64,000 nt of DNA from Tubulanus polymorphus (GCF_964204645.1 NC_134030.1:10871947-10935946), one strand, 5' to 3'. Positions 1 through 64,000 are shown, numbered from the stretch's first letter. Notes: generated from the letters alone by a model not told the origin. Numbers and translations: made by a program.

Positions 1-99
1 ACACCTGTTTAGAATCAATAAATCACGACACATTTCGATAAGGCGATTACCGGTATCTTTGGAATTTCGTGGTTGAATTAATTCGCGGTTTTGCGGCGG

Positions 100-630
100 C
101 GCTTCTATTACATAATCACTATGCACAAGTCTGGCAAATTTGATATTTTAGGCGTTGCTATCGCCCAGCAAGCAGACCTCCTTATTCGAGCAACGAAAAC
201 CGATAATGTCTGCCAAGATATCACAGAAGAGCTCAATTCTGGAATAAGGTGGTTGTTCGCGGGGAATGTACATTCAACCTCCAAGATTCAACCAAATACT
301 ATAGATATACTTCTCGTTGTTGATTACTGATTTCGGAACATTTATCCAGACACAAGTTGAGCTGCTAGTATCAATAATTTATCGCACAGATCCTGCCGTA
401 AATTATTGCAGTCCCGCCAGATCTTCTATTCGCGAGCATGTCTGTTTTAGAAAAATATCTCATAACCGGGAAGAAAATATTCAAAGTCGTCGGGGTTGTC
501 ACATTCCGTTTCTTGGACGGCAACGATATCAAATCTCCTGATTAACTCGAGAAACTCTGGACGGCAATTCTGTAGTTTGCTTCGTAACCCACACATATTG
601 ATAATAGCGATTTTGATTTCATGGCAATAG
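100..630 (-). mobile_element. Degraded non-LTR retrotransposon AP-endonuclease fragment
   Basis: Manual minus-strand translation, across stops and frameshifts, gives IKIAIINMCGLRSKL..FLELIRRFDIVAVQET..LPGY..SGGTAII..YIP..CLLGDSNA. These are the canonical APE motifs (N..GL, QET, GG, GDxNA). Confidence 0.75.
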
Positions 631-1560
631 ATTTATTTTTCGGGGAACTTTGTTTTCCAAAATTGGTAGTGAGACTTCGGCCATTTTTCGAGTTAGTTAT
701 AGAGGTGGCACCACCGTGCCATATAGCTAGGGCGGTGACAATCCGTTACAACGGACGGGTTTGCGTTGCCACATTGCAGTAACCGGTGGTTTCACGAAAA
801 AGGTTAATATTCTGCTTCTGGGTCGCACATTTTACTGTATTCCCGGGTATGAGCGCACTTGTAGCGTTCGTGCCCTGAAGGCCTAACTTCAATCTTCGGA
901 CGTAGCACTTACTCTATCCGCAGGTCGACCAAAGTCTGCGCAACAGAAAATTCACTTCAGCGCCACCTGGTGTACGATGATGGCATAACTTCGAAAATCG
1001 ACTCAAACTATAGGAAATTCAACGCTTAACTCAAGATTCAACACTAGATTAACTGTTGAAAAATGCATTTTTTATATACTTCAAAAGTAACTTTTTATAA
1101 TATTGTGAGTACGTTGTTGAAACACGATATAGAGTTTTTTTCTGGTGTTCCATAGTAATCGAAAGTAAATGTTTTCTTAGTAAATTACAGCCAGTGACTC
1201 ATAATCTATCAATAAGTTACGCATTTTATTTTTGGTAAAATACTCAGTGATAATTATTCGTAGAAATTTAGAACGGTCTAAATTAGTGACATAGCGTGAA
1301 GGACAACGATTTAATATCCATCTTCAATTGCGATAATGGTATTATTTGATGACTTCACATATAAGAGCACAATTCACTTTCCCGTGGGAAATTTCAATAT
1401 CGCTTCCTATCGTCATTAGTTTTTGACTCAGTTGTCGTTGTTACACGGAATCATTGATATCACGTACGTAGTCCAATCATTGATAATTATCAACACTAAT
1501 TTGTCTAATCGTCGATCGTCGCACCAAAATAAAAATTGTCTACGAGTCGAGTGTTTACTG

Positions 1561-1805
1561 TGATACCATGCTATAACATGCCATGCTATAACATGCCATG
1601 CTATAACGTGCCATGCTATAACATGGCATGCTATAACATGCCATAACATGCCATGCCATAACATGCCATACCATACCATAACATAACATGCCATACCATA
1701 CCATAACATAACATAACATAACATAACATAACATAACATAACATAACATAACATAACATAACATAACATAACATAACATAACATAACATAACATAACATA
1801 ACATA
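1561..1805 (+). repeat. Compound microsatellite: degenerate 15-mer (CATGCCATGCTATAA) grading into pure (ACATA)n
   Basis: Directly visible. It explains the MLCYV-repeat ORFs at 1428-1818. Confidence 0.95.
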
Positions 1806-1930
1806 GTGAGGTAGGCACTGAATGTGCCCTTTAAGTGTTCCTTTCTTATGAGGGTGCTGTCATGAGATTAATTTCTACAATTTTTCTTAGTGTATTGGCA
1901 GTTTTCTTTTTTAATTTCGTAGTCAAATTT

Positions 1931-4900
1931 TTATTATTATTATTATTATTATTTTATTTTTCCATTTTGAATTATAATAATCGTACAAAGTAATACAAAT
2001 ACAAAAATTCAAGATGGAGGGAAACATGAAGAAACCTGTTAAGGTTTATATGATATTCATGCCACCCTCGTACACCCAATCACACTCTCTTTCACACTAC
2101 ATTCACACTGCATTCACACTGAAAATATTTAAGTGCCAGATGGCAGAGACTGGCAAGGTTATCGAAACATTAATTGAGAAGATACTGTTTGAGAGCACGT
2201 TTAAAAACTGGAGGGGATACTGATCCAATGATTTTCAGTGAGTAAGGTAAGTTATTCCAAGTTAAAGGGGCTGATACTTTTAATGAAAATTTCTTTCGAT
2301 TGGCTCTAAATTGTTCTACTTTGAATGCATGACGGTTTCGAGTATGATGATGGTGAAAGTCGGAATTTAATGAAAAATAATCTGAAAACGAGTTAGGCAG
2401 TAGTGAATTCTTATATTTAAATATGAAAAAGCACAATTGAAATTTTGTCATTGCTCGAAAGGTAAGCATACCTAAGTTTTTGAAGATGGGGGCTGTATGG
2501 TCAAAGAAGGCAACCTTCGATATTACCCTGATCGCACGCTTTTGAAGTAGGATTATTGGCCTGATTCTCGATTCGAAGTTATTGCCCCAGATAAAATTGC
2601 AGTATTGGAGATACGGGTAAACAAAACTATAGTATAAGGTTTTCATCACTAAAACTGGCAATCGTCTTTTAACTCTATTCAAAACACCAATACTACGAGA
2701 GATCTTTTTACAGACAAATGATATGTGGTCAGACCACGTCAGTTTACTATCAATATATAAACCAAGAGATTTTGTGGAATGAACTTGCTTTATTGGGACA
2801 TTTCCAATTTTTATGGCACAAGGGGTACCCTTGAAATTTCCGAAAATCATAAAATAACATTTTTAAGGTTAGGAGACAATTTATTAACTTGAAACCACAT
2901 TCGAAGTTTGATGAGTTCATTGTTTATCAGTTGGAATATCTTCTTATGATCTTTTGAATAAGCGAAGCATGTTGTGTCATCTGCAAAAAGGGTGAAGTCA
3001 AGAATTTTTGAAGCATTGACACAATCATTTATGAATAATAGATATAAAAGAGGACCGAGAATAGAACCTTGGGGAACTCCGATAGTTATACCCCTTCTTG
3101 ACGAGTTAATACCATTAAAACAAACAATTTGACCACGATCAGACAGGTAACTTTCGAACCATTTGAGAGGTAAACCCCGAATACTATAGTGATCTAATTT
3201 ACCGAGCAGAATTGTGTGGTTGACCGTGTCGAATGCCTTCTTTAGGTCTAAGAAAATGCCTTATTTTTTATCAAGGTATGATGTTAGGGTGTCTGTTACT
3301 TTGGCAAGAGCAAGTGCTGTGGAATGATTTGATCGAAAACCGAAATGATTTGAAGAAATAACGTTATGTTTATTGAGAAAGGAGGATAATCTGTTAAAGA
3401 CCAGCTTTTCTAAAATCTTTGAAAATACCGGAAGAATAGAGATTGGACGATAATTATTGAAATTTTCCGAATCACCTGATTTAAATAACGGGTAAACTTT
3501 GGCTTGTTTCATGTCAAACGGAACAATACCATTATAGAAGCTACAATTAAATATATGCGATAAAGGAGCATTTATTAGATCTATTGTGTCTTTAAGTAAA
3601 GATGTACTAATACCATCCAACCCTGCACTTTTTTTCGGATAAAAATTTCTAACTATAGATTCAATTTCACAATGATTAGTAGGAAACATAAAGAAATTTT
3701 CGTTAGTATGATTTTTCAGGTAATATGTGAAGTTGTGACCAGGGATATCAGGTATAGTCTCAGAAATTTGTGAGCCTATTTTAGAAAAGAAATCGTTAAA
3801 CCCACACGCTATGCGATAGTCGCCTTTGAATTCCTGGTTATTTTGTTTAAGAACACTAGGTAAAATAGGAGAAGATGATTTACGAAGTATCTGGTTAATA
3901 AGTTTCCATTTAAGTTTCATATCAGTACCTATATCGGTAAACTTTTGAGAATAATAATCAGATTCAGCTTTTCTTAAGATTTTAGTAAGAATGTTTTTAT
4001 AAGTATTGTAACTATTCTTGACATCCGCGGATGTAGAACGAATTGATTTCTTATAAAGTCGGTTTTTGTGCTTAATGGAGTTAAATATCGCTGGAGTAAT
4101 CCACGGCTTCTCAAGGCGTTGTCTATCATTTAGTTGGGTCGGGAGAAGGGGGAAAGCTTCATTAAACGCAAGATTAATTTTATTTGAAAAATAATGGTAG
4201 GACTGATCAACTTCTGAGCATGAATAAATATCATTCCAATCAGTGCTTAATAGGAGTCTACGATACTTGGATATATTTTTAGCACAGTAAGAACGCTTCA
4301 TATTTTGTCTGTTATTTGAACAATTTAAAATCTTCTTGCACATTGTAAAAACAGGATAATGATCCGATAAATCATGACATTTAAATCATTAGTAAAGATA
4401 TTAACAATAACAGTGGATGTGTTCGTGGTTACTCTGGTAGGCTTATCAATCATTGGAAAAAAAGATGATGAAACCAGAGTATCCACGAACACCTCAGTAT
4501 TTCTGTGCTCATCAAATTTGGATAAATCTATATTATAGTCACCGATAAGGTAACACCGTTTGTTTTCGCGATTGATATTTACAAGTAGTTTTTCAAACTC
4601 TTCAACAAAAGGATCGAGCCTTCCTCCTGGGGGTCTATAAATTACTCCCATAATGATATTGGAGCGTTTGCCCATATCAATCTCGATAAAAAGAGATTCG
4701 AATGTAAGAGAACTTGGTGCGATATCGTTGCGGGTTTTATGTTTCATTGAGTTCTTGATATAAAGAGCTACTCCACCACCCTGGGTTTCGATCCTGGAAT
4801 TGAATTCGCTTGAATAACCAGGGGTATTATACATTATACTATTATCATGGTCATCATTTGTCCATGTCTCTGTGAATCCTAGAACAGAAAATTTATCGGC

Positions 4901-5390
4901 CGAATAGTAGAGAAAATCCGTTATTTTATCAAAATTTGAATTGAAACTCCTGGCATTATGTGAAAAAAAAAGATAAATTATCTCCACTTGAGAGTAATTC
5001 ATTTTCGTCGTAATAACGACAGGTATTATTGCCTGATATATCAACCATAGAATAAATGTTCTAGTCGAGTGAACACATTAATGTCAACATTGACCCGAGT
5101 CGGGACACTCTTTCAAGAGTCTTATTCATCATCGCCATCTGATTCCACATTTGGTTTTTTCGCTAATTTTTCCGCACTGGGTGGAGAGGTCACCGATCTA
5201 TTCTTTCTTTTGTTATTTGATGGCGTAGACGTAATGTCAGGTTTAAGAGCAGATTCAAAGTTACTGGAAAGTGCCGACTTTCCTAAATCATTAAGATGCA
5301 CCCCGCGACTATCACTGACGTTGTAATACCTATCTCGAATGTTGCCTGTAGGTTTGATGATCACATCATTATTTATATAAATCATTCTTA
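1931..5390 (-). mobile_element. Near full-length CR1/L2-clade LINE: 5'-truncated ORF1 esterase end plus frameshifted ORF2 (APE + RT)
   Basis: APE 4325-5044 (HNARS, ETW, GGGVALY, YRPP, GDYN, PTR). Linker/RT 3261-4343 (KPWIT, KSAGLDG, NYRPISILPVFSKILEK, GFR). 2870-3260 gives [13 protein letters not shown] and FADDT. C-terminus 2170-2850 (LGLYIDSKLTW). ORF1 end 5122-5385 has an SGNH-like GVHLN. (TAA)n tail at ~1931-1950. Confidence 0.92.
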
Positions 5391-5693
5391 GAAGTCCTGA
5401 TGGCTATTCTTTTTCTTCCGTTTAGTGTAGCCCTGATGTGTCTGTTGTTTATTAACATGGCTGATTCCCAGGGGAGTTGATTCAGACCCCTCTAATGAGG
5501 AGCCGCTCGATGTTTCGCTTTTACGTGTAAATCTATATGACTAATATACTTCTTCATTCTTGAATTTCTTTATCATTATTACGTTCTCAGTATTAAATAT
5601 AATTTCTTGCTTGTTTTTTTGCTGCTTTTTTCGCTTTTTTTCAACCCAAACGTGTTTGTTGTTTTATGACGAATAAGCCGCTTTGAATTATTG

Positions 5694-6414
5694 ATGGTGG
5701 CTGGTTCAGCCCATTAATGTGGCCAAAATATGCTACTCGACGTCCGTTAATTTTTTTCCGTGCAACGTTTTTTTCCGTGTTACGTTTAAACGCCACGTTA
5801 AAACGAGGTTTTCATTTTCACGCCACGTTAAAACCAGTTTTTCGATTTAATGCCACGTAGAAAAAATGTTCGTTTAAACGCCACGTTAATCCAAGTTTTC
5901 TGCTATTACGCCACGTCAAAGCGAGTTTTATCGTTTTAACGCCACGTTTAAAAAGAGTTTTTCATTTTAACGCCTAGTTGAAAACCAACTTTTCTTTCTA
6001 ACGCCACGTTATGCCAAGTTTTTCGTTTTCACGCCACGTTAAAAGGAGTTTTTCATTTTAACGCCATGTTAAAACCAGTTTTTCGATCTAATGCCACGTT
6101 AATAACTAACTTTTCGTGTAACACCGAGTTTGTCTTATAACGCCATGTTAAAACGAGTTTTTCGATTTAATGCCACACTTAAGCTATCAGTTTTTCATTT
6201 GAACGCCACGTTATAACGAGTTATTCATTTTGACGCCACATCGAAGCCAGTTTTTCGATTTAACGTCGCACTAAAACCAGTTTTTCATTTTAACGCCACG
6301 TTAAAACGAAAAGCTTGTTTTAACGATGCTTCAAAACGAAAAATGTAGAACAAAACTGATGGAGATCGCGTTTCATTATGTTTTAGTTTTAGTGCGACCC
6401 GAATCAGCCACCAT
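5694..6414. mobile_element. MITE-like element with an internal ~30-bp minisatellite
   Basis: ATGGTGGCTGGTTC at 5694 and GAATCAGCCACCAT at 6401-6414 are inverted. The interior 5780-6330 is a tandem array of ~TTTTAACGCCACGTTAAAACGAGTTTTTCA. The same TIR occurs at 57704/57935. Confidence 0.65.
5780..6330. repeat. Tandem minisatellite, ~30-bp unit with semi-palindromic core TTAACGCCACGTTAA
   Basis: Roughly 18 degenerate copies are directly visible. Confidence 0.9.
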
Positions 6415-7516
6415 ACGTAAGGCCATTAGGCGAATTAAAAATTCAAAAAATTATAACCCTCCCAACCGATGGCTTCTGTCATAAATTGTCAGCCATTAGT
6501 CGTCGATATACACGTCGATATATGTATATCGCTTATTATATTCACTAATAATCATCAACAATGCATTTGTCTGCCGTCGTAGCTAAGTCAAGGTGGCTGA
6601 TTCAGGCAATTAAAAATGTATTTGAAAAAAAAAACAAATCAAAACCCTCGCGGTGGGTTATTTTCCATGCGCAAAATTTATGAATTATTGCTCAGAGAAA
6701 ACCGATAGTTTCTGTTATCTAGCTCAATTACCTTTTCAATACCGGTATCTGTTTTCGAGCCTAAAAAGAATTATCCGCTCAGAGGGCCTGGATTAAGTTT
6801 GTTAAATTATTGCCCGATATATTTTTCCTGAAATTGAAAAATTTGAAAATAGTCTAAAAGTCTGCATTCCTTTACCAGAAATCTGAAGAAAAGCTTGATA
6901 TCGAGAAAATTCATCACGTATACATTCTCGATTATATACCTCTCCAATTTGATAAATCATAAATCTATGTAGCCAGTAGCGTGCCTTGCTTGCGTTTTTG
7001 CGCGTGTGAGTGTGTGCACGTGTTTGTTTATGTGTTACGCTTTTTTCTTTTTCTTCTTTACTAGGGTGCCTTAACCTAGTGACTACAAGGTTTGCTTTAT
7101 TCCGGCTGTTATTTTACTTCAGTATATACAAAGAAAACAAACATCATAATGTCCTGATGTAAAATAATCAGGACCTAATCTGATATGGTATTGGAATATA
7201 TGATAATCATTATTTTTCAAAGAAATTGAAACAATTTATAACATGATATCCATACATAAATATGAATACAAGTGTAAAATGTGCCAATATCAAATGAAGG
7301 AACCCAATGAAGCAAATGCTTGTAGGTCTGGCCACCCACTCTACATACACTCATTCTTCACAAGCATGCTAATTCACATATTCACACACAGCATACCAGT
7401 ACAGTAAACATAGCTCAGATAAATAATTTTTGAAATTCAGTATTTTTGGTATGATATGATGTTACAGGAGTTTAGATATTCATTTATAAATTTCTTGCTT
7501 TATTTCCATTCTATAG

Positions 7517-8325
7517 CAGTGTACTTGGGCTGCTACAAAGACGACACCACACGAGATCTCGATGGGAAAATGACACACGATAAACGGATGACCAATCAAC
7601 AGTGCAGGGCAATCTGTTCAGGTATTACCAAATCAACTCTTTAGTTTTTTGGATGCAGTTCCACAATTCTGACTTCAAATTTCATCGGGCTTAGAACTGA
7701 CGGTTCCGCAGTGGGAAACTCTCTTAACTCCCAGCTGTGGAACTTTTTAGAGAGTAGAATAAATTACGTACATTTCAAGTATAACATGTTTTTAAACGTG
7801 TTTTTAAAGAAGAAATGATCAACATCCGAAGAATACGTTACGAATGAGTGCAAACACATTTACGAAGGAACTTATTTTGAAAGAAGAAATGACGGGACCT
7901 ACGCCTGGCTTTAGGGCCCCTGTGGGTGGTGCATACCATTTTGTCATCAAATAGTTTGAATTTTTCAAAATCAGTGCCTTCTTAAATGTGTTTGTATTCG
8001 CGACATATTCTTCGGATGGTGATCATTTCTTCTTTCAAAACCCGAAGTGATTCATGTCTCTAGAAACGGTTGCTTAGATTTGTGATAAAAAGAGTACAGA
8101 TAAGAAATTTACAATTCGCATCAGTCTCGATTATATCTATTTCTGCTTATCATAATATTGTAGGCTTTTCCTTCGCTGGCACTCAATATTCAAGTCAGTG
8201 TTTTTGCGGAAATAGTTATGGATCGTATGGTACGCTTGCAGAAAGCTCATGTTCGAAGACGTGCGGCGGAAATGCGGGACAGAAATGCGGCGGCGTCTGG
8301 GCTAATTCTGTTTATTCTATCAATG
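7517..8325 (+). CDS. WSC carbohydrate-binding domain, two internal exons (7517-7621, 8164-8325)
   Basis: [23 protein letters not shown] | [39 protein letters not shown] is the WSC consensus. Phase-1 AG/GT splice sites join the exons in frame. Start and stop exons were not located. Confidence 0.88.
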
Positions 8326-8478
8326 GTATGAAACTGTCCATTCCTCCTTAATGCTTAATTTATTGTATAGTGTTTTAACTTAGTGGCAAATGTTCTAACA
8401 CAATACCGACACGCGCAAAGGTAAGTCGCAATACCCAGCAGAACCTGCCACGAATTGAAATGGTAAGCTCGGTCGACT

Positions 8479-8722
8479 TAAGGCTGGCTTATGTCGACAA
8501 GCAACGGTGCCTACCGACGCAAAGCGGCCTACGAGAGGCCGCGCAGTTGCTGCTCTATCAGTTCGACCTTGAAATGATTACTCCAAGGTTCGACATAATC
8601 CGGCTTGCAACGGCAAATCGACACCTACCGACTCGTCGCAAGCCGTATCCGGCTAGTTGCCCATGTTCTACTCCGGCCTACGGTAGGCAGACAGTTACTT
8701 TCGATTGCAACCGACATAAGCT
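8479..8722. mobile_element. MITE (TTAAGGCTGGCTTATGTC end), with a shorter relative at 10623-10706
   Basis: The terminus is shared with 10623. An inverted GACATAAGC occurs at ~8714, with internal CCTACCGAC repeats. Confidence 0.55.
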
Positions 8723-8769
8723 CATCTGCGACGCGACGGAACTGAACGCAGAGGATCCAGCCAGTTGAC

Positions 8770-9600
8770 CTTCATGAGGGGAGCGCCAGAAATATCTAGG
8801 GGTGAATTTGCCCCTTAAATTTGGCAAAAATGGGCACACTAAAAGAAAATGAAATTCGTCACTAACCACATTACACTAAGTGTATATTCTTTTATTCCGT
8901 TCAATGTGGTGATATCTACCCACCTCTACAGGTAACTGGTTGGAGCATCTGAAACAGCACATCCCTATACGAAGGTTTAAAGGGATGGAAGTTAAATACT
9001 CTCTTCACATTTGAAACCAGCAAGTTATTCTGATTTTTCTGTAGGAAACAGCAATGTGAGATTCATCGATTTTTACCTGCCAGTCTTGAATGTCCAGTCA
9101 ATCTTTGTTGCAGTAGAGTTAAGTGGTTGATGTTAGGGAGCCCGGTTTTGCCAGAAGTAACCGAGGTCATTTCCTTTCAAGAATGCTCTTAACATGATAT
9201 ATCCACTTATTAGATTTACCATTTATGTGCATGTAATGACCATGTTTATATATTAACGAGGATATTTTATTTGTCTCACTGACTAATTTGGCCCAAAATT
9301 TCACCATTCTGATTTTGACAAAAATATCTAAGGAGTGGCGCCCCACCCAGTTCGCCATATACAAAACTACTATAGGGGTAGATCGTTTTACTCTAAGTGA
9401 ATACTTGAAAAAAGATAAGACTTGTTCGAGTATCTGGAGGTTTTCAAAACCCCAAATTTCGCAACCAAACGATAAGATTGGTAGAGACATGCTATCAAGA
9501 AGTTTAGAAGTTCTAACTAAATCTAAGGAACGCTCACTGGCCTTCTTTAATACAAAAAATAACGATTTCCTTGCTTGCTCCGCTAAGAAAGTTTGTCTTT
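8770..9600 (-). mobile_element. Degraded LINE ORF2 3' portion
   Basis: LPILSFGCEIWG..KFWAKL..FRCSN.LPVEVGR..C..VSDEFHFLLVCP is the typical C-terminal region of invertebrate LINE ORF2. Multiple stops and frameshifts. Confidence 0.8.
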
Positions 9601-10261
9601 GTCGTAATGTGTTACGTAATTGTTGTTGTCATGTCACTACTCGTCACCTTTGATTTTGTATCATTTCCCATGTCTCCACCTGTCTTGTGATATAACTAGC
9701 TAGTGTAAAAATAAAGTCAATCAGTTTTCGAACTTGAGCGTTCTCTCGTTGTTTATTCGGGATGTTTCCGACGACCACCATTCTCAACATAGGACTAAAA
9801 TCGCATTGTTACACAGATATTCATAAACATTTTGAGCAAATTGCCGATCAATAAATGAGTATCTGTGCTTCCATTTTCTGTATTGTCCATAGTAACGTGA
9901 CTAGGGAATTAGAATATCAATATTGTTGTTCATTTTGACGAACACCACGTAATAGTTTTATTGCCAAATGCCACAAAATATCAGTATTGTGATTCGTGTG
10001 GTGAGTAACCCTGCACAACGGTTTTTAGTGCCAAATGCAGCGATTATAATGGACACGCTGGTACGAATCAGAAAAAAATCGATTGAATTCTATATTAAAC
10101 TTTCAGAAAGTGAGAGTAATGAGCGCAATGAGCGTCAATACTGAGAGCTGAGACCTCACATATCTGAAAAGACTTACTGGAAACACAAAGAGCAAGCAGA
10201 AAATTGTATATCCCACTGAGCTAAAAACGGCTGCGTCTAAACATGAAACTTCATGCGAAGC

Positions 10262-10455
10262 CGGCCTCTCAGTAGCTCAGTGGGATAAGGCGTGATGCTG
10301 TTGTATTCGCCTTCAGCGCTGAGTGACATGTGCGGGCTCGAGTCCTGCTAGCTGCTCTGCGGGCAACATAAGCGCAGGGGAGGGGGATGGGGTGTTGGAG
10401 ACCCACATGTTTGGCCGTAGTCCTCGTGGAACTTCTTATCATGGGGTAAAACAAT
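10262..10455 (+). mobile_element. tRNA-derived SINE head (Pol III A/B boxes) with a short body
   Basis: A-box TAGCTCAGTGG at 10273-10283 and B-box-like GGCTCGAGTCC at 10335-10345. No convincing cloverleaf, so it is not called a tRNA. Confidence 0.6.
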
Positions 10456-13400
10456 TTAAGGTAATTGTATGTATCATAAGTTTACGCATTTTCAGGGATT
10501 TTACACATTTTTGTCCTCGTTTTCACGAAAAGGTCAGTCCATAAAAAATAGTGCGGAAGTTAGGGGGTGCACGTGCCCCCTGTGCACCCCTAGCTGGATC
10601 CACCGCTATGCGGATGAAGCTTTTAAGGCTGGCTTATGTCAACAAGCAACGCGACGCCTACCGACTCCTACCGACGCAACTGAGAGCAACCGCGATCGCA
10701 GCCTTAGATTTTTCTGTACAGAACCAGTTCCATTCCATCCAATTAACCTTTCAATCATTATCTTTACTACGAGCGATGTTTTATGTTCTACGATAGTTCT
10801 TTTACTTGGGACCAGGAGGACCATGATTAGCCATTTTACTGACAGAACGTGCGGGTGGAGTTACGAAGCCTGAATTGCTTTTATCGAGCGATTGAGCACT
10901 CAAATCATCAGATTCTAAGGTATCGTACAAATCAATTGCTTGACTTTACGACGTTTGACATGGATACGTTCACGATTAATGGCTGTGCATTTTATGAATC
11001 AAATTCATGGAGCATACACGTATTCTTCCTCCGGTAGATTAATAAATGATGCAATTACGAATCAAAGGCCTCCTGGTTTCCAGAAAAAGCAACTGCAGCC
11101 CTAGGCGTGAGCTGTTGGAAATATGGGTTGTTAAGTGTCAAAATGTTGAAATGTAGATACACATTTCGTAGGCCCATTATGCACCTAATATAGCTACCCA
11201 CAGAGGTTTCCTGCACATAATTAGCCTATTTTAACTAAATGAAAAAAGCTTTATGTATAAGTCACTTGTGTCTCTTAGAAAAAACGGGTTGGATTTGATG
11301 AACTACTGATTTAGTGGGTAAACGTCGACATGCAACGACGACGGTAAGTATATTTTATTGCAGTTCAATAATTAGTCCTTAATTTCCGGCTTTTACGGTT
11401 TGTACGAAAGAAGTTTGAAACTAATCGGAACTTTATCATACAGCGGACTTCGCATGCTGGATCCTGTGACCAATAGATTTCCAGTGAATAGACCAGCAAA
11501 TTCCGGGGAAGTCGCATCCTCCCTCAGCAGGGACTCGGCCTGACCGCTGGACAATCGAACAACCACTAGACTCAACGGCCACGGCACGAAACCACCACAT
11601 TAGCCTGAGTGCTCAGGTACGCTTCACAAAAAGGTTATTCAGGGGTTTTGTGCGAGTCGATTGTGCACTACGTCATCAATATTGATGTTTCTAAATAACT
11701 ATTACAATATTGTGAATTTTGGCTTTTATTTCGTAGTTGAACATATTTAATGACTCTTAGCTTTTATTTGGTACATTTTTAAGTCTTTCTGATAATCATT
11801 TTTTAGAGAATGTACACAACGTCATCGATATATCTGGGTGAGACTGGTTTGGTTGCCGGTCAATCCTATTCAATTATCGGTATTATTTTCTATATGAAAC
11901 ATCAGTGAAATGTAGATCTGTTAATTTGAAAAAAAATTGAGATCATCAAGCCTACTTTAAAGACTTATCTTAAAGGGCCGATGGAGCAAGTCCAACCTGC
12001 TGACCTTTGTCATTTTAAAGGTCCACTCAAATAGAAATTCTCACTCATCATCGGCGCAATCGTTCGAATGACAGGAGAATGAATCTATGAGCAATAGTTC
12101 TAAATCTTTTTCTGGAGGAGACAGCATAATGCTTCTCATTTTCGGCGTTTACTGACACCTGTGACATCTCCAGTTTTTAAAAAAGAGAAAAATGACCCAA
12201 CATTACAGGACATTTAAGTACCCTAACAAAGTGGCGGCTGGCTACTGTAAAATGTTTATCGTTTTTGCTGGCCCTACCGGTTTTAGGGTATTGCGCACCC
12301 CAATTAAAATATACCTTAAACTACCCCTTATCAAATTCTATTGATAATCTCCAATGCACCGATTAGAAGTGTCGGATCGACAAATAAACCTGTTCCAATT
12401 TTAGATATGTCGAGTGCAATGAAAAAAACTCTTGTGATGTATGATTCGATGTTTGTCATAGACTCATTCGTCAAAAGAATTCCCAATGATAATGACAGCT
12501 TCGACAAACAAACGCTCTTTCGTACACTGAACTTTTTCCAGTCACAAACATGTCGCAAAATCAACCATCTGATATACCCGCACTTGAATTATCATAAGTT
12601 CATATGAATACCTAGCGTCTGATTTCTGTTTGCTCAAGTTATTTGTTATTTCTTTTTATCGAGTTAAATAGGTGGGTAGTTAGGTGTCTGTCTAGCAACT
12701 CCTATTTCGGGTAGTTTACTGATGATTTTGGTTGTATAGCTAATCGGAAACTCCGAATTTATGCGCGGTAAGTATATACCAACGCGTTGTATTATCTGTA
12801 TTTTCTTGGTTTGAAAGTAGCATTTTCATAATTTCAAATGAAACGACCGAAATATTTCACCGTAATACCATTTACGTTTACTGTAAACTTTTCAACGTTT
12901 TATACAAATTTCCATTATTCCAATACAAATTTTCATTATTCCAATTATTGAATTGAATTTCTAAAAGCGTATAAAAAGTATGCTATTGAATTATTGTGCA
13001 GAACGATAATCAAGTATCGAAGTCTACCTCGTTTAATCTAATTTCGATGGAGTAAATACTTCGACAAGCTTTTTTTCTCATTAAATTATAACCGAACATA
13101 TGGATAGTACTGGGATCGAATGAATGATCGTTACTTCGTCTGTCATCGAATATCTAAATGTTTTAACGTACGTCTAAAATTCGTTCACTATCTTTTTATA
13201 CTTCAGGCTAAAAATAATACCTCGTTTCTCCTTTCGGCTGAGCTTAAAGTTGACTTGGCCGGCCGGTCGCCTATCTACCCTGTACATGATCAGGCTAACC
13301 ATAAAAGAACCGGCAGCTATATGAATGAACCGATTTCAATTGTATTGAAGTTTACAAAAGTGACCCGGCCGATAGGGTGAAACAAGGTATAATTTTTCTT

Positions 13401-13832
13401 TAGCCTTAAATCAATCTTGTACGTAAATGAAATCGCATTCGATCCATTACATGGCGTCTTCTGATATTCCTTTCATCTTGTCGATTCTTTTTCTCTTATC
13501 AATAAATCGCTCGTCTATGAACACAAAATTGAATGAAGAATTTAATCGGAATTTCAAACGTATATTGCATTTTCTGTTTACTGTATCGCAGTCGCTGTTT
13601 TTTTTTTTAAATAACGCATTAATTAAACGTCATCTGCTGTGACATGCTCCTTTCGCATTGGAATGGTTTTATAAGAGGGGTTCTTCTAAATGTACTTAAA
13701 TTAGCCTTAGATTGGTGTATAGTGAGAGATCACCATCGACAGCAGCCAACGACAGAGGTGTCTATGCAATATTGGGTTTGTAATTGTTAGATTTGGGATG
13801 TCTGATCAAAATCGTTTGTCTAAAAGAACTAT

Positions 13833-14064
13833 AGCCGCGATCACATGAGCGGACCAAAAACGTCGGACCAGGCCCGTGCCAAATTTTATTACGGGACAAA
13901 TGATTGCGTTTGAATTGGTTCCGGAAATGACTGACTTCGTTTTGGTTGAGCATTGTTTAGTATCGAGTGAGTGGTTTGCGTGTGAACGCAGTCTCTAATT
14001 TGGCTCGAGCCTGATATCCGTGCCATTTTGGCCCGTGCTAAATCGTCTCCGTGTGATCGCGGCT
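13833..14064. mobile_element. MITE with AGCCGCGATCACA...TGTGATCGCGGCT TIRs; a relative starts at ~18630
   Basis: 13-bp perfect inverted termini. 18630-18860 is a reversed homolog. Confidence 0.75.
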
Positions 14065-14566
14065 TATGATGGTTTTATGAACTATCCGTTGAATGCTTTG
14101 TCTGAATCCGATGCTTAGAAGTCGAGGATCCAGTTCCACAGTTCTAAGTTAAATTTGACTTCTGATTTGAAACATTGAAATGAATGTATTTCGATTCGGA
14201 GTTAAAACCAACTCACAACTGTGGAACTGTAAAATTGAAGTCCTCCTTTCAGTGAATATGCAAGTAAAATGGAGACGATTTGCCATGTTGGCAGTACTTA
14301 CTGGGCTATTCTTACAAAATCCTGTCCAGTCTCGGGCTATCTTTGACGGTACGTAAGTTGAATAACCTACATTCGATTTTCTAATTTTCTTTATAACAAA
14401 ACAGCCGTTCCTGATAAGGTTAATTAACATGGAGACGTTTTGATACATATCTCTTTTCGCGACATATGTTTGAATTCAGAGTTCTTTTCTAAATTATGAA
14501 ATATCGACGTCGTATTTTGACGAGCGGTTTAATGAGGGGCATTGAGGTAGTTTTTTTGCATTATAG

Positions 14567-17500
14567 GTTGTAAGGTAGATATTGTTTTTCTAATCGACGC
14601 GTCGGGGACTTGGTGCCAAGCTGATTTCGACGACACTAGAAATTACGTAAAATCGTTCGTCAATGATGTCACAGTGGGCCCGAATGACACCCGCATCGGG
14701 GTGGTTGGATTCACTGGCCCGACGAGTACGAAGACTGCCGTCGATTTTACCGATCTCGAAAAAGATTCAATTAAGCAGAAACTCGATTACATGGAATTCA
14801 AGCGCTGTGTAACATACACCCATCATGCTCTGAATAAGGCTAAACAGGTAAGCGTTGTAAATGTATTATCTATCAAGGCCTACATCGAATCATCTACGAA
14901 GGGCTGAGCTGTTACCAAAAGAAATCTTAAGTCTAAATTGCTCTGTGGGATTCGCAGCCCCGGAGGTGACATAGATTGCATGGAAAAGTAATGATGTGTC
15001 ATAGTTAATTGCTAATAATGACTTCTTATGGATAACCAGAGTTAGACAAGGGTGCTACTCGCTACTATCGACTTCGAAGCATCTTCTTGGCTTTTCAGCC
15101 ACTTAAGACATGTCATAAAAGGAGATGACAAACGCCCACTCTAGTCAACCACTTGGCCAGTGGTTCTACAATTTGATCGTGTATTTCCGTACATAAGCAT
15201 GTACCATTATTTTGAAGGAGATATTTTCGAACAAGAGAGAAAATGCCAAAAAAGTAGCCGTTTTGATAACTGATGGCGATAAAACCATCGACACCAAATT
15301 CCTGGAAATAGCCCAAGAGTACAAAAAGGCAAACATCATGTTGGTTATACTCCATATCGGGGTAGATGCCGTTGATGATGGTTTGAAGAAAGCAGCTTAC
15401 AAACCTGATTGGGTCGCTCGATTATCTGGATATAACGATCTGCGAAATACACTATCAACCGTGCACGACGTCGCTTGTCCCATAAGTAAGTATAGAACAT
15501 CGTTTCATAATCATTTCAAGTGTCGTCGTCTAAAATGATGATCTATCGACTGATGCATGGTTTCCATCTTCGCCCCTTCCCGATTGCCACATGCCAGTTC
15601 GCCCCTTTTCTGCGCTGCCCTTTCCGGTGAGAAGGGTCAAGATGAAGAAGATAAGTGGCTTGTAGCAAAATTGGAGAAGGGAACAAGACGTCTCGAAGTG
15701 TTAAAACTACTGATTGGGAAGGGACAGAACGGGGGTGAATTGGGAGTGTGCATGACGAAATGATAAATCCAAAAAGATACAGGAACGCTGTGTTGTCTTC
15801 TTTTATCAGTTCTATGAGTTTTATTGAATTTCTTTTGTCCTTTGGTTTATCTTAATCTATAACCGTGGTAACTATCATAGTGACGCACTGATTTTTCAGT
15901 TTATGACCACCAAGATTCCGATTAAATATAAAACGATGATATCTATCATTATACTCCGAGGTTCCAGAAATAAATTAACAAGTAGTAACGGTTTCATTTC
16001 GCCCGATGCTTGAATTTACATCATATACAGTGATCTCACCATACTTAGACATGCCCCAAATCGGTCTTTGACAAAAATTGAATTATTTCCTGATATCGTA
16101 TTTTTCCAAATCTGAACTCGGAATTCCCTCCCCACGGACCAATTTTGTCGTTCCCAGTTTTCACAATTAGGCAAGGGTTACCGCATGGCTTTATAATGAA
16201 ATACTAGCGCATACATGGGTGTGTTCATTTAAATTTGATCCAACCACATTCATTTTCTTTTTTCAAAATGCACCATTACATGTATATATGGGCTGTAGGC
16301 CAGTATTTTACGATTTTGTTGTTTAAAAAATGAAATGTATTTTAGGATGCAGGGCTGACGTGGCGTTTCTCGTAGACGGATCGACGAGTCTCGTCGAGAC
16401 GATGTTCGACCAAGCCAGGAGATTCGTGAACGCTTTCGCCGACTCGGTGCATGTCGGCGACGAGGCGATTCGTATCGGTGTCGTCCGATTTGGCTCGAAG
16501 TCGGATCTCATAGTAAAATTTACCGATACCGACAAGGAATCGATCAAAGAAAAGATAGATAATATGGAGCTTCAAGGTGGAATGACGTTTACCGGAAAAG
16601 CTTTGCAATTCACCAACGAGGTAAACATTACTGAAATGAAAAGAATGCGGCCCAATTCTATAGGCCATTTTCAAAACGTGGATCAGATGCTCAAAAGTTG
16701 TTTAGAGTTAACCAGCAGAAAGTTGATATGGTACCAATGTTCATTGCTACTATGGTATTTATCCGCCGGTGATCTTTAACCAACTTTTGAGCAACTGGCC
16801 CCTGATTTATTACAGTTACGACATTACTAAATCAAACATCACTAATATCAGATGGAAATTTAGAGATAAACATTGTCGAAATGTCCCCAGTTGAATCATC
16901 ACGAAGTCCAAAAAGCATAATTCTTTTTGCTTACAGAACCTGTTTTCGGAATCCCGACCGGATGCACGCAAGCTGACGGTTATTGTGACCGACGGGATGC
17001 CATCAGATCCCGGAAGTTTATTAAGTTGGGGAACGCGATACCGTGCAGATAACAACAAACTGATGTTCGTGGTTATCGGAAGGCCTCCGTCGATCGACGT
17101 TTCCGAGTTAAGCGCTGCGGCATACAGACCAGACTGGGTTATCAGGTTCAACATTGAATGCATTATATACTTATATTTTCATTATAACTGAATTTGGGAA
17201 TCTTTATAATTTACAGTTTCAAACATCTAATGTTGAAGCCAAAACGGTAATAATTTCTTATCTGAGATAAAGACGACAGGGGGTCGATCCAGGGGGATTT
17301 ATGAAACTTCTACATGTCCATCAATTTTTTTGAGTGCCCTTTTTCATTTTGTCAACGAAGATAATTGGTGCAAAGTGCAGGGGTACGCTTGATATTAACT
17401 CTTTTTACACCAGAGTGCCCTTTTGGGACTTGACAAGTTCTTCAAAATTAGCCCCTCAGTGTAAGAGAGTGCCATTTTGAACATCGAAGTGCCCTTTTGG

Positions 17501-19094
17501 TATGTGAAAACTTCTTCAAAATTGGCCTCTAGATCCGTCCCTGGACATGTGCATTAAACATCGAGTTCATAAATCCATTTTCCGATTTTTTTTCCGCTAA
17601 AGAATGCCCACACGAACTCAATTAACTTCTTATGGCCTTTATCAATTTATACAAAACACAAAGATCTTAGATTATCAAAAGCTTATTATTACATATACTG
17701 CTTGTAGGTTGGATTCTTACGCCCAACTTGAGGAGCACATCAATGGAGTCAGGGATAAGGTTTTCTGTGGTAAGCTTTCACATGGAACGGGGGACTTTAA
17801 AGGGAGCTTTAAAGATTCTGAACAAATTTGCCGAAATACTCGGTTTACTGAACGCCTTTTTCTTTCTTAGGTTGCAATGAAAGAGACATGGCCGTTCTTC
17901 TAGACAGTTCCATAAGCATACCGGTGGAGCTATTTGAAAAGACGAAAGATTTCATCATTTCTTACGCGAAAACATTAGATATCGGACAGCGAGCAACTCG
18001 CTTCGGGTTAGTCAGATTCAGCAGCACGACTGCCACGAAGACATTCGTAGATTTCTCCGACCTCGAAAAAGATTCGATTTTAGGAAAGATAAAAAACCTC
18101 GAAAAAGCTGGTGCAATGACACAAACCGGTTACGCGATGGAAGTTGCCAAGAAGGTACACAATGTATTCCGTCGATACATATGTGCTATGATCAATGCAA
18201 CACACAAATTATCTTATGGTTTCTAATTTTCACAGGACCTTTTCGATCACGCACGTCCTAAAGCGGAAAAAATTGCAATAATTATTACCGACGGATACCC
18301 CTCGAGTAGTTCAGTTCTTCTCGAACAGGGTCGCCTATATAAGCAGGATGATATCAAAGTGTTATTTGTATTGGTCGGAAAATCGTTCGCATCATATTTC
18401 TATGATATGTATAAAGAGGTGGCCTATAAACCGGACTGGGTGAGGAGATTTGACAGCTATCAGGATCTTGCTGTATCCCGAGATTTCTACTGCTGTAAGT
18501 ATCAGCCATTTTGAATTGCATTGTATTCTATTTATTCCTTTGAATTAATTAATATAAGGTCCATCCCCCAAGCCTCCTTTTTCAAATATCACCAGAACTG
18601 CATATTTTAGTAGAACGACTTCTCATTTATAGCCGTGATCAGACGGAGACGATTTGGCCCCGGCCAAATTGGCACTGATCAGTCCCAAGTCAATTTTACC
18701 CGTGCCTAATTAGTGAGCGTGTTCACACGTGAACCACTCAGTCGATAGTAAGCAATACCTGAACAAAGCGCGGCATTATTTTTGGGCTCGGCCAAAAAGG
18801 CACGGCTCATTTGGCAACCGCGTGAACAGTTGTTCCGGGCCTAATTTGGCACCGGCCAGCATTTTCTAGCACAGGCAATATTTGACATTGAATTCGCTGC
18901 CGCTTTGATTTGATATCATCCATCCAGATTGCAAATCATATCGTATCAATTTTGTCTATCTTGACTATCAGAATTGGTAAAACTTACGACTTATATTTGC
19001 ATATGAGAAGATCTTAGTTATAACGTCAACCCTTTCTCTGTAATCCTGAAAAATAAGAGTACTATTCTCTTAATGTATTTATCTGTTTTCAGAA
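14567..19094 (+). CDS. Triple von Willebrand factor A (VWA) domain protein (matrilin/collagen VI-like extracellular protein), 5' end unresolved
   Basis: In-frame exons with AG/GT boundaries: 14567-14847, 15218-15485, 16346-16620, 16937-17145, 17708-17769, 17871-18154, 18236-18494. The stop is probably T|AA completed at 19093-19094. Each domain has D-x-x-F/V-L-x-D-x-S, RIGVV/RFGLV and ITDG/VTDG, plus a shared AYK/RPDWV motif. AATAAA at 19371. Confidence 0.88.
16650..16804. mobile_element. Intronic MITE (GGCCCAATT...GAGCAACTGGCCCC)
   Basis: Internal inverted repeat GCTCAAAAGTTG / CAACTTTTGAGC and GGCC-type ends. Confidence 0.55.
17277..17543. mobile_element. Intronic MITE with CAGGGG..GATCCAG / CTAGATCCGTCCCTG termini
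   Basis: Imperfect TIRs and internal AGTGCCCTTTT repeats. Related ends occur at ~10600, 52740-53000 and 62660. Confidence 0.6.
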
Positions 19095-20011
19095 AACAGA
19101 CTGACACGAGACTAGTCTTCATTGTTATACTAGTCCGTGGACTAGTATTTGAACGCTTACCGAATAGGTCGCAATCTATGCTTGAATTTGATTTTTGCAT
19201 CTCCTGTACTGTTAGATATTTTACTTTATTGTTTAGAATGTCGATGGATATTGCCTATCATTATACATGTATAACGTACAATTATCAGAAAGAAAAGTTT
19301 CTTACAATTTCTGAATCGTACAATTTCTTAGTCGTTCATACGACAGTGAATATGTGATTTACTCAAAATGAATAAAAATTATAGAAATCGAAGAAATAGA
19401 ATTTGTGTTTAATTCTTTGGATATGGTCATAGTACCCTTCGGAGACTTGGTGACATTCTGAGGGTTGTTGGGGGCGTTGTCTTAGGACTATGTCTGAGAT
19501 ATGACGCTGGATCTAATTGCATTGGCAGTGAAATAAAGTGGACATTCTTGCTAATGTACATAAGCTAGAGTGTAAATCGGCGATGCTATTGATATGTGAA
19601 TAGATATGAATTCTAGAGATAAAGTATTTTGGGGTATATTTTGTATTTAACCAATTAAATTTTGAGACTTGGGAAGATTTAAGGTTTGCGGTAGCGTAGA
19701 GATTTTCCTTGGGTGCCATGTTTATGGCGCGGGCTAAAACATTCGCGTGATCGTTTCTCTAATGTTGAAAGTTTCTTTCCATTAAATTGGTATATTATAT
19801 GCTCTTTGACATAAGCAATGCATTCATTCATTCAATATGTATATGTGTACTTTTTCAAGAAGCTTTTTCCATTACAACGGTATCTGATATCAATCTGAAA
19901 ATCGATATCGTGATCCTTTCCACTAATGCACTAGTGGTCCATTTAAAGTAAATGGGTTCTTAGTTTTCGAAAGTGGATGGAAAGGAAAATCGACGATAAG
20001 TGCGAATCAAA

Positions 20012-20986
20012 ATGAATACGACTGTCATTACGAGGAATATAATCGGCAGTTACATTTTAGGATATGGCGGCCTTGTTTTGGCACTCTTCGGGACACTGGG
20101 CAACGTTCTAAGCGTCGTTGTACTGAGACGGAGTAGTCGCGGGAGTAAAATGCAATCGACCGTTTTAATTTTATGTTGCATCTCCATCTGCGATCTAGTG
20201 ACCCTCGACCTAGGTTTACTTCGACTCGTTGTATTTTACATATCGTTAATACGAAGCGACGGTAAGTCTGTCGTCGATATACGCAAGCACAGTGGCCCGC
20301 TGACCGGATTCGTGTGCCCCGCATCGGCCTTCATATCTAACTATAGCCCCCAAGTCGGCGCTTGGCTCGTCGTACTCTTAACCGCGGAACGATTCGTGTG
20401 CGTTGCCTTTCCTATGATGGCGACCCGATTGGCGGTGCGTCGAAATGCAGTATTTGGTATCGCCACAATCGTATCGGTCTTATTTCTCGTAAACGGGCAC
20501 ATTCTTTTCGGAATTCGTTACTCCAATCGTCCACCGTTGGTTGGTTTTCATTGCCAGCCGATCAACGATCTCTATAGACACTTCCAGATTCGCGTCTACT
20601 CGTGGATCAGCGTCTTCGCGTCTTCTCTTATACCATTTGCACTTATTTCAGTCATGAATTTAACGATCGTCAAAAATCTTAATTCTGCTACAAATCGTCG
20701 GCGTGTTTTGTCGGTCGGTGCGGTAACAAAGCGAACCGATCATAATAACGTCACTAGCACTTTACTGGCAGTCAGCACAACATTCATCGTCACAACGCTT
20801 CCCGACGTTGGATTCGTGGTTTATTTGACCAAAAGTAGTTTTGCTTTTGTTGGTGGTTTGGTAGAAATACTGGGGCCAGCTCTACGTTTATTATTCTATT
20901 CGAACAATGCCATTAATTTCATCTTGTATCTGTGTTGCGGTCAGAAATTTCGGAAAGAGTTCACGAGGTTGATCACCTGTAAATAG
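20012..20986 (+). CDS. Intronless class A (rhodopsin-like) GPCR, FMRFamide/sex-peptide-receptor-like lophotrochozoan family
   Basis: Seven hydrophobic segments; GTLGN (TM1), ISICD (TM2), AERF (TM3), LIPF (TM5), TTLP (TM6), NNAINFILY..GQKFR (TM7/H8). The first ATG is at 20012. Confidence 0.93.
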   Translation: MNTTVITRNIIGSYILGYGGLVLALFGTLGNVLSVVVLRRSSRGSKMQSTVLILCCISICDLVTLDLGLLRLVVFYISLIRSDGKSVVDIRKHSGPLTGFVCPASAFISNYSPQVGAWLVVLLTAERFVCVAFPMMATRLAVRRNAVFGIATIVSVLFLVNGHILFGIRYSNRPPLVGFHCQPINDLYRHFQIRVYSWISVFASSLIPFALISVMNLTIVKNLNSATNRRRVLSVGAVTKRTDHNNVTSTLLAVSTTFIVTTLPDVGFVVYLTKSSFAFVGGLVEILGPALRLLFYSNNAINFILYLCCGQKFRKEFTRLITCK

Positions 20987-21866
20987 ATTGCCGTTGTTTA
21001 GGCTAAACAATCATACCTTCTGGCTCTCTTTCACTCATCAAAGTGACCATACAGGCACGTGTTCTTTTTAGAATTCATTTCTAAACATTGATTTATGGAA
21101 TTTCTGTACCAGGCAGGAAGGGTTTTAAGGATTTTTTAAAGATACTTTAAGGATTTTTGTCAAATAAATGAAAGATTGAAATGTCGAAATATGGGTACGA
21201 TACGGTAGGTAAAGACAGGGATGCGCCCTTATATTGACTGCATAATAATGTTTTCAAATCCCGAAGGAATGATTCTCCTCAACTGCGCTTTGATATGTGG
21301 CTATGAAATTTATACCAGAGGTAAAATGGTTCAACCTGGTCAAAAGAACTGTAGGCACCAAACTCCTTCCGCGGCCCTAACCCCGATTTAAGTTCCTGAT
21401 TACTTGCATGGCAAACCAAAAATCTCCCTAAAAGAAAATATCATACTATTTCAATTTTTCGTACTGATTTCATTTTCTTGAAAACAAGCAACGCCCTATC
21501 GTCGTATTCGTCAACGGCTTTGAGCCCTTCACCAGCGCTTGCCCTGTCGCTACAGGTATTTTCATAATCCAGGATTCATTGGCTCGAGTTCGCGTGTAGC
21601 ATCGGTGAATTTCTTCCCCATTTGTGAGCAAAAGAATAAGAAATGAGCTGAACTCAAGTTTAATTTACACACGGCAGATTGACGATTTTAAACATTGAAA
21701 TGATACATACTGTTTGAAGGGATCTGGCCACCTGGATTTTATCTTTTACAAATTGTCTACATAATATTTTCCGACCGGACCGCTGCTGCCAAAAAACAAG
21801 GCATCCTTATGAGGGTTTTTTGTTTTTTGCCTTTTTCACAGAAAATCCTATTGCTTTCCACCGAAT

Positions 21867-21968
21867 GTATCATTATCATTATAGTTATCATAATCGTTAT
21901 TGTTATCATTATCGTTATTACCATCGTAATCATTATCATTACCGTTATCGCTATCATGATCATTATCC
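21867..21968. repeat. Degenerate trinucleotide (ATC/ATT/GTT) microsatellite
   Basis: Directly visible; it produces the spurious poly-Ile ORFs. Confidence 0.85.
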
Positions 21969-22320
21969 TAAATTATTTCATGTTTTTCATCCAAGATTTT
22001 GTACTTTTTCACTTAGAATGAAAAATGTTAATTGAAGTATCGTCAACATCATCTAGTTGCGGTTGCATCTCGTCTGCGGCTTACTCTGGCTATAAATTTG
22101 AATGTGAACTTAAGTTGTACGTCAGTTATGCGCAGCTGACATTACATTTTACGTAAGAATAATCAATCTGCGGATTAAGCTGGTTTTGGTTGCTGACTGG
22201 TGTAAAATGTGGATGAACGTGTGAACGCTGTCAGAAAGAAACGATACATTGACATCGCTAACGAACTAGTCGTATTTTTAGGTTTCATATTACTAGCGCG
22301 TAAGCAATTAATTTCGAATC

Positions 22321-23332
22321 ATGAATCGGACGTTATTGCCTCAGCCACCATCTTGGTTGTGGCAAATGTCCGTCTGGTACGCGTACAATTTCATAGTTTA
22401 TCTCATTTGGATTGTCGGTAGTATCGGCAACATTCTCACATTAGTTTTACTCATTCAATTGCGCAACGAACTAGACGGCCCCAGCTCTCAATACTTGTTC
22501 TCGTTGGCTACATCGGATTTGATACATTTAAACACAGTGTCATTGAAATGGCTGGAGAAGATCAGTATTGCATCGGGCACCGGTTTTGAAGTGTACGTAT
22601 TCTACGCATCCTCCGAAGTCGCCTGTAGGGTTTTGCTGGTAATTGCCAGTATCTCGATCAAACTGTCTACTTGGACTTTGTGCATTTTTGCCATTGAGAG
22701 ATCACTCGCAATTTCTATGCCTCTTAAAGTTGCTAATGCCTTTACCAAATCTCGACGGCGATATCTGATCGTTTGTCAGTGGACCATTGTCATCGCCGTG
22801 GAGAGCTCTTTTACCGATGTTTACGGAATTCGCCCTTACTCAGACGGACGTCAAAATTGCATGTTATTTCCTAATTACATCGATGGGAATGCCGTGCTTA
22901 GAATAGCGTTATCGATGTATATTCGTGTAACGCACTTTATTGTACCTTACATCATAAATACCTCTTGCATTATGGTAATCGCTAAGAAACTAACTTCAAG
23001 ACCGACTAAAGCTTCGAATAATGTACAAAATATTTAAACAAGACAGGACATGCATCAAAAACCTCGTAGCGATAACTTCTTTATATCTAATTCTATCGCT
23101 TCCCAATACCTTAGTAAATTCTATTTTTTACGCGAACCCGTCTATTTTGCACTGGCCTGGTAAACCCCACCTACTCTATTTCATTACATTGGTAACGGCA
23201 ACAATCGAAACCTCAAACAACGCCATTAATTTCTTCATATATTTTATCAGTTTTAGAAAGTTTCGAATTGAAATAATACGTTTTTGCCTCTCTCTACCCA
23301 GGAGTAAATGGGTACTTGGCCACACGGCATAA
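22321..23332 (+). pseudogene. Intronless class A GPCR with a single +1 frameshift in ICL3 (~23035); pseudogene or assembly indel
   Basis: TM1-5 lie in 22321-23037 (GSIGN, LATSD, IERS, IVPY). TM6-7 lie in another frame, 23021-23332 (LSLP, NNAINFFIY..RKFR). Removing one T from AATATTTAAA restores the frame. Confidence 0.8.
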
Positions 23333-25629
23333 CAAATATGACACATATCAAAAACGTTGGGCTTTATCGATTATCATATTCGTTTTGGAGATTTGTACGT
23401 TCATACGTATAGTTATTCATAACTAACTTTTCTCCTTCTTTGTTGTTGGTACATCGTTTGGTTGGACAACTTAATGGGCCGCCGAACGAATCGCGTCGTG
23501 ATGTGGCGTGGTGCGCATTTCGAATATTTCCTCTTGACCACACGGATCTATATTTTTGGCAAAAAAATTCACGGTTACGTTTTGTACGATCATAGTACCA
23601 TGGTGGATGCTGTACAAATCCCGTGATGCGTAGGAGATTCCCTGACGATATCCATTTATGGATATCAATTGCTTAGTCCACATGCGTTAAACCATATTGA
23701 CCAATTTTGTCGGTAGAAAAACTAAAAACCTTTACTCACGAAACTTGCTATATCAATCAGTAAGCTACTAACTAATTACAACAGCCCTACATTTATGATC
23801 TCGATCCATCAAAAGATGCACTTAACTTGAGTTTTCCCTTTTCACCTACCGGTAGTTGTTTCAATTTCGTGGAATCACTCACGACTATAATTTATGATAA
23901 AACTACTTCATGGCCCATATAAGCATCAACTAATGCGAAGATGATATAGATGACTTTCTTCATTTTGATATGTCGATGGCATCGGAAAAGAATATGGCTA
24001 TCAAAATCCATAACTGAGGAATAGTTAGACATTCTTAGCAGCCCGCCAATGGATGCCCACCGAGATAAAGTTTACTGAAATTATTCTTCAGCAACACACT
24101 TTAACCACAAAGCAACCTGTAAATTGCCCGTTGAAAATTATTCCCAGATGATTAAATATTGATTAATATTATTGATTGAATATTTCTAACACAGATTGGT
24201 CAAGTGAAAGGACTGCATTGATGGGTGTTTGCCCTCCCTCTTATCGGCGGCCATTCCCACCAAAAACAACCTTGTCTATTTGTAGGTACTTTGATAAAAC
24301 GTCTATCGTCAAAACGTCTTACTCATGTCTTCGTCTTAAAGGTTGTCATTAAGGAAATGTACATATGATAAAACTGGCGCCGTCTGCTTTTTTATATATA
24401 TATATATACCAACATTGATTTTTCATATCTATTATGCATGCGGATGTATAATAATACATCACACACATATAACTGAACATTATCTTGGATTGGATGTAAT
24501 TGTCGTATATATCTAATTCCGTCAATATTCGCAAATTCGCATAACATACGTATACCCTGAAAAGTGTTTTAACGAGACGTGTATGCATACTACAATTTGG
24601 TAAAAGTCCTTACAATAGTTTAACTATTCAGGATGGAATTCTACCGCGACTTTGACACCATACACCGATATAGGTTTGGTTCAGCACTTATTCAAGATGG
24701 TAAATTCAAATTTAACATCATAATACGGTTCCACATCAACTGGTTGTGGCCGGAATTGATTTTGACTCCAGGTTTAACCTAATTCACAACTGTGGAACAT
24801 GGTGTTTTCTGAACTCCAGTTGAATATTTTCGAAATAAGCAAGGTCCCAGGTCCGCACTTAAGATTTTTGTCGGTGAAGATTTTTGACTGTAATTCAAGA
24901 TTGAGTATAGTTTATTCAACAGATTGCTGACTCGGCCCACTAAAGTGTATGCTCATATTCTAATTCAGCTGTATTCCTAGGTGTTTGGTCCCTCTGTGGT
25001 GAAGGTAATGGCCACAAATTTTCATGTAAAATCATTTTAAAAGGTGTTTCCTTGAAAGAAATCATTAGTAAGTTTTCATTTATAAAGTGCAAGTATACTT
25101 TAACCGTTCAAATGCGCTTTTCGAGAGTTCAATGGTATGCTGTATGGAACAAAATTGTTTTGAGATGGGTCTTGGAAGCTAGCGAGGTAAGGAGATACGC
25201 GTTGGGATAGTTCGCGAGAGTTCCAAAGGCCATGATGATTATACCATTATCATGGCCTAGCGTTCATGCAATTTATTTAGTAGCCTCATTCGGACATGGC
25301 CAACTCAGACCTCGACTAAAACTTGAAAGAAAAACCTGGGTGATCTGGCTTAGATAGATTGTTTCAGTCTCGCCGTATTGCACCATTATCTTGTTACATT
25401 TTTCTTCGTTAACTTATGGTATCGTCCAATAATGTAACATTCGAATGAAAATAAATCTCATTTTCAATTTCAACCAAATCATTTCTCGAATTCCTATTTT
25501 ATTTAGTTTTTCCGAGTTCGGCGTGTAATGTGTCGAATGATTTTCTCAATAAACGAATACGACTGATATTGTCCTTTATTCTTCTTGAATGAGAATTTCC
25601 GGCATCGAAATATAAATAGCTACTTCTCT

Positions 25630-25732
25630 TCGACTTAAACTGTATTTATTCGAGTTAAATTGTATGTATTCGAGTTAAAATTGTATGTATTCGATCGAGT
25701 TAAATTGTATGTATTCGAGTTAAATTGTATGA
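25630..25732. repeat. Short tandem repeat, ~20-bp unit GAGTTAAATTGTATGTATTC, 4-5 copies
   Basis: Directly visible. Confidence 0.85.
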
Positions 25733-26037
25733 ATTGGATGGAGTCTACTGGATTAAGAAAAGAAATGCATTTTTCTATGTCTGAAGAGTTAAATATTCGT
25801 TCACGCCTGAAAAAGAATGTTACAACAAGAAAATATGATAATAGAAATTACGTTCATTTCATTATTTCTTCTTATCTGCTTGTTTTTTTTTCTGCGAGGA
25901 TTTTCCAGGAACAGTTGCCAATGACTCCGTTTACCTCCTCGAAAGCGATTTGAACGATAAGAGAATAAATTGAATACAATCAGTTTCCGTTTTTGATCAT
26001 CCGTCAAAATATTTATTGTATCGACTCACGCATATTA

Positions 26038-28025
26038 CATGATGTCGAGTCAGTAGTTTATCCACTGTGGAATCGGGGGTTTATCCCGGGTATTTGCTTC
26101 TGTATTTGTTATAACCTGGTGAATACCCGCGACGAGCGAGATCGCGAGCGATTTCTTCTTCAGTCGAATCATCAACTGCAGCTTTAGCGTTCACCATCGA
26201 CCACAAACAGATCACAAACAACATGATCGGAAGTAAACTTCTCAACATATTCATCAGCATTGACGCTAAAAATTAAACAGTAGTCAACGTATTTTTGACG
26301 CAATAGATTAAGAAGATAGTCAATGTAGCCTATTATCATTATTTCTATTATTAGGATTATTCAATTTAACTGATAGAAAGTAGAGAAAATTACTTCTTCG
26401 TTAGAAAAATAGAAATCAATCCAACTTTAAAAACGTTTCTTACAAGTTGCTGTTCGAATGACGATGAAATTACGAATTTGACTTACCGATCATTTTTACG
26501 ATTGTTTTGGGAACAAATCACAGACGTTTACGAACAATTTATGAAGCTAAAATGAGAATTATATACACCATAAATGCATTGGAAATTACATTGTGATTAG
26601 ACTGTATTAACGATACGATTATGAAAAGATCGTAGACACACTGAAAATGCATTGAAACAGAAAGTAAATTCATTCTAAAAACACTACAATTACATTGTAA
26701 ATACACTACAAATATAATGAAAATCACGTGAATACATTGAAGATACATCGAATATTTTACGCATTGGCTATACGATGCACATACATTATAAATACAATTT
26801 TAATTCAATAGAAAAGGCGATCGCCAATACACCGGAAATGCATTTTCATTTACTTCCGTAAAAAGTAGAAGGAACCGTCTCTGGTGAATATTAAAACAAA
26901 TTATAAATGAAATTCGATTTTAGTTCGTGACATTTTAGAATCGATTTTTAACGGTTTTCTTGTTTTGCGAACAATAGCAAAATATCAGACGGCTCAAAAT
27001 CACGGCTTGACAATTCATCGTTATAGTAAACTTACCTTCGAATTCAAACGATTCCGATGAACTGATGAAATATCGATGAAAAATGATCGGTTTAAATCGA
27101 AACCCGGTTCATTGTCGAAACTCAAACTCTGCCGGAAATTTCGAATGCGTGCAGAAAATTCACTCGACCAAATATAGAAATAATAGAGGGCTCTTTAGCT
27201 ATTAATTGTTCCCCACGTCTCGCTCCGCAGGAACCCCGTCAATGCGACAGCCGTCGATTATTTCAGTCTCCGGTTGAGTTACTTTTTCGCACGCATTCGA
27301 TGTTTCGACATTAATAAATTGTGAATTCACGTTTTCATAATAAGGGCCACTGATTGACAGTCTGAGATGAGTGACACAGGTTGCACCGACTTTTAACATT
27401 CAAAATTACAGAGATTGTTCATAGAATAAACATCTCAATTTATTTCCTTTGTGTTTAAATGTATTTCTCGGTGTATTTACAATGTATTTTCGGTGCATTT
27501 GAAATGTGATTTCCGGTGTATTCACAATGTAATTTCCAAGGTATGCACGATGTATTCTGTTCTTATTCTAGTTTCATAAATTGCTCGTAAAAATCTGCGA
27601 TTTGTTGCAAAACCAATCCGTTAAAATGATCGGTAAGTCAAATTCGTGATTTCATTTTTAAACTTCGAATATGAACTTGTCACGCATTCAAATAGCGATT
27701 GATCTTTTCTTACGAAATATTTTTCTCTTTTTTTCTGTCTTAGATAAACATGATTAGAAACACAATGAAAATACGTTGACTACTGTTTAACTTTTAGCGT
27801 CAATGCTGATGAAAATGTTGAGAAGTTTACTCCGATCATGTTGTATGTGGATCTGTTTGTGGTCGATGGTGAACGCTAAAGCTGCAGTTGATGATTCGAC
27901 TGAAGAAGAAATCGCTCGCGATCTCGCTCGTCGCGGGTATTCACCAGGTTATAAGAAAAACGGAAGCAAATACCCGGGATAAACCACTGATTCCACAATG
28001 GATAAACTACTGATTCCACGTCATG
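26038..28025 (+). mobile_element. Foldback-type non-autonomous element, copy 1 (long TIRs, internal deletion near 27392)
   Basis: 26038-26297 is the reverse complement of ~27770-28025. It is homologous to 32522-34750 and 39861-42143. No transposase ORF. Confidence 0.85.
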
Positions 28026-28858
28026 TAATTTGTATGAATTAATAAATCATGATTTAAGTTGATGATCCTAAGCAAAAAATACTGTCTTTATATTGATTGT
28101 GTTCTTCGCTGTTCTATGGAAGTGCCGTAATTGATGATTCAATTGAAGGACTCGCTCGTGGCGGACTTTGTAGTAACTAGAAATTTTACTGGTCGGTTAG
28201 GAACTCGATTTTCCGAGCGAATAATATCCGTCGCAGATTTCGATGATGACCTGCAACCTCCACCTCCAGGTCCTCGATAGATGAGACGACAAAGATCCAA
28301 CTCCGATAAAACCGTGGATTATTTCAGCTAAAGCTATCAATATCTTGGCGTTTTCAAATATCGAATATGGGTATTCCAAGTACTTGTGACACAAAAGTGA
28401 AAACATCGATGAAAATTAATGCATTTAAAACCGCCGTCAAATCAAAAAGTTGCTTTCGTTATGTAGTTAATACATGTTTTTTTTATATTGTGCAGGTATT
28501 ACAACATCAAAACATCGGTAATCTCTATAGGAATGGGGTACCGGCACACACATCAGATGGCATAACAATAAATTTTGAACTGCATTTTTAGGTTCCTAAA
28601 TGGAGACGTTGTCAAACAAGTCTATACGGTATAGTTTTAGTAGAAATTGTCTTACTAATGAGAAAAGTTGATTCCAATTGAATCTAAATGTAGAACAGAC
28701 TGAAGAAAGGTAACCGAGTAACCACTTGCGAACCTGGTGGATTCTCGCCTGCCATACGTGGAATCCTCGATTGCCTTAGTAGCGGTGCCGGCACACCATT
28801 GTGCGATAATCCAAAAAATATCGGATCCACGACGGATTGCCTCCTCTAATATTCTAAG

Positions 28859-30187
28859 CTAAGTATTGGCTTCATTGCCTGACGAAGGTACGTTAGTTTT
28901 GTAGGTTTTGTCCGACCTTTGATTACTTTCCGATTGATCGGAAGTATTCTGCATTGACGCGTGGACATTCCGTCTCAGCACCGATCTACACGCGCCCATC
29001 TTCTGTTTGAAAAGGGCGCGCAACTCGTTACCAGAAATAACATAAATGAAGAAGTTGACGCTGTAGTTCATCTGGTAGAAGAACTCGATGATTTCTCTTG
29101 TCGGCATCTCGACGTATTTGGGAATGGAGCCGTAGTATTTCTTGTAGATCTCCTCGAATATCCAGGCCGGCAGCGTGAGTATCAAGAATGAGAATGTGAG
29201 CAGCATTAACATGAAGGTGATTTTGTTGCGTGATTTTGTCGCCAATTTCTTCGTTTCTTTGACCGAGCGTTGGCGTCGTGTTAACGAAAAGACGACCAAT
29301 CCGTTGCAGACGATGATTATCATCGCCGGAATGTATTCCATCGGAAATCCCAGGTAGAGTTGAGTTACCCATCCGATTTCGTACGGCACGGCACAAAACT
29401 GCACCTCCTCGACGAATCGGATATATATGATGTAGTACAGCGTCGATAGAATAGCGAATATAAACATACCGACGATGACGATGGCAGATGTTTTCGGCGT
29501 CAATCGTCGCGATATAACGGGAACCAAACGACGGTAAAGCGTTCGGCCGCAATAGTAGCCATCATCCAAGCACCACTAGTCTGAAATACATCCGGGATAC
29601 CTGGAATCGTAACAACAGAAACAACATTAAATCAATCATTATCAATATACAAATTTTTGGCGATAACTACAAATTAAGTATTCCGGAAACTTCGACTTCT
29701 TGAGCCGCTACACACATAAGGAATCGAATGTTACAAAATACATATTCAAAGTTACCTTCACTCAGAATACAACCAACATCGTCGGTAATCTTAATGAGAA
29801 GCCCTCCGCCGGTAGCTAGCGATATCATGTTAATCCAGGAACACAGACGAACTCCAATCATAGCCGTATCGCAAACGGCTAGTGTCATTATATACCAGGC
29901 GTACGTATGTTTCCTCATCGACCGGTCCAGCATCAGAATCAACGCGAACGTATTACCAACCATGCCAGTCAGCATGATCAATGGCGTGCCGAGAAACCGC
30001 ATCCAGCGGATCCATTGCGGCAACGTGTTTATATCCCAAAAATATTCGCTATCAACGCCGGCCAGTACTCGAGAATCCATTTGGTCGACGCTGCTTTAGT
30101 TGGTTCAGTCGTTGCGTTGATCGTCTGATTCAAGGTAGCGTTCAGAAATGTGGCTGGCTCCGTTGAGCTCAATGTTAAATTTGACAT
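28859..30187 (-). pseudogene. Class A GPCR triplicate copy A; two exons (30187-29756, 29600-28859) with two -1 frameshifts
   Basis: Highly similar to copies B and C. Exon 1 is 432 nt vs 439 (two 3-nt deletions plus one lost T at ~30040). Exon 2 is 742 nt vs 743 (one base lost at ~29516). Confidence 0.82.
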
Positions 30188-31189
30188 TGTCGATGATTAC
30201 CAAAGGTTGCGCACCTTAAACAAACAAAAAGAGATCTTCTAACTAACCGTATATCTTATGTGATATTATTACTATTATTATCATTACCATATTCAGTGCT
30301 CTGTTCACAGTAAAAATACAGCATATTAACACATAATAACTACAATGACAGGTTAAGCAGGACTACGAAAAAGCCTGGATAAAAAGATTGGTTTTTAAAA
30401 ATTCCTGAAACAGTTAAAACTATAAATGTGTATAATTATGCATGTGCGATGGTCATTTTCTCTTAAGTCTGGCTTTCAAAATATAATTTGCATTTATATT
30501 TTGTATTTATATCTACATACCTGTTATTGCTGCGGCAGGCTACTGTGCGGTTTCACCGGAAAGTGACCAGGCACGATTAAGCTCCCGAATTTATCGTGTA
30601 ACCGAAATCAATAATAAATGACGTCACTTATAATTCTTCAATGGTGTGTGAGAAAACCGATTATCGAATATTTCAGTTACACCCATATCCGAGAAGATTA
30701 ATACGCGAAAATTCATTTGCATTCTTTTATTCTAGATATAACATAATGCCCATAATCGATGGGTGCGAAAATTAAGGATTTGCCAGTGGAGCCAAGCGGA
30801 AGATTAAAATATCAATGCAAGGGTTGGTTTAGAATTGCAATGAATTTATACCGGCCATACAGTTTTTCCTGCATCATATAAAAAGGGTACCTATGACAAG
30901 CATGTCATTCTACTCTGATGCACGGACGAATAAATATTAATCAACTGTTAAAAAAAGAAAAAGAAAATCTTTAATTATGCGAAATCATCTCAGAAATATA
31001 ATATACGAATATTGATACATAGTTTCGGCCTAAGCTATATTGTTATAATAAATTAAGCTCAAATTTGCATTGACAAGCATATCATTCTACTCTGATGTAC
31101 GGACGAATAATCAACTGTTATTTGGATTTGTCTATTTTCTTTTAAAGGATCTAGTACCCCCCGCACTGCGCTAAACGACCAACAAACAC

Positions 31190-31405
31190 CCCACACGACA
31201 ATAGCCCATAGGTCCAACTCTAGCTAATTTCTGTTTTGCACATTTTGAGAATAATTAGCTATCCAGGTCCAAGCACAAACCCATCTTATACCTTAGATAT
31301 GTTGACGACATGTTCTGTGTTTTCAGAATTACCAGTCAATATGTTTTTTGATGAATTGAACTCAATGCACTCCAATTTGAAATTCACATTTGAAATCGGT
31401 CCCAA
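31190..31405 (+). mobile_element. Penelope-like element RT remnant (copies on minus at ~36420-36630, 45135-45335, 45757-45852)
   Basis: Frameshifted translation gives SP.GPTLANFCFAHFE..YLRYVDDMFCVF..FFDELNSMHSNLKFTFE, which are PLE RT motifs. Confidence 0.75.
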
Positions 31406-32521
31406 CCTCTTCTTGACGGTTAGCGGTAAAAATCCCCAATTCTTCAAATTAGGTAAAAATCCCCTCTTTCTGAATGTAGTGTAAGTAGATGATACAATCT
31501 TAAGGTCAATCAATTCATAATGTTGATACATATATCCAATTTATTATTGTGGGACATCATAAAGATATCATGAGTATACAAACTTTAGTATATACTATTT
31601 GAATTAATACATACAACAAATTAACATTCATTCATACTAAATTAGTACTCAAGGTTATCAAAAAGCTACTAAATTTTAATTCTGCGCGTCCATTTTAAAG
31701 TGAACCTTAAAGAGTGTTTGAAAGTTGCCATAGTGTTTGTATCGATGTGAATATTCTTCAGACCGAGTTCCTCGTAGATCGTAGGTGATTAAGATTAGTT
31801 GTTTTATGCCCGAGTGTTTATACTACCTACTGGAAATAAATTCATCACCGTCATCATTTAGAATTGTCGGTTTTACTCGATTTATGAAACAACGTCTAAC
31901 AGCACAGTGAAAAAAGGGCACCGACTGTGAAAAGGGCCAGTATTAATGCCCAGCGAGCGAGTTTGATTTCGAGTGCCATTTATTGGTATCATGCCACTAA
32001 ATTTGCGTTCACATTCAATTTGCTTGTGCCTTTGATAGATTTTTGGTGAAATTTGACCTGTTTCGATTAAACTTATAGAGCTAAGATAATGTATCTTTTA
32101 GAATAGTGCCCTTTTGTGCAAAGGAAAGTGCCTTAGATTGCCCTTTATGATTTTGGGTAATTTATTTTCATTCACATTTTGCTTTAGGCATAGTAGAAAG
32201 AAAATTATCTTTTATGGCGCACAAGTTGTGTCCCCTTTTATTAACTTTTTTTTCCCGAAACAAACATTTTTCAAGGGTATTTGAAAACCGCGACTACTGT
32301 ACGTGCTGCATGTGCGACAGTCTGGATCCGTAGCGCACCACTGCCTGTAGCGCACCACTGGTGACGTTTACTTTACAGAGGGCACTGATGCAGTGTTTCG
32401 GAAAAGTTTAGAAACATTAATTGACGCCGCCATAAACGATAAGAGAATAAATTGAATAAAATCAGACGTTCCGTTTTTGATCATCCGTCAAAATTTTTAT
32501 TGTATCGACTCACGCATATTA

Positions 32522-34750
32522 CATGATGTCGAATCAGTAGTTTATCCACTGTGGAATCAGTGGTTTATCCCGGGTATTTGCTTCTGTATTTGTTATAACC
32601 TGGTGAATACCCGCGACGAGCGAGATCGCGAGCGATTTCTTCTTCGGTCGAATCATCAATTGCAGCTTTAGCGTTCACCATCGACCACAAACAGATCACA
32701 AACAACATGATCGGAAGTAAACTTCTCAACATATTCATCAGCATTGACGCTAAAAATTAAACAGTAGTCAACGTTTTTTTGACGCTATAGATTAAGAAGA
32801 TAGTCAATGTAGCCTATTATCATTATTTCTATTATTAGGATTATTCAATTTAACTGATAGAAGGTAGAGAAAATTACTTCTTCGTTAGAAAAATCAATCT
32901 AACTTTAAAAACGTTTCTTACAAGTTGCTGTTCGAATGACGATGAAATTACGAATTTGACTTACCGATCATTTTGACGATTGTTTTGGGAACAAATCACA
33001 GATGTTTAGGAACAATTTATTAAGCTAAAATGAGAATTATATACACCATAAATGCATTGGAAATTACATTGTGATTAGACTGTATTAACGATACGATTAT
33101 GAAAAGATCGTAGACACATTGAAAATGCATTGAAACAGAAAGTAAATTCATTCTAAAAACACTACAATTACATTGTAAATACACTACAAATATGATGAAA
33201 ATCACGTGAATACATTGAAGATACATCGAATATTTTATGCATTGGCTATACGATGCACATACATTATAAATACAATCTTAATACACTAAAAAATCCGATC
33301 GCTAATACACTGGAAATACATTTTCGGTTCCTTCCGTAAAAAGTAGAAGGAACCGTCTCTGGTGAATATTAAAACAAAATATAAATGAAATTCGATTTTA
33401 GTTCGTGACATTTTAGAATCGAATTTTAACGGTTTTCTTTTTTTTGCGAACAATAGCAAAATATCAGATCTACCAAATCACGGCTTGACAATTCATCGTT
33501 ATAGTAAACTTACCTTCGAATTCAAACGATTCCGATGAATTGATGAAATATCGATGAAAAATGATCGGTTTATATCGAAACCCGGTTCATTGTCGAAACT
33601 CAAACTCTGCTGGAAATTTCGAATGCGTGCAAAAAATTCACTCGACCAAATATAGAAATAATAGAGGGCTCTTTAGCTATTAATTGTTCCCCGCGTCTCG
33701 CTCCGCAGGAACCCCGTCAGTGCGAGAGCCGTCGATTATTTCAGTCTCCGGTTGAGTTACTTTTTCGCACGCATTCGATGTTTCGACAATTAAGTGACAA
33801 TAAATTGTGAATTCACGCTTTCATAATTCGGGCCACTGATTAACAGTCTGAGATGAGTGACACAGGTTGCACCGATACGGTCAATATAAACCGTCCATTT
33901 TCATCGATGTTTCATCAGTTCTTCGGAATCGTTCGTATTCGAAGGTAAGTTTTCTTTTCGAGGAATCATAAAGTTTCGATCGGTGTCTCCAGTTGATGCT
34001 GACAGTATACGGGAGAAGTACGGACGAATCTCTGATAATTTGTTATCATTCGGATTAAATTTATGCAAAATTCATACATTTCATGATCGTCAAACCTTGA
34101 TTCTAAAATTGTGTAGAGATATTGAACTTTAACTTGAACCATTTGAGATGTTCGCTAAAAATCTGAGGAAATATCACAATTCAAATTTTTATATAATAAG
34201 ATTTTTAACATTCAAAATTACAGAGATTGTTCATAGAAGAAGCATTACAATTTATCTCCTTTGTGTTTAAAATGTATTTCTCAGTGTATTTACAATGTAT
34301 TTCAGCGAAAATCAGCGATTTGTTGCAAAACCAATCCGTTAAAATGATCGGTAAGTCAAATTCGTGATTTCATTTTTAAACTTCGAATATGAACTTGTCA
34401 CGCATTCAAACAGCGATTGATCTTTTCTTACGAAATATTTTTCTCTTTATTTCTGTCAATACAATTAGATAATCATGATTAGAAACACAATGAAAATACG
34501 TTGACTACTATTTAATTTTTAGCGTCAATGCTGATGAAAATGTTGAGAAGTTTACTTCCGATCATGTTGTTAGTGATCTGTTTGTGGTCGATGGTGAACG
34601 CTAAAGCTGCAGTTGATGATTCGACTGAAGAAGAAATCGCTCGCGATCTCGCTCGTCGGGGGTATTCACCAGGATATAAGAAATACAGAAGCAAATACCC
34701 GGGATAAACCACTGATTCCACAGTGGATAAACTACTGATTCGATATCATG
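32522..34750 (+). mobile_element. Foldback-type non-autonomous element, copy 2; centre of the large palindrome
   Basis: ~250-bp TIRs. Nested internal inverted repeats at 32950/34340, 33507-33575/33885-33952 and 33619/33761. Its flanks are themselves inverted copies of each other. Confidence 0.88.
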
Positions 34751-35684
34751 TAATATGCGTGAGTCGATACAATAAAAATTTTGACGGATGATCAAAAACG
34801 GAACCTGATTTTATTCAATTTCATTCTCTTATCGTTTATGGCGGCGTCAATTAATGTTTCTAAACTTTCCCGAAACACTGCATCAGTGCCCTCTGTAAAG
34901 TAGACGACACCAGTGGTGCGCTACAGGCGCGGGTCCAGACTGTCGCACATGCAGCACGTACAGTAGTCGCGGTTTTCAAATACCCTTGAAAAATGTTTGT
35001 TTCGGGAAAAAAGTTAATAAAAGGGGACACAATTTGTGCGCCATAAAAGATAATTTTCTTTCTACTATGCCTAAAGCAAAATGTGAATGAAAATGAATTA
35101 CCCAAAATCATAAAGGGCAATCTAAGGCACTTTCTTTTACTCCAGAGGGCACTATTCTAAAAGAGACATTATCGTAGCTCTATAAGTTTAATCGAAACAG
35201 GTCAAATTTCACCAAAAATCTATCAAAGGCACAAGCAAATTGAATGTGAAGGCAAATTTAGTGGCATTATACCAATAAATGGCACTCAAAATCAAACTCG
35301 CTCGTACATGGGCATTCATACTGGCCCTTTTCACAGTCGGTGCCCTTTTTTCACTGTGCTGTTAGACGTTGTTTCATGAGTCGAGTAAAACCGACAATTC
35401 TAAATGATGACGGTGATGAATTTATTTCCAGTAGGTAGTATAAACACTCGGGCATAAAACAACTAATCTTAATCATCTACGATCTACGAGGAACTCGGTC
35501 TGAAGAAATTCACATCGATACACTATGACAACTTTCAAACACTCTTTAAGGTTCACTTTAAAATGGACGCGCAGCATTGAAATTTAGAAGTAGCCCAGTG
35601 TCGGATGCTTTTCTGTAAACCCGCAAAATAAAAGTATTACCAATTTCTAAAGGTCCTTGAATATCGGTGTCAAGCAGAGTTGTA

Positions 35685-35810
35685 GGTAAAAATCCCCTGG
35701 GAAAAAATCCCCTAGGTAAAAATCCCCTTGGTAAATATCCCCTTGGTAAAAATCCCCTAGGTAAAAATCGATCCCCAAATATTCAAAGTAGGTGAATATC
35801 CCCACTTGGT
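35685..35810 (+). repeat. 15-bp tandem GGTAAAAATCCCC(T) array, probably a DNA-transposon terminal repeat
   Basis: About six tandem units inside a ~570-bp segment present in only one palindrome arm. The same motif occurs at 31425-31466 and 36356-36398, and a related GGTAAAAATGCC array at 47867-47945. Confidence 0.7.
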
Positions 35811-37628
35811 GATTTTCAAGAACATTTCAAAGCAAAACGTTACTCCAATTTTGTTCATTTGCAATGAGACTGAAATGTGTTTGAACTGCGCAATGGAATC
35901 TTTCGTTGGAATAAATTCTTTAAGTAAACTTTTAGAATGAAATAAATTGTTAGAATTAATAAGAATAATGAACTTTTTATATGATATATCTTAAAATTCG
36001 AACTGGAATATTTTTGAACAGTCTCTTGTTGACTTGCGGTATATTTGGGCAGTGCAATGCCATGAGTTATAAGCGATAATGAACTTTTAATTCTAGATAT
36101 TTTAGATTCAAGCAAGTGTAATATATTTGAAATGTGTGGTGATGAACCTTTTCATTAAGCTTTTGATAACTTTGAGTACTAATTTAGTATTAATGAACTG
36201 TTAATTTGTAGTATGTATTAATTCAAATAGTATATACTAAAGTCTGTATACTCATGATATCGTTATGATGTTCCACAATAATAAATTGGATATATGTATC
36301 AATATTATGAATTGATTGACCTTAAGATTGTATCTACTTACACTACATTCAGAAAGAGGGGATTTTTACCTACTTTGAAGAATTGGGGATTTTTACCGCT
36401 AACCGTCAAGAAGAGGTTGGGACCGATTGCAAATGTGAATTTCAAATTGGAGTGCATTGAGTTCAATTCATCAAAAAAACATATTAACTGGTAATTCTGA
36501 AAACACAGAAAATGTCGTCAACATATCTATAAGATGGGTTTGTGCTTGGACCTGGATTAGCTAATTATTATCAAAATGTGCAAAACAGAAATTAGCTAGA
36601 GTTGGACCTATGGGCTATTGTCGTGTGGGGTGTTTGTTGGTCATTTACCGCAGTCCGAGGGGAACTACATCCTTTAAAAGAAAATAGACAAATCCAAATA
36701 ACAGTTGATTAATCTCTATTCGTCCGTGCATCATAGTAGAATGACATGCTTGTCAATGCAAATTTGAGCATAATTTATTATAACAATATAGCTTAGGCCG
36801 AAACTATGTATCAATATTCGTATATTATATTTCTGAGATGATTTCGCATAATTAAAGATTTTCTTCTTTTTTTTAACAGTTGATTAATATCTATTCGTCC
36901 GTGCATCAGAGTAGAATGACATGCTTGTCAAAGCTACCCTTTTTATACGATGCAGGAAAAACTGTATGGCCGGTATAACTTCATTGCAATTCTAAACCAA
37001 CCTTTGCATTGATATTTTAATCTTCCGCTTGGCTCCACTGGCAAATCCTTAATTTTCGCACTCATCGATGATGGGCATTATGTTATTTCTAGAATAAAAG
37101 AATGCAAATGAATTCTCGCGTATTAATCTTCTCGGATATGGGTGTAACTGAAATATTCGATAATCGGTTTTCTCACACACCATTGAAGAATTATACGTGA
37201 CGTCATTTACAATTGATTTCGGTTTCACGATAAATTCGGGAGCTTAATCGTGCCTGGTCACTTTCCGGTGAAACCGCACAGTAGCCTATAACTGCCGCAG
37301 CAATAACAGGTATGTAGATATGAATATGAATGCAAGTTATATTTTGAAAGCCAGACTTTAGAGAAAATGACCATCGCACATGCATAATACACATTTGTAG
37401 TTTTAACTGTTTCAGGAATTTTTAAAAACCAATCTTATTATCCAGGCTTTTTCGTGGTCCTGCTTAACCTGTTATTGTAGTTATCATGTGTTAATATGCT
37501 GTATTTTTACTGTGAACAGAGCACTGAATATGGTAATGATAATAATAGTAATAATATCACATAAGATATACGGTTAGTTAGAAGATCTCTTTTTGTTTAA
37601 GGTGCGCAACCTTTGGTAATCATCGACA

Positions 37629-39030
37629 ATGTCAAATTTAACATTGAGCTCAACGGAGCCAGCCACATTTCTGAACGCTACCTTGAATCAGACGATCAAC
37701 GCAACGACTGGTGAACCAACTAAAGCAGCGTCGTCGACCAAATGGATTCTCGAGTACTGGCCGGCGTTGATAGCGAATGTTTTTTGGGATATAAACACGT
37801 TACCGCAATGGATCCGCTGGATGCGCTTTCTCGGCACGCCATTGATCATGCTGACTGGCCTGGTTGGTAATACGTTCGCGTTGATTCTGATGCTGGACCG
37901 GTCGATGAGGAAACATACGTACGCCTGGTATATAATGACACTAGCCGTTTGCGATACGGCTATGATTGGAGTTCGTCTGTGTTCCTGGATTAACATGATA
38001 TCGCTAGCTACCGGCGGAGGGCTTCTCATTAAGATTACCGACGATGTTGGTTGTATTTTGAGTGAAGGTAACTTTGAATAATTATTTTGTAACATTCGAT
38101 TTCTTATGTGTGTGGGCTCCAGAAGTCGAAGTCTCCGGAATCGTGAACTATGATCATGAACTATGATCATGATCATGAAACAATACAGTAAAAATGGTGA
38201 TAGAAAATACTTAATTTGTAGTTATCCCCAAAAATATGTATATTGTTAATGATTGATTTAAAGTTGTTTCTGTTGTTACGATTCCAGGTATTCCGGATGT
38301 ATTTCAGACTACTGGTGCTTGGATGATGGCTACTATTGCGACCGAACGCTTTACCGTCGTTTGGTTTCCGTTCATATCGCGACGATTGACGCCGAAAATA
38401 TCTGCCATCGTCATCGTCGGTATGTTTATATTCGCTATTCTCTCGACGCTGTACTACATCATATATATCCGATTCGTCGAGGAGGTGCATTTTTGTGCCG
38501 TGCCGTACGAAATCGGATGGGTAACTCAGCTCTACCTGGGATTTCCGATGGAATACATTCCGGCGATGATAATCATCGTCTTCAACGGATTGGTCGTCTT
38601 TTCGTTAACCCGACGCCAACGCTCGGTCAAAGAAACGAAGAAATTGGCGACAAAATCACGCGACAAAATCACCTTCATGTTAATGCTGTTCACGTTTTCA
38701 TTCTTGATACTCACGCTGCCGGCCTGGATATTCGAGGAGATCTACAAGAAATACTACGGCTCCATTCCCAAATACGTCGAGATGCCGACAAGAGAAATCA
38801 TCGAGTTCTTCTACCAGATGAACTACAGCGTCAACTTCTTCATTTATGTTATTTCCGGTAACGAGTTGCGCGCCCTTTTCAAACAGAAGATGGGCGCGTG
38901 TAGATCGGCGCTGAGACGGAATATCCACGCGTCAATGCAGAATACTTCCGATCAATCGGAAAGTAATCAAAGGTCGGACAAAACCTACAAAACTAACGTA
39001 CCTTCGTTAAGCAACGAAGCCAATACTTAG
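37629..39030 (+). CDS. Class A GPCR triplicate copy B; exons 37629-38067 and 38288-39030, 393 aa, intact
   Basis: The phase-1 intron (GAAG|GTAACT...TTCCAG|GT) gives an open 1182-nt CDS. N-terminal N-glycosylation sites, GLVGN, LAVCD, ERF, YIPA, LTLP, NYSVNFFIY..SGNELR. Confidence 0.93.
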
Positions 39031-39860
39031 CTTATTATATTAGAGGAGGCAATCCGTCGTGGATCCGATATTTTTGGATTATCGCACAATGGTGTGCCGG
39101 CACCGCTACTGTGGCAATCGAGGATTCCACGTATGGCAGGCGAGAATCCACCAGGTTCGCAAGTGGTTACTCGGTTACCTTTCTTCAGTATTTTCTACAT
39201 TTAGATTCAATTGCAATCAACTTTTCTCATTAGTAAGACAATTTCTACTAAAACTATACCGTATAGACTTGTTTGACAACGTTTCCATTTAGGAGCCTAA
39301 AAATCCAGTTCAAATTTCATTGTTATGCCATCTGATGTGTGTGCCGGTACCCCATTCCTATAGAGATTACCGATGTTTTGATTTTGTAATACCTGCACGA
39401 TATAAAAAACATGTATTAACTACATAACGACAACAACTTTTTGATTTAACGGCGGTTTTAAATGCATTTATTTTCATTGATGTTTTCACTTTTGTGTCAC
39501 AAGTACTTGGAATACCCATATTCGATATTTGAAAACGCCAAGATTTTGTTAGCTTTAGCTGAAATAAACGACGGTTTTATCGGAGTTGGATCTTTGTCGT
39601 CTCATCTATCGAGGACCTGGAGGTGGAGGTTGCAGGTCATCATCGGAATCTGCGACGGATATTATTCGCGCGGAAAATCGAGTTCCTAACCGACCAGTAA
39701 AAATTCTAGTTACTACAAAGTCCGCCACGAGCGTGTCCTACCATTTAATCATCAATTACGGCACTTCCATAGAATATCGAAGAACACAATCAATATAAAG
39801 ACAGTATTTTTTGTTTAGGATCATCAACTTAAATCATGATTTATTAATTCATACAAATTA

Positions 39861-42143
39861 CATGACGTGGAATCAGTAATTTATCCATTGTGGAATCAGT
39901 GGTTTATCCCGGGTATTTGCTTCTGTATTTCTTATAACCTGGTGAATACCCACGACGAGCGAGATCGCGAGCGATTTCTTCTTCAGTCGAATCATCAACT
40001 GCAGCTTTAGCGTTCACCATCGACCACAAACAGATCACTAACAACATGATCGGAAGTAAACTTCTCAACATTTTCATCAGCATTGACGCTAAAAATTAAA
40101 CAGTAGTCAACGTATTTTCATTGTGTTTCTAATCATGATTATCTAATTGTATTGACAGAAATAAAGAGAAAAATATTTCGTAAGAAAAGATCAATCGCTG
40201 TTTGAATGCGTGACAAGTTCATATTCGAAGTTTAAAAATGAAATCACGAATTTGACTTACCGATCATTTTAACGGATTGGTTTTGCAACAAATCGCAGAT
40301 TTTTACGAGCAATTTATGAAACTAAAATAAGAACAGAATACATCGTGCATACCTTGGAAATAACATTGTAAATACACTGGAAATCACATTTCAAATGCAT
40401 CGAAAATACATTGTAAATACACTGAGAAATACATTTCAAACACAAAGGAAATAAATTGTAATGTTTCTTCTATGAACAATCTCTGTAATTTTGAATGTTA
40501 AAAATCTTATTATATAAAAATTTGAATTGTGATATTTCCTCAGATTTTTAGCGAACATCTCAAATGGTTCAAGAAAGTTCAATATCTCTACACAATTTTA
40601 GAATCAAGGTTTGACGATCGTGAAATGTATAAATTTTCCATAATTTTAATCCGAATGATAACAAAATATCAGAGATTCGTCCGTACTTCTCCCGTATACT
40701 GTCAGCATCAACTGGAGACACCGATCGAAGCTTTGATTCCTCGAAAAAAAAACTTACCTTCGAATACGAACGATTCCGAAGAACTGATGAAACATCGATG
40801 AAAATGGACGGTTTATATTGACCGCATCGGTGCAACCTGTGTCACTCTCAGACTGTCAATCAGTGGCCCGAATTATGAAAGCGTGAATTCACAATTTATT
40901 GTCACTTAATTGTCGAAACATCGAATGCGTGCGAAAAAGTAACTCAACCGGAGACTGAAATAATCGACGGCTCTCGCACTGACGGGGTTCCTGCGGAGCG
41001 AGACGCGGGGAACAATTAATAGCTAAAGAGCCCTCTATTATTTCTATATTTGGTCGAGTGAATTTTTTGCACGCATTCGAAATTTCCGGCAGAGTTTGAG
41101 TTTCGACAATGAACCGGGTTTCGATTTAAACCGATCATTTTTCATCGATATCTCATCAGTTCATCGGAATCGTTTGAATTCGAAGGTAAGTTTACTATAA
41201 CGATGAATTGTCAAGCCGTGATTTGGTATATCTGATATTTTGCTGTTGTTCGCAAAAAAAAGAAAACCGTTAAAATTCGATTCTAAAATGTCACGAACTA
41301 AAATCGAATTTCATTTATATTTTGTTTTAATATTCACCAGAGACGGTTCATTCTACTTTTTACGGAAGGAAATGAAAATGTATTATTTTCCAGTATATTA
41401 GCGATCGGTTTTGCTAGTGTATTAAGATTGTATTTATAATGTATGTGCATCGTATAGCCAATGCATAAATTATTCGATGTATCTTCAATGTATTCACGTG
41501 ATTTTCATCATATTTGTTGTGTATTTACAATGTAATTGTAGTGTTTTTAGAATGAATTTACTTTCTGTTTCAATGCATTTTCAGTGTGTTTACGATGTTT
41601 TCATAATTGTATCGTTAATACAGTCTAATCACAATGTAATTTCCAATGCATTAATGGTGTATATAATTCTCATTTTAGCTTCATAAATTGCTCGTAAACA
41701 TCTGTGATTTGTTCCCAAAGCAATCGTCAAAATGATCGGTAAGTCAAATTCGTAATTTCATTGTCATTCGAACAGGAACTTGTAAGAAACGTTTTTAAAG
41801 TTAGATTGATTTTTCTAACGAAGTAATGTTTTCTACTTTCTATCAGTTAAATTGAATACTCCTAATAATAGAAATAATGATGATAGGCTACATTGACTAT
41901 CTTCTTAATCTATAGCGTCAATGCTGATGAAAATGTTGAGAAGTTTACTTCCGATCATGTTGTTAGTGATTTGTTTGTGGACGATGGTGAACGCTAAAGC
42001 TGCAGTTGATGATTCGACTGAAGAAGAAATCGCTCGCGAACTCGCTCGTCGCGGGTATTCACCAGGTTATAAGAAATACAGAAGCAAATACCCGGGATAA
42101 ACCACTGATTCCACAATGGATAAATTACTGATTCCACGTCATG
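39861..42143 (-). mobile_element. Foldback-type non-autonomous element, copy 3 (inverted); centre of the second palindrome
   Basis: Reverse complement of copies 1 and 2. TIRs at 39861-40090 and ~41915-42143. Both flanks are the GPCR 3' flank. Confidence 0.88.
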
Positions 42144-42976
42144 TAATTTGTATGAATTAATAAATCATGATTTAAGTTGATGATCCTAAGCAAAAACTAC
42201 TGTCTTTATATTGATTGTGTTCTTCGATATTCTATGGAAGTGCCGTAATTGATGATTAAATGGTAGGACACGCTCGTGGCGGACTTTGTAGTAACTAGAA
42301 TTTTTACTGGTCGGTTAGGAACTCGATTTTCCGCGCGAATAATATCCGTCGCAGATTCCGATGATGACCTGCAACCTCCACCTCCAGGTCCTCGATAGAT
42401 GAGACGACAAAGCTCCAACTCCGATATAAAACCGTCGTTTATTTCAGCTAAAGCTAACAAAATCTAGGCGTTTTCAAATATCGAATATGGGTATTCCAAG
42501 TACTTGTGACACAAAAGTGAAAACAACAATGAAAATTAATGCATTTAAAACCGCCGTTAAATCAAAAAGTTGTTGTCGTTATGTAGTTAATACATGTTTT
42601 TTATATTGTGCAGGTATTACAACATCAAAACATAGGTAATCTCTATAGGAATGGGGTACCGGCACACACATCACATGGCATAACAATGAATTTTGAACTG
42701 GATTTTTAGGCTCCTAAATGGAAACGTTGTCAAACAAGTCTATACGGTATAGTTTTAGTAGAAATTGTCTTACTAATGAGAAAAGTTGATTCCAATTGAA
42801 TCTAAATGTAGAAAATACTGAAGAAAGGTAACCGAGTAACCACTTGCGAACCTGGTGGATTCTCGCCTGCCATACGTGGAATCCTCGATTGCCTTAGTAG
42901 CGGTGCCAGCACCCCATTGTGCGATAATCCAAAAAATATCGGATCCACGACGGATTGCCTCCTCTTATATTCTAAG

Positions 42977-44378
42977 CTAAGTATTGGCTTCATTGCCTGA
43001 CGAAGGTACGCTAGTTTTGTAGGTTTTGTCCGACCTTTGATTACTCTCCGATTGATCGGAAGTATTCTGCATTGACGCGTGGATATTCCGTCTCAGCGCC
43101 GATCTACACGCGCCCATCTTCTGTTTGAAAAGGGCACGCAACTCGTTGCCGGAAATAACATAGATGAAGAAGTTGACGCTGTAGTTCATCTGGTAGAAGA
43201 ACTCGATGATTTCTCTTGTCGGCATCTCGACGTATTTGGGAATGGAGCCGTAGTATTTCTTGTAGATCTCCTCGAATATCCAGGCCGGCAGCGTGAGTAT
43301 CAAGAATGAGAACGTGAGCAGCATTAACATGAAGGTGATTTTGTTGCGTGATTTTGTCGCCAATTTCTTCGTTTCTTTGACCGAGCGTTGGCGTCGGGTT
43401 AACGAAAAGACGACCAATCCGTTGCAGACGATGATTATCATCGCCGGAATGTATTCCATCGGAAATCCCAGGTAGAGTTGAGTTACCCATCCGATTTCGT
43501 ACGGCACGGCACAAAACTGCACCTCCTCGACGAATCGGATATATATGATGTAGTACAGCGTCGAGAGAATAGCGAATATAAACATACCGACGATGACGAT
43601 GGCAGATATTTTCGGCGTCAATCGACGCGATATGAACGGAAACCAAACGACGGTAAAGCGTTCGGCCGCAATAGTAGCCATCATCCAAGCACCAGTAGTC
43701 TGAAATACATCCGGAATACCTGGAATCGTAACAACAGAAACAACATTAAATCAATCATAAACAATATACATATTTTTGGGGATAACTACAAATTAAGTAT
43801 TTTCTATCACCATTTTTACTGTATTGTTTCATGATCACGATCATAGTTCATGATCATAATTCACGATTCCGGAGACTTCGACTTCTGGAGCCTACACACA
43901 TAAGAAATCGAATGTTACAAAATACATATTCAAAGTTACCTTCACTCAAAATACAACCAACATCGTCGGTAATCTTAATGAGAAGCCCTCCGCCGGTAGC
44001 TAGTGATATCATGTTAATCCAGGAACACAGACGAACTCCAATCATAGCCGTATCGCAAACGGCTAGTGTCATTATATACCAGGCGTACGTATGTTTCCTC
44101 ATCGACCGGTCCAGCATCAGAATCAACGCGAACGTATTACCAACCAGGCCAGTCAGCATGATCAATGGCGTGCCGAGAAAGCGCATCCAGCGGATCCATT
44201 GCGGTAACGTGTTTATATCCCAAAAAACATTCGCTATCAACGCCGGCCAGTACTCGAGAATCCATTTGGTCGACGACGCTGCTTTAGTTGGTTCACCAGT
44301 CGTTGCGTTGATCGTCTGATTCAAGGTAGCGTTCAGAAATGTGGCTGGCTCCGTTGAGCTAAATGTTAAATTTGACAT
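42977..44378 (-). CDS. Class A GPCR triplicate copy C; exons 44378-43940 and 43719-42977, 393 aa, intact
   Basis: Same exon lengths (439 + 743 nt) and splice sites as copy B, with an open frame. Confidence 0.93.
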
Positions 44379-45604
44379 TGTCGATGATTACCAAAGGTTG
44401 CGCACCTTAAACAAAAAGAGAACTCCTAACTAACCGCATATCTTATGTGATATTATTACTATTACTATCATTACCATATTCAGTGCTCTGTTCACAGTAA
44501 ACATACAGCATATTAACACATGATAACTACAATGACAGGTTAAGCAGGACCACGAAAAAGCCTGGATAATAAGATTGGTTTTTAAAAATTCCTGAAACAG
44601 TTAAAACTATAAATGTGTATTATGCATGTGCGATGGTCATTTTCTCTAAAGTCTGGCTTTCAAAATACAACTTGCATTTATATTTATATCTACATACCTG
44701 TTATTGCTGCGGCAGTTATAGGCTACTATGCGGTTTCACCGGAAAGTGACCAGGCACGATTAAGCTCCCGAATTTATCGTGAAACCGAAATCAATTGTAA
44801 ATGACGTCACTTATAATTCTTCAATGGTATGTGAGAAAACCGATTATCGAATATTTTAGTTACACCCATATCCGAGAAGATTAATACGCGAGAATTCATT
44901 TGCATCCTTTTATTCTTAAACTAACATAATGCCCATCATCGATTGGTGCGAAAATTAAGGATTTGCCAGTGGAGCCAAGCGGAAGATTAAAATATCAATG
45001 CAAGGGTTGGTTTAGAATTGCAATGACGTTATACCGGCCATACAGTTTTCCCTGCATCGTATAAAAAGGGTAGCTTTGACAAGCATGTCATTCTACACTT
45101 ATGCACGGACGAATTGTGATTTTGCATTTATGTAAATTTCAAATTGGAGTGCATTGAGTTCAAGTCTCCAAAAAACATATTAAACTGGTCATTCTGAAAA
45201 CACAGAAAATGTCGTCAACATATCTAAGGTATAAGATGGGTTTGTGATTGGACCTGGATAGCAAATTATTCTCAAAATGTGCAAAACAGAAATTAGCTAG
45301 AGTTGGACCTATGGGCTATTGTCGTGTGGGGTGTTTGTTGGTCGTTTACCGCAGAGCAAGGGGTGCTCCTTTAAAAAAATAGACAAATCCATATAACAGT
45401 TGATTAATATTTATTCGTCCGTGCATCAGAGTAGAATTGACATGTTTACAGATGATATAAGACTTGGTTGCTAATTCTTTACTATTGTTTTCCAGCTGTT
45501 ATGTCATTATTTTAATCTATTCCCCTTTCAACATTTTAATCGCTCACTCTGTTGCTATTGATTTGGTCTTGTATAAATATCTTGTAATATTCTCCTGTTC
45601 TCAG

Positions 45605-45648
45605 TACGCCTGATGATGGGCAATAGTCTTTAGCTGAAACGTTGCGCA
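45605..45648 (+). ncRNA. Minimal type I hammerhead ribozyme motif in a Penelope-like terminal repeat
   Basis: CGC-CTGATGA-(stem II region)-GAAAC-GTT-GCG: conserved core boxes, palindromic AACGTT stem III and a 3-bp stem I. It lies next to PLE RT relics. Confidence 0.6.
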
Positions 45649-46159
45649 AATATATAACTCTTCTGTTCAAGTTTCTCGTTTTGGCTGAATTTATTGTGGG
45701 ATTTCTCTCGTTATCATCTTACACGGATATTGTGCATCTTCTCGTCTCATATCGAAGGTATAAGATGGGTTTGTGCTTGGACCTGGATGGCAATTTATTC
45801 TCAAATTGCGCAAGACAGAATTTAGCTAGAGTTGGACCTGGCCTATGGGCTATCTATTGTTATACCATCAACTTGTTTAAATAGGTGTATTTTTCATTAT
45901 CGTATGACAATGACATATTATTTGACAACGAGATTCATCGTGCTTACGCTTTTATGGTTGTCTAAACGCTTTTATGGTTGTCTAAATCTAAATGGACTTT
46001 TCTCTTAGATGAATCAATCACTTGAGAAAACTATTTACCGATACCCGAGTAGAAGAATGGAAGTCCTGTATATTAGGTGGGTGCGTGATAATGTATGGAT
46101 TTGGTAGCTTATAAATCCGGTCCAAAGTTCGTTGAAAATGAACTAATTTTGACAACGGC

Positions 46160-46640
46160 CCATTACGATTACGATAACGATTTTATTTACACTCCAACCA
46201 TTTCCATGGTATATGGAGGAAAACTATTACAGATGTTTATACAAATATTTACAAAACAACACTGAAGTGATAAAAATTTAGAGAATGAAAACGTAACAAA
46301 ATATATATACATTATAACTATTTACAATACATATATATGCTATTGGTGGGATCTATATACATTTAAGCCGGTTTTAATGAATTTAACCTATTGGACCGTT
46401 GGGTTTTTCAAAATACCAAGGGTATTAAAGTTATTCAAATTCAAAAAACTTTTGTGGGGTTCATCAAGAAAGGTACAGTCAAACAGAAAATGGGATTCAT
46501 CACCTTGAGTATTACAAGCGGGCATATTCTATCTGCTCTGTCTAAGTGAAGGTTTGAAAATTTGTTCACAGGTGAGATATAGCACCCGACCCTAAATTCA
46601 AATAAACTAGTTTCTAAGTCATCACCAAGTTTTAATGCTC
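46160..46640 (-). mobile_element. LINE 3' end with AATAAA and short (ATCGTA)n tail
   Basis: Translation LETSLFEFRVG..PVN..RADRICP. The 3' terminal motif is shared with 47165-47200. Confidence 0.7.
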
Positions 46641-46708
46641 GTTGTGGCATCTGGTGGGATAGCTGGTTTTGTGGGTAGCCCATTCTTGAATATATAAGGA
46701 TCAAATTT

Positions 46709-48878
46709 GCGTTCACACGACAACTAGTTAGAGCGGTCTAAATGGGTCCGTACCTGGTCCGGTCCAAATTTAGACAGGACCAAATTTCGGTGAGCGTTCA
46801 TACGGCGTTTGCCGCGCAAGATGTCGCCATCTGCTAAATATGGGCCTGGATGAAGTCTTGCTTCCAGATTCCAAGTAGAACAAGACATTCTTAATTTGAC
46901 CAATTCGAGCCTCTGTCAGGTTTAGATATTTTTGCGAATTTGATTTTATTGTATCACGCTGAAACTCTAAGTGTCGTTTTAACACGATTCAAGACACGAA
47001 AGTAAAACGGATGTTGATCGCGACATACGAATATGAATTTTTGTTTCGCTCCACCCATGGTATAGGGAGGAAAAAACAGTACTTAGAAATAATTACATAG
47101 ATGGTAATAAAAGCATTTAAAACTTAATAAACTGGTCTCACACTAGATAAGATAAGATAAGATATTTATTTCACTCCAACCAAAGGAATGGTACATGGAG
47201 GCAAGATTGTATAAAACATATGAAATATAGAATTTTACAAAACATGAACAGAATTATATACATATATACAGACAAAACAAATAGGAAAATAATTCCATAA
47301 CAAAATTTAAGAACCAATTTTTCAGTAAAACTATTTACAGACAAAGCAGGTACTGAGATTGAATTATGTACAGCAAGATGTATCACACGACATACATATA
47401 CATATACACACATAGACAATTTACTGGAGAGATTTGTATAAAATTAAACCTTACTGGATAAATTGAGCTATTTGTGGGGTAGGATTCCTTATATTAGTAT
47501 TTTTGGCTGTACTTAAATGAATAGAATTATCACGCAAATCACTTAACAAAGTGCAGTGATAGATGAAATGCATCTCATCTCCTACGGTGTTACAGGCGGG
47601 GCACAGTCTTTCACTTATGTCTATATGAGCGTTCGATCGATTATTTACCGGTAACATATAGGAACCAATTCTGAATTCGAATAAGCTATGCGCAAGACTT
47701 TCGTCAAGTTGAGTTACATATCTTTCAAGTTTAACATCGTTTTTATATAGTTTGAAATTAACATACTGCTGATCGTCATTCACGTTTTGAAGCATTTCTT
47801 GTATATGTTGGTCACGAAAAATTTGTTTCACGTACTTAGAGAGCGCTTTATGATTTACCAGGTACGCGGTAATAATGCCAGAGGTAAAAATGCCATAGGT
47901 AATAATGCCAGAAGTAAAAATGCCAGAGGAAATAATGCCAGAAGGGTAAATTGATTCAATTAATATAAGAAACAAGCGCATAAGAAACAAATAAATTATT
48001 CATAGAATTGTTTCTTTGATATTATGAACTACAGCAAACTAACTCGTCGAAAACCTTGATTTTAATTATCATAACTATTATTGTACCTAGAAATATGCTT
48101 TATCGGAACTATGCATTCAATATATAAACTCTGTGCATTCATTCACTTGTTAATATTCAGTAATGTAGAAATGTGTTATATAATCATCACTATGTTCGCT
48201 TTTTGATTTCAATTATATGAGAAGTAATTTTCTAATTTCCAATGATCTAAAGATATGTTGTATCTCAATATCATCTTGTGTAAATAAGAATATCAATAAT
48301 TTCAATGAATTTCTTGCTTATGTCAGACTTTTATTTTGTAAATTTGTGATTCTCTTTATTTTATAAATTTGTCATTCATTGTTTTTTTTTAAAATTTTTA
48401 TTATCATAGTAATATGTTACGTATATGTAAACTGTGCATTCACGAAAAATTTAGTGTAAATAAGAATATTAGGTCCAATGTTAATAAATTCTTCGCTTAA
48501 TTTTCCTCATATTTCCTACTGTCATTTAAAGTTTATCATCCTCCGTTTCACCTCGATACTTATGGAGTACCGCCCAAGTCCAGCTAGTACTTGCAGATTG
48601 TCCGAATAACTCAACCGCAGAGATCGCGACATCTACCACAGAGATTTAGAATTATGATTTAGACCGGACCTGGTACCAGTTTCTGTCCACACACATAGAT
48701 TAATTAGACCGGTCCAAAATTTGGACCGGTCCTGGTTCGCTCTTTAAGATCGTACCAAATTAGACCGGTCTAAAGTAGACCGGTCTAATTTGGAACGGTA
48801 TTTTTGCCTGTGTGACGCTTGGTCCGGTCTTAATCGGACTGGACCAAATTTAGACCGGTCTAGACTTCGTGTGAACGC
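46709..48878. mobile_element. Harbinger-like MITE ends (GCGTTCACACGA...TCGTGTGAACGC) enclosing nested insertions
   Basis: 12-bp perfect inverted termini. AGACCGGTC/GGACCAAATTT repeats occur at both 46730-46790 and 48660-48865. Confidence 0.6.
47144..47865 (-). mobile_element. 5'-truncated LINE 3' end with AATAAA + (TATCT)n tail
   Basis: Translation LERYV..SLFEFRIGSYMLPVN..ERLCPACNTVGDEMHFIYHC. The (AGATA)n tail is at 47144-47163. Confidence 0.8.
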
Positions 48879-51604
48879 GCCTTAAAATAATACTGTTGAC
48901 AAGTTTGACGATTTTCTTGCAACACTTACGTCACGATCGAAGCACTAGTATACAAATCAAAGCAGATCAACCCAAAGCTTTGATGAAACTTGTCAATCAA
49001 TACTTGAATACGTTGGGTGTGAAAAATTAATCATTGCAGACAATAGTAATGATTATCTACCAGGGATGCTTAGAGTGGCACCATGCCTGCTCGAAATTAA
49101 GCCCCTTTTAATCGGCTTTTAAGCCGTTCGACAAGCAAGTTTCCCTCATTGAAGATTGGCTGGACGGGTTTAATTTTGAGGTAGCTCGAGGATATATTTT
49201 CGACACTTGGGAGACTTTTGAATTGGCACCTTTGCACCAGTGAACACCCGATCACCAGATGCAGTACGAAGATCGTGTCAGAAATAGATTTAGAATTCGC
49301 TGATTTTTAGAAAATGTATTAGTCAACCCTACTGTGGCAATAGAAGATTCCACTCATGGCAGGCGAGGATTCGCCAGGTTCGCTGAGTAACTCCGTCTTC
49401 CACTGCTTCTACATCTCAGTTGAAGTTGAATTGACTTTCTCTTAGATAGTTCAGTTATTAATGGAAACCATACCAATCACTGAGTAGAATAATGAATTTG
49501 AAGTATATTTGGTGGGTCTTGTGACTATGTATGGATTCGGTAGCCTAAAAATTCGGTTCAAAGTTCATCGAAAATGAACTAATCTTGACAACGTTAAGAC
49601 CGAGTGCTCGTCACACTATCTGGGGGGGATAACTAGTGTTAAAGCTCCCCATTGAATCAATTGAATGAATGAATGAATGAATGAATAAATAACTGAACTC
49701 TATCGTCATGGTTTTATGTTTTTCGCATAACAGTCTGTTACTTGAAAGTTCGCTTTCATGGACTACGGGTATCGACGTTTCCCCAGGGAAAATCCTCAAC
49801 AACAGTTGGGGGTTTAGATTTAACTCATGAGTTAACTCATCGATGTGAACTCATGTTAACTCATTAATTAACTAATTTAACCCAGAGTTATCACTGTGAA
49901 ACTGTGAAACTTCACCCTGGGCCCAGAGTTAACTCTAAACCAGCTAGTTGCACAGTCCTGACTTAAGTCTCTTAGTGGTCTTATAATATTAAGACTGGTT
50001 TCATATTGCTAGATTGACGACAGAACTGAGATTATCTTAGACTGGTCTTAAATCCAAGCCTTGACTATGCACCTAACTCGATTGAAAATGAATTGAGTTA
50101 GCCCCTGTTCTTTTTATCTTAAAATAGGGATTGTCCCCATTATTTATTTATTTGGCTGGTAAATTTTGTTTGATTTTTCGATTGAGTGTCCCTTACAGAC
50201 CCACCACACCTGCCGGGAGCGAAACAGGGGGTTTGATTTAGAAATCGGAAATCGAAGTACAGATATAGATGTGTGATCGGCGGTCGAGTTAACAGAATAT
50301 TTTAAAATCGAAGTACATAATTGGAAATTCGGTTCCGGTTCATCCAAACAATCTTCCATTCAGTCTGAACCGGCAAGCGAATGATTGGGATGAATTTTTC
50401 AGGCTGCCTAATTTAATACATTGGGATTCTGGAAATAGCTATTTTACAAGGTTGAAGATCATTTTGTCCATTTTTATATTTTTTGGGTCGTTTTCTACGT
50501 GTAAATAGTCCAATAGTTTATTGTGGTTTTTTCCTCGGGTAGATGTTGATGTAAAAGTCCTCTAAGTTGATGATCCCGCGTGTTGACTAGATAGGAAGAA
50601 AGCACATTTCGAAACGCAAATTTTCCAGATGAGAGTATGGCCCTGGGGTATCCGAAGTGTAGTTGTATGACATCGACGGCGCAGCTCCGATGAGGATGGG
50701 TTCTCCGTCAAGGGGTGCGCAGTTGGTACTCCACATCTGGTGCTGAATTTGCCTAAAAGTAAAATTTTTACACTGGGAGCAGTTTTGTGTTTCTAATATA
50801 CAGTGCATAGTTAGGTCCGTGAATGTATCGCAATCAAACTGACAGTGCTATGCGCATTGATAGACCGTCAGTAAGAAAGCGGCACAAACACGAGAATATT
50901 TAATACATGTTTTTACACTTACATGTATACAGTCTTGATCGGGTTTTATTTACATTGTCACGATTATGTATTTGGTAGTTTTTAATGAGACAGATGTCAA
51001 GAGGCAACCTTCCAGTCACCATTGCGCGTAGATAGACTGAGCTTGCTATCCTAAGGCCAAAAACGGAGGCAACGTTCCAGCTATCGCGGCAATGAGACTG
51101 AGTTTACAGTCAAAACACCAGAAACAGTAAACAAACTAATGCGTATGTGATGATATAGAGGAAAAGTGGTCAGACAGTTCTATGCGTATTGATAGACCGT
51201 CATCCCTGTTCGATCTAAATCAGAACATACCTCCAGTGTCAAAGTCGGGATATGTAGGTGTAAGTAATAAAAAAAGGGCGTTGGGTTTAATTAATAGACT
51301 ACGCTAATGGTGTCGATTGTGATTCTATTTACTACGTTCAGTCCGCTTGTGTCCAGGTGTATAAGTACATTCTTAAGAGTCCAAATATAAAGGTTTTGTT
51401 GAAACATGATTTCTTGGTTTAAGCGATCAATTAGCGAGTTTTTGAAATGAATTATAGTGTTGATGCGGCCAGAGCTTTGTTCTAGATTGTAGTGAGCCCC
51501 TGTTAGCCCCGGGTTAAAGTGAGTGCCATTCTATAAAACCGGTCCTGGACCTTAGGTAATGTAACAATCATAGCTACATTGAAAAACCTACAGTAACAAC
51601 TCAC

Positions 51605-51697
51605 TAAAAATTTCAATTTGTCTCCAAAGATTACTTCGCCCCACGCTGAAACTCGGCTCTGATATACCAATGCGAGTGCGAGAACGCCAACACACAT
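51605..51697 (-). CDS. Candidate first coding exon (signal peptide) of a divergently transcribed secreted protein
   Basis: MCVGVLALALVYQSRVSA-WGEVIFGDKLKFL followed by a strong donor GTGAGT. Possible downstream exon at ~50587-50752. No homology recognised. Confidence 0.4.
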
Positions 51698-52056
51698 GAA
51701 CAAATCGGCACAGTTTCTCTAGAAATCCTTTTTGGCGCGCTAAAACCGATGAATTCTTTGTCCACATACGCACATATTTGTTACGCGAAAATTGCGCCTT
51801 TGATAAATTCGACCCCCAACAGAAAAACGTTCACGCCGCTCATCTATATCTTTTATTTATGAGACCTCGTTCATTAGTCGGAATTGTTTACGAACACTGA
51901 GTGGTTCTATTACGAGCTGCACGCAGAATTTATGTTTCACTATATATATAGTGGTATCAGTAGTGGTAGTAAAGAGAGAGAGAGCGTGAGCCTTCACATG
52001 ATCTAACCAGTAACTGGACGGGTTCGCACCATAGTCGCCGCACCACAAAACGGAAA

Positions 52057-57610
<5,554 letters not shown>

Positions 57611-57703
57611 GTACGAACACTTGAATGTATATATTTTCATGATATATATAATATACATGTATATATTTTGAAGTTTGGTGCAAACATTCACCAAAGAATA
57701 CGT

Positions 57704-57935
57704 ATATGGTGGCTGATTCGGGCCATACTAAAAAGAATTCTGTACGGCTAGAGGAACGATAAAACATTTTCTCATTGGCCCGTTTTTGGTTTTCTCGCAA
57801 GAGAAAACAAAAAGTTTTGAATTCTCGTGCGAGAAAATCAAATGCTTTGTTTTTCGGGCCGACGTGACAATGTTTTTATCGTTCCTCTAGCCGTACAGAA
57901 AATGGTTTCAGTATGGCCCGAATCATCCACCATAT
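57704..57935. mobile_element. Hairpin MITE with ~65-bp TIRs (ATATGGTGGCTGATTCGGGCCATACT...)
   Basis: 57704-57768 is the near-perfect reverse complement of 57869-57935. Confidence 0.88.
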
Positions 57936-58529
57936 TTATAAATGCCATTTGAAAGGATTTCGATGATAACGGACATGACTTTCATTCTTCCGCGATGTTG
58001 AGTTTTCTTTTTTGTATTTTCTGAAATTATCACTAGGTGGCGTATGGTTTCCAACAAGCAGCGTGCGAGGCGAACGCCTCTCAGCGATCGGGGAAGTTTT
58101 CAGTCGCGCTGATGATAATTTGTACTACACTCTACGGTTTCGTGTCGAAATTGTAAATTGCTGGAAATTAATTGATGGTGAAATAAAAAAGATTCTTCAA
58201 ATTTAGCTCATTATGAAAATTACGTACTTTTGCGATGTCTTGCTTTGAACTTATGCACGTCTATGCACTTATCCACTTTCTCGGTAACGGGTGTATAAGT
58301 TTGAATAAAGATGAGGTGAAACTTTCGTTTATTGCTATTGATTTATGCGCGGTAGACCTAGCTCACTTCTGATCCCACAGACCATTGAATTCTATCTCTC
58401 TGAGGAATGCTTATTTTGGTTCGTCATCACACGAATTAGATTTCGAAAATTTTCAACAGTTTGTAACAAGAGGCAATCGCCCTGTGGCAAGTGGAGTTTC
58501 ATTGTGGCGTCAAGTAAGAAATCCAGTGA

Positions 58530-58945
58530 TCATCCAACGTAATGTACGTATCTGTATCTATCTAAAATCAATAGACTTGTATGCAAATGAGGTAAAACTT
58601 CGCAAGGAGTCACGACAGAAGAGTAAAAATTTAAGTCCTACAATCACAAATCCGAAAAGCTTGAAATATCGTAAAGTTAAAATCTATTAAATATATATAT
58701 ATATATATATACTTAAGTATAATATCTATATATACTTTGATTTCCTTATTCTGATTCATTCCCGACGATGGTTTTTAGTGGAAAATCGAAAAAAGTCGGA
58801 TTTTCGATAAATTCCATCTTTACGATATTCTAAGCTTTTCGGCTCAGTGATTGTAGGACTTAAATTTTAAGACTTATATACAGTCTCCCTGGAGATTTAC
58901 CTGAGGTGAAAATGAAAAGCACTTTTGGAAACACGTTGGATAAAT
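58530..58945. mobile_element. Foldback MITE-like inverted repeat around an (AT)n tract
   Basis: 58625-58676 is the reverse complement of 58818-58868, with weaker symmetry extending outward. Confidence 0.65.
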
Positions 58946-59560
58946 GTCTGCTTTTCAGTTGGAATTGTTCTGACCTAATCGTCGACAATTTTATGGTAGG
59001 TGTGAATCATTGAAGCTTTGCGTGGATTCGGATTTAAGGTCATTTTCTAGACCATTGATGAACAAATGGACTGCAAATATTGACCGGATTAGACGAAAAT
59101 CCGGATTAAGCCGATCCGGTTTAAGCGGGTTTGACTGTATGTCGTTTCGTACAAAAAGGCTTAAACAACCAAAGAAACGGAAACGATTTCCATTTTGATG
59201 AATTTCGTCATTTCGTGAAATAATAACTACGAGCACGGAGAGTTTTAGAATTCAAAATTCATATTGAATTAGAATTTCACATTTCTCTGCGATATCGATT
59301 ATATCTCTGATGAACGCGCTGAAATACACGATCTTCATGTGACATGTCAATAAAACAGAATTAGTAAATACCGTCTACCTTCTACGATTTTTTATTGCTT
59401 TATATTATCATCATTATCATTCTTTATTTACGAATTGAATTACATTAGAGATGTAATAATAGTATTGTGATGTTTCTCCATGTTTCAATGGTTATTAGAT
59501 GATCCTGTTTAACATTGAAACGTTGAAATCGAAATATTCAACGAGAAATTGTACAGTTTT

Positions 59561-59761
59561 CTAGTTTCCAAAGTCTTCATTCGGGCCTTCTTTATTACCA
59601 ACGACGAATTCCGCAGGTAGTACGTACATCGGGGGTGACGGCGGATGCTGTGGAGGATTTCTGATGGACTTGGATCGAACCAGTTCGTCTGACTTCGCTC
59701 GATGCCACATCAGGGTGTTGCAAATACCCACGACAACCAGCGTCAATAGAAATCGGTTCAT
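59561..59761 (-). CDS. Orphan 66-aa secreted peptide with a spliced 5' UTR
   Basis: Signal-peptide-like MNRFLLTLVVVGICNTLMWHRAKS. An acceptor TTTTGCTGTCAG ends 12 nt before the ATG. Upstream donor GAG|GTAAGT at 60051, TATAAA at 60142-60137, and downstream AATAAA at ~59423 and ~59392. Confidence 0.6.
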   Translation of the reverse strand: MNRFLLTLVVVGICNTLMWHRAKSDELVRSKSIRNPPQHPPSPPMYVLPAEFVVGNKEGPNEDFGN

Positions 59762-60640
59762 GATTTAAATTTCCTGACAGCAAAAAGCAAAAGATCTTTC
59801 GCATAAAAACGATACTCATTTTCTATTATCTTTATGGTCTTTTCCATCGCTGATACGATAGATAGAAAGTCGATGATTATTTTATTGTCTCGATGACACA
59901 CGACACACTTTGCTGTAAATCCTGCAATTCGTATGCATATATGGAAACGTAAAATGAAGGAGGACCATTTCAATATATCGACTATGAAATACGAAAGCAG
60001 TTATCTTTCCTAGAATATGCAATGTTTCTTGACGAAAATAAAAACACTTACCTCGCACAAGGTACGTACAACGACACTCGACCGACTGACAGGGAATGAT
60101 AATCGGAAAATAGAGTGACGAAGATTTTACCATTGATTTATAAAGACCATAATGAGATTTTAATATCACTAAGTTAATCCCGTCATCTATTGCCTCATTG
60201 TTTGACCTGTCTGGCTCAATTGGTTTTTTCCCGCGATGTATTCGAAAATCTATGTTTTTAATCGCGATGAAATTGATATTCGAATCGCTCATATCATTTC
60301 CGTAATATATAGAGATTAAAATCCTATCATCGAATTATCTCGTTGCATTGTACTCTTTGCCAAGAAGTTTAATTTGATATTGGGACCTGATAATCGAAAG
60401 GAAAAAATATGCATATACGAGCAGACTATACTAATAGAAAAGCTAATAATGAAAAATCGCTATATATATATACATTGCGATTCAGCCCAGACGGCGTGCT
60501 GTGTTGACATAATTCGTGTTATCTTTGGCGTGTCACACTTGGTACCACGCTTATCACCAATTCATGATGTTAACAAATCTCGACAAGTACCTAACACACG
60601 ATTTAGAGGCATCGTTTCCCACGTATCCCATCACGTTAAT

Positions 60641-60926
<286 letters not shown>

Positions 60927-63900
60927 CCGGCACTGAGGCTTTGGCGAAAATCGGTAAAGAATTCATACGTCGATCATCTTTGAATGAATGACGAAACGAA
61001 AACAACAATTTTGTTATTTTGTCTGCTGCATCAAAAGGATATTGACTTCATATGATTTGTATCCAAATCTAAGAACGAGAAGCGGTATAAGGAAACGAGC
61101 AAGTTTTAAGGACAGGCTTTTGAAATACATAATCATTAATTATAACTATCTAATTTACGGCAAATACGTATCATCGGTTGAAGAACAATCCACTCGATTA
61201 TATCAACTCCATTGAACGGCAATTTGGAAAAGATATTTCCATACTACCATAGAAACCCACATAATTTTTTTGCAATTTCTAGAAAATCTGTATTTGGGTG
61301 ATTATCGTTATCGATCAATCGTTAATTGATTACGCAACGATTCCGTTTGTGATTCTCTGTTTGTCCATCCTGCTACAATGTCCTTTAACAGACGAATGCC
61401 AAGCCAAAGTTCAAACGTAACAGGATAAAACAACATATAAACAATATTACAAAATCCGTTATATCTTCACCCAGTCTAATAATGCTACAAAATTTCCCCT
61501 CTAATCTGGAAACTTAGATGTCGTATTTAGCAAGAGACAGTATTCATAAAAATATCTCGTTAACTGCGCGTAATTGCTTATCTATGAAATCAGAGATAAC
61601 TTGAACACCGTCGACATTTCTCTCATACACTGCCATGCAATATGCACATAACGAACATCGCTAGGACTGGAATATACATACGTTGTTATGCGCTATAACC
61701 CCAAACCTATTAAATTCTTAGAGATATTATGGCATTGCCGGCTGCGGTAAGCATTTGATTCTTAATTGGTGACAGAGATTGTTAACATCGTTAGTTTCTA
61801 TCGAAAATGCCACGTGTTAAAGTTTTGATTATTGCAGAGGGCTTTGATTTCTATCAGTCAGACCTTTAGAATGAAGGTTCGAATCCGTTCCCGATAATTC
61901 ATAAGTATATGCAGTTATTCAGACGATTTGTTTGAACATTCTGAAGAGTAGGATTTAGGGTTTTGTGATTCTCTGTTTTTGTGATTCTCGTTCTGCCAGA
62001 TATTGATTTTTTAATGAGGGTATAACAATATCTAAACCAGAGTTACCACGGATATTGGTACCTCGCTCGTATAGTCGAACCTCCCGTGGCTCCCTGCCTA
62101 TAGGTCTTGATATTGATCCATTCCTTTGCATTTGGGGACATATTGGGTAATAATTCATTCGACAATTGTAAAGCTGATTTTCTTATACACATTGATCGAG
62201 TTTCTCGAGTAGTGAATGTCATTGTACGGTCGTACGATCATGAGATTTTTTTAATCCAATCATCGACAGCGTGGCGTAAAACTATCAGAAAACTACTGAA
62301 ACTCGCTTAAAGGAAACATTCTATGTTTTGAATTTCATTTGTCATGCTAGTTGTATTAAATAATAGAAATAGAAACCTATTTCTATTAGAAAGTTACATT
62401 ATTGGAAGTTATCACAAATAATGTGCACCCCTAAAGTCCTCGGTATTTTTCATGGACTGACCTTTTCGCGAGAAGGAAGACAAGCATGTGAAAAATCCCT
62501 GAAAATGCGTAAGCATATGTCGTCGTTTACAATTACCAGCGGCAGTCCTACATCGTTCATGTCGTTTCGATCATTGGCCGGTGTTCATTGCGTTTGGTCG
62601 TTTCGGACCCCCAGACCCCCGATTTGGATTTGTGCACCCACTCAATGGAATCCTTGATCCGCCGCTGTATGTAAAGGAAGAAGAAAAATGATAGAGCTAC
62701 ATGGAGAGACTGAATCAGTCACTCAGTAGCGTCCACACCATCATCGGGTCCTTAATTTTCAAGTGCAGTTTATTCCAGTTTAAAACGTATAAACCAGTTA
62801 ACAGTTTATTTCACAAACTCAAGGTCTACAATTGAGACAAATTGAGAAAAATTAGTGACAAAAATAGAAACAATATACCAAGTACTAAACAAGTGGCGAT
62901 TGCCGTCTTTACACAAATATTTTAGCAATTTTACTTGTAAAGATACATAAGTTTTGCTGTTTTTTGTCTGCATGAGTGAGGAGAATTCATACTAGTGTGG
63001 ATACGTTGGAAATTTTCTTTCTGTCAATATGCTTGGTTCTTAAAACACCAATGGCTGGACAACATGATATGTAAATGAATTTCACCCAAGAGCACTAACG
63101 CAAAAAGGCCAAGTCCTATTTTCTCTCTGTACATCCATCCATCGGCCAGTTGACCGCAGTCGGAACTCCATTCTAAATAGCTGATCTATATTTTATTTTT
63201 TTATAGTGGATCGACAGCCGCGCCGCAATCGTCTAATGAAGGCCGGTGTTCTACGCTCGATTTACGCGAATTCCCGCCCATTCGTCGGCACCAATTGTTA
63301 ATCTCGATTACGAGGGTTCTTGCGATCATGAACAATTTCAAGATCAATTGGGGAATAAATCGATTAAAGGAAATAAAATTCAACACACAAGAATTCCAAT
63401 TCAATAATAGCCTTGAAAATCGGTAAAAAGAATAATGGTTATGATGGTGTCAAATACAAAAATCTAAAATACTAAAAAATCAGTAAACGCAATATAGTAA
63501 TAATAATGATCTACAAAAATCTAACTTCTGAAATTAATCACTTTGTGCAATTACTATTTATTGCCCTTTCCAGCGTGAGAAGACAGATGACATGTTTGGT
63601 CTTTAACTGAGAATAAGGTAACAACGGTAAAATTCCTTTCTCCGATTCCCGTACCTGACCTTCACAATAGGTCGGGTAAGTCTCTATTTACTGGACATTT
63701 TTCAACCGTGACATGAGTTGATACGTACACTAACTACCCTTGTAAATGTATTGATGGGCCGAACTTCTTATCTTTTGTCGTGCGTAGGTCTGGACTTCAG
63801 TTTCAGTTTAGTTTATTACTCCACAAGTTACAGTAACATTGCACAGAGCAATTAGATTGACACAAAAATTACAACAAATGATAATAAAATCTAAGTAATT

Positions 63901-64000
63901 CACGAGTTCAGTAATAGAATAGGAAATCTACAAAAGTTACTTATGTTTATTAAATGATTCGATACCTTTTTTATGTATATCGCCAGATATTTACCTCCCG

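Follow-up and report, generated by a model that had tools for sequence, protein, structure and literature searches.

How did three copies of one rhodopsin-type GPCR segment come to lie in alternating orientation in a single block of the Tubulanus polymorphus genome, and what are the units that separate them? A preliminary description of the window (the whole 64,000-nucleotide stretch analysed here; GCF_964204645.1, NC_134030.1:10871947-10935946) had given the layout as E1 - A(-) - E2 - B(+) - E3 - C(-) and had read the E units as foldback elements. Self-BLAST and a repeat search reproduced this layout over the whole rearranged block (25953-45444), in which E3 is inverted and C is followed by an inverted 315-bp piece. 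The GPCR segments are ~3-5 kb each and run in -/+/- orientation (A, 28029-32515, minus strand; B, 34757-39854, plus strand; C, 42147-45114, minus strand), separated by E units of 2.0-2.3 kb.

Each E unit has inverted ends formed by a ~265-bp repeat (up to 343 bp), here called T, which occurs at 26031-26295(+) and 27768-28029(-) in E1, at 32515-32779(+) and 34493-34757(-) in E2, and at 39854-40118(+) and 41889-42147(-) in E3. The inverted arms measure 265-700 bp with 77-97% identity and enclose spacers of 1.1-1.7 kb, and the interior is non-coding. E1 (26031-28029, plus strand) has the parental configuration, with an a-type left end and a b-type right end, and carries a 326-bp deletion relative to E2 (32515-34757, plus strand); the interior of E3 (39854-42147, minus strand) is inverted relative to both. 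Two nested palindromes described earlier, of ~16 kb around E2 and ~8 kb around E3, were both recovered by self-BLAST. The large one (~26.0-42.1 kb) is head-to-head and centred on E2, with arms 93-96% identical, and the small one (36893-40461 versus 45114-41547; 95%) is tail-to-tail and centred on E3. The layout thus stands, with three corrections: copy A has become a pseudogene, copy C has been truncated, and the E unit is in its own right a degenerate palindrome, as seen in E2, where it is centred near 33700.

Copy B of the receptor (37629-39030, plus strand; exon 1 37629-38067, exon 2 38288-39030) is intact, with a 220-nt GT-AG intron (38068-38287), and its product is identical to NCBI LOC141907735 (P0001, 393 aa). 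Copy C (42977-44378, minus strand) is also intact, retains GT-AG and differs from B by 18 nt and 9 aa. Copy A (28859-30187, minus strand) has lost single bases in both exons, with the first stop at codon 53, and has two further deletions of 3 bp; its intron has lost 67 alignment columns and gained a 2-bp insertion, a net loss of 65 bp. The exon-2 ORFs score 35-43 bits against Pfam PF00001 (7tm_1; gathering score cut-off 30.5), and the precomputed annotation of P0001 lists PF00001 and PF10324. Searches for the receptor used the database protein P0001 as query, the joined exons serving only for the identity comparison with P0001, and a PDB sequence search returned no relative at E ≤ 1e-5. We classify the gene as an orphan rhodopsin-class receptor (Pfam PF00001). 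Two dispersed repeats mark the segments. A 570-bp insertion specific to B (35587-36158), identified by self-BLAST and genome search, belongs to a repeat with at least 401 candidate copies genome-wide and serves as an arm-specific marker; a short repeat in the GPCR 3' flank (42685-42920; at least 860 candidate copies) is found in the flanks of all three copies and therefore predates the duplications.

The inverted ends of E are gene sequence. T corresponds to exon 2, with the acceptor at the 3' end of the intron, of a conserved two-exon gene for a predicted small secreted peptide, SP, and each E is a head-to-head pair of SP genes. In the window, the exon-2 ORF is intact in the a-type copies E1L (26084-26260, minus strand) and E2L (32568-32744, minus strand), the b-type copy E3L (39907-40083, minus strand), and the recombinant copies E2R (34528-34704, plus strand) and E3R (41921-42097, plus strand); the b-type copy E1R (27803-27979, plus strand) carries two indels that compensate each other, so that only part of the signal peptide is read in another frame. 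Exon 1 of E3R (41677-41738, plus strand), comprising the 5' UTR and a probable start codon (ATGATCG), was placed from a spliced contig of run X8 and from conservation among 12 copies, and is followed by a 177-nt GT..AG intron (41739-41915, plus strand). The contig of X8 (2014) joins 41737 to 41915, spliced exactly at GT..AG; we infer that X8 and X4 are RNA runs.

Conservation across the family follows the same gene structure. Across 12 SP copies, conservation covers the exon-1 block, the GTAAGT donor and the TTTAG acceptor and is poor in the intron; 10 of 11 copies retain an intact exon-2 ORF; and the window copies differ from those at C6:1.77 Mb by four synonymous changes and one non-synonymous change. 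At the outer edge of T the alignment shows an AATAAA signal together with a conserved 3'-end motif. From its N terminus, the predicted product reads as a signal peptide, then an acidic pro-region, an RR site and, last, a short variable peptide with a terminal Gly. The signal peptide is near-invariant across the alignment, the mature part is variable, and most copies end in Gly-stop, motifs from which we regard SP as a putative secreted, processed peptide precursor. Families of secreted-peptide precursors, whether toxin, defence or neuropeptide-like, combine a conserved signal and pro-region with a hypervariable mature peptide, and SP shares with them the near-invariant signal, the acidic pro-region, the dibasic site, the variable C-terminal peptide and the tandem arrays.

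About 20 open SP copies occur genome-wide, at about 10 places on three contigs, and outside the window they are single or in direct tandem arrays. Searches took the exon-2 ORF as query and left out the four-residue exon-1 extension (MIAS). The 59-aa ORF had no homologue candidate in a set of 5.8 billion proteins, and an SP profile run against 1.84 billion representatives gave a single match, P0003, and no true relative; we judged P0003 spurious, as it is a 1244-aa repeat protein of unrelated make-up. Three SP peptide strings had no full-text literature match, and the SP peptides had none in the main text of a nemertean neuropeptidomics study (PMC8557429). SP appears to be an unannotated, lineage-restricted family of ~20 secreted-peptide micro-genes, and a new peptide family.

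This gene structure bears directly on the proposal that E is a mobile element. Foldback elements are non-autonomous transposable elements with long terminal inverted repeats (TIRs), and E shares with them the long inverted ends (265-700 bp) around a non-coding middle; both orientation switches fall in those ends, the geometry is compatible with alternative-end or inverted-repeat-mediated events, and the capacity of foldback elements to provoke inversions and inverted duplications is paralleled by the repeats of E. The preliminary description went further, to a self-amplifying and possibly invertible GPCR cassette that would drive GPCR expansions, a reading to which we now give almost no credence. 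The supposed TIR is a conserved, spliced coding exon of SP; other loci hold one T only, and there homology continues for 110-800 bp beyond its outer edge. There are only ~20 SP copies, in a gene-like arrangement, compared with 400-860 or more dispersed candidate copies on many contigs for true transposons. E has no transposase (the longest ORF in its interior is <70 aa) and no sub-repeat structure, its copies are not dispersed with shared ends, and no target-site duplication is definable, because the flanks of E in the window are copies of each other. As a foldback transposon, E fails.

The expected association elsewhere in the genome was also missing. No palindrome was seen around other SP copies genome-wide, no GPCR was present in the 10 kb examined around each of them, and the divergent SP copies of C10 (3.452 and 3.466 Mb) showed neither a second palindrome nor a GPCR. 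Conversely, no SP copy lies near the nearest GPCR paralogues or the many GPCR arrays of this genome. With other copies associated neither with GPCRs nor with palindromes, the idea of a cassette or engine of receptor expansion is left unsupported.

The inverted copies might have been created falsely, by a fold-back chimera or by merged haplotypes. Palindromes are a known assembly hazard, and in Logan contigs of the probable source run the three copies are merged into pieces of 876 bp or less that say nothing on the junctions. We hold such an artefact to be very improbable. In reads from an independent Illumina run, X5, the body of C had a depth of ~26, where read volume predicts ~7 and the single clean bin of single-copy sequence (45800-45999) gave ~11; this bin was the only usable control because most of 45444-46999 is a high-copy repeat; the C body is thus at ~2.4-3.6x depth, about 3x. 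At eight of the eleven listed C-body sites that set C apart from A=B, 106 of 155 reads carried the A/B letter, a pooled share (0.68) that fits 2/3 and rejects the 1/2 expected of two equal types (p=5e-6). The remaining three sites differ: 43136 has no C letter at all, and 43148 and 43163 give only 0.33-0.38, in a double-depth patch. The private 65-bp intron deletion of A is also present in X5, as a joint. Depth, letter share and deletion joint together confirm the copy number, about three GPCR copies, in a second animal; the order and orientation of the copies rest only on the assembly and the arm-specific markers. Three distinct copies are impossible from two haplotypes, and the window contains no N gaps. 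As the preliminary description already noted, arm divergence and indels argue against a simple read-foldback artefact: the arms are 2-5% apart and carry private indels, among them the 65-bp deletion in A and the 326-bp deletion in E1, as well as a private transposon insertion and private frameshifts.

The positions of the orientation switches were mapped with 307 diagnostic columns that distinguish a-type from b-type ends. Each recombinant end contains one clean a/b crossover, inside T, which bears out the earlier claim that both switches lie within the long inverted ends. At the head-to-head junction, E2R is b-type on its inner side and a-type on its outer side, with the change in the interval 34680-34723. 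At the tail-to-tail junction, E3R changes from a-type (inside) to b-type (outside) at ~41912/41913, at the boundary of the SP intron and exon 2, where two 17-bp near-repeats lie 35 bp apart. The outer breakpoint of C (45114-45444), located by self-BLAST and breakpoint comparison, is complex: homology of C to A and B ends at 45114, 0.74 kb upstream of the GPCR start codon; 147 bp have been lost, and at 45130-45444 a 315-bp piece lies opposite to the expected orientation, with a high-copy repeat beyond it. This junction shows no evident homology, and the inverted 315-bp segment is a further strand switch, typical of iterative template switching.

Read along the plus strand, the block consists of colinear pieces of one parental template (SP pair - GPCR - SP pair), alternately forward, reverse, forward and reverse (25953-34680, 34723-41912, 41913-45114 and 45130-45444). 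Each of the first two strand switches joins corresponding positions of SP exon-2 copies that are inverted relative to each other. We consider it probable that the block is a germline inverted triplication of the ODIRA or DUP-TRP/INV-DUP kind, mediated by inverted repeats, with the SP pairs as those repeats, and later reworked; both the replicative mechanism and the order of events we infer. Strand switching guided by the inverted SP repeats during replication or repair would have made the block, with ODIRA-type closed forks or MMBIR/DUP-TRP/INV-DUP-type template switches as candidate routes, probably in more than one step or with gene conversion afterwards. Later, ordinary decay would have added the frameshifts of A, the transposon insertion in B, the deletion in E1 and the truncation of C.

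The divergence data point away from a single step. Private changes in the X-body number 59 in A, 31 in B and 36 in C of 2883 columns (chi-square p=0.005; p=0.011 for the non-coding part alone), indicating three copies of unequal age. For most of its length, E3 resembles E2 more closely than it does E1, which counts against one-step ODIRA, since that predicts E3 to be a copy of E1; likewise, no E follows C, whereas the one-step model predicts a fourth. Later conversion or secondary rearrangement could explain both the unequal ages and the missing fourth E, and the three-way site patterns are mosaic, compatible with sequential events and with conversion alike.

The same divergences fit a history of two rounds of direct tandem duplication of the SP pair plus GPCR, followed by inversion of the middle unit through non-allelic homologous recombination (NAHR) between SP copies in opposite orientation. 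B and C differ by 2.3% and E2 and E3 by ~2.2% (outside the a-side 600 bp), as two rounds would leave them, with 3.1-3.3% for A-B and A-C and 3.5-4.5% for E1 against E2 and E3; the two hybrid ends, one with b inside and a outside and the other with a inside and b outside, can be read as reciprocal products of one crossover between inverted T copies; and elsewhere in this genome SP and GPCR families have grown by direct tandem arrays. We nevertheless hold this history to be unlikely, though a real contender. It needs at least five events, among them a separate truncation of C and a second recombination flipping one SP-pair interior, the latter because a single inversion yields E2 or E3 mirror-imaged relative to what is observed. 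It leaves two features of the end of C unexplained, the loss of 147 bp and the inversion of the 315-bp piece, and the switch in E3R coincides with a 17-bp near-repeat offset by 35 bp, not with long aligned homology.

Inverted triplication guided by inverted repeats is well studied as new mutation in yeast chemostats and human genomic disorders; to our knowledge, old, fixed examples in wild animals whose two junctions can still be placed within a few tens of bases have been described less often. [quoted passage not shown] The Tubulanus block likewise has an inverted central copy, E2 and E3 with their spacers at the two palindrome centres, one switch inside T at each, and a tail-to-tail spacer (E3) inverted relative to the left-hand parental unit (E1). 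It differs in that its repeats are gene copies of 265-700 bp with spacers of 1.1-1.7 kb, whereas those of ODIRA are a few bases, in its unequal copy ages and absent right-hand fourth repeat, and in being an old event (2-5% divergence) in the germline of a wild animal. In DUP-TRP/INV-DUP rearrangements, inverted low-copy repeats (LCRs) mediate the event at the human MECP2 and PLP1 loci (PMC11293582, PMC4352052). Shared features are switching or recombination within an inverted-repeat pair that leaves the middle copy inverted and evidence of iterative switches; the outer end of C, a further junction without long homology, may be another. Unlike the human cases, which have one main junction in inverted repeats, the block has both; its repeats fall well short of human LCRs in length and now share only ~95% identity, and no flanking duplicated-only segments are definable. 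The likeness to both systems noted in the preliminary description thus holds, in the direct-inverted-direct copies, the nested palindromes and the switches in inverted ends. The probable mechanism of rearrangement is one already known, not a new amplification engine.

The proximity of peptide and receptor genes invites a functional reading. Upstream of copy B, and on its strand, lies one SP gene; the upstream side of C is truncated, and B and C each have one convergent SP gene downstream. That SP peptides are ligands or co-regulated partners of the flanking orphan GPCR, the two forming a co-amplifying peptide-receptor cassette, is a long shot; if true, divergent SP pairs would supply the inverted repeats that make such a cassette prone to inverted amplification and flipping.

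For this locus, the tempting idea of a GPCR-amplifying foldback transposon is removed. What the locus does show is that two ordinary genes lying head-to-head can serve as an 'interrupted inverted repeat', and that the product of an inverted triplication can persist, here as two intact receptor genes and a pseudogene. The SP family itself may hold modest interest for studies of nemertean toxins and neuropeptides, in a phylum that is venomous and mucus-secreting.

The assembly (268 Mb, 77 contigs) has no Ns in the window, where self-BLAST and a repeat search located a repeat of ~265 bp (up to 343 bp), here T, at six sites: 26031-26295 (+), 27768-28029 (-), 32515-32779 (+), 34493-34757 (-), 39854-40118 (+) and 41889-42147 (-). 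Pairs of T delimit three units of 2.0-2.3 kb (E1, E2 and E3), with the interior of E3 inverted relative to those of E1 and E2, and self-BLAST placed three copies of a GPCR-bearing segment, X, beside them: A (28029-32515, -), B (34757-39854, +) and C (42147-45114, -). Both flanks of E2 are inverted copies of the 5' side of X and both flanks of E3 are inverted copies of its 3' side, with palindrome arms 92.6-97.8% identical. The direct-inverted-direct triplication with E at its junctions, proposed in a preliminary description, was confirmed as assembled by both searches; the block is a well-preserved natural inverted triplication. Elsewhere, the window holds a perfect 154-bp self-complementary palindrome (54514-54678, 100% identical to its own reverse complement) and a perfect 6-bp-period microsatellite of ~290 bp (60641-60926, within the ORF at 60374-60991, +).

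The long ORFs of X match Pfam 7tm_1 and Srw. In GPCR copy B, on the + strand, exon 1 (37629-38067) and exon 2 (38288-39030) are separated by a GT-AG intron of 220 nt; this copy exactly matches NCBI LOC141907735, whose 393-aa protein we call P0001. Copy C (44378-42977, -) is intact and differs from B by 18 nt and 9 aa. Copy A (30187-28859, -) is a pseudogene, with a frameshifting 1-bp deletion in each exon and the first stop at codon 53; it also carries two 3-bp deletions and a net 65-bp deletion in the intron (67 alignment columns lost, 2 bp inserted). Because no PDB relative of P0001 was found at E<=1e-5, we classify it as an orphan, lineage-specific rhodopsin-class receptor. Contigs of sequencing run X4 (source project, probably RNA) that cover exon 2 and the 3' UTR of GPCR C with zero differences hint at transcription of this copy. 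Two more 7tm_1 ORFs just left of the block (20000-20986 and 22321-23037, both +) share only ~21-25% identity with P0001, and the locus forms a mixed GPCR cluster. The two closest paralogues of P0001 (60-68% identity) lie on the window's own contig, C6 (C6:6777785-6779790), and on contig C8 (C8:10807039-10809046), and their identical scores suggest that a segment was either copied between the contigs very recently or duplicated in the assembly.

E contains no ORF above ~70 aa. T encodes a 59-aa ORF, read outward, which coincides exactly with the best-conserved core of T in an alignment of the six window copies and five from elsewhere, and which is intact in 10 of these 11 copies, the exception being the right end of E1 (E1R), where the frame is locally shifted. 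Relative to the ~12% diverged copies at C6:1.77 Mb, the window copies show four synonymous changes and one non-synonymous change over 44 codons. At its N-terminus, the product has a hydrophobic, signal-peptide-like part that closes with VNA; an acidic stretch, an RR site and a short Tyr/Lys-rich peptide with a terminal Gly-stop follow. Across the wider family, the signal part hardly varies, and the segment past the dibasic site is hypervariable. The alignment also reveals an AATAAA signal ~75 nt 3' of the stop and a conserved GATGATCAAAAA motif at the outer edge of T. A 187-nt contig of X8 (a 2014 run with 18.8 Mb of contigs, probably a transcriptome) links 41677-41737 directly to 41915-42030, and the 177 nt absent from it start with GTAAGT and end with TAG. 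An exon-1 block with AAAATGATCG at its end, the donor and the acceptor (intron end TTTAG, exon start CGTCAATG) are conserved in 12 of 12 copies examined; the intron is poorly conserved and of variable length, and the exon-1 ATG stays in frame over the splice. The conserved ORF, spliced contig and conserved splice sites together identify T as exon 2, with the preceding 3' end of the intron, of a small spliced gene, SP. The degenerate extension of the 'TIR' to 570-700 bp is the remaining intron, exon 1 and promoter of SP. Every E consists of two SP genes arranged head to head and is itself an old, imperfect palindrome, with its centre near 33.70 kb in the case of E2. At E1R (27803-27979), two compensating indels keep the overall frame of SP and scramble eight signal-peptide residues; with pseudogene A and a 326-bp deletion in E1, they suggest decay of the entire leftmost unit.

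Genome-wide, 20 SP ORFs are open, six in the window and 14 on C6, C10 and C4 (the latter two being further contigs); those on C6 beyond the window are at 1.77, 1.85, 21.6, 22.5 and 22.7 Mb. Loci outside the window always consist of one T and half an interior, and homology extends past the outer edge of T, passing into X-3'-like sequence at two C6 loci (1.77 and 1.85 Mb) and, for up to ~800 bp, into X-5'-like sequence at the copies on C10, so this edge is not a terminus. With T a spliced coding exon, lacking a terminus and single elsewhere, the initial view of E as a foldback transposon is not supported. SP loci elsewhere are single copies or direct tandem arrays with periods of 2.4 kb and ~5 kb; none outside the window is the centre of an inverted duplication, and no GPCR-like coding sequence lies within the 10 kb fetched around each. 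Nor were SP copies found at the closest paralogues of P0001 (C6:6.78 Mb and C8:10.81 Mb) or at many other GPCR clusters of the genome, which are mostly same-strand arrays. The association with inverted duplications predicted for the element is therefore absent at every other SP locus, and the idea that it forms an engine of GPCR expansion finds no support. Two true mobile elements are present: a 570-bp insertion private to B (35587-36158; at least 401 dispersed candidate copies) and a short repeat (~42685-42920; at least 860).

The T ends are of two types, a (E1L and E2L, the left ends of E1 and E2) with the X-5'-side flank and b (E1R and E3L) with the X-3'-side flank. Mapping over 307 diagnostic columns gave one clean switch in each of the right ends E2R and E3R: E2R is type a outside (34903-34723) and type b from 34680 inward, and E3R is type b outside (42296-41913) and type a from 41912 inward. 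Both orientation switches thus fall inside the long inverted ends, as first described. At the E3R switch, 35 bp have been lost between two near-repeats of acceptor sequence, each of 17 bp, and a few isolated type-b sites deeper in this end point to small patches of conversion. On the left, the block edge at 25953 is ~40 bp past the 3'-end motif of the SP gene furthest left. At the outer end of C, homology ends at 45114 with 147 bp missing, and the following 315 bp (45130-45444) are in the orientation opposite to expectation and give way to a high-copy repeat. From the switch points and this outer end, the block resolves into four stretches copied from a single parental template, alternately forward (25953-34680 and 41913-45114) and reverse (34723-41912 and 45130-45444).

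Across 2883 columns of the X body, A, B and C carry 59, 31 and 36 private changes, with pairwise divergences of 3.1% (A-B), 3.3% (A-C) and 2.3% (B-C); equal copy ages were rejected (p=0.005; p=0.011 on the non-coding part only). Among the E units, E3 is the odd one out over ~600 bp of the a-side, and E1 elsewhere. Two direct tandem duplications followed by NAHR inversions, the main rival explanation, would fit the divergences but need at least five events and leave the outer end of C unexplained, and we consider this history rather unlikely. The comparison with the geometry of known inverted-repeat-mediated triplications is apt. A strict ODIRA or DUP-TRP/INV-DUP event that acted on (E-X-E) in one step would have left copies of equal age, an E3 copied from E1 and a fourth E after C, and none of the three holds as the block stands. 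B/C gene conversion and a secondary rearrangement of the outer junction, the latter described in yeast amplicons (PMC4689423), could reconcile the block with the one-step model. On balance, we lean towards strand switching that was guided by inverted repeats in the course of replication or repair and may have taken two steps.

Raw Illumina reads of X5, from another sample and study, were compared with 41000-46999 at 90% likeness. At four listed sites (43136 and 43859 within the C body, 41828 and 42040 within E3R), the C letter is wholly missing from X5, which is therefore not the assembled haplotype. The read volume (1934 Mb over 268 Mb) predicts a depth of ~7x; the observed depth was 10.7 in the one clean single-copy bin (45800-45999), ~26 on average over the C body (43000-45399) and 50-77 in the T bins. 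The A/B letter occurred in 106 of 155 reads (0.68), compatible with 2/3 (p=0.67) and rejecting 1/2 (p=5e-6), pooled over 8 of the 11 listed C-body sites where C is unlike A=B; the pool omits 43136, where the C letter is absent, and 43148 and 43163, in a double-depth patch with a share of only 0.33-0.38. The private 65-bp deletion of A was seen as the joint 43801->43892 in X5 and in X1, the probable source run, whose contigs collapse A, B and C and are too short for order or orientation. Depth, A/B share and the deletion joint together show about three distinct copies in the second animal. Right of C, 45444-46999 is nearly all high-copy repeat (X5 depth 100-1150x versus ~7-11x), where many reads join 46150-46158 to 46648, the signature of a repeat family that has an internal indel of ~490 bp. 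Another joint, of opposite strand, connects 42684 with 46648.

The SP family extends to a direct tandem array of five genes at C6:21615831-21635888 (also C6:22524673 and C6:22665955; period ~4.8-5.3 kb), each adjoining a long 50-bp-period minisatellite; compared with the window copies, the signal peptide is nearly identical and the peptide past the dibasic site (RRKK) entirely different. About 1 kb downstream of the fragmentary SP copy at C10:3.466 Mb, three consecutive long + strand ORFs (C10:3466995-3470997; 427, 454 and 398 aa) may represent a retroelement or else a large gene. SP is not annotated, and protein homologue, profile and literature text searches detected no relatives; it is a new orphan peptide family. 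The inverted repeats of the triplication are two divergently oriented small genes for putative secreted peptides and, speculatively, the SP peptides may form a ligand-receptor cassette with the GPCR.
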